Shown: positions 1 to 64,000 of the stretch, one piece after another
How the letters are laid out: the number at the start of each line of letters is the position of its first letter
Numbering within the stretch: the stretch's first letter is position 1
NCBI GenBank assembly: GCA_963826785.1
Contig: CAWGYD010000004.1
Location: 192,001-256,000 of the forward strand
Reading direction: 5' to 3'
From: an uncultured delta proteobacterium
GTDB taxonomy: Bacteria; Desulfobacterota; Desulfobacteria; Desulfobacterales; Desulfosalsimonadaceae
Length of the DNA stretch: 64,000 bases
Made by a program: the position numbers and the translations under genes
Notes under the pieces: model-generated
Database searches by the model: none
The model's input: only the letters and a program-made list of their open reading frames with translations
Told to the model about the DNA's origin: nothing

Positions 1-1
1 C

Positions 2-1387
2 GCCCGCGGTGATGATCAGCTCCTTCTTCCGGTCGGTGATTTTCAAAAACCCCTTTTCATCGATCTTGCCCACGTCTCCGGAGTGGAGCCACCCGTCTTT
101 GTCGAGGGACTCCTTCGTGGCTTCCTCGTTTTTAAAATATCCTTTGAACACGTGGCGTCCGCGCATGAGCACTTCCCCGTCTTCGGCGATCTTGATCTCC
201 GAACCGGGCACCGCCGGACCGGCCCAGCCGATACGGAATTTATTGGGCTGGGGAAGAGACACGGTGCCGGGGCCGGTGCACTCGCTCATGCCGTAGACTT
301 CCGTGACCGGAACGCCCAGGCTGTGGAAGAATTCCAGGGTGTCTAAAGCAATCGGTGCGGCGGTGGTGATGAAGATCTTGCAGCGGTCCAGTCCCAGTTT
401 TTCTTTTACCTTGGTAAAGACGATCTTGTCGGCCAGTCCGTACATGAAGGGCATGGAGCCGCCTTCCTGGAACGCATAGGCCCCGGCAAGCCCCTTCTTT
501 TTGGCCCACAGCGCGATTTTTTTCCGCAGGGGCGGGGCTGCGGCACCGGCCGCCACCATTTTGGCCTGAATCTTTTCCCACACCCGGGGCACGCCCACGA
601 AAAGCGTGGGGCGGACCTCGGTGAGATTTTCTCCCAGTTTCTCCAGGCTTTCGGCAAACCAGACCGTGGCGCCCAGCTGGTAGGGGGCGTGCAGGCTGAC
701 CGCCTGTTCGGCGATATGGCTCAAGGGGAGATAGCTGATGATCTGGTCTTCATGATCCGCATCCAGAATACCGATCACCTGCTTGGCCACCCAGACGATG
801 TTGTCATGACTGATCATGACCCCCTTGGGATTGCCGGTGGTGCCGGACGTATAAATCAGGGTGCAGCAGTCATCCGGCTTCTGGATCTTGATCCGCTCCT
901 CCAGCTCTTTTTCAGAGACTTTTTTGGCAAGATTGGGAAGATCCGACCATGAATACACCTGCTCGTCCGGATCGGATCCGTTCATCAGGACAATGGCCTT
1001 GAGGTCGGGAAGATCGTTTCGAATCTGTTTGAATTTGGCCAGCTGCTCCGCGTTTTCCACCACGGCGATGTTGGCTTCGCTGTGGTGGGCGATAAAATGG
1101 CACTGTTCGGGGCTGTTGGTGGTGTATATGCCGCCGGGGACGGCACCTGCAAAAATGCCGGCCAGATCGCTGATGAACCACTGGGGGCAGTTGTTTCCCA
1201 GGATGGATACCGCCTTGCCCTTTTCCAGTCCGAGGGCCATGAACGCCCGGGCCGTCGTGCGGACCTGCTGGTAATAGTCTTTCCAGGTCGTTTCCTTCCA
1301 GTCTTCCCCGACTTTGTGTTTCAATGCGATCCGGTCAGCGAATTTGTCCGCTGTTTTTTTAAATTCCGCCATGATCGTCGACTTCAT
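2..1387 (-). CDS. Long-chain fatty acid--CoA ligase (AMP-binding), 3' end runs off the window
   Basis: Manual minus-strand translation from ATG 1387 (GGGGAG RBS): MKSTIMAEFKKTADKF...; AMP-binding signature TLIYTSGTTGNPKGVMISHDN, SYLPLSHIAEQ, EVYGMSECTGP, GWLHSGDVG; open to the window edge. Confidence 0.9.
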   Translation of the reverse strand, partial: MKSTIMAEFKKTADKFADRIALKHKVGEDWKETTWKDYYQQVRTTARAFMALGLEKGKAVSILGNNCPQWFISDLAGIFAGAVPGGIYTTNSPEQCHFIAHHSEANIAVVENAEQLAKFKQIRNDLPDLKAIVLMNGSDPDEQVYSWSDLPNLAKKVSEKELEERIKIQKPDDCCTLIYTSGTTGNPKGVMISHDNIVWVAKQVIGILDADHEDQIISYLPLSHIAEQAVSLHAPYQLGATVWFAESLEKLGENLTEVRPTLFVGVPRVWEKIQAKMVAAGAAAPPLRKKIALWAKKKGLAGAYAFQEGGSMPFMYGLADKIVFTKVKEKLGLDRCKIFITTAAPIALDTLEFFHSLGVPVTEVYGMSECTGPGTVSLPQPNKFRIGWAGPAVPGSEIKIAEDGEVLMRGRHVFKGYFKNEEATKESLDKDGWLHSGDVGKIDEKGFLKITDRKKELIITAG

Positions 1388-1736
1388 GAACTCCCCCTTT
1401 GGTGAAAAGGTTATTGTTAATGGTCATCCGCCCGGTACATCGTATAAAAGAGCACAATCGAATATGAGCCAATGCAGACGCATATTTTTTTTCGGGGTAA
1501 GAGCCGAGAAGGAATTAATAATCTGAATTTAATTTGTAAATCATTTAAACGGGGGTTTCAACTAAAAATGAACATCATCTTCATTTGTAAACGCTGTTTT
1601 CGGGCAAAGGCAGGGAATCGCTTTGCCTTTTTATCTTTGAAAACCGGGACCAACCGGTATATGTTCCACCGTATTCGGATGAAAGGCGATGTTTGATGAA
1701 ATTAAAATGTCCTAATGAGAATGGAAACCGCTCTCG

Positions 1737-2294
1737 ATGAAAAAAGATCCCGAAAAACAGGTGCACGGCCGCCGCATAGAGGTGGCAACATACGAATATG
1801 ATGGGCAATCGGTGGTGGTGGAAGGACGGCTGACCGATACCCGTTTTCGGAACACCTACTACCTGAGCGGCGAATTGAGGCCCCCCGGCATCGTGCATGA
1901 CCTGATCATCCGCATGCGGGTGACGGGGCCGGACCTGATCATCGAAGACATCGATGTGGAAATGGCGTCGGTACCCCGGGACGACTGCCGGGAAATCGAA
2001 GATTCTTTACGGCCGGTGGTGGGCTTGAAAATCAGCGCGGGGTTTACCGAACGGGTCAAGGCGCTGGTGGGGGGCCCGAGAGGCTGCACCCACCTGGTGG
2101 CGCTGCTGCTGACCATGGCGCCCGCCGCAGTTCAGGGGGCCTGGGCCGCAGTCGCCCAGCGGCCCATCGATTTCGGGAGCTATTCGGAAAAGGCGCTGGA
2201 GATTTTAGAAAACACCTGCTGGATCTGGCGTTCCGAAGGCCCGCTGATCCAGGAATACAAAGAAAAATTCGACCAGGCGAAAACCAGGAAGTGA
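1737..2294 (+). CDS. DUF2889-family protein
   Basis: 185-aa ORF with H.R.I start, VHDL, P..DC and GG..GCTHL..LL and C-terminal NTC motifs typical of DUF2889; divergent from the acyl-CoA ligase. Confidence 0.7.
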   Translation: MKKDPEKQVHGRRIEVATYEYDGQSVVVEGRLTDTRFRNTYYLSGELRPPGIVHDLIIRMRVTGPDLIIEDIDVEMASVPRDDCREIEDSLRPVVGLKISAGFTERVKALVGGPRGCTHLVALLLTMAPAAVQGAWAAVAQRPIDFGSYSEKALEILENTCWIWRSEGPLIQEYKEKFDQAKTRK

Positions 2295-2301
2295 TGTTGC
2301 A

Positions 2302-3792
2302 CTACCCGCTGTGAAATTCGCGTTTCAATAGCGCGGCCCCGATGGCAGGGGATTGATATGCGGTCTGCTCCCCTTCAAGCCAGCCCGTGAGATCCGGAGT
2401 CGGCAGACGGGGCCCCGCACCGGCGAGATACAGGATGATTCCGAAAAGAGTCGTTGCCCCGGTGAGCAGGATGGTGACCCAGATGGCGCGTTTGAGGCCC
2501 TCCAGTGTTATTTCTGCTCCTCCTGAGGATGCCACCTGGAGCATCACCGGGCCGAGGATGAAATCAGCTTCCGAGCGCACGAGTTCCACCAGTGCGATGG
2601 TCCGCCCCACCATTTTGACCGGAAGGGAAAAACTGGCCATGATCAGTCCGGGGGCCACTGTGGCGCCGGCGCCGAGCCCGAGCAGTCCGGCGGTTCCGAG
2701 CAGAATGGCATGTGACCCCTGGGGCGAAAGAAAGAGCATCGTAATGCCGCCGGCCATGATCAGGATCATGCCTGCCAGGGTCAGCAGCGGCAGAAAACGT
2801 GTTCGCAGAAGAGCGCCCAGCAGGAATGCCGTTATCAGCACACCGGCAATCTGGGGCCAGAATGCCAGCCCGGCTTCAAGCGGGGAACGGCCCAGAATTT
2901 CAATTAAATAGCGCTCGGAAAGCATCAGAAGTGAAATAAACGCGCCGCCGCCGATGCTGGCGGCAATCAGCCCGAGCAGCGGATAGGTGTGCCACATCGG
3001 CTTGACCGGCGCAAGCGGTTCTTTTTTGTGATATTGCGTCAGCAGAAGGGCGATGAGGCAGGCCAACCCTGCGGCCAGCGGTACTGCAAAAATGTATGAA
3101 GAGAGTTTGTGGCCGGTCAGCTCCCCGGTGGCCCAGAACGGCAGCACGGTTGCGGCAAATGCCAGCGGGAAGGCCGCCCGGTCATAGGGCAGATCGGGGT
3201 TGAACGGCTTCTGGTCCGGCAGGGTAAAAAGCGCAGCCGTAAATACACCGGCGCCGATTCCCGCCAGCCCTGCGTAGAACCAGCGCCAGGATTCATAGTA
3301 GGCAACCGTTCCGCCGATCATGGGGCCGATCGTCACCGCACCGAAAAAGCCGATGTTGACGGCGGTCGCCGTTCTCGGCAGCCGTTCCGGAGGAAAACGC
3401 CGGAACACCGGCGGCAAAGCCGATACCAGCAGCATCCCGGTGGCCAGACCGGTCAGGACGCGTCCGGCCCCGTACACGAGAACCCCTCCCGATACCGCAG
3501 CCAGCAGGCATCCGATAATAAAGAGGATTTCGCAGGACAAAAAAAGCGTGCGCTGGGAGAGCCGCTGGGTTAAATCACCGCCGAGCAGGGCGCCGAACGC
3601 ATATCCTGCCGTCGACAGCCCGGATATGATTTCAATGCCGTTCAGGCCGGCCCCCAGTTCGGAGACGATCTGATCCCGGTACAGGGATGCTGCGGTGGTC
3701 AGGACAATGAAAGGGGAAATTGCAAGTATCGCGATGGTCAGCATGGCACCATAGCTGCCGGCAAACGGGCGGGGTATGGATATGCGCTTCAT
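2302..3792 (-). CDS. MFS transporter
   Basis: 496-aa highly hydrophobic ORF with about 14 TM segments, GRVLTGLATG and GPMIGG motifs; AGGAG RBS. Confidence 0.8.
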   Translation of the reverse strand: MKRISIPRPFAGSYGAMLTIAILAISPFIVLTTAASLYRDQIVSELGAGLNGIEIISGLSTAGYAFGALLGGDLTQRLSQRTLFLSCEILFIIGCLLAAVSGGVLVYGAGRVLTGLATGMLLVSALPPVFRRFPPERLPRTATAVNIGFFGAVTIGPMIGGTVAYYESWRWFYAGLAGIGAGVFTAALFTLPDQKPFNPDLPYDRAAFPLAFAATVLPFWATGELTGHKLSSYIFAVPLAAGLACLIALLLTQYHKKEPLAPVKPMWHTYPLLGLIAASIGGGAFISLLMLSERYLIEILGRSPLEAGLAFWPQIAGVLITAFLLGALLRTRFLPLLTLAGMILIMAGGITMLFLSPQGSHAILLGTAGLLGLGAGATVAPGLIMASFSLPVKMVGRTIALVELVRSEADFILGPVMLQVASSGGAEITLEGLKRAIWVTILLTGATTLFGIILYLAGAGPRLPTPDLTGWLEGEQTAYQSPAIGAALLKREFHSG

Positions 3793-3947
3793 GGGGCTCC
3801 CTCCTGGGGCAGGTTTCCTGTTCCATTTCTTTATAATCGCCCTTGAATGGGATCGGAATGGGGTCGGTGCTGTATTTGCTCAAAAGGGAGTTGGGATATA
3901 CAAAGACCGGGAGTGGTATGGCGGTGCTGCAATGATGTTTCTCCTAC

Positions 3948-3997
3948 AAAAAAAAACGCAAAGAAAGGTATTTAACAAAAAACCCCTTTGCTTTGCG
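3948..3997 (-). terminator. Intrinsic terminator downstream of the DEAD helicase
   Basis: Imperfect stem CGCAAAG-AAAGG / CCTTTG-CTTTGCG followed on the minus strand by T9. Confidence 0.55.
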
Positions 3998-4044
3998 CGA
4001 TTGCGGGAGAGATTATAATTTTTTAGATCAGAAGGCCGATGATT

Positions 4045-5355
4045 TTATCGACGACGGCTTCCTTTTCCGGAGGCAAAAACGGGCATGACGCCCGTGGCCG
4101 CGTCCCGATTCGGAAACCTTCCGTCCCTGCGGGAGGCGGTCGGCTGCTTGGCCGGAGCCTGCCGGTGACCGGTGGAAGGCTTGCGGTTGCCCGGATTCTG
4201 GATCGAAGATCGTTTAAACGGATCGGCTTTTGTGGGTGAATTATAATTGAAATCGGACAGGGTCCTGCGTTCGATGGCTGATCCGATGACCCTGTCGATG
4301 GCCCGGACCATCTGGGTGTCTTCCGCAGTGATCAGGGTAAAGGCGTCGCCCGTACGGGCCGCCCGACCGGTGCGGCCGATGCGGTGGATGTAGGCATCGG
4401 GGGTGTTGGGAATATCATAGTTGATCACGTGTGAAACATTGGCGATATCGATCCCCCGCGCGGCGATGTCGGTGGCCACCAGAATCTGGTAGGTTCCGTT
4501 GCGAAAGCCGTTAATGGCATCCTGCCGCCGGTTTTGTGAAAGGTTTCCCTGCAACGATGCGGTTTTGTATCCGGCCCGGCTCAGCTGTTCACCCAGGCGT
4601 TTGGCCCGGTGTTTGGTGCGGGTGAAGACCAGGACGGAATCGGTCCGGGTCTGCTCAAGCAGCTTGAGCAAAAGCGGTGTCTTCAAATGTTGGGAAACAG
4701 GAAAGAGCGCATGGGAAACGGTTTCTGCCGGTGCGGTGATCCCCACCTGGACAGTGACCGGATCGGTCAGGCTTTCGCCTGCCAGACTCCGGATTTCCTG
4801 CGGCATGGTGGCGGAAAAAAGCAGGGTCTGCCGTTTTGCCGGTATTTGTTTCAGGATGCGCCGGATGTCGGGCAGAAATCCCATGTCGAACATGTGATCG
4901 GCTTCGTCCAGCACCAGTACTTCAAGGGCGGAAAGGTCGACTGTTTTACGGCCGATATGGTCGAGGAGACGGCCGGGGCAGGCCACGATGACATCGGCCC
5001 TTTTGCCCGATTTGATCTGCGGGCCGATGGCCACGCCGCCGTAAATGGCCAGGCTTTTCAGGCCGGTCTTTTTCCCCAGGACCCCGATGGCATCGTGGAT
5101 CTGTTCGGCCAGTTCACGGGTGGGCGCAACGATGAGGGCGCGGGTGGTTCCCCGTTTGCCGTCAATCAGGCGGTTTAAAATCGGCAGTACGAAAGCGGCT
5201 GTTTTGCCGGTGCCGGTCTGAGCCAGGCCCATGACGTCCTTGCCGGCCATAACCGGGGGAATGGCCTGGGTCTGAATGGGGGTGGGGACAGTGTATCCGG
5301 CGGCGGTAACGCCTGCCGCGACAGCGGGATGGAGCTTAAACGTTTGGAAACTCAT
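4045..5355 (-). CDS. rhlE: DEAD-box RNA helicase, RhlE-like
   Basis: Q motif PTPIQ, AQTGTGKT, PTRELA, DEAD, SAT, HRIGRTGR; start taken at MSFQTFKL (ATG 5355, GAGG RBS) rather than the 5484 ORF start. Confidence 0.88.
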   Translation of the reverse strand: MSFQTFKLHPAVAAGVTAAGYTVPTPIQTQAIPPVMAGKDVMGLAQTGTGKTAAFVLPILNRLIDGKRGTTRALIVAPTRELAEQIHDAIGVLGKKTGLKSLAIYGGVAIGPQIKSGKRADVIVACPGRLLDHIGRKTVDLSALEVLVLDEADHMFDMGFLPDIRRILKQIPAKRQTLLFSATMPQEIRSLAGESLTDPVTVQVGITAPAETVSHALFPVSQHLKTPLLLKLLEQTRTDSVLVFTRTKHRAKRLGEQLSRAGYKTASLQGNLSQNRRQDAINGFRNGTYQILVATDIAARGIDIANVSHVINYDIPNTPDAYIHRIGRTGRAARTGDAFTLITAEDTQMVRAIDRVIGSAIERRTLSDFNYNSPTKADPFKRSSIQNPGNRKPSTGHRQAPAKQPTASRRDGRFPNRDAATGVMPVFASGKGSRRR

Positions 5356-5380
5356 AAAACCTCTTCTTGTGAGTGAGCAT

Positions 5381-5411
5381 AAAAAAAGCCCCGGAATTTG
5401 TTCCGGGGCTT
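5381..5411 (-). terminator. Terminator-like hairpin in the 5' leader of the helicase gene
   Basis: Perfect 11-bp stem AAGCCCCGGAA-4nt-TTCCGGGGCTT ending in a T7 run on the minus strand, about 25 nt before the ATG. Confidence 0.7.
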
Positions 5412-5452
5412 GCAATTTCTTTTGATTTGTCCAGGAAAAACTACGATGGGCA

Positions 5453-5481
5453 AAGATAGAGGCTGATAAGGATATTGTCAA
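5453..5481 (-). promoter_or_regulatory. sigma70-type promoter of the helicase gene
   Basis: TTGACA-17 nt-TATCTT on the minus strand. Confidence 0.65.
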
Positions 5482-5714
5482 CATAAATCTTTGCCGACAA
5501 CGTAAAAAGCGTAATTATGCCCTTCAATTGTGTCCTTTTTTACCCGTCCGTCAGCGGCGCCTCCCTATGATGTATGAGCGAGCGGACGGTTATTCGGAAA
5601 AACGGCAAGCGTTTAAATCTCTTTCTCTTCTCAATCCCTTATAATTCCGGCTTTAAAATCATTGAATGACTGGGCCTTTTCCGGGGTCAACCGGAAATTT
5701 TTTGGGTTAAGGGC

Positions 5715-5754
5715 TTGACAAGCAGCGGCAGTCCGGGTTAATGGTAGTACCAAT
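5715..5754 (+). promoter_or_regulatory. Promoter with FadR/PdhR-type operator upstream of the GntR operon
   Basis: TTGACA at 5715-5720, then ATGGT-AGT-ACCAAT (TGGT-N3-ACCA, 5742-5752); weaker second copy AAGT-AGG-ACCAT at about 5883-5894. Confidence 0.6.
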
Positions 5755-5904
5755 GCACATGCTGGATTAAAAATCGTAACCGAATCTTTAATTAAACTTA
5801 TCTGAATTAATGGCTAAATTTAATTAAAGGGGTTCCGGCTAAAATTTTAAACATCGATAATCAAGCTGTTTTTATCAGGTTAAAGTAGGACCATTTGAAC
5901 CGAA

Positions 5905-6693
5905 ATGACGGGTACCATGAATTATAAAGATACCATTTTCAGTCCCGCCCAGGTCGGCAGGGCCGGCGAAGATATCGCGCTGCAGATCGAGGCGGCCATT
6001 ATCGGCGGAAAGATTGATCCCGGAGAACGCCTGCCCAGTGAGCGGGATCTGCAGGTGCAGTTTCACACGTGCCGGGGCGTGATCCGGGAAGCCCTGGGCG
6101 CATTGAAACAAAAGGGCCTGATCGAGATCAAAAAGGGCGCCAAGGGCGGGGCGTTCGTCAAAGAGGTGGAAATGAGACTGGTCAGCGAATCGCTTGCCCT
6201 GTTTTTAAAACAGCGGCAGGTGGACCCGGCCTATCTCATCGAGTTTCGCGAAAGCCTCGACCGGACCATCACGACCCTGGCGATCGCCCGGGGAACGCTT
6301 GCGGAAAAAGAACAGCTGGTGGCCGGCGCAGAGTGTCTGCTCAAGGAACTCAAAAAGATCGAACCGGACATGGAATCGGTGTTTGAGATCGACCGGAACC
6401 TGAACCTGCTTCTGGCGCAAATGACGAAAAACCCGCTGTTCGACTGGATCATGCGGGCCATACAGTCGGGATTGAGCTCCTATGACCACCCCTTGTATAC
6501 CCATCCGGATTATCGGGAACGAACCGCGATCAACTGGCTGGAAACGGCCCGGGGAATCGCTCAAAACGAGCCGCTGCGCGCCCTTTCGGTTATCGGGTAT
6601 CATTATGTCATGCTGCGCGATTGTCTGGCAGCGCAATCGGCGCACCAGGATCAAACCGACGAATTTGCAGTAAATCATACGGAAACACAGTGA
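5905..6693 (+). CDS. GntR-family (FadR subfamily) transcriptional regulator
   Basis: wHTH PGERLPSERDLQVQFHTCRGVIREAL...GAKGGAFV, followed by an FCD-like C-terminal domain. Confidence 0.88.
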   Translation: MTGTMNYKDTIFSPAQVGRAGEDIALQIEAAIIGGKIDPGERLPSERDLQVQFHTCRGVIREALGALKQKGLIEIKKGAKGGAFVKEVEMRLVSESLALFLKQRQVDPAYLIEFRESLDRTITTLAIARGTLAEKEQLVAGAECLLKELKKIEPDMESVFEIDRNLNLLLAQMTKNPLFDWIMRAIQSGLSSYDHPLYTHPDYRERTAINWLETARGIAQNEPLRALSVIGYHYVMLRDCLAAQSAHQDQTDEFAVNHTETQ

Positions 6694-6756
6694 TGCGGGC
6701 GCGCCCGGCGAACGGGATCAAAAACGCGCCTGCGCATCCGAAGGAAGTATCGATAC

Positions 6757-7476
6757 ATGTTACAGGCATCTCATCTCACTAAAAAATTCGGGGAACTGGT
6801 TGCGGTAAATGATCTGAGCTTCCGCGTGGAAACGGGTCAGGTGTATGGCATTGCCGGCCCCAATGGGGCTGGGAAATCAACGGTCTACAACCTGATCACC
6901 GGAAATTACGCGTTTGAGGGGGATATCACGTTTAACGGAACGAGCATTTCCGGGATGCCCCCCCACAAGATCGCCCAGCTGGGCATTTCACGCACCTTCC
7001 AGATTCCCCAGACCTTTCCCAGCCTCACGGTGGAGCAGACCCTGGGCGTGGGATCCCGCTTTGGTGACGATCAGGGCTATGACGCCGGGTTTGTGGATGA
7101 AATCCTGGCGTTTCTGGACCTGGAGGAAGACCGCCACCGGATGACCGGCGATCTCAATCTTCTGGGCAAGAAAAAACTCATGATCGGCGCGGCACTGGCC
7201 ACCCGCCCGAAAATACTGCTGCTCGACGAGCCCATGGCCGGCTCCAATGCCCATGAAATCCGGGCACTCATGGACCTGATCCGGCGCATCAACGAAGACA
7301 TGGGGGTTACCATCATCATCATCGAACATTTCATGAAAGTGCTCACCGAACTCACCGAAAGGCTGCTCATCATCGAAGCCGGCACCCAGGTTGCGGAAGG
7401 CGACCCGGACGAGGTGACCAGTGATCCCGAGGTGATCGAATGCTATCTGGGCGATGCGTATGCTGACGGCAACTGA
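6757..7476 (+). CDS. LIV-type ABC transporter ATP-binding protein (LivG-like)
   Basis: GPNGAGKST, ISRTFQ, LLLDEP, IIIEH, V..CYLG C-terminus. Confidence 0.9.
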   Translation: MLQASHLTKKFGELVAVNDLSFRVETGQVYGIAGPNGAGKSTVYNLITGNYAFEGDITFNGTSISGMPPHKIAQLGISRTFQIPQTFPSLTVEQTLGVGSRFGDDQGYDAGFVDEILAFLDLEEDRHRMTGDLNLLGKKKLMIGAALATRPKILLLDEPMAGSNAHEIRALMDLIRRINEDMGVTIIIIEHFMKVLTELTERLLIIEAGTQVAEGDPDEVTSDPEVIECYLGDAYADGN

Positions 7477-8164
7477 TGTAAATGCCTACTACGGCCAGTT
7501 CCATGTGCTGCACGGGGTTTCGTGCAGGGTGCGCAAGGGCGAAGTGGTGGTCATGCTGGGCCCCAACGGCCACGGCAAGAGCACGCTTTTAAAATCCATC
7601 TGCGGTCTGGTGGACCGGGTGGAAGGCACCATCACCTATAAAGGAGACAATATTTCCGGGCTGTCTGCGGAAAAGCTGGTCAACCGGGGGGTGATCTATA
7701 TCGCGGAAAACCGGGAACTGTTCGGCGACATGACGGTGCTGGAGAATCTGAAACTGGGGGCGTACTCCCCCAACGCGCGCCCGGCGGAAAAGAAAAACCT
7801 GGCCCAGGTGTTTGACCTTTTTCCCCGCCTGGCCGAACGGAAAAAGCAGATCGCCTCCACCATGAGCGGCGGGGAAGCCCGCATGCTGGCCATCGCCAGG
7901 GGGCTGATGTCCAATGCGGATTTTTTGTGCATCGACGAACCTTCCCTGGGCCTGCAGCCGAACCTTCGAGTGGAAGTCTTCAATATCATAAAGGAAATAA
8001 ACCGGCAGGGTAAATCCATCCTGCTGGTGGAACAGAACATTCCCCAGATTGCCGAACTGGCGGACCGGATTTATGTGCTGGAAGAAGGGTGCATCACCTT
8101 CGAGGGGGATGCCGAAGCCGCCGCCCGGGATGATCACCTGAAAGAAATTTTTTTGGGAATGTAA
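7454..8164 (+). CDS. LIV-type ABC transporter ATP-binding protein (LivF-like)
   Basis: GPNGHGKST, LFPRLAERKKQIASTMSGGE, DEPSLGL, LLVEQN. Confidence 0.9.
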   Translation: MRMLTATDVNAYYGQFHVLHGVSCRVRKGEVVVMLGPNGHGKSTLLKSICGLVDRVEGTITYKGDNISGLSAEKLVNRGVIYIAENRELFGDMTVLENLKLGAYSPNARPAEKKNLAQVFDLFPRLAERKKQIASTMSGGEARMLAIARGLMSNADFLCIDEPSLGLQPNLRVEVFNIIKEINRQGKSILLVEQNIPQIAELADRIYVLEEGCITFEGDAEAAARDDHLKEIFLGM

Positions 8165-8180
8165 TCGGAAGAAAAGAAAC

Positions 8181-9056
8181 ATGCTCCTTGAATATCTGGA
8201 TGTCTTTATCAGCGGCCTGACCAACGGTTCCGTATATGCGCTCATGGCCGTCGGCCTGACGCTGGTGTACGGTGTGAGCCGGGCGTTTAACTTCGCCTAC
8301 GGTTCGTTTTTCAGTCTGGGCGGTTATGTCGCCTGGGTTTTCATGATGTATCTGGGTGTGCGGGGCGGTTACATCATGGTCTTTTTCCTGTCCATACCGC
8401 TTCTGATGGTCTTCGGGTATTTCACCGAAAAGCTGATCGTCGCCCCTTTGCGAAAACGCTCGGACTGGGAAGTCAAGGTCATGATGATCACCCTGGGACT
8501 GGCGCTGTTTATGGACAATGGCTTCCAGGTCCTTTTCGGCCCGCGCATGAAGTCGCTTCCGCCCATCATGGAAGGCGCCATCCAGGCGGGGGATGTTTTC
8601 ATCTCCAACCAGGACCTGATGATTTTTATCCTGTCGATTTCAGGCATCCTCGCTTTCCGCTGGCTGCTCAACAACACCCGCATCGGCATGGCGGTCCGTG
8701 CCGTGGCCCAGAATCCGGCGGGTGCGCAGATTGTCGGAATTCCCAAAGACAAGATTTTCGCGGCCACTTTTGCCATATCCACGGTCATGGTGGGCACGGG
8801 GGGCATCCTGCTGGCGCAGAAATATTTTGTTTCTCCCACCGGCGGCTGGGACATCCTGGTCAAATCATGGGTGATCACGGCATTCGGCGGCATGGGCTCA
8901 ATCCGCGGAGGCCTGTATGCGGCCTTTATCCTGGGGATGCTCGAAGCGTTTGTGGGCTACTGGTTCGGCCTGAACTGGGTCCTTTTTGCCCTGTTCGCCG
9001 TGCTGCTCACCACCCTGGCCATCCGGCCACAGGGGCTCATGGGAAAGTGGGGCTGA
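8181..9056 (+). CDS. LIV-type ABC permease (LivH-like)
   Basis: GSVYALMAVGLTLVYGV..FNFA, T..G.A.RAVAQN, GGMGS..G motifs. Confidence 0.9.
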   Translation: MLLEYLDVFISGLTNGSVYALMAVGLTLVYGVSRAFNFAYGSFFSLGGYVAWVFMMYLGVRGGYIMVFFLSIPLLMVFGYFTEKLIVAPLRKRSDWEVKVMMITLGLALFMDNGFQVLFGPRMKSLPPIMEGAIQAGDVFISNQDLMIFILSISGILAFRWLLNNTRIGMAVRAVAQNPAGAQIVGIPKDKIFAATFAISTVMVGTGGILLAQKYFVSPTGGWDILVKSWVITAFGGMGSIRGGLYAAFILGMLEAFVGYWFGLNWVLFALFAVLLTTLAIRPQGLMGKWG

Positions 9057-9180
9057 TGGCGAAGTTAAAAGGACCATCTACGGCGTTGCAGCCATTTTTC
9101 ATCCGCTCAACATACGCGGTGTATGCCCTCGCGGATGAAAAATGGCGCGTCTTGTATATGGGCCTTTTAACTTCGCCATC
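9055..9180. repeat. 126-bp palindromic MITE/REP-like element
   Basis: Perfect 18-bp terminal inverted repeats GATGGCGAAGTTAAAAGG/CCTTTTAACTTCGCCATC, inner perfect 16-bp IR GCCATTTTTCATCCGC/GCGGATGAAAAATGGC, central CATAC/GTATG. Confidence 0.85.
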
Positions 9181-9216
9181 CCATTAATCCCCTAATGGTT
9201 AGGAAGTAAGAACCTT

Positions 9217-10212
9217 ATGACTATGAATTTCAAACGCATGAGTGCGTTTATCGCGCTGATCTATGGCGGCATGGCGCTCATGCCGCTGTTTGTGGGCGGC
9301 GTGGATCATCTGATGCATATCCTCATCATGTGCCTGATCTGGGCAGTGGTGGCCTCGTGCTGGGACCTCATCATGGGGTTTGCCGGAATTTTTTCCTTCG
9401 GGCAGGTGGCTTTTTTCGTCATCGGCGCCTATGCCTCGGCCATCCTTTCCATCCAGTTTCATATCCATCCGCTGTTGGCCATGCTCCTGGCCGGAGTGGT
9501 GGCCGCAGCCTTCGGCGTGCTGGTGGGCCTGCCCTGCCTGCGGCTCAAGGGGGCGTATGTCGCGCTGGTGACCTTTGCCGTGCACATGATCCTGGAGCCT
9601 TTTCTGAAAAGCAGCATGGGCCGAGCCATCGGTACCGGCGGCTCCCGGGGGATACTGACCATCCCGCCGCTGGAACTTTTCGGCATCTCCTTCAACACGG
9701 ACCACAAGGTGGCCGTATTCTATGCGGCCCTGGTGCTGGCCGTGGCCTGCTCGATCATCATCATGCTGGTGATCCGATCCTTCTGGGGAAAGGCATTTCT
9801 GGCGCTCAAGGATTCTCAGGAATTTGCCGCCAGCCTGGGCGTCAGCGCGTTTCGGTACAAACTGGCCGTATTCGCCCTCACCAGTTTCCTCACCGGCGTG
9901 GTCGGCGGGTTTTATGGACATTACGTGGGCATGCTCTCCACGCGCATGCTCGGGATCGACCTTTTTGTCACGCTCATGATCATGCTGGTTCTGGGCGGCA
10001 TCGGCCAGTTTCCCGGCGCCATTCTCGGTGCCATCATGACCGTGGCCATCAATGAAAATCTTGCACCCCTCGGATCGTACCGTCCCCTGATACTGGGGGC
10101 CCTGGTGGTGGTGCTGGTGCTTCTGCTCCCCGACGGCATCATTGGCCTGCTGCGCAGGCTTACCCCGGGAAAGACCCCTGTCGCAATTGAATCGACGGCT
10201 TCCGGGGGCTGA
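9217..10212 (+). CDS. LIV-type ABC permease (LivM-like)
   Basis: WDLIMGFAGIFSFGQVAFF, LRLKGAYVALVT, A.SLGV...YKL, VLGGIG, LPDGI motifs. Confidence 0.9.
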   Translation: MTMNFKRMSAFIALIYGGMALMPLFVGGVDHLMHILIMCLIWAVVASCWDLIMGFAGIFSFGQVAFFVIGAYASAILSIQFHIHPLLAMLLAGVVAAAFGVLVGLPCLRLKGAYVALVTFAVHMILEPFLKSSMGRAIGTGGSRGILTIPPLELFGISFNTDHKVAVFYAALVLAVACSIIIMLVIRSFWGKAFLALKDSQEFAASLGVSAFRYKLAVFALTSFLTGVVGGFYGHYVGMLSTRMLGIDLFVTLMIMLVLGGIGQFPGAILGAIMTVAINENLAPLGSYRPLILGALVVVLVLLLPDGIIGLLRRLTPGKTPVAIESTASGG

Positions 10213-10280
10213 ATAAATCGCTGAAAGAAGACGGCAGAAACCGGATACCGTAAACATTCATTTAATAAATGGAGGAAAAA

Positions 10281-11502
10281 GTGAAGAGAACTGGTTTTGT
10301 AATTCTGGTAATTACGGCAATTTTGACCTTTACCGGTACGGCGCTGGCCGCCGATGTGATCAAGGTCGGCGTCCCTCAGGCCATGACCGGCCCTTATACC
10401 GACACGGGCGACAACTACTGGAAGGGGATCAAGATGGCCATCGACGAGATCAATGAAGCACGGCGGCCTTCTGGGCAAAACCCTCGTACCCGTTCGTTTC
10501 GACACCCAGGAATTTGCCCCGGAACGGGTCATGGAGGGTGCCGATTATCTGTGCGGACAGGAAAAAGTGGATTCCGTACACGCCGGCTGGGCCGGCTGGG
10601 GGCAGGATGTGCGCGCATACGGCAAATATAGTGCGCCATTCTTTGCGGACGATGGCTCCCAGTCCGCCGTGGACGTGTTCAACCAGGACCGGGAAAAGTA
10701 CGGAAATATCTTCCAGCTGACCGATACCGACGTCAACCAGGCCACGAGCATGTTCAACGTGCTGATGGCGCTGCCCTATGAATATCCCAACAAGAAGGTG
10801 GTCATCATCAACGCCGACGATGCCTGGGGCATGGGCGTGGGCGACACCCTGGAAGACAATTTCAAGAAAAAGGGGTGGGAAGTGGCCATGCACGAAGTGG
10901 TGCCCTATGGCACCCGGGAATGGGGACCGATCCTCACCCGTATCCGCAGACTCAAGCCCGCCATCATCCACGTGGAAATCGTAAGCGCCCAGGAAGTCAT
11001 CACCTTCTTCCGCCAGTTCATGAAGGCGCCCACCAATTCCATCCTGAGCTACGGCTACTCCATTGTCCCGCGTGAGGTGGTGCAGACCATGGGCAAAGAA
11101 GCCGACGGCCTGATCGGTGAAGTCCCCACGGCCATGCCCACGCCCACGGCGCCCACGCCGGAAGCCCAGGCCTGGGTGGACAAGTTCAAGAAGCAGTGGG
11201 GGCATCAGCCCCAGGCCGGTTCCTGGGCCGCGTACAGCGGCGTAAAAGCCTGGGCCGCGGCCGTTGATGCCGTGGGCAACGAAAAAGACCACAAAGCCGT
11301 CTGCGACTATATCGCCTCCAAGGGATACAAAGGCGAGACCGGCTGGTGGAAATGGGATGAAGACCATGTCATGCGCGGCGGCGGGGATGTGCCCTTCGGC
11401 CATTACCAGGTTCAGGACGGCGAGATGGTGACCATCTTCACCGATCCACCGGCAAAACCGTATCTTGATTTCAAATTCATCACCCCACGCTGGATTAAAT
11501 AA
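10281..11502 (+). CDS. LIV-type ABC substrate-binding protein (LivK-like), one-base frameshift near 10460
   Basis: GGAGG RBS + GTG 10281, signal peptide, IKVGVPQAMTGPY...AIDEINE continuing as GGLLGK in the next frame (ORF 10453-11502). Confidence 0.82.
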
Positions 11503-11509
11503 TTCATGA

Positions 11510-11551
11510 CCACTTCGCCGTGCGGGGGTGAATCCCCGCACGGCGAAGTGG
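11510..11551. repeat. Perfect 18-bp hairpin after the binding-protein gene
   Basis: CCACTTCGCCGTGCGGGG-gtgaat-CCCCGCACGGCGAAGTGG, no U-tract. Confidence 0.8.
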
Positions 11552-11583
11552 CCGTCATCCAGCAATTGGATTTTTCCAAAGTT

Positions 11584-11685
11584 CGTCACCCCGGCGCAGG
11601 CCGGGGTCCAGAAACAATCTAAAAAATTGGATTTCCCTGCTCCGGAATGACGGGTAGGAAGTCCCGATTTTTTTTTACGAATCCA
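11584..11685. repeat. REP/MITE-like repeat
   Basis: CGTCACCCCGGCGCAGGCCGGGGTCCAG ... TGGATT...GGAATGACG ... TTTTTACGAATCCAT. Confidence 0.6.
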
Positions 11686-11713
11686 TAATGATAAAACCCG
11701 TAAAGTTTCTGCT

Positions 11714-12169
11714 TTGAACCGTTTTTCGCAAAAATTATATATCAAAACCAGTTTTGACCGGTGCACGGGATGTGATCTGTGCCGGCTGGCGTGCTCCGAG
11801 CACCTGCTGGGCGGCTACAATCCGCATCGGGCCCTTCTGCACATCCGCCACGCGTGTGAAAACCTATATCATTTTCCCACCGTGTGCAATCAGTGCGAAA
11901 ATGCCTATTGCGCCAAGGTCTGCCCGGTCAACGCCATCGAACGGAACCCGGCCACCGGCGCCCTGGTGGTGGATTCCGGCAAATGCGTCGGGTGCAATCT
12001 CTGCCATCGCTACTGCCCGCTTCACGTGGTGGGCGTGGACCCGGAGCTGAAAAAATCGGTCAAGTGCGACCTGTGCGCGGGCGAGCCCGCCTGCGTGGCC
12101 GCCTGCCCCACCGGCGCCCTGGAACTGGCCGGGTGCGAAGAACGCGCCGAAGCAGGGGAGGGGGCCTGA
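11714..12169 (+). CDS. 4Fe-4S dicluster protein (DmsB/CooF-like electron-transfer subunit)
   Basis: CTGCDLCRLAC, CNQCENAYCAKVCP, CVGCNLCHRYCP, KCDLCAGEPACVAACP; stop overlaps AOR start (TGATG); start codon uncertain. Confidence 0.88.
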   Translation: MNRFSQKLYIKTSFDRCTGCDLCRLACSEHLLGGYNPHRALLHIRHACENLYHFPTVCNQCENAYCAKVCPVNAIERNPATGALVVDSGKCVGCNLCHRYCPLHVVGVDPELKKSVKCDLCAGEPACVAACPTGALELAGCEERAEAGEGA

Positions 12170-13998
12170 TGGCAACCAGCTACATGGGAAAACTGCTGTG
12201 GGTGGATTTGAGCGGCCGGAATTTCCGGGTGACGGAAACGCCGGAACGGCTGCAGTCCGATTTTGTGGGCGGCAAGGGTTTCGGGGCAAAACTGCTCCAT
12301 GACCTGACCGCCGCGGGACTCGACCCCTTTTCGCCCCAATGCCCCCTGATGTTTCTGACCGGCCCGCTGACTGCAACGGCCGCGCCGGCCATGCGGGCCT
12401 GCGTGGTGACAAAGTCTCCGCTCACGGGAACATTCCTCGATTCGTATTTCGGCGGGCGCTTCGGGCCGGAGATCAAGTACGCCGGGTATGACGGCATCAT
12501 CATCACGGGCCGGGCCGAAAAACCGGTTTACCTGTGGATCAGCGATGAGGCAGTGCAGTTTCGCTCCGCAGAAGGCATCTGGGGGGAGGATGCGCTGGCC
12601 GCAAATGAGCGCATTAAAAAAGACCTGGATGAACCGGAGGCCATGGTCGTGACCATCGGCCAGGGCGGTGAAAACCGGGTTCCCTTTGCGCTCATCAGCT
12701 GCGAATACAACCGGCAGGCCGGCCGGGGCGGCGCCGGTGCGGTCATGGGGGCCAAAAACCTGAAAGGCATCGCCGTAAAAGGTTCCGGCCTGGTGAAGGT
12801 CCATGACCTGTCCGCCTTTCAAAAAGCCTGTTGCCAGGCCCATGCGGCAATTGCCGAAAGCGAAGTCTGCAAGACGCTCACCTATGGCGGCACCAGCACC
12901 AGCGTGGCGTGGGCGTCGGAGGCGGGAGTGCTTCCGCACCGGAATTATGCCGAGCAGGTGGATGCCCGGGCCGGCAGGCTCGGCGACGAAGGCCAGTACA
13001 AGCACCTGTTTCTGGGCAAGGCCGCCTGTTTCGGTTGCCCCATCCGCTGCAGCCAGATGGGCGCGGTGCGCACGGGAAAATACGCGCATTTCATCACCGA
13101 CATCGTGGAATACGAATCCGCCGCGCTGATGGGGTCAAACCTGGACATTCACGATATCCGCGCGGTGGCGCACCTGGTGAAATTGTGCGACCGGTACGGA
13201 ATCGATTCCATGAGCGCCGGCGGGGTGATCGGCTTTGCCTTCGAAGCCGCCCGGAATGGCGCCATTCAGGAGCCTGATGGAATAAAACTCGATTTCGGAA
13301 GCGTGGAAGGCGCGCAATATCTCATCTCCGCCATGGCCCTGCAGGAAGACGAACTGGGGCGCCTTCTCTCCCAGGGCGTGAAACGCGCCAGCGAGATCCT
13401 GGGCGGCAATACGGATGCGTATGCCCAACACGTCAAGGGGCTTGAAAGTCCGGCCTGGGGGCCGCGCGGCACACCGGGCATGGGGCTTGCCTACATGACC
13501 GCCGACCGGGGCGGCTGCCACCAGCGGGGATTTATGATCGGCTATGAAGTGGGCGGCGAAACCTACAACGGACGGCCCGTTCAAGCCCACACCCTTTCGG
13601 GCAAAGCGGAGATATTAAAGGACCGGCAGGATTACCTGTCCGGAACCGATGCGCTGGTCAAGTGCGATTTTGCCGCCTTCGGGATATCGCCGCAGGTTTA
13701 TGCCGACCTGTTCACCGCCGCCACCGGAAGACCCGTGGGACCCGGATTTTTCAATGAACTGGGAGAACGCATCTGGAACCAGACCCGGCTGTTCAACCTG
13801 CGGGAAGGTTTCAGTCAAAAAGATGACCGCCTGCCGCGGCGGTTTGTCGAAGAGGCGCTTTCCAGCGGGCCACACAAGGGACAGCGCATCAGTGAAGAAG
13901 ACATGGACTTCATGCGCAACGATTATTACCGCGTGCGAGGCTGGGACGAACAGGGGCGCCCCACGGGGCAGACCCTCGATAGACTGGGGCTGGTGTAA
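12169..13998 (+). CDS. Aldehyde:ferredoxin oxidoreductase family protein (W/Mo-pterin)
   Basis: GGKGFG, KSPLTG, GRGGAGAVMGAKNLK, CFGCPIRC, EYES, LCDRYGIDSMS, RGGCH, YYRVRGWD; start at MATSYMGK (12169). Confidence 0.9.
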   Translation: MATSYMGKLLWVDLSGRNFRVTETPERLQSDFVGGKGFGAKLLHDLTAAGLDPFSPQCPLMFLTGPLTATAAPAMRACVVTKSPLTGTFLDSYFGGRFGPEIKYAGYDGIIITGRAEKPVYLWISDEAVQFRSAEGIWGEDALAANERIKKDLDEPEAMVVTIGQGGENRVPFALISCEYNRQAGRGGAGAVMGAKNLKGIAVKGSGLVKVHDLSAFQKACCQAHAAIAESEVCKTLTYGGTSTSVAWASEAGVLPHRNYAEQVDARAGRLGDEGQYKHLFLGKAACFGCPIRCSQMGAVRTGKYAHFITDIVEYESAALMGSNLDIHDIRAVAHLVKLCDRYGIDSMSAGGVIGFAFEAARNGAIQEPDGIKLDFGSVEGAQYLISAMALQEDELGRLLSQGVKRASEILGGNTDAYAQHVKGLESPAWGPRGTPGMGLAYMTADRGGCHQRGFMIGYEVGGETYNGRPVQAHTLSGKAEILKDRQDYLSGTDALVKCDFAAFGISPQVYADLFTAATGRPVGPGFFNELGERIWNQTRLFNLREGFSQKDDRLPRRFVEEALSSGPHKGQRISEEDMDFMRNDYYRVRGWDEQGRPTGQTLDRLGLV

Positions 13999-14139
13999 TG
14001 TCCCGTCAAAAAGCGTTCTCGGCCGGGTTGTATCGTTACAACACGGTTGAATTTAGAAATTTGAATACAGATACCATGCCGTTTTCTTCTCCTGATATTT
14101 CGGATGAAGGGCAGGCGCATGGAACAGCAAGGAGTCAGC

Positions 14140-15798
14140 ATGAAAAAACACTATGACTATATCATCGTCGGCGGGGGGTCTGCCGGGAGCGTTCTGGCAA
14201 ATCGCCTGAGCACGAACCCGAAAAACCGGGTGCTGGTGCTGGAGGCCGGTCTGCCGGATTACAAATGGGATTTTCGCATCCACATGCCGGCCGCACTCAC
14301 CTATCCCCTGGCCAGCCGCATGTACAACTGGTGGTACGAATCCGAACCCGAGCCCTTCATGCACAACCGCCGGGTATACCAGCCGCGCGGAAAAGTCCTG
14401 GGGGGATCGAGCTGCATCAACGGCATGATCTACATTCGCGGAAACGCCCAGGATTATGAAAAGTGGGCCAAAGAGCCGGGTTTGGGAAAATGGGATTATG
14501 CCCACAACCTGCCCTATTTTCAGCGGTTTGAAGGCCGTCTCCAGGGCGCGGACGAATACCACGGTTCGGTGGGACCCCTTTATCTGACCACCCCGGAGTG
14601 CGCAAACCCCCTGTTTGACGCCTTTTTCCAAGCCGTGCAGGAGGCGGGATACCCGCTCACCACGGATGTGAACGGGTACCGGCAGGAGGGTTTCGGATCC
14701 TTTGACCGCACCTGCTACCGGGGCCGCCGCTGGAACGCGGCCCGGGCGTACATCCACCCGGTCAAAAACCGTTCCAACCTCACCGTCCTCTGCCGGGCCC
14801 ACACCACCCGCATCCTTTTTTCCGGGAAAAGGGCGGTGGGTGTGGAATATGTACGGGGCAAAAAGACCATCCAGGCTTCGGGCGGCGAGATCATCTGCTG
14901 CGGCGGGGCCATCAATTCGCCCTCGCTGCTCCAGCTTTCCGGCGTGGGTAATGCAGCCGAACTCGATGGGCTCAACATCCCCGTGGTGCAGGACCTTCCC
15001 GGTGTGGGCGAAAATCTGCAGGACCACCTGGAAGTCTATGTGCAGTATGCCTGCAAAAAGCCGGTCAGCCTCTATCCGGCCCTCAAAGCCTGGCGGCAGC
15101 CCTTTATCGGGGCACAGTGGCTGTTCAAGCGAAAGGGCGTCGGCGCCAGCAACCATTTCGAGGCGGGCGGTTTCATCCGGTCCAACGACACCCTGGAATA
15201 TCCCAACCTGCAGTATCATTTCCTGCCCATTGCCATCCGCTATGACGGTTCCGTGGCCCAGGGCGGCCACGGCTATCAGGTTCACGTGGGCCCCATGAAT
15301 ACGGACGTGCGCGGAAGCGTCAAAATCACCGGCGCAGACCCTTTTGTCTATCCCAAGGTGAAATTCAACTACCTGTCCACCGAACAGGAGCGCCGGGACT
15401 GGGTGGACGCCATCCGGGTCACCCGAAAGATCATGACCCAGCCGGCCTTCGACGAACTCCGGGGGGCGGAGCTCGCCCCGGGCGAGGCGGCCCAGACGGA
15501 CGAGCAAATTCTGGATTTCGTGGGGCGCGAAGGGGAATCCGCCTATCATCCCAGCTGCACCTGCAAAATGGGAACCGACGACATGGCGGTGGTGGACCCT
15601 CAGCTCAAGGTCCGCGGCGTCGAGAACCTGCGCGTGGTGGACGCCTCGGTCATGCCGTACATCACCAACGGCAATATTTATGCACCGGTGATGATGATTG
15701 CGGAAAAGGCGGCGGACATGATCCTGGGAAACACGCCCCTGGCGCCGTCTCAGGCACCCTTTTACACGGACGAAAAAAAGGCCGATTCATCGGTTTAA
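14140..15798 (+). CDS. betA: Choline dehydrogenase (GMC oxidoreductase)
   Basis: YDYIIVGGGSAG, DFRIHMPAAL.YPL, RGKVLGGSSCINGMIYIRG, GYRQEGFG, GASNHFEAGGFIRS, QYHFLPIAI.YDG, SAYHPSCTCKMG: motifs of the BetA clade; AGGAG RBS. Confidence 0.88.
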   Translation: MKKHYDYIIVGGGSAGSVLANRLSTNPKNRVLVLEAGLPDYKWDFRIHMPAALTYPLASRMYNWWYESEPEPFMHNRRVYQPRGKVLGGSSCINGMIYIRGNAQDYEKWAKEPGLGKWDYAHNLPYFQRFEGRLQGADEYHGSVGPLYLTTPECANPLFDAFFQAVQEAGYPLTTDVNGYRQEGFGSFDRTCYRGRRWNAARAYIHPVKNRSNLTVLCRAHTTRILFSGKRAVGVEYVRGKKTIQASGGEIICCGGAINSPSLLQLSGVGNAAELDGLNIPVVQDLPGVGENLQDHLEVYVQYACKKPVSLYPALKAWRQPFIGAQWLFKRKGVGASNHFEAGGFIRSNDTLEYPNLQYHFLPIAIRYDGSVAQGGHGYQVHVGPMNTDVRGSVKITGADPFVYPKVKFNYLSTEQERRDWVDAIRVTRKIMTQPAFDELRGAELAPGEAAQTDEQILDFVGREGESAYHPSCTCKMGTDDMAVVDPQLKVRGVENLRVVDASVMPYITNGNIYAPVMMIAEKAADMILGNTPLAPSQAPFYTDEKKADSSV

Positions 15799-15843
15799 TC
15801 CATATATTTTTCTAAAACCATTCAACATGATCAGGAGGAGAAG

Positions 15844-16602
15844 ATGAAGAAAAAGATGATGGGAGTTTTGTTGCTGGTACTGCTGGGCGCCGCCGGCACG
15901 GCATTTGCCGGGGAAGGCCCCTTTGCCGCGGACAATTTCAGCGCCACGATGTATCTGACCACGGACTATGTTTCCCGGGGGATATCCTTTTCAGGAGAGG
16001 ACCCGGCCATTCAGGGGACGTTCGATTATGCCAACCCCAACGGCATTTTTGCCGGCATCTGGGCCAGCAGCTGGGACAGCGGGGAAACCTCCAATAACAT
16101 CGAGACCGGCTACTATGCCGGGTATGCGGGAGCGCTGGGAAATGCCGGATACAGCCTTTCGGCCAACTACTACGTCTATCCCGGTGCCGATGATGATGCA
16201 GCGGAATGGGATTACTGGGAATTTGCCGCATCGGCCAATTACACCTTCGATCAGGCGCCCCTGACCCCCGTGGCCGGTGTCGGATATGTCTATTCACCCG
16301 ACTGGTTCGGGGAAGACGGGGATCTCAACTATGTCAATTCAACCCTTGATCTGGCGCTGCCCATGAATCTGGGCCTGGGATTCGAAGTGGGATATTTCGA
16401 TCTCCAGGGCGACAAAACCACTCCGGTGGGATTCGGTCTTGACGGCGGCAGCGGATATGATTACGTCCACTGGAGAGTCGGTCTGTCCACGACCCTGGTG
16501 GGATTCGGCCTTGACCTGAGCTATCATGACACCACCGAGGAGGATTTCTTCGGAGATCTCGGCGGCTCAAGAGTCGTTTTTACCCTGTCGCGCAGCATTT
16601 AA
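15844..16602 (+). CDS. TorF-like putative outer-membrane porin
   Basis: Signal peptide, TTDYVSRGIS...PAIQG.FDY...GIWAS motif, Tyr/Gly-rich beta strands, C-terminal VVFTLSRSI. Confidence 0.75.
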   Translation: MKKKMMGVLLLVLLGAAGTAFAGEGPFAADNFSATMYLTTDYVSRGISFSGEDPAIQGTFDYANPNGIFAGIWASSWDSGETSNNIETGYYAGYAGALGNAGYSLSANYYVYPGADDDAAEWDYWEFAASANYTFDQAPLTPVAGVGYVYSPDWFGEDGDLNYVNSTLDLALPMNLGLGFEVGYFDLQGDKTTPVGFGLDGGSGYDYVHWRVGLSTTLVGFGLDLSYHDTTEEDFFGDLGGSRVVFTLSRSI

Positions 16603-16636
16603 AAATTTAAAAAGATCAGGGTATCTGAAATACGAT

Positions 16637-16680
16637 GCGCCATCTTCGGCTTTGTCAGCCGGGGATGGCGCTTTTTATTT
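16637..16680 (+). terminator. Intrinsic terminator ending the GntR-ABC-AOR-betA-porin operon
   Basis: GCGCCATCTTCGGCT-loop-AGCCGGGGATGGCGC followed by TTTTTATTT. Confidence 0.75.
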
Positions 16681-16798
16681 TGAGATCCGGTTCGGCCATG
16701 CCGGATAAAGGGCCGGCCGGGTACGGCCGTCAGCCGTTTCACCTTGGTTTCTCATGGGAAAAGCAGGTGGGTGGCGGCCATCATGTTGGGCGCCATGG

Positions 16799-18598
16799 TC
16801 ATACTTTTCTGCGAAAGCGTTTCTCGATTTCGCCCACCGGCCATTCCACCAGGGTGGGCCGGCCGTGGGGGCAGTGGAATGGGTTTTCGCACCGGTCCAG
16901 ATCGGACAGCAGGACTTTCATTTCTGTGGGGGCAAGCGGCTGATGGGCCCGGATGGCGCCGTGGCAGGCCATGAGCACCAGGCAGGCGTCAATGACGTCG
17001 GCAAGGCCGGGAGAATGGCCCACCGCGTTGATGGTCTCGGCCATTTCCACGATCAGGGGCCTGATTTCCTGCTGGCCCAGCAGGACCGGGGCCGCCTTGA
17101 CCACGAAGGTGTTCCCCCCGAAAGGTTCGATTTCCAGGCCCAGCTGATTGAGCTCTTCGATGATCTCGCCGATGGCCGATGCTTCCTTGAATCCCAGTTC
17201 GAACGTCTCCGGCAGGATCAGCTTCTGGACGGCCGTTTGCCCGGCATGCGAATGGCCGGATTTGAGGCGTTCGTAGACGATCCGTTCATGTGCGGCATGC
17301 TGGTCCACCAGGATCAGTTCGCCTTCATGCTCGCAAAGGATATAGGTGTTCTGGAACTGGCCGATCACCCGGAATTCGGAAAATCGTTTCTTCTCCCACA
17401 GGGGCGTCTGCGTAAACGCTGATTGGGGCTTTACGGGTTTGATCAACGGCAGCGGGTCTTCATGCGGTGGCTGCGGCTTCGGGGCGTGCGGCTCATCCGG
17501 GGTGCGCGGCTGGGTTTGAAAAGCGGGGGGCGAAGGATGGGCAAACAGGGGGATCGATTCCTGAACCCGGCCGGGAGGCGGAACAGAAGCGGTCCGGAAG
17601 GGTTTTTCCCGGGCCGAGGCAAACGCCCCCGCCACTGCCGCCCGGATCGCCTCGTAAATCTGCCGGGAATCGGCAAACCGGATTTCGTGCTTGGCGGGAT
17701 GCACATTGACATCCACTTCTTCGGGCGGCAGTTTCAAAAACAGCGCGGCCACGGGAAATCTGCCTTTCATGATCCTTCCCCGGAAGCCTTCAAACAGGGC
17801 ATACTGCATCCCCCGGTCGCGGATGTGACGGCCGTTGACAAAGGTGTAGATTTTCTGGGAAGTACTTCGGGTCACCGACGGGTCGGCGATCCACCCGGAA
17901 AGGCGGATGTTTCCGGTGGCAAAGGCCACCGGATGAAGAGAAGATCGGATTTCCGGCCCCAGCACGTCGGCGGTGCGGTCGATGGGGTCGGCCGCCCGGG
18001 GCCAGCTTTTCACCTCTTTTGAGTTGTGGATCAGGACAAACCGGATATCCGGCCAGGCAAGTGCCGTGCAGGCCGCCAGTTCGGCGATGTGCCCCATTTC
18101 CGTGCTGACGGTTTTCAAGAACTTGCGCCGGGCGGGGGTATTGAAAAACAGCTGGCGGACCGCGATCATGGTCCCCACCGGCGCACCGGTTTCGGCAACC
18201 GATTTGATCTTTCCCCCTTCCACCTCGATGCGGGTGCCGGCATCATGGCCGGCCTCCCGGGTCTCTATGGTCAGCCTGGAAACCGAGGCGATGCTGGGCA
18301 GGGCCTCTCCCCGGAAACCCAGCGTGCGGATGGAAAACAGGTCCGGGTCATCGGCGATCTTGCTGGTGGCATAGCGCTCCAGGGCCAGCAGGGCGTCGTC
18401 GTGCCCCATGCCCGACCCGTCATCCGCCACCCGGATCAGGCTCCGGCCTCCCTGGCCGATCTCGATGGTGATCTTCGTGCTGCCGGCATCGATGGCGTTT
18501 TCGAGCAGTTCCTTGACCACCGAGGCCGGACGCTCCACCACCTCCCCGGCGGCAATCTTGTTGGAAAGGATTTCCGGAAGGATTCTGATTTTGGTCAA
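16799..18598 (-). CDS. mutL: DNA mismatch repair protein MutL
   Basis: KIAAGEVVERPASVVKELLENAIDAG, GFRGEAL, DVNVHP, DQHAAHER, ACH, CPHGRP. Confidence 0.97.
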   Translation of the reverse strand: MTKIRILPEILSNKIAAGEVVERPASVVKELLENAIDAGSTKITIEIGQGGRSLIRVADDGSGMGHDDALLALERYATSKIADDPDLFSIRTLGFRGEALPSIASVSRLTIETREAGHDAGTRIEVEGGKIKSVAETGAPVGTMIAVRQLFFNTPARRKFLKTVSTEMGHIAELAACTALAWPDIRFVLIHNSKEVKSWPRAADPIDRTADVLGPEIRSSLHPVAFATGNIRLSGWIADPSVTRSTSQKIYTFVNGRHIRDRGMQYALFEGFRGRIMKGRFPVAALFLKLPPEEVDVNVHPAKHEIRFADSRQIYEAIRAAVAGAFASAREKPFRTASVPPPGRVQESIPLFAHPSPPAFQTQPRTPDEPHAPKPQPPHEDPLPLIKPVKPQSAFTQTPLWEKKRFSEFRVIGQFQNTYILCEHEGELILVDQHAAHERIVYERLKSGHSHAGQTAVQKLILPETFELGFKEASAIGEIIEELNQLGLEIEPFGGNTFVVKAAPVLLGQQEIRPLIVEMAETINAVGHSPGLADVIDACLVLMACHGAIRAHQPLAPTEMKVLLSDLDRCENPFHCPHGRPTLVEWPVGEIEKRFRRKV

Positions 18599-18601
18599 GC
18601 C

Positions 18602-18784
18602 TTACTCCGCCGGCTCGTCTTTCAGGCATTTGTATAAAAATTCCTGCTTGTCCGGGGGGAGATCAAACACCAGCGAGGCTTCCTCCACCAGCTTGTGAAT
18701 CGGCTTTTCCGGGTTGTCCTGACGCATCTGCGAAATCCACTTGACCGCCTTTCGCAGGTCTTCTCCTTTGGGTTCGATGCTCAT
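18602..18784 (-). CDS. Small hypothetical protein upstream of mutL
   Basis: 60 aa, GAGG RBS, helical LRKAVKWIS...LVEEASLVFDL pattern; 3 nt from the mutL start. Confidence 0.65.
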   Translation of the reverse strand: MSIEPKGEDLRKAVKWISQMRQDNPEKPIHKLVEEASLVFDLPPDKQEFLYKCLKDEPAE

Positions 18785-18809
18785 GTGTGATTTCCTCTTT
18801 TCAGAATAA

Positions 18810-18863
18810 TGATGAAATCGTAAAAATGTCTTCTCCTCATTCCCGTGAAGCCGGGAAACCAGC
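18810..18863. repeat. Partial REP/MITE-like repeat
   Basis: TGATGAAATCGTAAAAA followed by TCATTCCCGTGAAGCCGGGAAACCAG, resembling the ends of the 11584-11685 element. Confidence 0.5.
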
Positions 18864-18886
18864 TTATACCTTTAGACATTCTGCGG

Positions 18887-20348
18887 TTACAGCGCCGGCT
18901 TTTGTTTATGCCAGGAAGTGGCCTGTTCATAGCAGAAGGCCGCGTTCAGCAGGGCGGCTTCGTCAAAATGGTTTCCCATCAGCTGCAGCCCGATGGGCAG
19001 GCCGCCGCCGGAGAACCCGCAGGGGACCGACAGCCCCGGAATACCCGCCAGGTTGGCCGATATGGTGAATATATCGGACAGATACATCGTGAGCGGGTCG
19101 TCGGTGTTCTCCCCGATGGTGAAAGCGGGGGTGGGGGTCACCGGGGAAAGGATGATGTCGCATTTTTCAAAGGCGGCGGCAAAATCGCTGCGGATCAGGG
19201 TCCGGATCTGGGAGGCCTTGCCGTAGTAGGCATCATAATACCCTGCGGACAGGGCATACGTGCCCAGCAGGATGCGCCGCTGGACTTCGGCGCCGAACCC
19301 TTCCGAACGGGTGTTGTGGTACATCTCCATCAGGCTGCCGGCATCCGCCTGCCGGGTACCGTATTTGACCCCGTCATAGCGGGCCAGGTTGGAGCTGGCT
19401 TCGGCCGGGGCGATCATGTAGTACACGGCCACGCAGTATTCGGTGTGGGGCAGGGTGATGTCGACAAATTCGGCGCCGGCAGCGGACAGGACCTTCATGG
19501 CGCTTTCAATGGCCGATTTCACCTCCGGCGATATCCCTTCGGCCTGATGGTATTCCTTCGGGATGCCGATTTTCACGCCTCTGACATCGCCGGTAAGCGC
19601 GGCGCGGTAATCGGGCACCGGCCGGTCGACGGAGGTGGAATCCATGGGATCGTATCCGCATATGGACTGGAGCAGGATGGCCGCATCGGTCACGTCTTTG
19701 GCCAGAGGGCCGATCTGATCCAGAGAAGAGGCAAACGCCACCAGGCCGAACCGCGACACCCGGCCGTAGGTGGGTTTGACCCCCACCACCCCGCAGTGGG
19801 AGGCCGGCTGGCGAATGGAGCCGCCGGTGTCCGAACCCAAAGATCCCAGGCACATGTCTGCCGCCACTGCGGCCGCGGATCCGCCCGAGGACCCGCCGGG
19901 AACCCGGGTGGGGATCCCAGGGGTTTTTCGTGACGAAAAACCCTGAATTTTCCGTGGAGGAGCCCATGGCAAATTCATCCATGTTGACCTTGCCCACGCA
20001 GACGGCGCCGGCATCGTTGAGCTTTGAAGCCACGGTGGCATCATAGGGGGGAACAAAGTTTTCAAGTATTTTCGAGGCGCAGGTCGTGCGCACTCCCCGG
20101 GTGCAGATCAGGTCCTTTATTGAAAGGGGAATGCCGGTGAGCAGCCCGAAATTTCCGGCGGCAATGGCCGCATCGGCGTCATCTGCCGCCTTCAGGGCGG
20201 CTTCTTTGGTCACCGTGATATAGGCGTTGATCCGCCCGTCAACGGAATCGATCCGGTCGAGCACGGAGGAAACCAGATCCCGGCTGGATATCTCCTTTTT
20301 TTTCAGCCGGTCCAGGGCTTCATGGATGGTCAGCGTATACAATGGCAT
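18887..20348 (-). CDS. gatA: Asp/Glu-tRNA amidotransferase subunit A, +1 frameshift at about 19910-19913
   Basis: [27 protein letters not shown] then (shifted frame) [42 protein letters not shown]; extra C in a C4 run. Confidence 0.93.
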
Positions 20349-20390
20349 CAGGCGCCTTCCTTGCGTTAGATCAAAAAAATGTTTGGATTG

Positions 20391-20678
20391 TCACTCGATG
20401 ATCCGGGGAACGATAAAAAAACCCGCTTCACTTTCCGGGGCGTTGGCAAGGGCTTCTTTCTGTCCAAGGGAGACGCCCGGACGGTCCTCCCGGAAGGCAT
20501 TGGACAGATCCACGGCATGAGCGGTGGCGGCCACGCCAGAGGTGTCGATCCGGTTCAAGGTCTCCACATATTCGAGGATCTGTCCCAGCTGGCCGGCAAA
20601 ACGGTCGACATGGTGCTCATCAATTTCCAGCCGGGCCAGTTTGGCCACATGAAGGACTTCCGCCTTGGAGATTTTCAT
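20391..20678 (-). CDS. gatC: Asp/Glu-tRNA amidotransferase subunit C
   Basis: 95 aa, V.HVAKLARL...REDR...NAP...FF.VP; directly upstream of gatA. Confidence 0.95.
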   Translation of the reverse strand: MKISKAEVLHVAKLARLEIDEHHVDRFAGQLGQILEYVETLNRIDTSGVAATAHAVDLSNAFREDRPGVSLGQKEALANAPESEAGFFIVPRIIE

Positions 20679-20792
20679 TTACAATTCCTTGTTTTGAACA
20701 CTTCGGTGAATCGGCGAAAACGGCATGAGAACGATTTTGCCCAAGCCTTTTTTCCTGACCGTACCATTTACATTGAACGCACGCGCATGGCG

Positions 20793-21890
20793 TTACGGCT
20801 CAATCCGAAATACCAGACCATCCACACCGGCTTCTTTGAGGCTGCTGCAGTCCTTTTCCGCCATGGCCCGGTTCGGGTAGGGACCGATGCGGACGCGATA
20901 CCAGGTCACCCCTTTTATTTCGGAGCTCTGGGCGTATGCGGGATACCCCTTGGCCATAAATTTCTGCTTGACTGAATCGGCATTTTCCCTGTCCTGCAGT
21001 GAGGCCACCTGGATGGCATACGCGGGAGAAGCGGCATCGGGCGTATTCACCTCCGGGATGGTTTCAGCAGCGGGGCCGGGCGAAATGGTCGCGTCGGGTT
21101 CATCTACGACGGCGGGCTCGACAACCGCCGCGGTTTCGGGTAAAGCGGCAATCGATGGCGAAATGGTGGGTTCGGCTGCGCTTGCCGGTTTGGATTCGAC
21201 CGGTGCCGGGGTTTTTGCGGCCGGGGCCGGTGAATCGGCCGGTTTGGAAAATCGGGCGGTCTTGATCGTCATGACCGCCGGGGCTGTATGCTCGGTCGGT
21301 TCGCTCTCAGATGTTGCTGCCTGCGGCGCATCCGATGTTCCTGCCGCATCGGGCGCAAGCGATGGCGCTGTGGCAGCGGATTCGATGGCCCGGGTTGCGG
21401 AAGACGGCGCCGCGCCTGGTGTTTGGGCCAACTCAACTGAGGCGGCCTGGCCGGTTTCGGTAACGGCGGCCTCTTTTGCGCCCGATGTCTCGAGTTCATC
21501 CGCCGCAATGTCTTTTAGGGGGTCGGTCTTGGAAAACCTGGGCTTGATCACCGGCGGGACATACTGCTTGTAGATACTTGGCTTGTCCCCCGGCTCCTGG
21601 AGCTGGGTCAGCACGTCCATGGGCTGGGCAGCTCCTTTGCGAAACGGGCCTCTTTCCTTGAGCACGCTTTCTTTCAGGTTGCCCAGTTTTTCCTCCAGAT
21701 TGTCGATATCAAATCGCACCGGCAGGGTATTTCTTCCCACCAGGACGCCCAGGTAGAACATGGTGCCGGATATAATAAACAGCGTGAGCAGCCATCCCGA
21801 CCAGTTCTTCTTGTCGATGACCACAAAAGGCCGGGGCATGGGCCTGGGCGAAGGCTTTTTATCCGGGGGAATCGGCTTTTTTTCCGCCAT
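20793..21890 (-). CDS. SPOR-domain cell-division protein (FtsN/DedD-like)
   Basis: N-terminal TM (FYLGVLVGR), long Ala/Pro/Thr-rich linker, C-terminal YAIQVAS...WYRVRIGPY SPOR domain; follows argS. Confidence 0.82.
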   Translation of the reverse strand: MAEKKPIPPDKKPSPRPMPRPFVVIDKKNWSGWLLTLFIISGTMFYLGVLVGRNTLPVRFDIDNLEEKLGNLKESVLKERGPFRKGAAQPMDVLTQLQEPGDKPSIYKQYVPPVIKPRFSKTDPLKDIAADELETSGAKEAAVTETGQAASVELAQTPGAAPSSATRAIESAATAPSLAPDAAGTSDAPQAATSESEPTEHTAPAVMTIKTARFSKPADSPAPAAKTPAPVESKPASAAEPTISPSIAALPETAAVVEPAVVDEPDATISPGPAAETIPEVNTPDAASPAYAIQVASLQDRENADSVKQKFMAKGYPAYAQSSEIKGVTWYRVRIGPYPNRAMAEKDCSSLKEAGVDGLVFRIEP

Positions 21891-21900
21891 GGGGGTGCGC

Positions 21901-23565
21901 CTACATGGATTCGGGTGCTGAAACACCCAGCAGGTTCAGGCCATTTCGAATGACTTTCTGGACAGCGGTTATCAGATAGAGCCTTCCGGCAGTCATTTCG
22001 GGATCATCGGTCAACACACGGTGCTTATTATAGTACGCATGAAAGGCCGCCGCAAGCTCCATCAGGTAAAAAGCGATGCGGTGGGGTTCCAGCGCCTGGG
22101 CGCCGGCGGATATGGTGTCGGGATACCGGGCCAGGTGTTTGATCAGCTGAATCTCTTCGGGTTCGGTGATGCGTTTCACGGCCGCAGCGTCTGTATCCGT
22201 TGTTTCGATGCTCCGCTCCTCGGCCGCTTTTCTCCGGATGCTGGAAATGCGCGCGTGGACGTACTGGACATAATAGACCGGGTTGTCGTTGGTTTTGGCT
22301 TTGGCTACTTCCAAGTCGAAATCAAGGGGGCTGTCATAATGGCGGGTTAAAAAAATGAAGCGGGCCGCATCCGTTCCCACTTCATCCACAACCTCCCGCA
22401 GGGTCACGAATTTTCCCGCCCGGGTGGACATGGCGATCAAAGCCCCTTTGCGCAGCAGGTTGACCAGCTGCACCAGGATGACCGAAAATTGTGCGGGGTC
22501 TTTGCCCGATGCCTTGAGGGATGCGGCAATCCGGGGGATGTAGCCGTGATGGTCCGCGCCCCACACATCGATGATCCGGTCGAATCCCCGGTCGAACTTG
22601 TCCTGGTGATAGGCGATATCCGGTGCAAAATAAGTGGTCTGGCCATTTCCGCGCACCACCACCCGGTCCTTTTCATCGCCGAACGCCGAGGTCTTGAACC
22701 AAAGCGCCCCCTCCTGCTCATAGATCAGCCCTTTTTCGCGGAAGTTTTCGATTGCGGCCGCCACTTTTCCGGAGTCAAAAAGGCTCTGCTCACTGTACCA
22801 GTTGTCAAATTCCACCCCCAGAAGTGCCAGGTCCTCTTTGATTCCCAGCATGATTTCGGATGCGGCAAACCGGGCGCAGAAATTCATGGCAGCATCTTCG
22901 GGTTGAGCAAGATACTCCGGGTGCGCCTTTTGGACCTGCCTGGCGATATCGTAGATGTAATCGCCCTGGTAGCAGTCTTCCGGAAAGGAGACGGTTTCTC
23001 CGGAAAGCGCTTTGCACCGCAGGTATACGGATCGGCCCAGGGTCTGGATCTGGCGGCCCGAGTCGTTGATGTAGTATTCGCGAAACACGTCATACCCGCA
23101 GAAAGATAGAAGCGCGGCGGTTGCATCCCCGACCACCGCACCCCGGCCGTGGCCCACATGAAGCGGACCGGTGGGGTTGGCGCTGACAAACTCCACCTGC
23201 ACCCGCTGCCCCCGGCCCATGTCCGAGGCGCCGTAATCACTGTTTTTTTGATAAATTTCCGCCAGCACCGGGTGCCAGGCCGATGCCCGGATAAAGAAGT
23301 TGATAAATCCCGGGCCGGCAATTTCGGTTCTGGAAATGATATTTTCCGGGTCATCCAGGTGCGAAACGATCGCCTCGGCGATCTTTCGGGGGGGCATTTT
23401 CTGGCCGGCGGCATTGACCATGGCGAAATTGGTGGCAAAATCCCCGTGAGTGGCGATCTTCGGCTCATCGATGTCGCCGGGCAAAAAAGCGGCGCTTTTG
23501 AGGGCGCCGTCGTCAAGGGCGCGTCCGGCCGCCTGTTGGATCAGGTTCTGAAGTTTATCTTTCAT
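21901..23565 (-). CDS. argS: Arginine--tRNA ligase
   Basis: [57 protein letters not shown]. Confidence 0.97.
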
Positions 23566-23686
23566 GACACAAGTTTTTCGGGTTGAAGGGTCAGGTCCAG
23601 GTCGTTAAAACTTCATTTTATAAGAAATTTGCCCGCTCAAGTCAAGGATGCATTCAGGAGCGCAAGGCGGGGTCAGGCCAATATCA

Positions 23687-24352
23687 TCATATCGGTATTT
23701 GGCTAAGCTTGTTCAGAAGGGGGCGAATTTTTTCCTGGTGTTCGGGGTAAATCATCAGCACGGGGATGGGGCGGTTTGGAATCAGGCCGCTGTCCGCCGC
23801 TTCTTTCAGATCTTGCCCTGTCAGGTAAAGGAGCATATCTGCGATGTTTCCCGTGTGCCCGGACGGATCCAGGTGCTCGATGAACTGGAGAAACAGGGTG
23901 TTGACCGAAAGGGTGAATTCATCGATTACCGCAGCCCCTGTGGGTTCACAGCGCGCGGTGGAGAGCATGCACCGGCATCCGAACGGGCGCAGCGCATATA
24001 TGGAACATATCCCATCGGTCAGCAGCGGGCAGGATCCCCAGGCGGGATCGATGGCTTCTTCGGGCGGCGCTTTGCGGGAAAGGCACATCTCGGCCATCTG
24101 GTTGGTGGTGACTTTCGGAATAAAGCGGGGATCCTTCAATCGGGATTGTATCCGGGCGCGCAGGGCGCTGATCCGGGGCGCATCCATTTCGGAAAGGATC
24201 AGCCGGGCCTCGACGCGGGTCAGGGTGATGTTGCAGGTGCAGCAGGTTGCGCAATATTTTTCACAGGCCGTGTTCAGGGATCGGGCATGCGCGTCATAGA
24301 GCGCATAAATTTTTTGAAGGGCGGCAATTTGCCGTTTGATATCGATTTCCAT
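23687..24352 (-). CDS. YkgJ-like CxxxCxxCC Fe-S/zinc protein
   Basis: ACEKYCATCC, CPLL..G.CSIY.LRPFGCR. Confidence 0.7.
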   Translation of the reverse strand: MEIDIKRQIAALQKIYALYDAHARSLNTACEKYCATCCTCNITLTRVEARLILSEMDAPRISALRARIQSRLKDPRFIPKVTTNQMAEMCLSRKAPPEEAIDPAWGSCPLLTDGICSIYALRPFGCRCMLSTARCEPTGAAVIDEFTLSVNTLFLQFIEHLDPSGHTGNIADMLLYLTGQDLKEAADSGLIPNRPIPVLMIYPEHQEKIRPLLNKLSQIPI

Positions 24353-24404
24353 GGAGACGCGATACCAGAAAAAGAGGTGCGGGTCAACGAAGGGGTATGA
24401 AGAA

Positions 24405-25007
24405 TCAGTCGGCGGTTCTGAACACGGAATAGTATTTTAACACTTTGCTGACGTAATTTTCCGTTTCCGGGTAGGGGGGAATGCAGTTGTAGCGCTCCAC
24501 TGCCCCGGGGCCCGCATTGTAGGCGGCCAGGCAGAGTTCGATATCGTCGAATTTTTCCATCATTCTGCGCAGGTATCGGGCGCCGGCCATGATGTTTTCC
24601 TCGGGATCGAAGGGATCTCCGACATTCAGGAGCGCCACGTTGGCCGGCATGATCTGCATGAGCCCCATGGCGCCGGCCCGGGAGACGGCGGTGGGATTGA
24701 AATTGGATTCCACCCGGATGATGGCCTTTAACAGTTCGAAGGGGACGTCATAACGCTGGGCGGCTTTCCGGATCAGGGGATCATAGCGATGGATGCTGCC
24801 GCCTTCGTAAAAATAGACCGGTGCAAAACGGGTTTCCGAACTGTAATGACGGTACCGGGAAGAGGTGGGCGCGTTGCTGAAATGCATGACGCCATTTTCA
24901 TCCACATAGGAATAGATTTCAGCGGACAAATGGGCCGACGGCAGCGCCATGGCCAGAATCAGGAGCATCGGGATCAGCTTGAACGCATATCGAAGTTTGA
25001 TCTGCAT
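24405..25007 (-). CDS. Lytic transglycosylase (SLT) with N-terminal DUF4124-like segment
   Basis: Signal peptide, IYSYVDENGVMHFSN, VESNF, GAMGLMQIMP, AAYNAG, ETENYV. Confidence 0.9.
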   Translation of the reverse strand: MQIKLRYAFKLIPMLLILAMALPSAHLSAEIYSYVDENGVMHFSNAPTSSRYRHYSSETRFAPVYFYEGGSIHRYDPLIRKAAQRYDVPFELLKAIIRVESNFNPTAVSRAGAMGLMQIMPANVALLNVGDPFDPEENIMAGARYLRRMMEKFDDIELCLAAYNAGPGAVERYNCIPPYPETENYVSKVLKYYSVFRTAD

Positions 25008-25223
25008 CCGGGTCGTTTCGAATTTTTCGGCCTAATCCGCAGGGATGGGCCCGGTTGATGCCAGATATCGATGAAGCGGTTCTATTTTTATCAACTCGAA
25101 ATACCTTTTTTTTCTTACCTGTTTAATTTTCTTATAAATGACTTCAATGGCGGATGTCAATTCCGAATTTAGGAGGGCCGACTAAATGTACGGACGTGCG
25201 GAAACCATAAAAATGAAATATCA

Positions 25224-26146
25224 TCAAAGTTCTTCGGGGGTAAAGGCGACGACCTCGTCGATATTTTCAGCCCCGGACAGCAGCATGACCAGGCGGTCGA
25301 TGCCCATGGCGTTTCCCGCGGCGGCGGGCATGTCCGCCAGGGCGCTGTAAAAAGGCCTCCGGCATGGGCGGGACCGGCTGGCCTGAGCGGCGCCGGCGCT
25401 CCAGTTCGTCTCCAAAATTCTTCCGCTGTATTTCCGGATCGGTCAGTTCCGTAAACCCGTTGCAAAGCTCCATCCCGGCGATGAACAGTTCGAAGCGCTG
25501 TCCGGCGGCGGGATCATGGGGGTGTGCTTTGGCCAGTGTGCATCTGTCTTTTGGAAAATCCATCAGGAACACGGGCCGGCTGTTGCCCAGGTTCGGTTCG
25601 ATCTCAAAGGCGATGGCTTCGTCAAATGTGTCCTGCTGCAATGCCTTTTGGACATCGGTCCGGGTAAATTGCAGAAAGGCGTCCGCAACGCGCAGCCGGG
25701 GCCAGGGAGGCTTCATGTCGATTGCCTTTTGCCCGTAGCGAAGAACGTGGCCCAATCCGAGGCGTCCGCAGACATGGCCGAACAGGTCTTCGCAGTGACG
25801 CATCAGATCATAATAGTCGGATTCGGCCGCATACCACTCCAGCATGGTGAACTCTTCCAGGTGCCGGCTTCCCCGCTCCCCCTGGCGGAAACACTTGCAG
25901 ATCTGGAAAATTTTATCGTAGCCCGCCGCCAGCAGCCGCTTCATGTACAGCTCCGGGGAGGTTTGGAGAAATCCGTTTCCGGCGCGAACCGGATCGATGT
26001 AGGGTTCGGGGGCCGGCGCCGGTATCCGGATGGGCGTTTCCACCTCCAGGTACCCGTTCTCGGATAAAAAAATCCCGGATGAGCTGAATCACCCGGGCCC
26101 GGAGCGCAAGGTTTTGCTTAATCAGGGTTTGTCTGGCTGTGTGCAT
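25224..26146 (-). CDS. epmA: EF-P lysine aminoacylase EpmA/GenX, two +1 frameshifts (about 26069 and 25350)
   Basis: LRARVIQLIRDF / GYLEVETP / LQTSPELYMKRLLAAG, FRQGE, H..EFTMLEWY, RFELFIAG.ELCNGF.ELTD / MP.AAGNAMGIDRLVMLL spread over three frames. Confidence 0.88.
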
Positions 26147-26172
26147 GCGCAGAAATGGGGCAAATGAGCCAT

Positions 26173-27495
26173 TTATGGACGGGCACGACGGATCTGGTAG
26201 TCATCCTCCACCCGGTCCTGCAGGACGATGTGGTCGTATTCTTCCGGGTCGGCGGCGTTGAACCAGGAAAAACCCTGGTCCTGGCAGGCGGCGCAAGCCT
26301 TGCGGGGGATGTGGACGGCCAGGATGCGCTGCCCGTTGTCGCAGCTGGAATCAATTTTCAAGACGCCGCTGCAGTCATTGCAGATGCGCAGGGATTCGTA
26401 CTGGGTTTCGGACAGGCCGTCGGTGTCGTAGAAAATGCTTCTGCGCCGGTCGGCGAATTTCTTGGTCCCCCGCATGTGTTCCCGGATGTGTTGCTGCTGG
26501 CGCCAATTGTTGAGCACGGTCTCGCCGGTTCTTTCGATCACCTGGGTGATCTGGCCGGTCTGGCGCAGTTTTTCATGATCGTAGCCCGGTTCCTTCACCT
26601 TGGAGTAGTCGACCCCGGCCATGGCCAGGATGATCCCCACGTTCACGTAGGGAAGCGCCCCTTCGATGGAATAACCTCCTTCCAGCACGGCGATGTCCGG
26701 CTTGAGCAGGCGGGTCAGGTCCGCATACCCCTGGGCGGAAAACTGCATGTTGGTCAGCGGGTCGGTGAAATGGTTGTCCTGGCCGGCGGAATTGATGATC
26801 AGATCGGGCTTGAACTCATCCAAAATGGGCAGGACCACATGTTCGATGACGTACAGGAATCCTTCCTCGGAAGTATGCGGCGGCAGGGGAATGTTTAAGG
26901 TTGTGCCGGCGGCAGACGGCCCCCCCAGTTCTTCGGTAAAGCCGGTTCCCGGATACAGGGTACGGCCGTCCTGGTGGATGGACACATAGAGGGTGTCCGG
27001 GTCATGCCAGTAGATGTCCTGGGTGCCGTCCCCATGGTGGCAGTCGGTATCGATGATGGCCACCCGGTCGATGCCGTACTGCTTTCGGAGAAATTCCACC
27101 ATGATGGCTTCGTTGTTGACGTTGCAGAACCCTCTGCCGCCGTGCACCACCCGCATGGCGTGGTGGCCCGGGGGCCGGACCAGGGCGAATCCCCGCTCGA
27201 TCTGTTTTTCCATGACCGCCCGGGCGATGGTCTTTGCCCCGCCCGCACTGATGAAATGCGATTCGGTCATCACGCTTTTGGCATCCGGCACGCAGAAATG
27301 GACCCGCTGGACATCTGCGATCTCCACCACCTCGGCCTTGTATTCCGTGATGCCGTCGATATCGAACAATCCCTCTTCCAGGACCTGGTCCTGGGTATAC
27401 AGCAGCCGCTCCTCTCTTTCCGGATGCGTGGGGCTGATGGCCCAGTCGAATGCCGGAAAGAAAATCAGGCCGGTTTTATGTCTGGCGTACAGCAT
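26173..27495 (-). CDS. Histone deacetylase-family protein with C-terminal Cys-rich extension
   Basis: HPE.EERL, RPPGHHA, GFC, DTDCHHGDGTQ, SIHQ, YPGTG, SAGQD, LEGGY; C-terminal CNDC/CAAC. Confidence 0.9.
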   Translation of the reverse strand: MLYARHKTGLIFFPAFDWAISPTHPEREERLLYTQDQVLEEGLFDIDGITEYKAEVVEIADVQRVHFCVPDAKSVMTESHFISAGGAKTIARAVMEKQIERGFALVRPPGHHAMRVVHGGRGFCNVNNEAIMVEFLRKQYGIDRVAIIDTDCHHGDGTQDIYWHDPDTLYVSIHQDGRTLYPGTGFTEELGGPSAAGTTLNIPLPPHTSEEGFLYVIEHVVLPILDEFKPDLIINSAGQDNHFTDPLTNMQFSAQGYADLTRLLKPDIAVLEGGYSIEGALPYVNVGIILAMAGVDYSKVKEPGYDHEKLRQTGQITQVIERTGETVLNNWRQQQHIREHMRGTKKFADRRRSIFYDTDGLSETQYESLRICNDCSGVLKIDSSCDNGQRILAVHIPRKACAACQDQGFSWFNAADPEEYDHIVLQDRVEDDYQIRRARP

Positions 27496-27541
27496 GAAAA
27501 GCTCTCCCGAATTGTGGGTCGCTGAAAAAATTTTTGATTAT

Positions 27542-29239
27542 TTAAGTCGGCGCCGTTTCCTGCCGCAGGCGGTTGGTGACCGTCTGGGAGCGATGAATCA
27601 GGCCCGGCTTGACCTGGAGTTTGATCCGGATATTTTTTCCCGTCAGCCGGAATCCGCGCACCATGTTGAATTCCAGTTCTTCCAGGACTTCAATTTCCAG
27701 GTCTTTGGCATCCGCGCCCGTTTTCATGGCCTTTTCCATGAGGAGGCGGCGCGCCATCTCCATTGCGTCTTTCCGGGTGAACCCGGATTTGACGGGTTCA
27801 GAAAAATCTTCCTCCGGTGCGAGGGCCACCCCTTTCTGTGTATTGACAAAAAGCGTCACCTCGCAGGTGGTGCGCGCCAGGGCGGTGCCGATGGCATTTG
27901 CCACCGACCACGCGGGGATGACGGAGACCGAATAGTCGGAGACATGCCGGAGGTGTTCGGCAAAAAAGGGTGCCGGCCCCCCCAGCACCAGGATTTTCTT
28001 CGGGTGGACCTGGTGCCCGTGCAGCGCCTCGCGTATGGTATACACCGGCTTGTTGTTGATCTGGGCCACCATATCATCGGCAGATCTCAAAATTTCCCGG
28101 CAGGCCTGGTCGAAAATTTTTTCGGCGGCTTCCTCTACTGTAATATGGAGCATTTCAGCGATGGGGGCAATCCCGGCGAGCGCGTTTTCCCGGCTGCCGC
28201 CCTCGCCCTTGCCCAGCACGAACAGCGCATCCGTGGGCGTGGGCAGTGAGCCGCCATAGGCCATGGCAGGCCCTGTCCGTTCGGGGCCGATCATGATCCG
28301 GCCGTCTTCCAGGCGGACGGTGCTGTCGCCCCCGATGGGAATGGAATAGGTATTCAACGCGCGGATCAGGGTCTTGTATCCGCCCAGTTCGATGCCCATG
28401 GGTGAAAGGAGCGGGACGCCCCGGATGAGCACGGCCATGTCGGTGGTGGTGCCGCCGATGTCCATGACAATGGTTTCCGCATCCGGGTCGGCAAAGGCTA
28501 TGGATCCCATGACAGAAGCCGACGGTCCCGAGAGGATGGATTGACCGGGAAAATCGATGGAGGTATCGAAATCCATGGTGCCGCCGTCGGCTTTCAGGAT
28601 ATAGATGGGGATGGTAATCCCTTTTTGGACCAAAGAAGACTTGACCGCTTCGAAGAATTTTTTGTGCACCGGGTACACCGATGCGTTCAAGAACGTCGTG
28701 TGAATCCGCCGGGGGAAGCTGAGCTGGCCGGAAATCCGGTGGCCGTAGAAAATTTTGTCCACGTACGGCTTTAAGATCTCTCCAATCTGCTGTTCGTGGG
28801 CGGGGTTCCGGGCGGAAAATTTTCCCACCACCCCCACCTGGGAAATGCCGGCGTCCTTGAAACGGAGGGCGATTTGCCGGATTTCATCTTCGTCGACGGC
28901 TTCGATTTCTCTGCCCCCGTGATCGATGGAGCCGGCCACGGGATAATAATCGGGGTTGGTGCGGAATGCCTCCGGGTCGATCCCGGGGCCGCTCGATACA
29001 ATCATGCCCACGGGGGGAAGTTTGTGCTGGGCAATGGCATTGGTGGTCAGGGTCGTGCTGAGGACCGCATGCCGGATTTGGGTGGGCGCAATCCCCGCGG
29101 TGATTTTTTCCAGTCCGGTCAGGACCGTCTGAAAAAGCGCCGAGGTGTCGGTGAGGACTTTCACCTGCCGTTCAAGACCGTTTCGTCCCACCAGGACGAC
29201 ATCCGTGTGCGTGCCGCCGACGTCCAGTCCGATGATCAT
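27542..29239 (-). CDS. Hydantoinase/oxoprolinase (HyuA-like) family protein
   Basis: IGLDVGGTHTD, STTLTTNA, SILSGPSAS, DIGGTTTD, IGGDS, PTPTDA, VANAIG. Confidence 0.9.
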   Translation of the reverse strand: MIIGLDVGGTHTDVVLVGRNGLERQVKVLTDTSALFQTVLTGLEKITAGIAPTQIRHAVLSTTLTTNAIAQHKLPPVGMIVSSGPGIDPEAFRTNPDYYPVAGSIDHGGREIEAVDEDEIRQIALRFKDAGISQVGVVGKFSARNPAHEQQIGEILKPYVDKIFYGHRISGQLSFPRRIHTTFLNASVYPVHKKFFEAVKSSLVQKGITIPIYILKADGGTMDFDTSIDFPGQSILSGPSASVMGSIAFADPDAETIVMDIGGTTTDMAVLIRGVPLLSPMGIELGGYKTLIRALNTYSIPIGGDSTVRLEDGRIMIGPERTGPAMAYGGSLPTPTDALFVLGKGEGGSRENALAGIAPIAEMLHITVEEAAEKIFDQACREILRSADDMVAQINNKPVYTIREALHGHQVHPKKILVLGGPAPFFAEHLRHVSDYSVSVIPAWSVANAIGTALARTTCEVTLFVNTQKGVALAPEEDFSEPVKSGFTRKDAMEMARRLLMEKAMKTGADAKDLEIEVLEELEFNMVRGFRLTGKNIRIKLQVKPGLIHRSQTVTNRLRQETAPT

Positions 29240-29469
29240 GGGATATCCTTATATGATGTGCGCGAAATCATGCGCACGATGGAAGCGGAGAAGGGGGCGG
29301 AAAGAGATCCGTTCATCCTGTCCTTTTTATAAAATTGCTGTTGTCATGGCATTTTAATTATCAATATCCAATAAGCCTTACCTTGTCAATACGCCTGTGC
29401 CGCCCAGCCGCCGGCAGGCGGGCGTATTCTTTTCTTGGTTTTAAGTCAATGAATTGATATAAAAAAATT

Positions 29470-29988
29470 ATGTCTGATACCCATTTCATGTCAAAAGCGA
29501 TCGAACAGGCCAAGCGCGCGTATCGGGCCGGCGAGTTTCCGGTGGGGTGCGTCATCGCCGATGGAAAAGCGGTCCTGGCCGAAGGCTTCCGGGTGAGCAC
29601 CCGGGGCCGGCATCAAAACGAGATCGATCATGCGGAAATTAACGCACTGCGGAACCTCACGCAGACGCAGGCCGCATTCTGCCTGGAAGATCTGACCCTG
29701 TATGCCACCATGGAGCCCTGCCTGATGTGCTTTGCGGCCACTCTGCTCACCGGCATCCGGCGGATCGTGTATGCATATGAAGATGCCATGGGCGGGGGGA
29801 CCGCCTGTGACCTGGACCGGCTGCCACCGCTGTACCGGGAGCGTCGGCCCACCATCGTTTCCCATGTTCTGCGCGAAAAGAGTCTTGAACTTTTTCAGCG
29901 TTATTTTGCCGACCCGGAAAACGCCTACTGGCGGGGAAGCCCCCTGGCCCAATATACCCTGGCCCAGAAACGGCGGGATCAGCCATGA
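29470..29988 (+). CDS. Zinc-dependent nucleoside deaminase (TadA-like)
   Basis: GEFPVG, HAE, LYATMEPCLMC; stop overlaps the glnE start (ATGA). Confidence 0.82.
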   Translation: MSDTHFMSKAIEQAKRAYRAGEFPVGCVIADGKAVLAEGFRVSTRGRHQNEIDHAEINALRNLTQTQAAFCLEDLTLYATMEPCLMCFAATLLTGIRRIVYAYEDAMGGGTACDLDRLPPLYRERRPTIVSHVLREKSLELFQRYFADPENAYWRGSPLAQYTLAQKRRDQP

Positions 29989-32891
29989 AGTGGATCCCGA
30001 ATCAACCGGTGCGGATGTGCGCCGAATTTCCCGATTCCCTGGCTGACAGCGCCCGGGAAAAGTGGGACGCATTTATCCGGGCCTGCGAAGAAAAGGCGAT
30101 AGATCCCGCTGAACTGGGGGATGTGGCCAAAGAGGCAAAGAAAGTGTTCGCCCTGAGTGAATTTGTCGCCCGGCGGGCCGTTCTTTCTCCTGAATTGTTT
30201 TTGGACCTGGCTGCCAGCAGGGATTTGATGAAGCCCTATGCGCCGGGCGAATACGCGCGAAAGCTTGCGTCCGCCTGCCGGGGTGCGGAGCAGATGGAGA
30301 TGCTGTATAGCACCCTTCGAAAGGTCCGGGCCCGGGAATTGGTGCGAATCGCCTTCAGGGACCTGGCCGGGTGGTCGGCCTTGAATGAAACCATGACCGC
30401 TCTGTCGGATTTTGCCGATGCGGTTCTGGAGGCCGCCCTGGCCGTATTGCACCGGTGGGCCTGCCATGAATACGGCGTACCGGTGGGCGAAAGCGGCAGG
30501 CACCAGTCGCTGGTCGTCATCGGGGTCGGCAAGCTGGGGGGGCAGGAGCTCAATTTTTCTTCGGATATCGATATCATCTTTGCCTTCCCCGAATCCGGCA
30601 GAACCAAGGGGGCGGTCTCGTCGATCACCAATGCGGATTTTTTTGCCCGGCTGTGCCGGCGGCTGATCGAGCTGCTGTCCAAATCCACCATCGACGGGTT
30701 TGTGTTCCGGCTGGACACGCGGCTTCGGCCGTTCGGTGATTCGGGTCCCCTCGCCATGAGCTTCGATGCCATGGAAACCTATTACCAGGAGCAGGGACGG
30801 GAATGGGAGCGCTACGCGCTCATCAAGGGACGGGTGGTGGCCGGAAACCCGGATGCCGGGGCGGAGCTTATGGAGCGGCTCAAACCGTTCGTGTACCGCC
30901 GGTACCTGGATTACGGGTCCTTCGATTCATTGAGGGATATGAAACACAAGATTTCCCGGGAAGTCTCCCGCAAGGGGATGGAGGGAAACGTGAAGCTTGG
31001 CCCCGGGGGCATCCGGGAAATCGAGTTTTTCGGCCAGATGTTCCAGCTGATCCGGGGCGGCGTAAACCCGGATTATCAGCAGCGGCAAATCTTGAACATC
31101 CTGGATGTTCTTGCGCAGGATCACGTGATCCTGCCGCGGGTGCGGGATGAACTCTCCTCCGCCTACGTGTTTCTGCGCAATGTCGAGCATCGGCTCCAGA
31201 TGGCCGAGGATCTCCAGACCCATCAGCTTCCGGAGTCCGTGGCGAACCGGCAGCGCCTGGCCCTGTCCATGGGATTTGCCGGCTGGGAATCCTTTTTTCA
31301 GGAATTAACCGGGATCATGGACCGGGTTCACGCGCATTTCGACGAACTGCTGGCCACCGATGAAGAGCCGGGGCAGATGCAAAACAGCAGCCGGTTCATT
31401 CAGGCGGCATGGGAAAACCTCTCCGATCCTGCTGCCAACGCAGATCTCATCAGAAAAGCGGGATTCGGGGACCCCGTCGCCATTTTAAAGATCATGGAAC
31501 GGTTTCGGGACCTGGCAGCAGCCAAAGATGTCAGCACACAAGGCTGCCAGCGGATTCAGCGGCTGGTGCCGAAGATCATCGCCGAATCAGTGAATGCCGA
31601 CGAACCTGAAAAGGTGCTAAACCAGATCTTTCAGCTTTTGGAAGCCATCCGCAGGCGCTCCTGTTATGTGGCCCTGCTGCTGGAAAACCCGGATACCATG
31701 GCCTACCTGGTGAAGCTGGCCGGGGCCAGCGACCTGGTCATGTCTTTTCTGTCCCGCCATCCTCTGCTGCTCGATGAACTGCTCGACCCGCGGACCCTCT
31801 ATGCGCCCCTGAGCAAAAAGGAACTGGCATCGGAGCTCGATTCAAGGCTGGGACGCATCGACGCCGGTGATCTGGAGCTGCAAATGGATGATCTGCGCAT
31901 ATTCCGGCAGATCAACACCTTTCGCATCGCAGCGGCGGATGTGGCCGGCACCCTGCCCCTGATGAAAGTGAGCGACGGGCTGACCTTTCTGGCGGAAACC
32001 GTCCTGGAAAAGGTGCTGGAAATGGCCTGGGATCATCTGGTTCGCCGGCACGGCCTCCCCTCGGGGAGCCGGGAAACCGGGGAGACGGGATTTGCCATCA
32101 TCGCCTACGGCAAGCTGGGGGGGCTTGAACTGGGCTACGGGTCGGATCTGGACCTGGTGTTTCTGCACACCGGTGACAAGGGATTTACCGCCGGCGGCAG
32201 GATGCAGCCGCTGGACAATGATCAGTTCTATGTGCGGCTGGGGCAGCGGATTATCCATTTTCTCTCCACCCAGACCCGCACCGGAAAGCTCTATGAGACG
32301 GACATGCGTCTGCGGCCCAGCGGCAGTTCGGGGATACTGGTCAGCCATGTGGACGCATTCGAATCCTACCAGCAAAGCGCCGCCTGGACCTGGGAGCACC
32401 AGGCCCTGATCAAGGCGCGTCCCGTTTGCGGGGACGCAGCGGTAGGAAAGCGGTTTTTAGAAATTCGTGACCGCATGCTTTCCCTTAAGCGGGATCAAAC
32501 CCATCTGCGTAATGAAGTCGTCGGTATGCGGGAAAAAATGAGAAACGAGCAGGATCGCCGCGCCGAAAAAACATTTAATCTGAAGCAGTCCCCGGGCGGG
32601 GTGATCGATATCGAATTTCTGGTTCAATACCTGATTCTGCTGCATGCCCACCGGGATGCGGGGCTGGTCGGATGGACCGATGTGGTCCGGCAGTTAAACA
32701 GCCTGGCCCTGGCCGGGATTATTGATGACCGCACCGCGCACATTCTCAAGCAGGCCTACCTGATCTTCCGGTATTATACGCACCGGCTGCGGCTCCAGGA
32801 GAAGCCGGCGGTGCTTCCTGATAACCGGTTTACGGAGCTGCGACAGGAAGTGGTCCGGATCTGGCGGGCGCATCTGTCGACCCCTTCCTGA
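29985..32891 (+). CDS. glnE: Bifunctional glutamine synthetase adenylyltransferase/deadenylase
   Basis: Two nucleotidyltransferase halves GKLGGQELNFSSDID and GKLGGLELGYGSDLD, D.RLRP twice, GGIREIEF, AWTWEHQAL. Confidence 0.96.
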   Translation: MKWIPNQPVRMCAEFPDSLADSAREKWDAFIRACEEKAIDPAELGDVAKEAKKVFALSEFVARRAVLSPELFLDLAASRDLMKPYAPGEYARKLASACRGAEQMEMLYSTLRKVRARELVRIAFRDLAGWSALNETMTALSDFADAVLEAALAVLHRWACHEYGVPVGESGRHQSLVVIGVGKLGGQELNFSSDIDIIFAFPESGRTKGAVSSITNADFFARLCRRLIELLSKSTIDGFVFRLDTRLRPFGDSGPLAMSFDAMETYYQEQGREWERYALIKGRVVAGNPDAGAELMERLKPFVYRRYLDYGSFDSLRDMKHKISREVSRKGMEGNVKLGPGGIREIEFFGQMFQLIRGGVNPDYQQRQILNILDVLAQDHVILPRVRDELSSAYVFLRNVEHRLQMAEDLQTHQLPESVANRQRLALSMGFAGWESFFQELTGIMDRVHAHFDELLATDEEPGQMQNSSRFIQAAWENLSDPAANADLIRKAGFGDPVAILKIMERFRDLAAAKDVSTQGCQRIQRLVPKIIAESVNADEPEKVLNQIFQLLEAIRRRSCYVALLLENPDTMAYLVKLAGASDLVMSFLSRHPLLLDELLDPRTLYAPLSKKELASELDSRLGRIDAGDLELQMDDLRIFRQINTFRIAAADVAGTLPLMKVSDGLTFLAETVLEKVLEMAWDHLVRRHGLPSGSRETGETGFAIIAYGKLGGLELGYGSDLDLVFLHTGDKGFTAGGRMQPLDNDQFYVRLGQRIIHFLSTQTRTGKLYETDMRLRPSGSSGILVSHVDAFESYQQSAAWTWEHQALIKARPVCGDAAVGKRFLEIRDRMLSLKRDQTHLRNEVVGMREKMRNEQDRRAEKTFNLKQSPGGVIDIEFLVQYLILLHAHRDAGLVGWTDVVRQLNSLALAGIIDDRTAHILKQAYLIFRYYTHRLRLQEKPAVLPDNRFTELRQEVVRIWRAHLSTPS

Positions 32892-32999
32892 TTTCTCATT
32901 TTCTTTTGCATGCAACATGATAACCCGGCGGGCGCAGATGCGAGTCGGCGGGAAATCGGCGAAACAGCCGACGGGGACAGCATTTGATGAGAAATCAAA

Positions 33000-33475
33000 T
33001 CAGTTGAAGAGATAAAACCCCAGCGCGTTGTCGGGTGCCTGGGTGCTGGTGTATTCCACGCCGGCAAAAAGCCCCTTGATGCTTCTGACAATGACATTTT
33101 TCCGGACCTGTGATCGCTGGGGGTCATCGAGCCTGAACTCTACGGTGATATATCGCCGACGGTAAAACGCGGCTGGGCATCGAGTTTGAGCCGCATTCCG
33201 GAAAAGGAAATATCGAGCACCGCCATCTGACCGGTGTACTCCTTGGTCCTGGACAGTGCGCTGACGGTTGAATGCCGGTAGATGCCGGGCAGATGGGTCT
33301 CCTTCCGAAATTTGCGGCGCTTTTCGATCATGACCGAAAATGCATGCCCGCAGGGGCATTTGATCTTGAGCCGGTCGGCTTCCATATACCTTGAAATATC
33401 CATGATGCGGGTTTTCTGACATTCGGGACAGGTCACCGTTGCGGTTTCATCATCATTTATAAACAGCTTCATCAT
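33000..33475 (-). CDS. PilZ-domain protein with N-terminal zinc ribbon, one-base deletion near 33150
   Basis: CPEC..CPCG, c-di-GMP motifs KRRKFR (RxxxR) and DISFSG (DxSxxG); continues as ITVEFRLDD...GFYL in ORF 33000-33422. Confidence 0.78.
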
Positions 33476-33666
33476 GTTACGGGCCCTCATATCGGTGAAA
33501 AAAGATATCAAAGATATCCCCATGCAATTAATCGAACATCGGAGTTTAAAGAGAACGAAAAACGAGAAACATCTCATGAGGGGATGATATCGATATTTTT
33601 TTTACATAAATGATCATGTGAAAAAAATCAATGGAATATGAATTGATGATTTCATTTGAAAAATGA

Positions 33667-34077
<411 letters not shown>

Positions 34078-34086
34078 CCATTTGCT

Positions 34087-35631
34087 TTAATCGTACTGCC
34101 GGGAATCGATGTCGTACTTGGCGGCTTTGTAGGAGAATTTCCGGACGGTGGTGTTGAGCGTTTTGGCGGCCTGTGAAATGTTGCCCCGGGTGTGCTTGAG
34201 GGCATCGATGATCATCTCCTTTTCCAGTCGCTCCACCGCTTTTTCCAGGGATAGGGAGGGGAGCGTGCCGCTCTCCTGCCCGGTCTGGAGGGTCGGAGGC
34301 AGGTGATAGCTGTGGATGACCTGATCATCGCACAGCAGTACCGCGCGCTCGATGCAGTTTTCCAGTTCCCGGACGTTTCCGGGCCAGTGATAGCTCATGA
34401 GCATGTCGATGGCCGGCGTGGAAAACCGCATGATTTTCTTGTTGTTCTCCCGGGTGTATTTTTCCAGGAAAAAATCGGCCAGCACCAGGATATCGGTTTT
34501 GCGCTCCCGCAGGGGCGGCAGATAGATGGGAAAGACGTTGATCCGGTAATACAGGTCGCTCCTGAAGTGGCCTTCGTTCACCGCATTTTCCAGGTTCTTG
34601 TTGGTGGCGGCGATGATGCGGACATCGATCTTGATGGTCCGGTTGCCGCCGACCCGCTCGAATTCCCGCTCCTGGAGCACCCGTAGCAGTTTGGTCTGCA
34701 CATCCGGATCGATGGAGCCGATCTCATCTAAAAAGAGGGTCCCCTTGTCGGCCAGTTCGAATTTTCCGGTTTTCTGGTGCAGCGCTCCGGTAAAGGCCCC
34801 TTTTTCGTGGCCGAACAGTTCGCTTTCAATCAGGTTGGCGGGAATGGCCGCGCAGTTGATCTTGATGAAGGGGGCTTTGGCCCGGGGGCTGTTGTAATGG
34901 ATGGAGTTGGCCACCAGTTCCTTTCCCGTTCCGCTTTCTCCCCGGATCAGCACGGTGGCGTTGCTGCCGGCCACCTGTGAGATCATCTGGAACACCTCGC
35001 GCATCTTGTTGGAGTTGCCGATGATGTTCTTGATGTGGTATTTTTTCTTGAGCTCGCCCTGCAGCCGCTCGTACTCGGCCTTGAATTTCTCCTTTTCGAT
35101 GCGGATGCGTTCCAGGTGGATGACCTGGGTGGCGATCATGGCCGCGACCACCGACAGAATTTTTTCCCCTTCATCCAGCAGATAATCCGGATCATAGAGT
35201 CGATCCACGCTGAGCGCCCCGATCACCTGCTTTTCTTTTTTAATGGGCACACAGATAAAGGAAAGCTCGTTTTCCTTGATAAGTTTGCGGGTTTCGGTGC
35301 GGTTTAAAAACCGCTGATCTTCGCTGATCTTGGCAATGGTGACCGGCCGGCCGGACTGGATCACCTGGCCGGTGATCCCCTCTCCGAGCTTGTATTTGCC
35401 CCGCTGCCGGGCGCGCCTGGGGATGCCGTGGGCCACCTCGATGCCGATCTCCTCATTGATGGGATTGAATATGGTAATGGTGCCGCGCACCATATGCATG
35501 TTCTTGGACAGCAGCGCCAGGATGTCATAGAGGGACTGCTTCAGCTCGGAAGCGTCATTGAGCACCTGGGAAATCTTGTACAGGAGGCCGATCTCATCTG
35601 CACAGGCAATTTGTGAATTTAATTTCGTCAT
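34087..35631 (-). CDS. sigma54-dependent activator, GAF-AAA+-HTH (NifA-like architecture)
   Basis: N-terminal GAF (GEGITG.V), [32 protein letters not shown]-terminal Fis HTH. Confidence 0.92.
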
Positions 35632-35732
35632 ATATGCATGTCTAATTTATATTTTTGCCTGCCGCAAGTGCATTTTTAATCCCGATGAGATACATAAGGA
35701 ACCGGCTTTCAAAATTAAATTCCGATCGGCCT

Positions 35733-38360
35733 TCAGTTGTGTTCGGCATACAGACCCTCAACCGGATGCTGATAGAAGGCTTCTTTGTCTTCATACATCC
35801 GCTGGTCCGCCAGTTTGATCACATTTTCCGGGTGGGTTTCATCCGATCCGGAAACCCCGATGCTGATGCGGATAAAAAATTCTTCCTGTTTCTGCTGCTT
35901 GGTGAAACCCTGTATTCTCAGATTTTTTTCTTTCTCACGAATCCGCCCGATCATTGCTTCGGCCTGGTGGCTGCGGATGCCGGGGAGCAGCAGGGCGAAC
36001 TCGTCGCCGCCGATACGCGACAAAACATCCGTTTCGCGGCACACGGACTTCAGCAGGTCCGCCACCTGGCGGATCATTTCATCCCCCCGGTCGTGTCCAT
36101 ACCGATCATTGACCCGTTTTAGCCCGTTGATGTCGATGATGAGAATGGAAAAATGCACATCCGGAAACTGCAGGGCGTTTTTAAGGGTTTTTTCATACTC
36201 CTGGTCGAAAAAGGACCGGTTGGACACCCCGGTCAGCCCGTCGGTACTGGCGATGGTTTCAAGCCGCCGCATGAGCAGCTTGTTCTGCGTGGCCGAGGAA
36301 ACCTGGGCCAGAAAAATGGAAATGACCTTAAGCGTGATCGGGTCCAGGGGCGGTCCCTTGATGATCATCTTGCCGATGGCCCGGCGGTCTTTGAGGCGCA
36401 TGGGAAGCACGGTCCAGTGGCTGTTTGCATCGGTTTCGGCAAGGGTCTCCGCATTGAGCCGGGTGCCGATATCGGCATCCTCCAGATGCTGGCGGTTTTT
36501 CAGGACAGCCCTTTGTTCTTCGTCGGACAATCCCTGGAACGCGCCGCTTTCGAGAATTTCCGACCGCCCGCCTTCCAGGAGAATGCCGATGCCCAGGCGG
36601 GGGAAGATGGAGCGGAGTTTATTTAAAGTGTATTCAAACAGTGTTCCGATTTCACCGATGGCGTGAATCTGCGTGCTGGTTTCAAAAAGCGACAGGAAAA
36701 TACGATTCTGCTTTTTGATAATGGTGTTGTTTTCGATGATTTTATCATTTTTCCGGCGCACATCGAAAAGGGCGGCCGAAAGATCCCGGGTCCGTTTTTC
36801 AACCAGTAATTCCAACCCCTCCAGCAATTTGGCGTTTTCCACAAAAGGACCCATGGTGATCCCGAAGTTTCGAAATATCTCTTTTTCCGGGCGGGTATAA
36901 GACCGGTCGTTGATCTTGTTTCCGATGATCACCAGACAAATCAGCTGGTTTTTGGAAAATACGCCGATTACCATTCCGGCCTGCTGCAGCCAGTCATCGG
37001 AATCACTGGAGATCCGGTTTTCAGCGATCCATTTTTCAAGCATTGCCCGGGTGACCAGGGAGGCCTTTTCCGAAAGGATTCTGCGCACAAGCGGGTGTGC
37101 TGCCGGTATGGTCAGCGGAATGTCGCCTTCCGGTATGCTTCCGGATGATTTGAAGAACCCGAAGGCATGCAGGTTGTTCCAGGTCGCCCAGCCCGTGAAT
37201 GCGCTGTCGGATTCACTGTAGAATACCGTGGCGCAGCGGGTATTCATGAATAACGTAAACAGCCAGTCGCAGATTTCCTGATGAATGGCCCGAACATGGT
37301 GAATTCCGGACAGCCGATAGGTCAGCTGATAAAATTTTTTCTGCAAAAGGTCGTCCGAGCGCCTGATCAACAAATTTAGGAGGGCGTCCCACAGCTTGTA
37401 AAGGGGATGATACAGGACTGCCACCATGAGTATTCCCGCCGCAAATGCCAGATATTGATATTTTTCCGGCAGCAGCATCTTCGGGATCAGGCCGGCGGCA
37501 AAAACCAGGGCCACATGGCCGACCTTTAAAAGAATCGACCGCAGCTGCTGCAGCGCGATTCTCAGGTTGTACTTGAACAGGCCGTAGGCCAGCAGGAACA
37601 GGGAGATGAAGATGAAGGTTCCCAGGGGATAGAGTTCATAGCCATAAATGGCCGGCGTGTTGGTAAGGCTTAAAGCAGCCGAACTGACAAATCCTATGAT
37701 CAGGAATTTAATCATGTCCCGGCGATGCGGGTCAGTTGATTTCCGATATGCGGAATACAGGATGGTCACGCAATAGATGGTGGCCGCCATCCACAGGAAA
37801 CTCATGACATCATATAAAATGGCTTTTTTGGCGAAGAAACCCCAGAAAAAATGATTGATCCCGGAAAAATAATATTGGGTGGGTGTAAGCAGGGCCATTA
37901 CCGCGCCGACCCCATAGCCGAGATACACCACCCACCACCGGTCCTTTTTGCCGCAGACCAGGTAGGACAGGTGCAGGTTGGCCCCGATCTGGACCAGGAC
38001 CAAAAAAAAATGATCGATGCGGGAGATGGTCAAAGCGGTTGCCGGGTCGGAAATGATCCCCAGCAGGAAAATATCGAGATTGAGCCCGGCAAAAACCAGG
38101 CAGATGATCGAAAAAAGCAGGCTTTCGACCCGGGTCTGTTCCAGTGTGAGTACAAAGATCGATAAAAATGCCGCGCTCAGCACCGAAAGCAGCGGTGGAA
38201 TCCCGAAGGGCACGATCCGGCGCATCACATCGCCGACATCCTGGTCCTTGATCAGCCAGAAGGACGCGCCCAGCAGCAGGAAATAAATCAGCCCCAGACC
38301 GGCTTTTAATATCCCGGCCATGACCTGTCTGCGGGTATATGCGGCTAAAATGGGATTCAT
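35733..38360 (-). CDS. Membrane-bound diguanylate cyclase (multi-TM sensor, GAF-like, GGDEF)
   Basis: About 9-10 N-terminal hydrophobic segments; TDGLTG..NR, DINGLKRVND.YGH, RETD I-site, intact RIGGDEF. Confidence 0.9.
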   Translation of the reverse strand: MNPILAAYTRRQVMAGILKAGLGLIYFLLLGASFWLIKDQDVGDVMRRIVPFGIPPLLSVLSAAFLSIFVLTLEQTRVESLLFSIICLVFAGLNLDIFLLGIISDPATALTISRIDHFFLVLVQIGANLHLSYLVCGKKDRWWVVYLGYGVGAVMALLTPTQYYFSGINHFFWGFFAKKAILYDVMSFLWMAATIYCVTILYSAYRKSTDPHRRDMIKFLIIGFVSSAALSLTNTPAIYGYELYPLGTFIFISLFLLAYGLFKYNLRIALQQLRSILLKVGHVALVFAAGLIPKMLLPEKYQYLAFAAGILMVAVLYHPLYKLWDALLNLLIRRSDDLLQKKFYQLTYRLSGIHHVRAIHQEICDWLFTLFMNTRCATVFYSESDSAFTGWATWNNLHAFGFFKSSGSIPEGDIPLTIPAAHPLVRRILSEKASLVTRAMLEKWIAENRISSDSDDWLQQAGMVIGVFSKNQLICLVIIGNKINDRSYTRPEKEIFRNFGITMGPFVENAKLLEGLELLVEKRTRDLSAALFDVRRKNDKIIENNTIIKKQNRIFLSLFETSTQIHAIGEIGTLFEYTLNKLRSIFPRLGIGILLEGGRSEILESGAFQGLSDEEQRAVLKNRQHLEDADIGTRLNAETLAETDANSHWTVLPMRLKDRRAIGKMIIKGPPLDPITLKVISIFLAQVSSATQNKLLMRRLETIASTDGLTGVSNRSFFDQEYEKTLKNALQFPDVHFSILIIDINGLKRVNDRYGHDRGDEMIRQVADLLKSVCRETDVLSRIGGDEFALLLPGIRSHQAEAMIGRIREKEKNLRIQGFTKQQKQEEFFIRISIGVSGSDETHPENVIKLADQRMYEDKEAFYQHPVEGLYAEHN

Positions 38361-38740
38361 AGAGTTTCAAAGATTGCTTGCGCGATTATGCGCGTTTTCG
38401 GCTTTTTATGGCCAAAATGCGCTAAATCTCCGCAATAAAGGAATTTTTGATTAAGAAAATGATATGTTTGGCTGTAATTGCATACTATTCTGATGTGCCG
38501 CCCCAAAAGGAATGTCATTGCCTTTTTCTTTTGTTTATCAGCAAATCATCATTTATCAAAGCATAAAATTTCTAAGATTTTCATTCAATTAGATCCATAT
38601 GTGAAATTGTCGGTTGATTAACGCCCTCGCGTCGGTCTATATTTACGCGGTTTCACGTCCGACAGAAGCGGTTGCCGCCCCTGTCGTGCAGTTTGTCGTC
38701 GGCATTCGGTCGAAACGAGGACTTTTTGAAGGAGGTCGCA

Positions 38741-39061
38741 ATGAAGAATTTAAAGTGGATCTGTTTAATTGGATTGATGATGGTTGTGCCCATGCTGATC
38801 GGCTGCGCCACCCCTTATCCCATGGGGTCTTTGTACACCGGAATCAAATTACCGATGGATGCGGAATCAGGCAAGGCAACGGGGCTAAAAACCGGAACCG
38901 CAGAATGCAAGAGCATCCTGGGGCTGGTGGCCACCGGTGACTGCAGCATCAATGCCGCCATGAGAAACGGCAACCTGACCGAAGTCAACTACATGGATTG
39001 GGAAGCCGAAAATATCCTGGGAATTATCGGAAACTACAAGCTGGTGGTTTACGGCAGATAA
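38741..39061 (+). CDS. TRL-like family lipoprotein
   Basis: GGAGG RBS, lipobox LIGC, KTGTAECKSILGLVATGDCSI.AA. Confidence 0.72.
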   Translation: MKNLKWICLIGLMMVVPMLIGCATPYPMGSLYTGIKLPMDAESGKATGLKTGTAECKSILGLVATGDCSINAAMRNGNLTEVNYMDWEAENILGIIGNYKLVVYGR

Positions 39062-39080
39062 CAGAAGTATCTGAACATGC

Positions 39081-39180
39081 CATGACCGGCGGGGGAATTT
39101 GCGGATCCGGAACTGACCATCCGAATGCCGACCCTTTTTATCCACCGTCAGAAGCCGGGATTCCTCGCCTGCCGGTCATG
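39081..39180. repeat. Inverted repeat between convergent genes
   Basis: CATGACCGGC...GGAAT / ATTCC...GCCGGTCATG. Confidence 0.5.
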
Positions 39181-39195
39181 GACATGCTCTGCAGT

Positions 39196-39819
39196 TCAAC
39201 CGGTTGAAATTGGATGGAGGTTTCGGGTAATCACCGCTTCCAGGTCATCCGTGTACCCGAAATAAAAATGATCCGCCCCATCGATGACCACAAGCTCCGC
39301 TGAGGCGTTCCACGCCGAAACCTTTTTTTTGAGCAGGGCCGGCGGGGCGAATTCGTCGCTGCTGCCGGTCACCACCAGCTTCAGTGCGTTGAATGCAGCC
39401 GTTGGCTTGAAGGGCATCAGCGCCGCCGGCGGTGATACCAGGATCATCTCATCGATGGCCACATGGGCTGCGGCATGGGCATTGACCCAGGCGCCGAAGG
39501 AATACCCGGTCAGGGAAAGCGGCATCACCCCCCTTTCTTTCAGATAGGCGCAGGCCGCCGCCACATCCTGCTGTTCACCTTCCCCATCGTCATGTGCCCC
39601 CATGCTGTTTCCCACCCCCCTGAAGTTAAACCGCAGGGTGGCAAATCCCTTCCCGGCATAAGCTTTTTGAATCGTTTCCACCACTATGTTGTACATGTTT
39701 CCGCCGTAGAGCGGGTGCGGATGCGTGATCACCACTCCCGGACCCGGCCCGGCCATATGGAGGCGGCCTTCCAGAAGGAGTCCGTCGTTGCTTTTGAATT
39801 CCACCCGTTCTTCAACCAT
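39196..39819 (-). CDS. Alpha/beta hydrolase
   Basis: HPHPLYGGNM, RFNFRGVG, GYSFG nucleophile, GADHF. Confidence 0.88.
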   Translation of the reverse strand: MVEERVEFKSNDGLLLEGRLHMAGPGPGVVITHPHPLYGGNMYNIVVETIQKAYAGKGFATLRFNFRGVGNSMGAHDDGEGEQQDVAAACAYLKERGVMPLSLTGYSFGAWVNAHAAAHVAIDEMILVSPPAALMPFKPTAAFNALKLVVTGSSDEFAPPALLKKKVSAWNASAELVVIDGADHFYFGYTDDLEAVITRNLHPISTG

Positions 39820-39828
39820 GACGCCGCC

Positions 39829-40970
39829 TTATCTCAGTACCTTGATGACCTGATCACCGAAGTATGCCTTCTGCCAGTCCTTCATCCCGGCGATCGAATC
39901 AAGCGCTTCCATGGATTTCGGTATCCTGTTCCGCAATGGCCTTGAGCAGCGCATTATTGAAAAACACGCCGGGATCCATTCCCAGGGATTTGGCGGTGGA
40001 CTGCCGCCAGTCCTTTAGACCGGTTTAACTTTTTGGATGTGTCCCGGTCGGGAAAAGACCGGGGGTGGCGGGGATAGGGCACCAGTTCTTTTTCATGCAG
40101 TTCAAGCGCCTTTTGCACTGCATCGAGAATGGCCTGACCATACATGTGGATCTGGGTATCGCTTAAGGCCTCGCTCTGGTGAAGTTGTTTTAGCGTTCCG
40201 GGTTTGGCCAGGGCGATTTTGATCAGGTCGGCATTGCCCATGACTTTGAAAGGGGGGCGGTCTTTCTGCCGGGCGACCTGCTGGCGGTATGCCAGCAGGT
40301 TTTCCAGGACGGCCAGGCTTCGCGGATCCATGCGGCCGGCCCCCTTTACCCGGGTAAACAGGGGCAGGTGATCATTTTCCTCGGGACGCATGGCGGTCAT
40401 GCGGCCGCACTCTTCCAAAACCCATGCCAGTCGCTGCTTTTGAATCAATTCCGATTTTTGCAGGTGGTAGAGGGGGATGAGGTAGCGCACATCATTTGCC
40501 GCATAGTCGATCATCTCCTCGGGAAGCGGACGGCGGGACCAGTCTTTTTTCTGAAACTTTTTTTCCAGTTGCACGTCAAACCGGTTTCTCAGCACCGCCT
40601 CGAGCCCGGTTTCCGACTGCCCCAGGAACCGGCTGGCCAGTTCCGTGTCGAAGAGGTTGTCGATGGCCATGCGGTAGCCTTTATACAAAATGCGGATATC
40701 ATAATCTGCCCCGTGGAAGATTTTGCAGATGCCGGGATTGGAAAAGATTTCACCCAGGGGCGACAAGTCCGATAGTGCCAGGGGGTCGATGACATAGCAG
40801 GCGGCGGGACTGGCCGCCTGGATCAGGCACACCTTTTCTTCGAAATGGAACATGGAGTCGGCTTCAAGGTCGAAAGCCAGTTCGGGATACTGCGCCATTT
40901 CAGAAACCGCATTTTTGAGCTGGAGATCCGTGGTGATCCGTGTGAGCGTACGAACAGTCGCCTGTTGCAT
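39829..40970 (-). CDS. rnd: Ribonuclease D (3'-5' exonuclease + HRDC), two +1 frameshifts (about 40020 and 39925)
   Basis: AFDLEAD, KIFHGADYD, FDT, DWSRRPL, YAANDV, HRDC; C-terminus restored as LKDWRQSTAKSLGMDPG...PKSMEALDSIAGMKDWQ...VLR*. Confidence 0.85.
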
Positions 40971-41210
40971 GAGTTTATCCGTTGTCCTGATAGATTTTTG
41001 TCATATCTTTTTCCTTGACCCCGCAAGGTCTTATTATTTACATATCAAAAGTTTTCAAAATCGGGTATATAAAGATGTTTTTTTAATCTTGAAAGTGGCG
41101 GACGCATCATGAAAATGAATTTCGGCCATGTTCATTTTCCGGATATCCGATTCATATACAAGCATATGATTCCTTTTTGAAATTTCAATATACTGGCAGG
41201 TAAGACACCC

Positions 41211-43124
41211 ATGATCAACATTACGTTCCCGGACGGGAATATCAAACAGTATGAAGCACCGCCGGACGGCCTGACGGTGGCCAGATCCATATCGGAAAAT
41301 TTTGCCAGAAACTGCGTGGCCATGGAGATGGATGGAACGGTGAAAGACCTGTCCACCCTGGTGGACCACGATACGGGCATCCGGTTTATCACCACCAGCG
41401 ACCCGGAAGGCCTTGAAATCATGCGCCACAGTGCCGCCCATGTCATGGCCCAGGCGATTACCCGTTTGTATCCGGAGGCCAAACTCACCATCGGGCCGGT
41501 GGTGGAGGACGGATTTTATTACGATTTTGACATGGAGCCGATCTCGGAAGAAGATTTCGAAAAGATCGAGGCGGAAATCAAAAAGATCGTCAAGGCGAAG
41601 CTTCCCATCCGCCGGGAGGAGGTTTCAAAGGCCCGGGCGCTGGAGTTCTATAAGGAAGAGCCCTACAAGACCGAGATGATCGCCGACCTGGAAGACGGCA
41701 CCATATCATTTTATTCCCAGGATGGATTCACCGATCTGTGCCGGGGGCCGCATGTCCCCGACACCGGGTATATCCGGGCATTCAAATTGATGAAGGTATC
41801 CGGGGCCTACTGGCGGGGCGATTCCAACCGGCAGCAGCTCCAGCGCATTTACGGTACTGCTTTTTTCGACAAGAAGGATCTTAAAAATTATTTAAACTTC
41901 CTGGAAGAGGCCAAAAAACGTGACCATCGCAAGATCGGGACCGCTTTGGAACTCTTTGCCTTTTTCGATGAAGCCCCGGGGATGGCTTTTTTTGAAGCCA
42001 ATGGGATGGAGTTGTGGAACGCGCTGCTGGATTACTGGCGGGAGGAGCACCGGGCCGCGGGATACGTGGAGATCAAAACCCCGGTGATCTTGAACCGGAG
42101 CCTGTGGGAAAAAAGCGGACATTGGGAGAACTACCGGGAAAACATGTATACCCTGGTCATCGATGAGACCGAATCGGCCATCAAGCCGATGAACTGCCCG
42201 GGCGGTTTTCTGCTGTTCAAGCGGCGCCGGCATTCTTACAAGGACCTGCCCATCCGGGCGGCGGAAGTCGGGCTGGTCCACCGGCATGAACTCAGCGGTG
42301 TGCTGTCCGGCCTGTTCCGGGTACGCGCCTTTCACCAGGACGATGCCCACATTTTCATGACCCCGGACATGATCCAGCAGGAGATCCTGGGGGTGCTCAA
42401 GCTGGTGGAGCGGATATACTCCACCTTCGGTCTGGGGTTTAACCTGGAACTGTCCACCCGCCCGGAAAAATCCATCGGAACCGATGAGCAGTGGGAGAAA
42501 GCCACCGGGGGGCTGACCGGCGCCCTGGATGAATACGGGGCTGAATACAAAATCAACGAAGGGGACGGCGCCTTTTACGGGCCAAAGATCGATATTCACA
42601 TCAAGGACGCCATCGGACGGACCTGGCAGTGCGGCACCATCCAGCTGGACATGGCCATGCCGGAGCGGTTCGATCTCTCCTATGTGGGGGAAGACAATGA
42701 AAAGCATCGGCCCGTGATGATCCATCGGGTGGTGTACGGCTCCATCGAGCGATTTCTGGGCATTCTGATCGAACATTTTGCGGGCAAGTTCCCTTTATGG
42801 CTGTCTCCTGTGCAGGCGGTCATTCTGCCCATCAATGATTCACTGATCCCTTATGCGCAAGAGGTGAACCTGGCCTTTGCCGCCGCCGGCCTGCGCGCAA
42901 GGGTGGATGACCGGACCGAGAGCCTCAACAAGAAGGTCCGGGAAGCCCAGCTCAAGCAGATTCCGCTGATCATCACCGTGGGGGAGAAGGAAAAAAGCGC
43001 AGGAACTCTTGCCATCCGGACCTTGGACGGCCAGGTGCACTACGGCGTCGATCGCAACACCTTCATCAACGCGGCCGTGGCCAATATCTGCGCCCGGAAG
43101 CTGGAACTTGATCTTTTCGATTGA
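41211..43124 (+). CDS. thrS: Threonine--tRNA ligase
   Basis: RHSAAH, GFYYD, DLCRGPH, RDHRKIG, KPMNCPG, QDDAH, GAFYGPKID, WQCGTIQLD, PVMIHR. Confidence 0.98.
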   Translation: MINITFPDGNIKQYEAPPDGLTVARSISENFARNCVAMEMDGTVKDLSTLVDHDTGIRFITTSDPEGLEIMRHSAAHVMAQAITRLYPEAKLTIGPVVEDGFYYDFDMEPISEEDFEKIEAEIKKIVKAKLPIRREEVSKARALEFYKEEPYKTEMIADLEDGTISFYSQDGFTDLCRGPHVPDTGYIRAFKLMKVSGAYWRGDSNRQQLQRIYGTAFFDKKDLKNYLNFLEEAKKRDHRKIGTALELFAFFDEAPGMAFFEANGMELWNALLDYWREEHRAAGYVEIKTPVILNRSLWEKSGHWENYRENMYTLVIDETESAIKPMNCPGGFLLFKRRRHSYKDLPIRAAEVGLVHRHELSGVLSGLFRVRAFHQDDAHIFMTPDMIQQEILGVLKLVERIYSTFGLGFNLELSTRPEKSIGTDEQWEKATGGLTGALDEYGAEYKINEGDGAFYGPKIDIHIKDAIGRTWQCGTIQLDMAMPERFDLSYVGEDNEKHRPVMIHRVVYGSIERFLGILIEHFAGKFPLWLSPVQAVILPINDSLIPYAQEVNLAFAAAGLRARVDDRTESLNKKVREAQLKQIPLIITVGEKEKSAGTLAIRTLDGQVHYGVDRNTFINAAVANICARKLELDLFD

Positions 43125-43148
43125 TTTTTAAGAATTGGACAAAAACAT

Positions 43149-43188
43149 AAAAACCCGACGGGGAAAAACCTGCCGGGTTTTTTTGTTT
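43149..43188 (+). terminator. Intrinsic terminator after thrS
   Basis: AAAAACCCGACGGG-loop-CCTGCCGGGTTTTTT. Confidence 0.7.
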
Positions 43189-43224
43189 TGCTGATTCGAT
43201 CACAGGGGTGGAGGCATTGAATGA

Positions 43225-43903
43225 ATGAAGGACTGCCGCCGCAAGAATTATTCGATGAGAGCGGCCGAAGTTCCCGCAGCGGCATTTCGGGCCATTGACG
43301 CATACCGGGTCGATGACCTTCTCATGGAGAAACAGCGGGTTCGGCTGGTGCTGCTGCTGGAGTCGCCCTATCAGGCGGAAATCCGCCACAGGCATCCCCT
43401 GGCCGGAGCCTCGGGTGTCAGCGCGATAAAATTTTTGATCAGCCATGTTCACGCGGTTTGGTGCCTGGGATCCTACAATCCCTCTGGGGTGCCAGATCAT
43501 CGGTCGAGAAGAGGCCCGCATCGGCGTGATGAACTGCGCCAATTACCCGCTGGATCGTGGCGTGTACCGTCCGGAAGAGGCGGTATCCGCTGCAGACCTG
43601 GTGGAAGGGCTGAACCTGATCCGAAAGGCCCCCGGAACGATGCGGCGAAAGCAGCCTTTTCACCAGCGGCTCGAAGATGACTTGATCAAAGATCTTAAAG
43701 GCCGCCTTAAATCCATTCCGGAATCGGCGTTAGTGGTCCCCTGCGGGGAGGCGGCCCGGCGGTTTATCGAAAAATGCGGATTTGGCGGCATCCCTCTGTA
43801 TCCTCAAAAAGTTCCACATCCATCCCGCAACCAGTGGTTCATGGAAAACAGATTTTCGGACAGGGAAGCCTTCATCCAGACCCTCAACGAGCGGCTTCAA
43901 TAA
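43225..43903 (+). CDS. Uracil-DNA glycosylase-superfamily-like protein, frameshift near 43450
   Basis: LVLLLESPY..E...PLAGASG in ORF 43225 joins IGVMNC..YPL, LVVPCGEAA, VPHPSR in ORF 43445; start uncertain. Confidence 0.5.
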
Positions 43904-43905
43904 AA

Positions 43906-44667
43906 ATGCGCCCAGCCAAACGTTTGAAGATGAATCTGCCGGCCCTGGTCCTCATGATAACGGCTGTATGGCCGTCCCCCGTATCCGATGCCCTTCCGGC
44001 CCAATCCGGCCGGCAATGTGTAATCCTGCTGCACGGACTGGCCCGCACCGAAAAATCGATGGACGAAATGGCCGTCCGGCTGAGGGGGGAAGGCTATTTC
44101 GTCTTAAACAAAAAATATCCCTCCCGCACGCAGACCATCGAGGAACTGGCCGAAACCGTGATCCCGGAAGCGCTTTTGGCCTGCCGCACCCGGGGAGCCG
44201 AAAAAATCCACTTTGTCACCCACTCCATGGGCGGGATCCTGGTCCGCTGCTATTTAAAATACCACCGGATTTCCGAACTGGGCCGGGTGGTGATGCTCAG
44301 CCCGCCCAACCAGGGAAGCGAAGTGGTGGACAAGCTGGGGAGGTTCTATTTTTTTAAACGGTTTAACGGCCCTGCCGGCGCTCAGCTTTCCACCGCTTCC
44401 GACAGCCTCCCCATGCGCCTGGGTCCGGTGGATTTCGACCTGGGCGTCATCACCGGCGACCGCTCCGTCAACCTGATCCTGTCCCTGCTGATCCCCGGTC
44501 CCGATGACGGAAAAGTGTCGGTCAAACGCGCCCGGGTGGAAGGCATGCGCGATTTCATGGTTGTCCACGCCACCCATCCCTTCATCATGAGAAACGAAAC
44601 GGTTATCGGCCAGACGATTAATTACCTGAAAAAAGGCGCATTCCGGCACAATTTGAATACGGAATGA
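43906..44667 (+). CDS. Secreted alpha/beta hydrolase (esterase/lipase-like)
   Basis: VILLHGLAR, THSMGG, PPNQGS, DDGKV, H.FIM; signal-like N-terminus. Confidence 0.85.
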   Translation: MRPAKRLKMNLPALVLMITAVWPSPVSDALPAQSGRQCVILLHGLARTEKSMDEMAVRLRGEGYFVLNKKYPSRTQTIEELAETVIPEALLACRTRGAEKIHFVTHSMGGILVRCYLKYHRISELGRVVMLSPPNQGSEVVDKLGRFYFFKRFNGPAGAQLSTASDSLPMRLGPVDFDLGVITGDRSVNLILSLLIPGPDDGKVSVKRARVEGMRDFMVVHATHPFIMRNETVIGQTINYLKKGAFRHNLNTE

Positions 44668-44693
44668 CCCGATTGATATCCGTTTAATTCTGG

Positions 44694-45440
44694 AATTATG
44701 GGGACACAATACTTTAAATTCCATTGATCCTGCCATGTTCATTGACATGGCACGTATGGCGAGATTGGTAGCAGTCGGTTATCCCCATCACATTACGCAA
44801 CGGTGAAATCGAAGGCGGCAGGCCTTCTTTAATGATGGCGACTATCAGGCCTAAATTGATTTAATGGCGGAATGGTGTGGCCGTTGTGAAGTTGAAATAT
44901 TGGGTTTCTGCCTGATGCCAAATCATATCCATCTGATCGCCGTTCCAACCAAGACTGATAATTTGAGAACCGCCATCGGCGAACTGCATCGTCGTTATTC
45001 ACGCATGATTAATTTTCGGAAGGGATGGCGGGGGTATTTATGGCAAGGCCGCTTTTCATCTTTTATCATGGATGAAAGATATTTACTGGTAGCGGTTCGC
45101 TTTATTGAGCTTAATTCGGTCAGGGCAAGGCTGTTAACCGATCCAGGAGATTAGAAATGGAGTAGTTGCAGTGCCCATTTGGCAGGAAAAGATGACAAAC
45201 TCGTAAAGGTCGCTCCATTGTTGGGCATGATTCATTCTTGGTCTGATTTCGTTAAGACGCCTGTTACCGAGACTGAAATGGAGGGCATCAGCAAACACGA
45301 GCGAACCGGCCGACCGCTTGGCAGCGATCATTTTATTGATATACTTGAAACCACGACCGGACTTATGCTTCGAAAGAAGAAAACCGGCCCTAATGGACCA
45401 ACAAAGAATATACAATAATTTAGTATTATGCCCCTAAAAT
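44694..45440. mobile_element. Decayed RAYT element with imperfect inverted ends
   Basis: Left AATTATGGGGACACAATACTTTAAATT versus reverse complement of right end ATTTTAGGGGCATAATACTAAATT. Confidence 0.55.
44747..45418 (+). pseudogene. REP-associated (Y1/HUH) tyrosine transposase, three in-frame stops
   Basis: MARMARLV...PHHITQR*NRR, CLMPNHIHLI, GYLWQGRF.S, FIELNSVRA, *KWSS, TGRPLG; stops at 44804 (TGA), 44852 (TAA), 45152 (TAG). Confidence 0.88.
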
Positions 45441-45486
45441 AGAGCCCAAAATAACTCAGAATTCATAGCCGGGATTCTGGGGAAAT

Positions 45487-45711
45487 TTATGAATTTAAAA
45501 ATTCGTCCGGTTCAATTCCGGCTTGTTTGAGAACAGCATTTAACGTCCCCTCAGGCATATCGCCGGGATGATGAGGGATTGTTGTATACCGGTTTATCTG
45601 TGCATTGTACCAGATTTCATGACTGCCGGCTGCCTGACGATCAAAAGTAAATCCAAATTTTTTCAACCTCTTTATGATCTCCCGATATCGAAAACCGCCC
45701 AGGCGTCCCAT
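45487..45711 (-). CDS. hicA: HicA-family toxin
   Basis: REIIKRLKKFGF...GSHEIW...TIPHH..D.PEGTLNAVLKQAG. Confidence 0.88.
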   Translation of the reverse strand: MGRLGGFRYREIIKRLKKFGFTFDRQAAGSHEIWYNAQINRYTTIPHHPGDMPEGTLNAVLKQAGIEPDEFLNS

Positions 45712-45713
45712 GG

Positions 45714-45944
45714 TCAAGCGTTTACAATGAGAGGGTAGTCAAATGAATCATCCAGAGCGGATAATTTGATGTTCCCCGAACGTTCAACCTGGGCCTCAAT
45801 CAGCTTCCGAGCAACATCTCTTGCGATCTCCAAAGTTTCAGTAATGGTACGGCCTTGGGCGACAAGCCCCTGCACGTCTTCAGAGGTTGCCAAATAAATG
45901 TCTTCTGATAATTTTTCAATATGTAAGTTAATGATTTTTTCCAT
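45714..45944 (-). CDS. hicB: HicB-like antitoxin (short)
   Basis: 76 aa, YLATSEDVQGLVAQGRTITETLE.ARD RNase H-like HicB N-domain. Confidence 0.8.
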   Translation of the reverse strand: MEKIINLHIEKLSEDIYLATSEDVQGLVAQGRTITETLEIARDVARKLIEAQVERSGNIKLSALDDSFDYPLIVNA

Positions 45945-46161
45945 GTCGCTATCCTGTTCTGTTTTAAGAGTGCTTTAGCCAAACTTAGCAATTGTTTTGG
46001 CTTAAAGCAAGATGGCTTTGTGGTGCGTTTGGGGTAGGGATGGTCATGAATAAAAGCGTTAATCCGGCTCTTTGAGTGGAATTCCGGGGACAGTATATGC
46101 GTTATTTGTCAATTTGTTTTCACCAAGGAAGCGGGCGCAATAAAGGGCGGAAACTGTTCTC

Positions 46162-46403
46162 CTATTTGAGATGAGACTTCCATGTGCTTTGTAATGGGTC
46201 ATGCATCACCACCATCCGGCCCGGCCATTGATTAGCGGCCCGGTAATTTAAGACCTGTAAAATTCATTAATGGATTTTGACCCGGGAAGGTTGTTTCAGG
46301 CGGATGATCAAAAGGCCGTAATGCCGCTCGTCTCTATACTCGGCAAAAACCTTATCCGTCGAGAGGAAGAGATTATCGCGAAAACGACGGTCTTGTTGTC
46401 GCA
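46162..46403 (-). pseudogene. Remnant of a DUF5615 PIN-like toxin
   Basis: Manual translation: LFLSTDKVFAEYRDERHYGLLIIRLKQPSRVKIH**ILQVL...WPGRMVVMHD..QSTW; N-terminal half missing. Confidence 0.55.
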
Positions 46404-46792
46404 TCCAATTTCAGGCTCAAACCCCTCCAATCCAGAATTTTCTGGTCCGCGGTGGCCAATGTAGATGAAGATTGGAGTGCTGTGGCAACGATCAAGCGGT
46501 CTGCCGGGTCCCCGTGAAAATCCCGCAATTCAGCTGCCCTGACCGCAATGGCACCATCTACGGGTATTTCGAATAAGCCGTTTTCAATCAATTCCCTGCG
46601 CCAGACATCCATTTCCAAATGCATGGCCAGTCTCTTTTTTTGAACGAGCATGGAAATTTCCCAGAAACTGATGGCAGAAACCGCAAGATTGCCGGCGGCA
46701 AATTCCTCATTGATGAATCGCAATGCTTTTTGGCCCAAACGGGCATTGCCCTCGTCCAACCAGACCAGAACATGTGTATCCAGAAGCATCAT
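46373..46792 (-). CDS. vapC: VapC PIN-domain toxin
   Basis: LLDTHVLVW, VSAISFWEI, HGDPADRLIVATA, TAD. Confidence 0.92.
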   Translation of the reverse strand: MMLLDTHVLVWLDEGNARLGQKALRFINEEFAAGNLAVSAISFWEISMLVQKKRLAMHLEMDVWRRELIENGLFEIPVDGAIAVRAAELRDFHGDPADRLIVATALQSSSTLATADQKILDWRGLSLKLDATTRPSFSR

Positions 46793-47016
46793 TGTTCAGC
46801 GTCCCATGTGATATCAAGCTGGTCGATCAGATCATCATGGCTTTGTATCCTGCCCTGGTGCAGCCCGAACAGGCTTTTGGGACGCGATTTATAGGGGACG
46901 AGCTTTGAAATAGGCTTGCCGTTTTTCAGAATCACGATTTCTTCACCGGTCTGGTTGACCTCTTCCATTAATTTAAGGCACTTGGCTTTAAATACAGATG
47001 CGTTTATGGTTTGCAT
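46789..47016 (-). CDS. Phd/YefM-family antitoxin
   Basis: INASVFKAKCLKLMEEV..TGEEIVILKNGKPISKLVP; 4-nt overlap with vapC. Confidence 0.9.
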   Translation of the reverse strand: MQTINASVFKAKCLKLMEEVNQTGEEIVILKNGKPISKLVPYKSRPKSLFGLHQGRIQSHDDLIDQLDITWDAEQ

Positions 47017-47039
47017 ATTCAGACTCCTTATGGCTTATC

Positions 47040-47070
47040 TGACTATAGTCATTTCCATGGTCAATATCAA
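47040..47070 (-). promoter_or_regulatory. vapBC promoter with palindromic autorepression operator
   Basis: TTGATA-17-TATAGT; perfect palindrome TGACTATAGTCA (47040-47051) covers the -10. Confidence 0.7.
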
Positions 47071-47292
47071 CGGAAAAGTGCAATACATCTAAAATAATTC
47101 AGGCGGAAAGATGTGCCCTTTTGATAATAAAGGGGCATGACGGATGCACTATTTTGGCCACTTCTGTCTTCTAAAAGATACATTCTCTCCTTTTTTCATC
47201 ATCAGCAAATGACTTCCCATTTTGATTATTTTATTCCAATATCAAACATTTATATCTAAAAGACAACCCGCCCGATGCATTTTTTTCTTGAC

Positions 47293-47308
47293 TGGCATAT
47301 GAAATGCT
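47293..47308 (+). promoter_or_regulatory. sigma54-type -24/-12 promoter upstream of the multiheme cytochrome
   Basis: TGGCAT-ATGAA-ATGCT with exact GG-N10-GC spacing, about 95 nt before the ATG. Confidence 0.55.
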
Positions 47309-47401
47309 ATAAATTGCACCACTGTGTGGTAGTACCACGAAGTGGCAGTTTGAATTCCAAGCTGCGGCACCTTTCCAAAAAGTCTAAAACAGACGGAGCA
47401 A

Positions 47402-49825
47402 ATGATGAAAAATTTTATTTTCACCATAGCAGCAATCCTTCTATTCGCCGGGTGTGTCCATGCAGGATCCAGGGAGACTGACCTGACGGTAACACCCGAT
47501 CCCGTGTCCGTGGGCCAGCAGGTCCATTTCACCTGTAATTCCAACGGAGGCTGGAAAAAGGGCCAGTTCGAAACGGCTCAGATCACCATCCGGGATGCAG
47601 CCAATCGCATCATTGTCAACAGGGCCGATATGGCGGTAAGCGGTACATCCGCATCATATGATTTAACCCTCGATTCCGGCGCCGTTACCGGCACCTGGCA
47701 GTTTCAGTGCTTTCTCAGTGACGGCCCCCATTCGCAAACCCGGTCCGGTTCTTTTACGGTCGTGGCGTCCGAGGACCCGGTCAACCACGCGCCGTCGGTC
47801 GATGCAGGCGGGCCGTACAACGGCACACCGGGCCAGGCGGTCAGCTTCGACGGTTCGGGCAGCAGTGATCCGGACGGTGATGCATTGACCTATCACTGGA
47901 CCTTCGGTGACGGGGGATCGGCAAACGGTCCCACTCCCAGCCATGCGTATGCGGCGGCCGGAACCTACGCCGTGACCTTGAGTGTCAGTGACGGGAAGGG
48001 CGGCACGGATTCCAGCCAGACCCGTGCGGACATTGCCGCCATTGCCGTCAACCATCTGCCGGTGGCCGTTTCCGGCGGTCCCTACAGCGGCATGGAGAAT
48101 CTCGCCATTCAATTCGATGGCTCCTTTTCGAGTGATCCGGACGGCGATCCGATGACCTTTGCCTGGGATTTCGGCGACGGGGGATCGGCAAACGGCCCCA
48201 CTCCCAGCCATACATACGCCGCACCCGGGACCTACACGGTCATCCTGACCGTCAACGACGGGAAAGGGGGGACGGATTCCCATCAGACGAGTGCCGCCAT
48301 AACTGCCTCGGGCGGGGATGACGGCCTGGCCGCGCATCTGTCCATTCAGGCGTACAACGGACCGTCCACCTGCATCACCTGCCACCCCGCCGAAGCGCAG
48401 GAAATGCTCGACAGCCTGCACATGCAGTGGGCCGGTCCCACCCCCGAGCTTTCCAACACCAATGGCGGGGAAAAAGGCAAGGGCGTGGACGGCATCAACA
48501 CCTTCTGCACCTATGCCATGTCGTCCAAGAGCGCCTGCTTCACCTGCCATGTCCGCTCCGACGGCAATGCTTCCCATGCCCCGGATGTAAATGATGTGGA
48601 CTGCCTGATGTGCCACAATGACACCTACCAGCGAAAATTCGTGCTCGATCCCATGAATTCGGAAACCGTGGTCAACGTGCTCGGCGAAACCAAGACCTAC
48701 ATGTTCGGCAAAGTCGATTCATATGGGGACTACCTGACCGAACCCGACTTTTCCGCCATGCCGGCGGGGACCACCATGGTGGGTCTTGCCCAAAACGTCC
48801 ACCTGCCCACCCGGCAGTCCTGCCTTCGCTGCCATGCCAAGGCCGGCGGCGGGGACTGGACCAAGCGGGGCGACATGGGGGTCAATTCCGCCAGCCCGAC
48901 CCTGGCCCAGGATGTGCACATGAGTCCGGCCGGGGCGAACCTGTCCTGCGCGGACTGCCATTCCGCCGGCAATCACAAGATCGGCGGCCGGGGGATCGAT
49001 CTTCGGGAAACCGAGGCCCCGGACCCGGCGTGCAGCAACTGCCATTCCTCATCCCCCCATTCCAGTTCCACCTTGAACCGCCATGCCAGCGGCCAGGTGG
49101 CCTGCCAGGTGTGCCACATCCTCGAGTTCGCGAAGGGCGGCGCCACCGAGATGTCCCGGGACTTCCGGGAACCGCACTGGAATGCCGGTTTTTGCAATGG
49201 CCAGGGTGGGTTTGTGGGCCATGAGATCAAATCCGGAAATGAAAAGCCGGATTACCGGTGGTTTGACGGCACCTCCTATGTGTACAACGTGGGGGACGCC
49301 ATTTCACCCAATGCAGACGGCACCTACACCATGGCCAGGGCCAACGGAAAGATATTTGACGGCAATTCCAAAATCGTCCCCATCAAGGACCACTGGTCCG
49401 TGATGCCGCTGAGCGATTCGGGCAAGATCGTTGCGCCGAAAATCATGACCATGTTCATGACGGGCGACTACGACAAGGCGGTACAGGACGGTATGAAGGA
49501 GCAGAACATGACGGGCGGCTACACCATGGTCCATGCCGATGCCGAAATGCTGATCACCCACGGTGTTGAACCCAAATCGAACGCCCCGTCGTGCAGCACC
49601 TGCCATGACAACACCGGAAATTCCAACCGGATGATCCCGTTTGGCGATCTGGGTTATCACAACGTGCCGGATGCGGTCCAAAACTGCACCCGGTGCCATG
49701 AACGGCACGATGGCAGCTGGCAGTCCGTGCATGACCGGCATGTGGGGTCCATGCATCTGGATTGCACCTACTGCCACATCGATCCCGCCACCGGCACCGT
49801 CAAGCCGGCCATCCATGACGACTGA
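47402..49825 (+). CDS. Decaheme c-type cytochrome: OTR (octaheme tetrathionate reductase)-family core with N-terminal Ig-like and two PKD domains
   Basis: Ten CxxCH (CITCH, CFTCH, CLMCH, CLRCH, CADCH, CSNCH, CQVCH, CSTCH, CTRCH, CTYCH); INTFC, GGGD..KRGD, DVHM, VACQ.CHI, P.YRWF.G, HGV.PK motifs; FDGS.SSDPDGD...W.FGDG PKD repeats; signal peptide with LLFAGC. Confidence 0.85.
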   Translation: MMKNFIFTIAAILLFAGCVHAGSRETDLTVTPDPVSVGQQVHFTCNSNGGWKKGQFETAQITIRDAANRIIVNRADMAVSGTSASYDLTLDSGAVTGTWQFQCFLSDGPHSQTRSGSFTVVASEDPVNHAPSVDAGGPYNGTPGQAVSFDGSGSSDPDGDALTYHWTFGDGGSANGPTPSHAYAAAGTYAVTLSVSDGKGGTDSSQTRADIAAIAVNHLPVAVSGGPYSGMENLAIQFDGSFSSDPDGDPMTFAWDFGDGGSANGPTPSHTYAAPGTYTVILTVNDGKGGTDSHQTSAAITASGGDDGLAAHLSIQAYNGPSTCITCHPAEAQEMLDSLHMQWAGPTPELSNTNGGEKGKGVDGINTFCTYAMSSKSACFTCHVRSDGNASHAPDVNDVDCLMCHNDTYQRKFVLDPMNSETVVNVLGETKTYMFGKVDSYGDYLTEPDFSAMPAGTTMVGLAQNVHLPTRQSCLRCHAKAGGGDWTKRGDMGVNSASPTLAQDVHMSPAGANLSCADCHSAGNHKIGGRGIDLRETEAPDPACSNCHSSSPHSSSTLNRHASGQVACQVCHILEFAKGGATEMSRDFREPHWNAGFCNGQGGFVGHEIKSGNEKPDYRWFDGTSYVYNVGDAISPNADGTYTMARANGKIFDGNSKIVPIKDHWSVMPLSDSGKIVAPKIMTMFMTGDYDKAVQDGMKEQNMTGGYTMVHADAEMLITHGVEPKSNAPSCSTCHDNTGNSNRMIPFGDLGYHNVPDAVQNCTRCHERHDGSWQSVHDRHVGSMHLDCTYCHIDPATGTVKPAIHDD
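47780..48300 (+). repeat. Tandem 267-bp PKD-domain duplication
   Basis: Near-identical blocks, e.g. TTCGG(T/C)GACGGGGGATCGGCAAACGG(T/C)CCCACTCCCAGCCAT; units start at 47780 and 48047. Confidence 0.8.
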
Positions 49826-49856
49826 TCCGGTGTAGCAAACCACCGGAAGAAAAAAT

Positions 49857-49896
49857 GCAAAACAGGATGCTTCCGCAAGGAGGCATCCTGTTTTGC
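49857..49896 (+). terminator. Terminator hairpin after the cytochrome
   Basis: GCAAAACAGGATGCTTCC-GCAA-GGAGGCATCCTGTTTTGC. Confidence 0.75.
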
Positions 49897-50040
49897 GTGG
49901 TAACGCCTGATTCCGGCACTGAAATACATTATTCCCATTTGCCAAATGCGGGATTTCCCGTATTTGCGCTTCAAGGAAAGCAAGCTATTGTTTCTCGGAT
50001 AAATCTTAAAAATATCGAAATGTTGTCAAAAGGAGCGGCA

Positions 50041-51009
50041 ATGGCACCTCACCACAATGAAACAGATCATGATATCGACTGCCGGATACTCGGTGAAACG
50101 GGGGAGCAGGTATCGGCCATCGGCGTGGGCGGATTTCACATCGGGTCGCCGAAGGTGGACGAACAGCTGGGTATCCGCATCATCCGCAGCGCCATCGATC
50201 AGGGCATCAATTTCATGGACAATTCCTGGGATTACAACGACGGGGTCAGTGAAGCGCGGATGGGAAAGGCGCTGCGCGACGGGTACCGGGAAAAGGCCTT
50301 TCTCATGACCAAGATCGACGGCCGCTCCAAAGCCGAAGCGGCCCGGCAGCTGGAGCAATCCCTGAAGCGGCTTCAAACCGACTGCATCGATCTGGTCCAG
50401 CACCATGAGGTGATCCGGTATGAGGACCCCGACCGCATCTTCGATCCCGACGGCGCCCACGCGGCGCTCCTCGAGGCCAAAAAGGCGGGCAAGCTCCGCT
50501 TCATCGGGTTTACCGGCCATAAAGATCCGCACATCCACCTGTATATGCTCGAAGTGGCCGCCCGGCATGGCGTTAAATTCGATGCCGTCCAGATGCCGCT
50601 AAACGTCATGGATGCGCATTTCAGAAGCTTTGAAAAACGGGTCCTCCCCGAGCTGGTCCGCGACAATATCGGCGTTCTGGGCATGAAATCCATGGGAAAC
50701 GGCATCATCTTGAAATCAGGCGCCGTGACGGCAAAGGAGTGCCTCCAGTACGCATTGAATCTCCCCACCTCGGTGGTGATTACGGGCATCGACAGCATGG
50801 AAATCCTGGACCAGGCCGTTCAGACCGCCCGAACTTTCCGCCCCTTGAGCGATGAGGATGTTAAGAAAATTCTGGATAAGACAAAAGACCTTGCCGCCGA
50901 TGGAAAATTCGAGCTCTTCAAAACCGCCACCGTTTTCGATGCCACCGCGAGAAATCTCCACTGGCTGGGGGAGGAGCCGGCGCATGTCCAGAACCTCTCT
51001 CCGTCATGA
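50041..51009 (+). CDS. Aldo/keto reductase
   Basis: LG.TG..VS.IG.GG, GINFMDNSWDY, MTK, SLKRLQTD.IDL.Q.H, RFIGFTGH; AGGAG RBS at 50041. Confidence 0.9.
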   Translation: MAPHHNETDHDIDCRILGETGEQVSAIGVGGFHIGSPKVDEQLGIRIIRSAIDQGINFMDNSWDYNDGVSEARMGKALRDGYREKAFLMTKIDGRSKAEAARQLEQSLKRLQTDCIDLVQHHEVIRYEDPDRIFDPDGAHAALLEAKKAGKLRFIGFTGHKDPHIHLYMLEVAARHGVKFDAVQMPLNVMDAHFRSFEKRVLPELVRDNIGVLGMKSMGNGIILKSGAVTAKECLQYALNLPTSVVITGIDSMEILDQAVQTARTFRPLSDEDVKKILDKTKDLAADGKFELFKTATVFDATARNLHWLGEEPAHVQNLSPS

Positions 51010-51017
51010 CCGGGATT

Positions 51018-52019
51018 CTATCTGGGAACGGGCCCCAACGGGTTCAATGCGGCTTTGATATTCACCGGTTTTTCGATCTGGTCCTGCTCCAGCATGATTT
51101 TTTCGGTCTGCTGCCAGGCGTCCCCGTCAATGGTGCCGATAACCCCATCCGCGGCCGGGCGGATCATCTCCCGGGTGATGTCCAGCTGCTGCTCCAGGAT
51201 ATCCACCGGGGTATCGGGATCAAACTGCTGCAGGGCCTTGACGGCCTTCTCCCGGTTTTCGGGGGCCAGGGCCTGCCGCCATCCTTCCAGCAGGGCGGAA
51301 AGGAAGCGCCTTGCCAGTTCGGGGTTTTCCGACAGGGTCCTTGATTCGGTGACCACGGAGTTGGCCACAAATTTCACCCCGTAATCCGCCGGGTTGAAAT
51401 AGGCGGTCTGCTCCCCCGCCTGCTGCAGCTGTTCGCTGATGATCGGCCCCTGGGCGTTTCGGTAGACCGGCCACAGCTGGACCCGGTTGCGGTAAAAGGG
51501 CGTGTAATCATAGCGAACGCTGAACAAGGTCACCTGCGAATCCTTGATGTGCCCTTCGGCCAGCAGCGTGCGCATGATAGTTTCATCGTTTCCGCCAAAG
51601 GTGATGCCGATGACTTTTCCCTTCAGGTCTGCAAGATTTTGGATTTGAACCGCTTCCGGTCTGTAGATCCACTGCAGGGGATTGACCTGGAACAGCTGGG
51701 CGATCACCACCACCGGAGAACCCTTGGCCCGGGCCCGGATCACCTGGTCTGCGGAAGCTTCGCCGAAATCCGCGTACCCCAGTTCCAACTCCCGGATGGC
51801 GTCACGCTCCGGGCCGCCCGCCTTGATGGCAACCGACAGGCCGGCCTGATCGAAAATATGGTACACGTCGGCATACAGCGCGCCCGCCACGCTGACGTTG
51901 TAGAGCCATTTCAGCCGGTAGGTGATCTTGTCTCCGGCAAAACCATTTACCGCAGCCAGTGTGATCACCACCGGCGGGATGCAGATGGCCGCGATGATTT
52001 GTTTCAGTCTGTTTTTCAT
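51018..52019 (-). CDS. NMT1/THI5-like ABC substrate-binding protein
   Basis: Signal peptide, RLKWLYN...G, GGP, Q.NP, DLKGK.IG. Confidence 0.8.
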   Translation of the reverse strand: MKNRLKQIIAAICIPPVVITLAAVNGFAGDKITYRLKWLYNVSVAGALYADVYHIFDQAGLSVAIKAGGPERDAIRELELGYADFGEASADQVIRARAKGSPVVVIAQLFQVNPLQWIYRPEAVQIQNLADLKGKVIGITFGGNDETIMRTLLAEGHIKDSQVTLFSVRYDYTPFYRNRVQLWPVYRNAQGPIISEQLQQAGEQTAYFNPADYGVKFVANSVVTESRTLSENPELARRFLSALLEGWRQALAPENREKAVKALQQFDPDTPVDILEQQLDITREMIRPAADGVIGTIDGDAWQQTEKIMLEQDQIEKPVNIKAALNPLGPVPR

Positions 52020-52181
52020 TTTCTCATCCCTTTTCTTCATTCAGGCGCCTGAACGCAAAACGCGGGACAAGGGCCAAAATTTGCGCCTCTGGTTTATTCC
52101 AGGTTTTCGACCCCGCCGCGAATTTTTTTCGCAAGAAACTCGCGTGGCCCACCGGCATGTCGCCTCCATTGCACAAAACTT

Positions 52182-52937
52182 CTATGCACTGCTTCCGGTC
52201 CATGTTTTTTTTACGGCTGCGCCGCCCATCTCCAGCAGTCCCTGGTAGACGGCCAGGGTGATGCCGATGAGAAACAGGGCAATCAGGATTTTGGACAGAT
52301 CGCTCTGGTACAGGGCGATGCGGATGGAATACCCGATGCCGGCGTTGGCGGCGATGAATTCGGCCACGATGGTCCCGGCCATGGCCAAAGTGGCGCTGCC
52401 GGAAATGACCGTGGTCAGCTGGCCCAGATTCTCGAAGGCCCGGATCTTGACCTCCAGCTGCCACCGCATCCGGCCGGTGGCCCGGTAGAAATGCTCGATA
52501 TCGTCGATGGGCTTGGACATGATCCCCAGAACGGAAAGCAGCACCGGAAAGTAGCAGATCATGGCCGCGATCAGCAGCCGGGTGAGAAATCCGTCGCCCA
52601 AAAGGATAAACAGGATCGGGGCCAGCGCCACGATGGGATAGGCCTGGATGTTGTAGGCGGCCACCTTGATAAAGGAGCCGAACCAGGTGGACCGGCGTCC
52701 GGCAATGCCGATGGCAAAGGCCAGGATCACCGACAGAACCTGTCCGACAATGGCCACGGTCAGGGTGTTCAATGTATCCAGGCTGTACCGGTGGGATTCG
52801 GCCTTCAGGGTGTGGTAGATGTCGGACGGGGCCGGTATGACGTAATCGGACAGCTGCAACCCGTATTTAACCAGCATCAGCCCACAGATAAACAGCAGGT
52901 AGATAATGAAAAACTGGATGATTCGTTTATGCAGCAT
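52182..52937 (-). CDS. ABC permease (NitT/TauT family)
   Basis: YVIPAPSDI, QAYPIVALAP, IVAEF...GIG. Confidence 0.85.
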   Translation of the reverse strand: MLHKRIIQFFIIYLLFICGLMLVKYGLQLSDYVIPAPSDIYHTLKAESHRYSLDTLNTLTVAIVGQVLSVILAFAIGIAGRRSTWFGSFIKVAAYNIQAYPIVALAPILFILLGDGFLTRLLIAAMICYFPVLLSVLGIMSKPIDDIEHFYRATGRMRWQLEVKIRAFENLGQLTTVISGSATLAMAGTIVAEFIAANAGIGYSIRIALYQSDLSKILIALFLIGITLAVYQGLLEMGGAAVKKTWTGSSA

Positions 52938-53619
52938 TCATGATCTCCAGCAGGGATGCATCCAGCTCGTTGCGGGAAAGCGACTGCCCCTGTTTCAAAT
53001 TGCGCCCATTGATCATGGTGGTGCGCACGGTGTGGTCATCGGCCGAAAATACCAGGATTTCATCGCAGAACCGGGCCACTTCAATGACATTGTGGGAAAT
53101 GTAGATAAAGTACCGATTCGGAAACATTTCCTTGATGGTCAGGATGATCCTTTCACGCGTGGCTTCATCGACATTGGCCAGGCTTTCGTCCATGATCAGA
53201 AGGTCACATTCCTGGAGCAGGTAGCGGATGAGGTTCACCCGGTTCTGCTGCCCCATGGAAAGACTGCCGAATCGTGATCCGATGCAGTCCGAGAGTCCGA
53301 ACACCTCCACCAGCTGTTCCTTTTTGGATCTCATGGAAGGGGCGATGACCCGGTCCAGGTGCCGCCCCACCCCGGACCAGCCGGGCAGCCGCTCCATGTT
53401 GTAGGAATAAAGCAGTTTGTTCATTCCGCCGGCGTCGATCGTACCCGATAACCCGGCCGCATCGCCGGTGATGATTCTGGCCAGCGTGGTCTTGCCCACC
53501 CCCGAAGGTCCGAAGAAGGAATGAAATCCGGGCGCTGAAAAGCGGCAGGAGATGCCCGCAAAAAGCGGATGTTCGGCTCCGGGGTACGTGAAGAAGATGT
53601 CTTTGCAAATCAGCGGCAT
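52927..53619 (-). CDS. ABC ATP-binding protein (NitT/TauT family)
   Basis: GPSGVGKTT, LSMGQ, LLIMDE, ISHN. Confidence 0.88.
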   Translation of the reverse strand: MPLICKDIFFTYPGAEHPLFAGISCRFSAPGFHSFFGPSGVGKTTLARIITGDAAGLSGTIDAGGMNKLLYSYNMERLPGWSGVGRHLDRVIAPSMRSKKEQLVEVFGLSDCIGSRFGSLSMGQQNRVNLIRYLLQECDLLIMDESLANVDEATRERIILTIKEMFPNRYFIYISHNVIEVARFCDEILVFSADDHTVRTTMINGRNLKQGQSLSRNELDASLLEIMNAA

Positions 53620-53718
53620 GATCCCACCTGTGTTTTAAAAAAACTAAGCTTAACTTCAGGGACGAATAAGATCAAGAGCGTGATTTATTCCGTTTAATCC
53701 AAAATACGGGTAAAGCGA

Positions 53719-53747
53719 TTGACAGAGGTCTGTGGAGAAGATATCGT
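53719..53747 (+). promoter_or_regulatory. sigma70-type promoter
   Basis: TTGACA-17-TATCGT upstream of the cytidylate kinase-like gene. Confidence 0.5.
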
Positions 53748-53875
53748 TTTTAGGACGATTTTTTTCAACTATCTGTGTTCATCCGGAAATGAGATAATTT
53801 GAACCTGACGCAGAAATTGATCGAATCTGCCACTATATGGATGGGGACTCCCGAATTTTAAGCGGAAATGATGCC

Positions 53876-54505
53876 ATGAACGCGACACCTTCCTTTCATA
53901 TCACCATTGCCAGGCAGCTGGGAAGCGGCGGGGCGGAGCTGGGCCAGCGGATTGCCGGCCGGCTGGGAATGGCCTACCTGGACCGGCAGATTCTTCAAAA
54001 TGCCGCAAGCGAACTGGGGATGAGCGAGGCCGAACTGGCCCACCGGGAAGAGCGCATTCAGCGCTTCTGGGTGAGGATGATGGAAGCGTTTTCCATCGGC
54101 TGCCCGGAGTACATGCTGGAAACGCCGCCGCTCAAGATGATTTCGGATGAGAAGCTCATCGAGGCCGAACAGCGGGTCCTGCTTCGGCTGTGTTCCCGGG
54201 GCCCCTGCGTGATCGTCGGCCGCTGCGGATTTTTTGTGCTGAAAAGCAGTGCGCGCCTGGTAAACATCTTCGTCCACGCACCGCGGTCATTTCGGGTGGA
54301 GCGGATCATGAAGTTCTACGGCGCCAAAAGCCGGGAAGCCGCGGGAAAAATCATCGACAAAACCGACCGGGACCGGGAACGGTACGTGGAAAAACTCACC
54401 GAGGGCTCCTGGTACGATGCCCGCAATTATCATCTGGTGTTCGATATGGAAAAAATCGGATTCGATGCGGCCGTGGAAACAGTGGCCAAAGTGACTGCCG
54501 GATAA
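53876..54505 (+). CDS. Cytidylate kinase-like family protein
   Basis: ITIARQLGSGG, CVIVGRCG, D..R..Y, YHL; alternative in-frame start at 53837. Confidence 0.82.
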   Translation: MNATPSFHITIARQLGSGGAELGQRIAGRLGMAYLDRQILQNAASELGMSEAELAHREERIQRFWVRMMEAFSIGCPEYMLETPPLKMISDEKLIEAEQRVLLRLCSRGPCVIVGRCGFFVLKSSARLVNIFVHAPRSFRVERIMKFYGAKSREAAGKIIDKTDRDRERYVEKLTEGSWYDARNYHLVFDMEKIGFDAAVETVAKVTAG

Positions 54506-54560
54506 TACATTCTCTTTTTTCTGGATTCGCCTCTTTCCCCATCCTTCGGGCCTTTTGTCC

Positions 54561-56129
54561 TCAATCCCCTTGCTTTTTCCCTGATTTTTGCGTCAGCAGA
54601 ATGGCGATCAGAAACGTGGAGCCGATCAGGGCAAAGATGAAGCAGTGCCGGAAGGTGTCGTGAAAGGCAAAATTCAAGGCCTGCAGCCCCTGCACCCGGC
54701 CCAGGAGCATGTGCGCCTTGGCGGAGGCGGCATCCGGGGCAAACAGGCCGGAAAGCTGCATGGCGGCCCCGTCCACGTAGCGCTTCACGTAATTGAAATT
54801 CTGCATGACGCCGATCCCCTCGAAATGGATGACCTGGCTTTTTTCCAGCGTATTGGTGGCAATGGCCGTCCCCAGTGATCCGCCCACGAAGCGCAGATAA
54901 TGCATCAGGCTCACCCCCTGGGCGGTCCGTTTCCCCAGGCTGCCGAGGGCCATGGCGGACAGCGGCGCAAAGAAACAGCCCAGACCGATGCCTAAAGGGA
55001 CGGTGATAATCGCTGCGCGCACCGAGGGGGTATAATAGTTGAGCGAGGGGATCAAAAACCAGCTGGTAAACAGGTAGAGCAGGCAGCTTCCCGCCAGGAT
55101 GCGCTGGGGGCCGAACTTGTCGCTCATGATGCCGGCCAGGGGGGAAAATACGGCGATAAAGATGGCAAAGGCCAGCATGTGCAGCCCGGTGTCAAAGGTC
55201 CCCAGCATTTTCAGATTTTCATAATACAGGGGCAGCAGGTAAAAAAGCTGGTAGATGGAAAGCCCCATCACGAAAAAATAGAACCCCATGGACAGGGTAT
55301 AGGTGCGGTTTTTGAAAATGCCGGGATCGATCAGCTTTTCCGAAGACAGGATCTCCGATATCAGGTAGAGCATCAGGGCCATGGCCGCACCGAAGGCCAG
55401 CAGCCCGATGGTGGTGGACTGGAACCAGCCCAGCTGCTGCCCCTTGGAAAGCAGGATCAGCAGGAAGACCGTAAAGGTGCCCATGAAAAAGTAGCTGATG
55501 AAATTAAATCTAAGCCGCATCTTGTGGGTGATCAGCAGGGGCAGAAACGAAGAGGCGGCCACGAAATTCAGCGCCCCCACCGGCAGGTTGATGTAAAAAA
55601 CCCAGCGCCAGCTCAGATGTTCGGTGATCCATCCGCCGATGGTGGGCCCCAGCGAAGGGGCGAAACTCACCCCCATGGCATAGATGCCCATGGCGATCCC
55701 CTGTTTTTTCGGTGGGTAAATCGAAAACAGGATGGTCTGTGCCGATGCCATGATAAAGGCTTCCCCCACCCCCTGGACCACCCTGAAGGCGATCATGTTG
55801 GACAGGGTCCCGGCCATGCCGCACATGGCGGAAGCAATGGTGAAGATGGCCATCCCGGTGATAAAAAGGCGCTTTAAGCCGATCACATGGCTTAAGTTGT
55901 GGGTGAGCAGCAGGGCCACGGCCGCAGATGTCATGTATGCCGTGATCACCCACTGGATGCCGTACAGATCAGTGGACAAAGGCCCGATCATCTTTGGAAT
56001 CACCACGTCCACAATGGTGGTGTCCAGAATGGCCATAAACGCTCCGGCCATGATGATCAGGGTGAGAAACGCCCGGTAGCCGGGCGTAATCGTTTCATAG
56101 AAGGGCTTTTCCAGGACCGGATCGTCCAT
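54561..56129 (-). CDS. DHA2/EmrB-family MFS efflux permease
   Basis: FMAILDTTIVDV, QWVITAY, FRVVQGVG, APSLGPTIGGWIT...WRWVFYINLPVG. Confidence 0.92.
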   Translation of the reverse strand: MDDPVLEKPFYETITPGYRAFLTLIIMAGAFMAILDTTIVDVVIPKMIGPLSTDLYGIQWVITAYMTSAAVALLLTHNLSHVIGLKRLFITGMAIFTIASAMCGMAGTLSNMIAFRVVQGVGEAFIMASAQTILFSIYPPKKQGIAMGIYAMGVSFAPSLGPTIGGWITEHLSWRWVFYINLPVGALNFVAASSFLPLLITHKMRLRFNFISYFFMGTFTVFLLILLSKGQQLGWFQSTTIGLLAFGAAMALMLYLISEILSSEKLIDPGIFKNRTYTLSMGFYFFVMGLSIYQLFYLLPLYYENLKMLGTFDTGLHMLAFAIFIAVFSPLAGIMSDKFGPQRILAGSCLLYLFTSWFLIPSLNYYTPSVRAAIITVPLGIGLGCFFAPLSAMALGSLGKRTAQGVSLMHYLRFVGGSLGTAIATNTLEKSQVIHFEGIGVMQNFNYVKRYVDGAAMQLSGLFAPDAASAKAHMLLGRVQGLQALNFAFHDTFRHCFIFALIGSTFLIAILLTQKSGKKQGD

Positions 56130-57286
56130 TACGCCCCTTTCCGCCGGATTTCCACTTCTCCGCTCAGGCCCACCTGCAGCAGGCGGATGTCTCCATCCGT
56201 GATGTCGATGCGAACGGGAATGCGCTGGGCCACCTTGGTGAATTCACCCGCGGAGATATCCCGGGGGGCCAGGGCGAAGGTGGCGGCCGATGCCGGCATC
56301 ACCTGGTTGACCACGCCCTTGTATTCCTGATCGGGGTATGCGTCGATGCGGATGCTCACCGGGGCGCCCGGGATCACCCCGTTTAATTTGTTTTCCTCCA
56401 GCAGCGCCACCACGTAGAGGCGGTCCGGATCGAGCACCGCGTAGACGGCGCTTGCGGGCGAGACGATGTCGCCGATGCCGGCAAACTGTTTGGCGATCCG
56501 GCCGGTGATGGCGCTTTTCAAAACGCAGGCATCGATATTGCTTTCCGCGTTTTCCAGGGCGGCGCGAAGCCCCTTGATCGATTCGGTCAGCGATGCGATA
56601 TTTTTTTCCACCTCGCCGACCCGGGTGCGGTTGGTCTCGGCCAGGCGGACGGAAAGCCTGGCCGAGGAAATGGAAGCACCCAGCGCGGATGCATTTTCAA
56701 TGATCGATTTTTTTTCCGCCTCCCGGGTCAGCAGCTGGGTGCCGATGTCTTCGGCCTTATGCTTGGAAACGGCTTTTTGCGCATAGAGGGACTCGAACCG
56801 CTGACGGTCGCGCTTTAACTGCTCGATGATCGCCTGAATGCTTTCGGCCTGGGAATTCAACGCCTCTTTTTGTTTATCGAGCTGATCCACCTGGGCGTGG
56901 GCGATTTTCACGTTCAGGTCGACTTCATTCTTCAGGCGTTCAAGCAGCAGTTTCTGCTCCCCCAGTTTTTCGTTTGCCGATGCGATTTCAGCCTTCAGCC
57001 GCCGGGCATCCAGGCGGTACGGGGTGTCATCGATGGCCGCGACCACCTCGCCGGCCTGTACCGGGTCGCCCTCTGTTTTCGCCATTTTCATCACCCGGCC
57101 GCTGACCCGGTTGAAGCCCAGGGTCGCCAGTGAATCGGTCCGGACAAAAACCGCATCCGTCACCGCATACTGCATGCGGTGATGGACAAATCGCAACGCC
57201 AAAACAAATACCACGATAATGCCGATCACCAGAAGGCCGACCGCAACGGTTTTTCTCTTTTTGCCCGCGTTCGGGGGAGGATTCAT
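56129..57286 (-). CDS. EmrA/HlyD-family membrane fusion protein
   Basis: N-terminal TM, TDAVFV, coiled coil, IDAYP, FTKVAQRIPVRI. Confidence 0.9.
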   Translation of the reverse strand: MNPPPNAGKKRKTVAVGLLVIGIIVVFVLALRFVHHRMQYAVTDAVFVRTDSLATLGFNRVSGRVMKMAKTEGDPVQAGEVVAAIDDTPYRLDARRLKAEIASANEKLGEQKLLLERLKNEVDLNVKIAHAQVDQLDKQKEALNSQAESIQAIIEQLKRDRQRFESLYAQKAVSKHKAEDIGTQLLTREAEKKSIIENASALGASISSARLSVRLAETNRTRVGEVEKNIASLTESIKGLRAALENAESNIDACVLKSAITGRIAKQFAGIGDIVSPASAVYAVLDPDRLYVVALLEENKLNGVIPGAPVSIRIDAYPDQEYKGVVNQVMPASAATFALAPRDISAGEFTKVAQRIPVRIDITDGDIRLLQVGLSGEVEIRRKGA

Positions 57287-57288
57287 AT

Positions 57289-57918
57289 TTACAGATCTCC
57301 TTGCAACTTGTTTTTCGTCCTTTTCAGCCGCAGCCCGATTCCCTGGAGCAAAAGCCGCGTGATGTGGCCCGCCAGCACTTCGGGGGCGTCATGCTCCGGC
57401 CGGTAGCCCGGCAGCAGTTTTTTCAGCCCGGCCATCTGGTAGGGATGAACGGCGAGTGAAATGATCGACAGGGTCAGCAGAAACGGGTCGTACGAATCGT
57501 CGAGTTGGGTGCACAGATTGTAAACGCCGGTAAAGACATCCGTGAACACTTCCTGTGCCACCAGGCGCAGCCGCTTTTCATCCCCCTCCAGGATTTCCCG
57601 GTGAATGAGCCGGGTAAAAACGGGGTCCCGGCTCAACTGTTCGCAGAAACGGCAAATCAGCTGTCGGAGCCGCGCTGCGGGCGGCGCATCGATGGCCATG
57701 GCCTGCGTCGCCTGCTGCGCCCGATCGGCGAAGGCATGCTTCATGGCGGCAAGATAAAGCGCCTGTTTGCCGGAAAAATGATGATACAGCGATCCGGCCT
57801 TGATTCCCGCCCTTGCGGCGGCTTCCCGCATGGTGACCTGGGCGTACCCTTTTTCCGCGAAAAGGGGAATCACATCCGACAGGATCCGCTGTCTGCATTT
57901 GTCATTTTTGGGGCGCAT
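57289..57918 (-). CDS. TetR/AcrR-family regulator
   Basis: LFAEKGYAQVTMREAA..AG...GSLYHHFSGK. Confidence 0.92.
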   Translation of the reverse strand: MRPKNDKCRQRILSDVIPLFAEKGYAQVTMREAAARAGIKAGSLYHHFSGKQALYLAAMKHAFADRAQQATQAMAIDAPPAARLRQLICRFCEQLSRDPVFTRLIHREILEGDEKRLRLVAQEVFTDVFTGVYNLCTQLDDSYDPFLLTLSIISLAVHPYQMAGLKKLLPGYRPEHDAPEVLAGHITRLLLQGIGLRLKRTKNKLQGDL

Positions 57919-57930
57919 GGGGGTAATCTC

Positions 57931-59325
57931 TCAGGGCCGCAGCAGGGACTTGATGTCCCAGCCAGACTTCTGCCTTTTTCCGGTTTGAATAAAAGCGGCT
58001 TCCGCCAGCCGGCCCACGGCGCGGTCCAGTTCGGCGGCGGCCATTCTGAATCCGTACAGCGCCCCGTAATAATTGGTCTCCGCCATTGTCAGATCGAGAC
58101 GGGCATCGATCACATCCAGAGAGGATGCGATGTTTTCCTTGTACTGCACATCGGTGATGCGAAAATTTTCTTTTGCCTGGTCAAGGGTCTGTTCCGCGGT
58201 GCGGATGTTTTCATCGGCCACTTTGAGATCGAGGAAAGCCTGTTTGACTTCCAGCCGCACATTGTCTTCAACGATGCGGATCTGCGCGGCCACTCCATCT
58301 TTTTCACGCTCCTGGCGCAGCACCCGGGCATGCCGCTTGCCCCAGGTCATCAGGTCCCACTGGGCGGTGACGGAAACGCCGGCATTGTGCGAGTTGCCGT
58401 AGTCGTTGTCGGAAGCCGCTGCATTCTGGCCGTCCTGCTCATAGGACCCGGCCATGAATACATCCGGATAATAGGCGCTTTTGGCCACGGACACGCCCAG
58501 TTCCGCCTGTTTCAACGCCAAGTGCAGGGCCTGCACCGCCGGACGGTTTTCGACGGCTTCGGCCATGAGGGGCGCCAGCTCGGACGGCACCGGCGGCAGC
58601 GCCTGGACTTCCTGGACCCGGGTTTTCGCGTCAATGGGAAGGCTGACCAGGGTGTTGAAGGTGGAAACGGCCATTTCCACCCGGCTTTTGGCCCGGGCGG
58701 CCGCCTGCCGGTTATTGGCGAGCGCCACCTGGGATTTCAACAGATCGTTGTAGGGGATCAGCCCCTGGTCGTAAAATTTTTGAGCGTCCTGCTCGTGTGC
58801 GGCCAGCTGGTCCACGGCCTCATCGGCCGTTTTCCGGAACTGCTCCGCCAGCAGGATTGAGTAATAGGCATTCTTGACCCCTTTTACCACCGACAGCACG
58901 GCCTGGCGTTCTTCCTCGGATTTGACATCTACCCCGAGCTTTTCCATCTCCAGGCGGCTGGTCAGGGCAAACCCGGTAAACAGCGGCTGGCGCAGGGTCA
59001 CGTCCCAATGGAACTGATTGACGTCGTTCATGTCAAACGGCTGATGATTGAACAGGATGTAGGGCGCATCCTTTAACCGGGTGTATTGATACGTTGCGGA
59101 AAGTGCCGGGAACAGATCGGCCCGGGCAATTTTTTCCGCCTGCTCCTGGGCGGCCAGCGCATCCCGGGCCTGCTGCAGCGCGCTGCTGCTTTTCAATGCC
59201 ATGGAGATGGCCTCATCTAACGTCAGGGGGGCAGTTGGCGGTTGACTCTGGGCGGATGCGGCAGCCGACAGGAAAAGCAGAAGGATGGAAGCCACCATTC
59301 GCCGGATTCCAAAATATTTTATCAT
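57931..59325 (-). CDS. TolC-family outer-membrane efflux protein
   Basis: Signal peptide, LTLDEAI, QPLFTGF, VKNAYY, AKSAYYP. Confidence 0.9.
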   Translation of the reverse strand: MIKYFGIRRMVASILLLFLSAAASAQSQPPTAPLTLDEAISMALKSSSALQQARDALAAQEQAEKIARADLFPALSATYQYTRLKDAPYILFNHQPFDMNDVNQFHWDVTLRQPLFTGFALTSRLEMEKLGVDVKSEEERQAVLSVVKGVKNAYYSILLAEQFRKTADEAVDQLAAHEQDAQKFYDQGLIPYNDLLKSQVALANNRQAAARAKSRVEMAVSTFNTLVSLPIDAKTRVQEVQALPPVPSELAPLMAEAVENRPAVQALHLALKQAELGVSVAKSAYYPDVFMAGSYEQDGQNAAASDNDYGNSHNAGVSVTAQWDLMTWGKRHARVLRQEREKDGVAAQIRIVEDNVRLEVKQAFLDLKVADENIRTAEQTLDQAKENFRITDVQYKENIASSLDVIDARLDLTMAETNYYGALYGFRMAAAELDRAVGRLAEAAFIQTGKRQKSGWDIKSLLRP

Positions 59326-59388
59326 GGCAAAAAATCTTTCTGAAACAGGGGGGCAAACGGTGTTTAAGGAAATGCACTATTGTTTTGC

Positions 59389-59561
59389 GAGCAAACGTTC
59401 GTTTGGTTTATAAGTGCCCGGAGGCCTCTCTGTCAAGCGTTTTTTCAGCGGGCGCACAATGAAAGTGGATGAAGGATCAGGGTGTCAACCGATGATTTGA
59501 CCTGTACGAACGTTCGGTTGCGGCGAAGAATCCATGAACGCATATCAAATGAACGTTTGCA
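59389..59561. promoter_or_regulatory. Three AACGTT-centred TetR-type operators and the tolC promoter
   Basis: GCAAACGTTCGT (59391), CGAACGTTCG (59507-59516), TGAACGTTTG (59550); TTGACA-18-TATAAA on the minus strand at 59436-59407. Confidence 0.6.
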
Positions 59562-59645
59562 AAAATAATCGGTGTTGTTATCAATAGAATATGCGAAGAG
59601 AACGTATCTGCCCTTAAATGGATTATGGGGAGTCTGGTGGAGCAT

Positions 59646-61151
59646 ATGGGTAATTTTGCGGAATACGACCAATACGACGGCACGGGTTTGGCCGAACTGG
59701 TACGGCAGGGGCGCATTACCCGTGCGGAGCTTTGCGAGGAAGCCATAAGCCGTGCGGAGAAGATCAATCCGGGATTAAACGCCATCATCACGCCGCTGTA
59801 TGAGTTTGCCCGGCAGGAGGCGTTGCAGGTCGATACGGATGCACCGTTTTGCGGGGTCCCATTTTTACTCAAGGATGCCCATCACGCCTTAAAAGGTTAT
59901 GCCATGGGTTCCGGAAGCCGGGTGTGCAAAGGCAGGGCGTCCGATCATGATGCGGAGATTGTAAAGCGGTTCAAGGCCGCCGGACTGGTGATCATGGGGA
60001 AGACCAACACCCCGGAATTCAAGCTCGCCAGTGTCACCGAACCCGAGGCGTTCGGGCCGACGCGCAACCCCTGGGACACCCGGTATACACCCGGCGGCTC
60101 CAGCGGCGGGTCGGCTGCGGCCGTGGCCGCCCGCATCGTCCCCCTGGCGTCGGCAACGGACGAGGGGGGCTCCATCCGCATTCCCGCGTCCTGCTGCGGG
60201 GTATTCGGCCTTAAACCCAGCCGGGGACGAAACCCGGTGGGGCCGGATCTCAGCAATGACTGGGGCGGAATGTCCACCAGCCACGTGATCACCCGCAGCG
60301 TCCGGGATTCTGCAGCCGCACTCGATGCGGTTTCCGGTCCGGAGCCGGGCGGGCGCTGTTCCCCGCCCGGGCCGGAAGGGACTTTTCTCCATTCCCTGCA
60401 GACAGATCCCGAACCCCTGATCATTGGCTACCATATGCGGTCCGCATACGGCAGGCAGGTCCACCCGGAATGTGTAAAGGCGGTGGAGCAGACGTGCAGA
60501 CTTCTGGAAGAACTGGGGCACCGCGTGGAAGAGGTCGATCCCGGCTACAGCGAAGAAGCGGTGGCGCTTAACTGGCTCATCATCGTCGTTGGCCACCTGG
60601 CCGGGCAGGTGGAAACACTGGCAAAACTTCACGGCCGCCGGGCCGTCGAGCAGAATATCGAGTTGACTTCTTATGCTTTATACCGGCTCGGCCAGCGGAT
60701 CAGGGCTTTCGATTACATCAGGGCCAGGGAGCAATGGCAGGTGCTCAGGCGCATCATGGACCAGAAATTGGTACGCTATGATATGATCCTTTGTCCGACT
60801 ATGGGGCTGCCGCCGGTGCCCGTGGGTTCCCAGAAGCCGAAAAAAGCCGATGAGATCGCCATGAAAATCCTTGCCTCAGTTGCGGGCAAAGTCGTCATGG
60901 GCAGCCGGAAATTGACGTATTCCATCCTGGGGGAAATCTTGAACAACACCATGAAAAGGCAGATGCTTTATACCATGATCGCCAATGTCACCGGCCTGCC
61001 GGCCATGTCCGTGCCCTTGCACTGGACAGGTAACGGCCTTCCCTGCGGGGTTCAATTCATGGGGCGTTTCGGCGATGAGGCAGGCCTGTTGAAGCTGGCT
61101 GCCCAGTTGGAAAGCGCCCAGCCCTGGGCGGATCGGAAACCGGTGGTATAA
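59646..61151 (+). CDS. Amidase-signature family protein
   Basis: [42 protein letters not shown]; start at MGNFAEY after GGAG. Confidence 0.92.
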   Translation: MGNFAEYDQYDGTGLAELVRQGRITRAELCEEAISRAEKINPGLNAIITPLYEFARQEALQVDTDAPFCGVPFLLKDAHHALKGYAMGSGSRVCKGRASDHDAEIVKRFKAAGLVIMGKTNTPEFKLASVTEPEAFGPTRNPWDTRYTPGGSSGGSAAAVAARIVPLASATDEGGSIRIPASCCGVFGLKPSRGRNPVGPDLSNDWGGMSTSHVITRSVRDSAAALDAVSGPEPGGRCSPPGPEGTFLHSLQTDPEPLIIGYHMRSAYGRQVHPECVKAVEQTCRLLEELGHRVEEVDPGYSEEAVALNWLIIVVGHLAGQVETLAKLHGRRAVEQNIELTSYALYRLGQRIRAFDYIRAREQWQVLRRIMDQKLVRYDMILCPTMGLPPVPVGSQKPKKADEIAMKILASVAGKVVMGSRKLTYSILGEILNNTMKRQMLYTMIANVTGLPAMSVPLHWTGNGLPCGVQFMGRFGDEAGLLKLAAQLESAQPWADRKPVV

Positions 61152-61197
61152 TCTGGAAAAATGATCTGGAAAAATGATATGGAAAACAGACGGCCGT

Positions 61198-61914
61198 CTA
61201 CCACCTGATCTGGATCAGAAATCCCGTGCCGTGGGGCACCACCGAAACCTGCGTACCCCTGGAAGCCCTGCCGGAGACCATTCTCTGATAGGCTTCCCAA
61301 TCCTTTTCCGGCGCCGCCGGCTGGGTCAGGATAAACACTTCGCCCCCCAGCGTCCCGGTGAGCGCCGTGACGGCGCCCTGGCCGGTATCTCCGGCAATGG
61401 CGGTGGCGGCACCGGCCGCGGTGTTGAGAAGAAGGTTGGCCAGGTGCTTGGTCCAGTCATGGCGCTCGGCCGCCCGTTCGGCGGTGGCGTGAAAAAGATT
61501 TTCCGCCGCATGCAGCTTGGCCAGTTTTTCCTCCCGGGTGGATTGGGGAAGATCGCGGATGGGATCGGCGCCGTGACGCGCATGAAGCGGCCGGAAGACC
61601 AGGTCCGCCACCCCGATGGCCCCCAGGGTCGACTGGCCGATGTAGTTGACGCGATTATCCGTTTCGTCCGCATTGCTGGCCGCGATGGCGTTGCCCACCA
61701 GTGATCCGCCGTTAATGGCCATCCAGCTCCAGTACCAGACCTGGCCGTGGAATTTGTAGGAGTCCAGACGCTCTTCGATAAAGCCGATCCGCTGATCGAT
61801 GACTTCATCCGACAGGGCGGCATCATTTGATGCGCCGGTCATGACCGCAAACGAAGTCTGCGCCGCACTGAAACAAAAGATCAGGACCAGCAGTCCTGCC
61901 GCCAAATTTTTCAT
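61198..61914 (-). CDS. Hypothetical exported/membrane protein
   Basis: Signal peptide, several Gly/Ala-rich hydrophobic helices, C-terminal GFLIQIRW. Confidence 0.6.
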   Translation of the reverse strand: MKNLAAGLLVLIFCFSAAQTSFAVMTGASNDAALSDEVIDQRIGFIEERLDSYKFHGQVWYWSWMAINGGSLVGNAIAASNADETDNRVNYIGQSTLGAIGVADLVFRPLHARHGADPIRDLPQSTREEKLAKLHAAENLFHATAERAAERHDWTKHLANLLLNTAAGAATAIAGDTGQGAVTALTGTLGGEVFILTQPAAPEKDWEAYQRMVSGRASRGTQVSVVPHGTGFLIQIRW

Positions 61915-62112
61915 ATATTCCCCCACAAAAGATTTTGCTGTACTTTGATTTCATTGCAGATCTGGAATAAAACAAACTTTAAAAAAAGAATGTTACACAA
62001 ATTGATGGGTGTCAAATGAGCGGCAAATCAGTTGTGTATTATTCATAAACGAAGCCTTGAAGGGCGTATGGACAAGAAATTTTTCGGGCAGCCCGGCACC
62101 GTATATTTCGAT

Positions 62113-62141
62113 TTGTCAAATTCTACAGGTGTGGGTATAAA
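62113..62141 (+). promoter_or_regulatory. sigma70-type promoter of the glycyl-radical enzyme fragment
   Basis: TTGTCA-17-TATAAA; AGGAG RBS before ATG 62206. Confidence 0.55.
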
Positions 62142-62205
62142 TGATGCGAAGGATCGTTTTTAGTGTACTCTTTTCTATAACCGTCACCTGACAGGAGATC
62201 AAAAA

Positions 62206-62586
62206 ATGATAGCTGAAACCGCTTCATTGAGGACCGCGCGGCTGAAGGAAGAACTTTTGTCCTGCCGTTATGAGATCTGCATTGAACGGATGAAGTATTT
62301 CACCGAAGCGCATCGGCAGAATCCCCAGGCGCCTGAGGTGATCCGGAGAGCTGAAGGGGTGGCGCGAACGCTGCAGAAGATGACCATTTTTATCAGAGAG
62401 GATGAACTGCTGGTGGGAAACGAAACCGGGAAAAACCTGGGGGAGAAGGTTAATCTCGACCTGCAGCGATTTTATGAAGGGCTCGATAAGCGAGACACCT
62501 ATGCGGAAGGCTGGAAAATCATATCTGAAAAGAATCACTGGTATTCGGACGGGGAAGACTCGATGTCCCGGCGGGTGATCGGGTAG
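62206..62586 (+). pseudogene. N-terminal fragment of a PFL-family glycyl radical enzyme
   Basis: R..RLKE....ICIER....TE......P.VIRRA........I.I..DELLVG motif; only 126 aa (family is about 800 aa), last residues run antisense into the Hsp33 gene. Confidence 0.75.
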
Positions 62587-63371
62587 GCTTTCTTGCAGTA
62601 TTCACAAACGACTTCCAGATCGTCTTGCCCCGGAAGAAAAAGGGCTTCATTGCTGGATCGGGCAAAAATTTTGAGATTTTCGATCATCTGCTCCTTTGAG
62701 CACCCGCACTTGAATTCGACGACTTTGTCGCCCAGGAATTTAAATCCATATTCTGCCATTTCTTGGGTGATCAGCGCTTTATCCGTCAGGGCCTTTTTAA
62801 AAATTTCCTGCAACGGCCCGCTGTACCGGGCAAAGGCTTCATCCAGGTCCGCGGGTTCCTCTTTTTCCATCAGGGGCAGCTGGTAGAGCATGAAGCTCTG
62901 GTCGCTGTCTTCGGAGATGAATATCCGGCTTTTGACCTGATACGATCGGGAAAGCATGAGGTTGATGATCTCGTTGACATCGGCCCCGTCGATTTCGATG
63001 ATGGACTGGTAGGGCATTTCGGAACTGGGCAGAAATTTGAGCATCCGCAGCTTCCCGTCGATGGTGTCCGGTGCATCATCTAAGGAATCCGAAAAGATCA
63101 TCCCCCGCATCAGCCCCATGTCATTCATTTCGATTTTGAGCCGGAAATAAGGGTCTTCCGAATCGATGTAGAAACAAAATGTTTCCCCCGGCTTTAAAAA
63201 TCCGAGCATGAGTTGGACGGACAGCACCATGGGCCGGAATATAGTGAATTCTGCCGGCCTCAGGTTCTGGGTCAGGACCAGGTCATAAATCAGCCGCTGG
63301 CCTTCCAGGAAGTAGAGGGCAAATCGCTTGTCCTTATCGATAAATGTATATAATCGGCTTTGTTTCAGCAT
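62535..63371 (-). CDS. hslO: Hsp33-family redox chaperone
   Basis: C-terminal zinc centre FKCGCS...VVCEYC; YQSII; divergent N-terminus. Confidence 0.72.
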   Translation of the reverse strand: MLKQSRLYTFIDKDKRFALYFLEGQRLIYDLVLTQNLRPAEFTIFRPMVLSVQLMLGFLKPGETFCFYIDSEDPYFRLKIEMNDMGLMRGMIFSDSLDDAPDTIDGKLRMLKFLPSSEMPYQSIIEIDGADVNEIINLMLSRSYQVKSRIFISEDSDQSFMLYQLPLMEKEEPADLDEAFARYSGPLQEIFKKALTDKALITQEMAEYGFKFLGDKVVEFKCGCSKEQMIENLKIFARSSNEALFLPGQDDLEVVCEYCKKAYPITRRDIESSPSEYQ

Positions 63372-63401
63372 TTTGGTTCTCGCAGAAGAGTCTGTCTCAT
63401 A

Positions 63402-63998
63402 TTACTGCCACGTCACCTGCGGTTTATTGCGCAGCGGCATGCGCTGGTACCTGTACCTGGGATAGCCGACCATCATGGCGCCGAAACTGGTATGGCCATC
63501 CGGGAGCGCCATCGCCTTTTGCAGGGGCGGCCATAATGCGGCGGCCGCCTGAAAGAAACCGCCCCAGCAGGTCCCCAGGCCCAGCGAAGGGGCCGCAAGA
63601 TCCAGATAGGTCAGGGCGATGGTGCAGGCGGTCTGGGCGGTTCGGTCCGCACTGTTCCCATGGGCGATGATCAGGTGCGGCGCATCCCGGCAGATGATAT
63701 CCACACCGGCCTCCCATGCAGCCACCACCATGTCCATGTGCATGAGGCCGGCCATCTCGGGATGTTCCTTGATCATGTATCTCATCCAGTCGGCCACCAT
63801 CGAGATCAGGCGTTTGAGTTCATCCCGGTCATAGATCACATGCCATTTCACCGGCTGGGTATTGTGCCCGGACGGCGCAAAAGAGGCCATTTCGATTAAT
63901 TTTCCGAGCGCCTCCCGGTCCACGGTTTTTTTCTGATAGACCCGCACCGATCTCCGGGAGCGCAAAAAATGCGCCGTCTGATCCGGGTCGGTCAGCCA
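63402..63998 (-). CDS. Nitroreductase family protein, 5' end beyond the window
   Basis: FLRSRRSVRVY, APSGHNTQP, LGLGTCWGG, GYP; frame open to the window edge. Confidence 0.88.
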   Translation of the reverse strand, partial: WLTDPDQTAHFLRSRRSVRVYQKKTVDREALGKLIEMASFAPSGHNTQPVKWHVIYDRDELKRLISMVADWMRYMIKEHPEMAGLMHMDMVVAAWEAGVDIICRDAPHLIIAHGNSADRTAQTACTIALTYLDLAAPSLGLGTCWGGFFQAAAALWPPLQKAMALPDGHTSFGAMMVGYPRYRYQRMPLRNKPQVTWQ

Positions 63999-64000
63999 CT

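Follow-up and report, generated by a model that had tools for sequence, protein, structure and literature searches.

A candidate choline-to-betaine operon in which an aldehyde oxidoreductase-family enzyme may stand in for BetB

The window analysed here, a stretch of 64,000 nt (contig CAWGYD010000004.1, 192,001 to 256,000 of the forward strand; all coordinates below are positions in it), contains ten co-directional plus-strand genes, each found where a preliminary description of this DNA had placed it. They are preceded by a candidate sigma-70 promoter (5715..5742, plus strand), in which the TTGACA box of that description is present at 5715-5720 with GTTAAT 16 nt downstream; its function is presumed from the sequence, the site at 5715 is not among the matches of a promoter-consensus scan, and that scan gave 7 promoter-like sites for the region against 6.3 expected, which is no enrichment. 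A pattern search placed a putative FadR-type palindromic operator over the -10 box (5740..5754, no strand assigned; core TGGT-N3-ACCA) and a weaker operator-like site at 5879-5897. The first gene encodes a GntR/FadR-family regulator with GntR and FCD domains (5905..6693; PF00392, PF07729), and is followed by LivG-type and LivF-type ABC ATPases (6757..7476 and 7454..8164; profile matches), LivH-type and LivM-type permeases (8181..9056 and 9217..10212; both PF02653) and a frame-split gene for a LIV-fold periplasmic binding protein (10281..11502; PF13458). Next come a WorS-type 4x[4Fe-4S] subunit (11714..12169; PF13247), a WorL/AOR-family catalytic subunit (12169..13998), the GMC flavoprotein BetA (14140..15798) and a putative accessory porin of the TorF/Gcw_chp type (15844..16602; TIGR02001, 129.6 bits against a cutoff of 47.15). 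The terminator proposed at the 3′ end is indeed there (16637..16680, plus strand; 15 pairs and a T tail, -29 kcal/mol), and is the strongest in a terminator scan of the region (16637-16671, 15 pairs).

Between the binding-protein and Fe-S genes lie, on the plus strand, an 18-bp hairpin (11510..11551), a REP-like repeat with 28 blastn matches in the genome (11560-11660) and a weak U-tailed hairpin (11651-11674), the two hairpins identified by folding. These elements, which may serve in mRNA stabilisation or partial termination, make one unbroken transcript less certain. A reading of the locus as a horizontal island was rejected on the GC and GC3 of the operon genes, which are within the normal range for the window, and no relative was found on viral contigs.

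The assignment of the GMC protein to the BetA clade of choline dehydrogenases was borne out by its score on TIGR01810 (833.6 bits, cutoff 732.1), and the protein is 56% identical to E. coli BetA, with which it agrees in the catalytic His and Asn motifs. Its DHLE motif aligns with DHPE312 of choline oxidase (2jbv), placing a Glu at the position of Glu312, which we take to be the cation-binding residue of that enzyme. The open frame begins at 14104, and the best ribosome site precedes 14140. The closest solved relative is 9lq0, titled as oxygen-dependent.

The coupling of the Fe-S and AOR genes was likewise confirmed: the small protein has four Cys motifs, and its TGA overlaps the ATG of the AOR gene as TGATG. 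The large protein has both the AFOR_N and AFOR_C domains (PF02730, PF01314) and the fold of the family, with a model that matches 1aor, 1b25, 9mqx, 8c0z and 9g7j at TM 0.91-0.93 and 31-37% identity, and it scores 374 bits to Pyrococcus furiosus AOR and 243 to WOR5. It belongs to a discrete clade whose members are 54-85% identical, the next sequences being at 50% or less. The [4Fe-4S] ligands C287, C290, C294 and C499 are kept in 30/30 clade members, as are T242, E316 and H451, and the position of Tyr427 is occupied by Trp in 27/30 (W430 in the window enzyme) and by Phe in 3/30. Thus, among the second-shell residues of aldehyde-oxidising AOR sensu stricto (Thr243, Glu313, Tyr427, His448), Tyr427 is replaced and the other three are kept; we infer that the window enzyme would work like an AOR, but do not file it as AOR sensu stricto. 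D500 is an Asp where P. furiosus AOR has Leu495 and FOR has Arg492. By itself it was rejected as a clade-unique marker, being present also in 18/140 distant AORs; the pair W430 plus D500 is found in each of the top five representatives and in one of the remaining 145. Elsewhere the genome holds at least six other AOR paralogues and, at C8:253032, a permease together with a protein bearing a TupA motif, which may point to tungsten rather than molybdenum as the metal. The pairing of WorL with a WorS of four clusters, in an operon that has neither WorN or WorABC nor a Tat signal context, corresponds to a class II WOR as defined in the consulted portions of PMC13328260 (Putumbaka 2026).

The five genes of the LIV-type importer given in the preliminary description are present, with a type I fold in the binding protein, but that description overlooked that the gene for this protein carries a +1 frameshift. 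Alignment to four relatives places one extra base at about 10460-10462, which splits the gene in the assembly. This is likely an assembly error: 8/78 conserved genes tested in this assembly are frame-split, so that one break among ten genes is expected, while the reverse control gave 7/197 and is not clean, some of its flags being the genome's own out-of-frame ORFs. No read bridging the frameshift was found in the one small-share DNA run. No importer subunit reaches the equivalog cutoffs for LivG/F/H/M/J or Urt, and the binding protein is without a characterised relative, its best structural match being 3h5l (TM 0.79, 22% identity). W103, W106, D123, D124, W182 and W315 (numbered on the intact relative P0121) are invariant in 50/50 homologues. 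Loose pairwise alignments put Trp106 at Ser79 and Tyr/Trp259 at Asp/Glu226, which we take to be amino-acid-binding residues of LIV binding proteins, and Trp182 at Tyr150. The binding protein is predicted to bind choline; no choline complex is among its fold matches listed, and we know of no LIV-fold protein that binds choline. Transporter type differs among the loci compared (LIV, Opp-type or choline ABC), and TorF-porin matches among them are confined to the window and four other loci, some represented repeatedly.

A neighbourhood check showed the pairing of betA with this AOR to be conserved, betA being adjacent in 13/14 genome loci; in the 14th, the contig ends inside the AOR gene, and in one genome (G060) AOR and betA are on different contigs. 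On the AOR tree, which like the BetA tree is a quick tree, 22/30 clade rows are linked to betA, compared with 0/80 AOR loci outside the clade, many of them short. Among 301 genomes of the same order, BetA is present in 19/21 carriers of the clade AOR and in 16/280 others. The 35 genomes with BetA divide into 16 with the clade AOR only, 13 with BetB only, 3 with both (the two unlinked in each) and 3 with neither, a near-exclusivity (Fisher p 1.5e-4) to be read with the caution that kin are not independent, the two groups spanning 11 and 5 families. Five basal clade members are without betA linkage; three of their genomes carry betA and betB, and two are without betA (one of them 96% complete). 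GbsB, tried as the partner of these unlinked AORs, was over the cutoff in none of the five genomes.

The near-exclusivity falls within one regulatory setting. GntR orthologues of 53-75% identity head AOR-type and BetB-type cassettes alike, and the operator pattern, which was derived from the window's own site, precedes the GntR gene in 29/32 cassettes (14/15 AOR-type, 15/17 others) versus 8% of shuffles; a genome-wide scan gave no convincing additional regulon members. The alternative cassette in the same order is GntR-betA-betB-choX, in which TIGR01804 is the best match of BetB in 6/6 tested, 4 of them over the cutoff, and an intermediate form, GntR-betA-choX-FeS-AOR, occurs in two genomes of the same family. 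Members of the AOR clade also adjoin other choline or betaine genes: in one locus (L083) FeS-AOR is followed by GbsB above cutoff (NF053866, 591.8 vs 550), in another (L075) a choline binding protein over cutoff adjoins FeS-AOR, and Natranaerobius thermophilus has AOR-GbsB-like-OpuAC. On the quickly built BetA tree, BetB forms nest among AOR-linked forms, and a single AOR/BetB split was rejected (AU p 0.017).

The window had been noted to lack betB, betI and betT, and a search of the genome (87.8% complete) found none of them either: the best aldehyde dehydrogenase reaches 323 bits on TIGR01804 (cutoff 668.6), an E. coli BetI query gave no match, no BCCT/BetT protein was found, the best GbsB candidate scores 275 bits against a cutoff of 550, and CutC was not found either (455.8 vs 1050). 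The locus is thus no canonical betIBA-betT operon. We consider it probable, from gene content and comparative genomics, that this operon is choline-responsive, that its BetA makes betaine aldehyde from imported choline and that the two-subunit tungsten-family enzyme finishes betaine in place of BetB. The idea of the AOR and its Fe-S subunit doing BetB's job came through the comparative checks that the preliminary description had proposed, and gains support from the linkage, from the failure to find betB and from the near-exclusivity of AOR and BetB under one regulatory cassette. Betaine aldehyde is, with much the same confidence, the likely substrate of the AOR because of the conserved linkage, that near-exclusivity, the common GntR regulator and operator, and the position of the clade beside GbsB or a choline-ABC binding protein. 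Telling against this reading are the replacement of the conserved Tyr427, which calls for caution, the five basal clade members unlinked to betA, the separate contigs in G060, two genomes (G109 and G300) that have betA with neither partner, the occurrence of D500 in distant AORs, the want of any LIV-fold protein known to us to bind choline, the oxygen-dependent title of 9lq0 and the frameshift in the importer. That the pathway was redesigned for an anaerobe, as had been suggested, is an overstatement, given that other genomes of this sulfate-reducer order carry NAD-dependent BetB in such a cassette and that BetB forms nest among AOR-linked BetA. In the proposed mechanism, the GntR protein would sit on the operator that overlaps the -10 box and repress the promoter until choline or a derivative releases it, and the porin and LIV-type ABC system would scavenge choline through a Trp/Asp pocket. 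BetA would then hand electrons to the quinone pool, and WorL would oxidise betaine aldehyde, with W430 and D500 binding its trimethylammonium group, while WorS, in a class II WOR whose operon has no NAD subunit, would pass electrons to ferredoxin.

What becomes of the betaine is less clear-cut, and we lean only slightly towards its being kept mainly as an osmolyte, with demethylation where MttB systems exist, as may be so in this genome. A possible but rather doubtful competitor, which differs from the best reading solely in betaine's fate, keeps the same chemistry and makes it catabolic: choline would be an electron donor for sulfate reduction, and betaine would be demethylated into the Wood-Ljungdahl pathway, bypassing CutC trimethylamine. 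In accord with it, a corrinoid protein, two MttB homologues, a RACo activator and a pterin-binding methyltransferase are encoded at C1:82-91 kb, sister-clade AORs adjoin MttB in two loci (L094 and L096), the locus has a high-affinity importer and a porin, and CutC is over cutoff in just 1/42 genomes examined, that one BetB-type. Against it, MttB is not enriched with the AOR (12/21 AOR-type genomes vs 6/13 BetB-only genomes), so that we rejected it as a marker of catabolic use, and none of the three 100%-complete genus g18 genomes has it; no operator site near the MttB cluster is among the top genome-wide matches, and the 89 genes scanned next to in-clade and BetA loci include no methyltransferase. 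Of the two fates, osmolyte synthesis is the likelier because the MttB-family demethylase is missing from 9/21 AOR-type genomes; accordingly, the earlier suggestion of an alternative to CutC cleavage stands as regards the missing CutC, and is weakened where it implies catabolism.

An unlikely alternative leaves both oxidations to BetA and gives the AOR a dispensable part, the removal of leaked betaine aldehyde or of other aldehydes. BetA-type proteins are reported to oxidise betaine aldehyde in vitro, and two genomes (G109, 99% complete, and G300, 98%) keep betA with neither AOR nor BetB, so that BetA by itself, or some general enzyme, may be enough there. Characterised AORs are mostly broad detoxifiers, going by the parts of PMC13328260 consulted. 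A generic enzyme, however, would not track the absence of BetB (16/13/3/3), fill the place of BetB behind the same operator or stand after GbsB, which is unrelated to BetA, and the genome already has its other AOR paralogues. Still less probable is a different alcohol/aldehyde pair selected by the LIV-type importer, an example being an analogue of choline (homocholine, sulfonium alcohol or dimethylethanolamine); the distance of the binding protein from 3h5l, the variation of the transporter between loci, a class III aminotransferase next to a sister-clade AOR and another fused to a distant AOR with D500 would fit, whereas in these cassettes BetA, BetB, GbsB and the choline binding protein each reach curated cutoffs specific for choline or betaine. 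That the AOR is dead or, like WOR4, does not oxidise aldehydes, and that the operon is decaying here, is highly improbable: the replacement of Tyr427 by Trp (a change that, in the accessible text of the review PMC12096430, is tied in WOR4 to a lack of aldehyde activity) and the frameshifted binding-protein gene point that way, but the four Fe-S Cys and the Thr, Glu and His are invariant where WOR4 lost a Cys, and the break is within the frequency expected for this assembly.

Returning to betaine synthesis through the AOR, we offer tentatively a bolder form of it: the clade would be a betaine-aldehyde:ferredoxin oxidoreductase dedicated to this reaction, would hold the cation in a Trp/Asp pocket and, served by the first LIV-fold choline importer, would supply strict anaerobes with osmolyte and reduced ferredoxin. 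It would divert sediment choline from trimethylamine and methane, and may have been BetA's original partner in the order, with two or more exchanges against BetB since then. Where the clade is linked to GbsB, the route could even run in reverse, from betaine to choline. If true, one uncharacterised WOR clade would gain a specific, purchasable substrate, where a physiological role has been defined for a member of only 5 of the 92 WOR clades according to the available part of PMC13328260. The clade would also probe the need for Tyr427 in aldehyde oxidation, account for "betA without betB" genomes in annotation, point toward a LIV-fold choline binding protein and add an anoxic choline sink producing no trimethylamine; Desulfatibacillum alkenivorans DSM 16219, Desulfatitalea alkaliphila M08but and Natranaerobius thermophilus are cultured hosts for testing.

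The arrangement is conserved and apparently undescribed, a known choline-to-betaine pathway in altered form: as the preliminary description had supposed, we found no account of an AOR-betA or AOR-gbsB pathway in the full-text literature searched, outside which subscription papers largely fall, and "choline" and "betaine" are absent from the main text and three supplements of PMC13328260 (Table_1, which may classify clade sequences, excluded). With betIBA-betT of E. coli it shares an orthologous BetA, the same predicted overall reaction and the grouping of repressor, importer and oxidation genes. It differs in its FadR-type regulator, LIV-type importer and porin, with no BetB, BetI or BCCT found in the genome, and in a second step predicted to be W-pterin and ferredoxin-linked where BetB is NAD-dependent. 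As to gbsAB of Bacillus subtilis (GbsB an iron alcohol dehydrogenase, GbsA an aldehyde dehydrogenase), the same AOR clade stands beside GbsB in L083 and a GbsB-like protein in N. thermophilus, but the window uses BetA, and the AOR occupies GbsA's place. Sulfate reducers with annotated betA-betB are on record in Desulfohalobium retbaense (Dret_0130/0129) and strain L21-Syr-AB, strict anaerobes in which choline-to-betaine conversion was proposed as osmoprotection; there the enzyme is NAD-dependent, and the portions available name no AOR in the role (PMC3035252, PMC6491731). Class II WORs such as P. furiosus WOR5/ASOR and C. bescii GOR have the same L subunit with a 4x[4Fe-4S] S subunit and no NAD subunit, as far as PMC13328260 was available, and the accessible part of the review PMC12096430 names the oxidation of betaine aldehyde as the second step of ASOR; unlike ASOR, the window AOR keeps the Thr missing there, has Trp at the Tyr427 position and sits in a choline cassette. 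With P. furiosus AOR and FOR and the A. aromaticum and A. mobile AORs it shares the fold, the Fe-S ligands and the Thr, Glu and His, from which it stands apart at 31-37% identity in a clade of its own.

The pairing of betA with the AOR gene, on which the preliminary description built its proposal that an AOR and its Fe-S subunit perform BetB's step (betaine aldehyde to glycine betaine), is conserved in relatives. Within the AOR clade that holds the window protein (in-clade), betA adjoins the AOR gene at 13 of 14 genome loci, the contig of the fourteenth stopping inside AOR; it is missing from all 80 out-of-clade AOR loci, many of them short. Gene order, orientation and transporter (LIV, Opp-type, choline ABC or none) differ among loci, and the TorF porin is accessory. 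At L072:6602-17388 (genome G194) and L085:112-6708 the LIV importer is divergent from FeS-AOR-betA, and G194 has a TetR gene between AOR and betA.

Surveying 301 same-order genomes, with BetA counted at ≥63% identity (two GMC matches at 42-44% were excluded) and BetB at ≥67% identity to a cassette BetB, we found BetA in 35, the AOR clade in 21 and BetB in 16. The 35 BetA genomes comprise 16 with AOR only, 13 with BetB only, three with both and three with neither. AOR and betA are linked in 14 of the AOR-only genomes, interrupted by contig ends in one and unlinked in one; where both enzymes occur, betB is the partner of betA, and the AOR is unlinked and basal in its clade. Kinship inflates the significance of this exclusion (Fisher p 1.5e-4); 11 families are represented in the AOR type and 5 in the BetB type. 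No BetB of the cassette kind was found in eight additional AOR-type genomes (best match 46%), nor any in-clade AOR in five AOR-negative BetA genomes when all candidates were scored on recheck. The BetB version is ordered GntR-betA-betB-choX, its GntR being common to the AOR type at 53-65% identity, and two same-family genomes carry GntR-betA-choX-FeS-AOR. Of 32 cassettes, taking the two kinds together, 29 have a TGGT-N3-ACCA palindrome upstream of the GntR gene (shuffles, 8%); in the window it overlies the -10 box. On the BetA tree BetB forms are nested among AOR-linked forms, and one single AOR/BetB split is rejected (AU p = 0.017, based on 39 rows with unlabelled ones excluded), the direction of exchange being tentative because the tree is rooted on the long E. 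coli branch. Counting against the proposal, G109 and G300 have betA cassettes (L212:9154-15479 and L202:5637-9118) with neither BetB nor in-clade AOR, and G320 (96% complete) has an in-clade AOR but no betA. That AOR, on G320:C14 (L073), lies with an Opp-type importer.

Other choline contexts bear on the substrate. FeS-AOR at metagenome locus L083 has a GbsB-type choline dehydrogenase, scoring over cutoff, next downstream. In N. thermophilus (L246:12001-16249, NZ_CP144220.1) an AOR with the Trp and Asp motifs of the clade precedes an unannotated GbsB-like alcohol dehydrogenase (68% to that of L083 over 289 residues) and then OpuAC; the record is rich in frameshifts and includes a partial second copy. 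At L075 the gene upstream of FeS-AOR encodes a choline binding protein that scores over cutoff. The strongest argument, drawn from gene context, points to betaine aldehyde as the AOR's probable substrate, since BetA and GbsB, unrelated folds, have that product in common. Sister-clade AORs (43-45%; L094:4683-9866, L096:3169-8070, L090:7606-11642, L088:3611-9818) differ in their neighbours: MttB together with a corrinoid protein, an iron alcohol dehydrogenase, or a class III aminotransferase plus an amino acid permease.

Relatives of the AOR have 54-85% identity and then fall to ≤50%; thirty loci form one clade with SH-aLRT support of 100 in a quick 59-row tree that took in every in-clade (30) and sister (7) row and 22 of the 58 outgroup rows. 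Structurally, the AOR model resembles solved AORs and FOR (TM 0.91-0.93, 31-37% identity), and the clade keeps Thr, Glu, His and four Cys without exception. The residue after the fourth Cys, Asp in 30/30 in-clade rows and Asp/Glu in 7/7 sister rows, aligns with FOR Arg492 and AOR Leu495; Arg492 presumably binds the far carboxylate of glutarate, and Asp at its position would suit a cationic aldehyde. Asp alone was ruled out as a unique clade marker, being present in 18 of 140 distant AOR representatives; Trp (at the Tyr427 position) and Asp/Glu together occur in the top five representatives and in one of the other 145. Among distant AORs, P0331 is fused to a class III aminotransferase and has Asp after the fourth Cys, and P0262 and P0317 are fused to HUMPS/OMP-decarboxylase-family domains. 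The Tyr427 position is Trp in 27 of 30 in-clade proteins and Phe in three. The part consulted of review PMC12096430, which has no mention of FOR Arg492, links Tyr-to-Trp, together with a lost Cys, to inactivity of WOR4; the same change occurs in this clade, yet the Cys lost by WOR4 is retained. The AOR has a four-cluster partner and lacks a FAD/NAD subunit, an arrangement that fits class II WOR in the sense of PMC13328260.

BetA scores over the TIGR01810 cutoff, is 56% identical to E. coli BetA and is the only such gene in the window's genome, G000. It conserves the Glu aligned with choline oxidase Glu312, a cation-binding residue. Its closest solved relative bears the title 'oxygen-dependent', which counts against the proposal. 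The importer's binding protein adopts a LIV fold; among the matches listed, none is a close relative and none is choline-bound. All 50 homologues share four Trp and two Asp, and in loose alignments aromatic residues occupy the Ser79 and Asp/Glu226 positions of LIV proteins, which we take to be amino-acid-binding. In G109 the LIV importer lies immediately upstream of betA. We consider it fairly probable that the LIV-type importer carries choline.

All ten genes of the preliminary description are present in one direction (5715-16680, plus strand), between a DEAD-box helicase and mutL on the opposite strand. Its single terminator (16637-16671) is the scanner's strongest in the region, and the predicted 4x[4Fe-4S] protein coupled to AOR is upheld by four Cys motifs and an overlap with the AOR start. 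The single promoter stood in part: by inspection a TTGACA box lies at 5715 with GTTAAT 16 nt downstream, but the promoter scanner does not list it, and promoter-like sites show no excess in the region. Between the importer and the Fe-S gene lie an 18-bp hairpin, a REP-like repeat (11560-11660; 28 blastn matches across the genome) and a weak hairpin with a U tail; in several relatives this gap is only 7-15 bp, and AOR and betA are often 36-60 bp apart. Co-transcription of the operon is predicted as likely. Relative to four relatives, the binding-protein gene has one additional base near 10460, overlooked earlier, with no reads bridging the site. It is probably an assembly error, because 8 of 78 conserved proteins taken from two same-family genomes are frame-split in the G000 assembly (about 1 in 10, with a reverse control that was not clean), a rate that also calls for care with gene absences. 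Two other AOR genes in G000 are in pieces.

G000 (4.4 Mb, 87.8% complete) has its closest named loci in Desulfobacterales, including Desulfatitalea and Desulfatibacillum, and ORF starts that we take to be DsrB and AprA. The absence of betB and betT holds beyond the window in this assembly: its two full-length ALDHs reach 323 and 181 bits against the TIGR01804 cutoff of 668.6, neither being BetB, and no BCCT carrier was found. Neither CutC nor GbsB was found over cutoff there; one ProX-type importer and a TupA-motif protein are present. A candidate quaternary-amine demethylation cluster, judged from its gene content, occupies G000:C1:81961-92260 (L238:7962-18261), with a corrinoid protein, two MttB homologues (one frame-split), a hydantoinase-like protein, a RACo activator and a pterin-binding methyltransferase. 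Elsewhere in the window, 47402-51006 encodes an 807-aa protein that combines PKD repeats with a Cytochrome_cB domain, followed by an aldo/keto reductase, and a histone-deacetylase-family gene adjoins a hydantoinase/oxoprolinase gene at 26176-29239 (minus strand).

The suggestion of an alternative to CutC cleavage is retained in part: CutC scores over cutoff in just 1 of 42 genomes, but MttB homologues occur in only 12 of 21 AOR-type genomes, vs 6 of 13 with BetB only, and are missing from all three complete genomes of genus g18. G320 has 15 MttB homologues, and at G320:C3:59352-66583 a glycyl radical enzyme near one of them falls short of the CutC cutoff, at 694 bits. Two genome papers (PMC3035252, PMC6491731) interpret betA-betB of sulfate reducers as osmoprotective. 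We favour betaine made as an osmolyte while electrons are recovered, and, in a subset, its catabolism.

An AOR partnered with BetA or GbsB in choline oxidation was not found described in the literature searched, and the parts consulted of PMC6295475, PMC6207618, PMC12388727 and PMC8359318 make no mention of such a pathway. The chemistry is that of an established pathway; as far as searched, there is no earlier description of the enzyme swap, the regulator or the importer.
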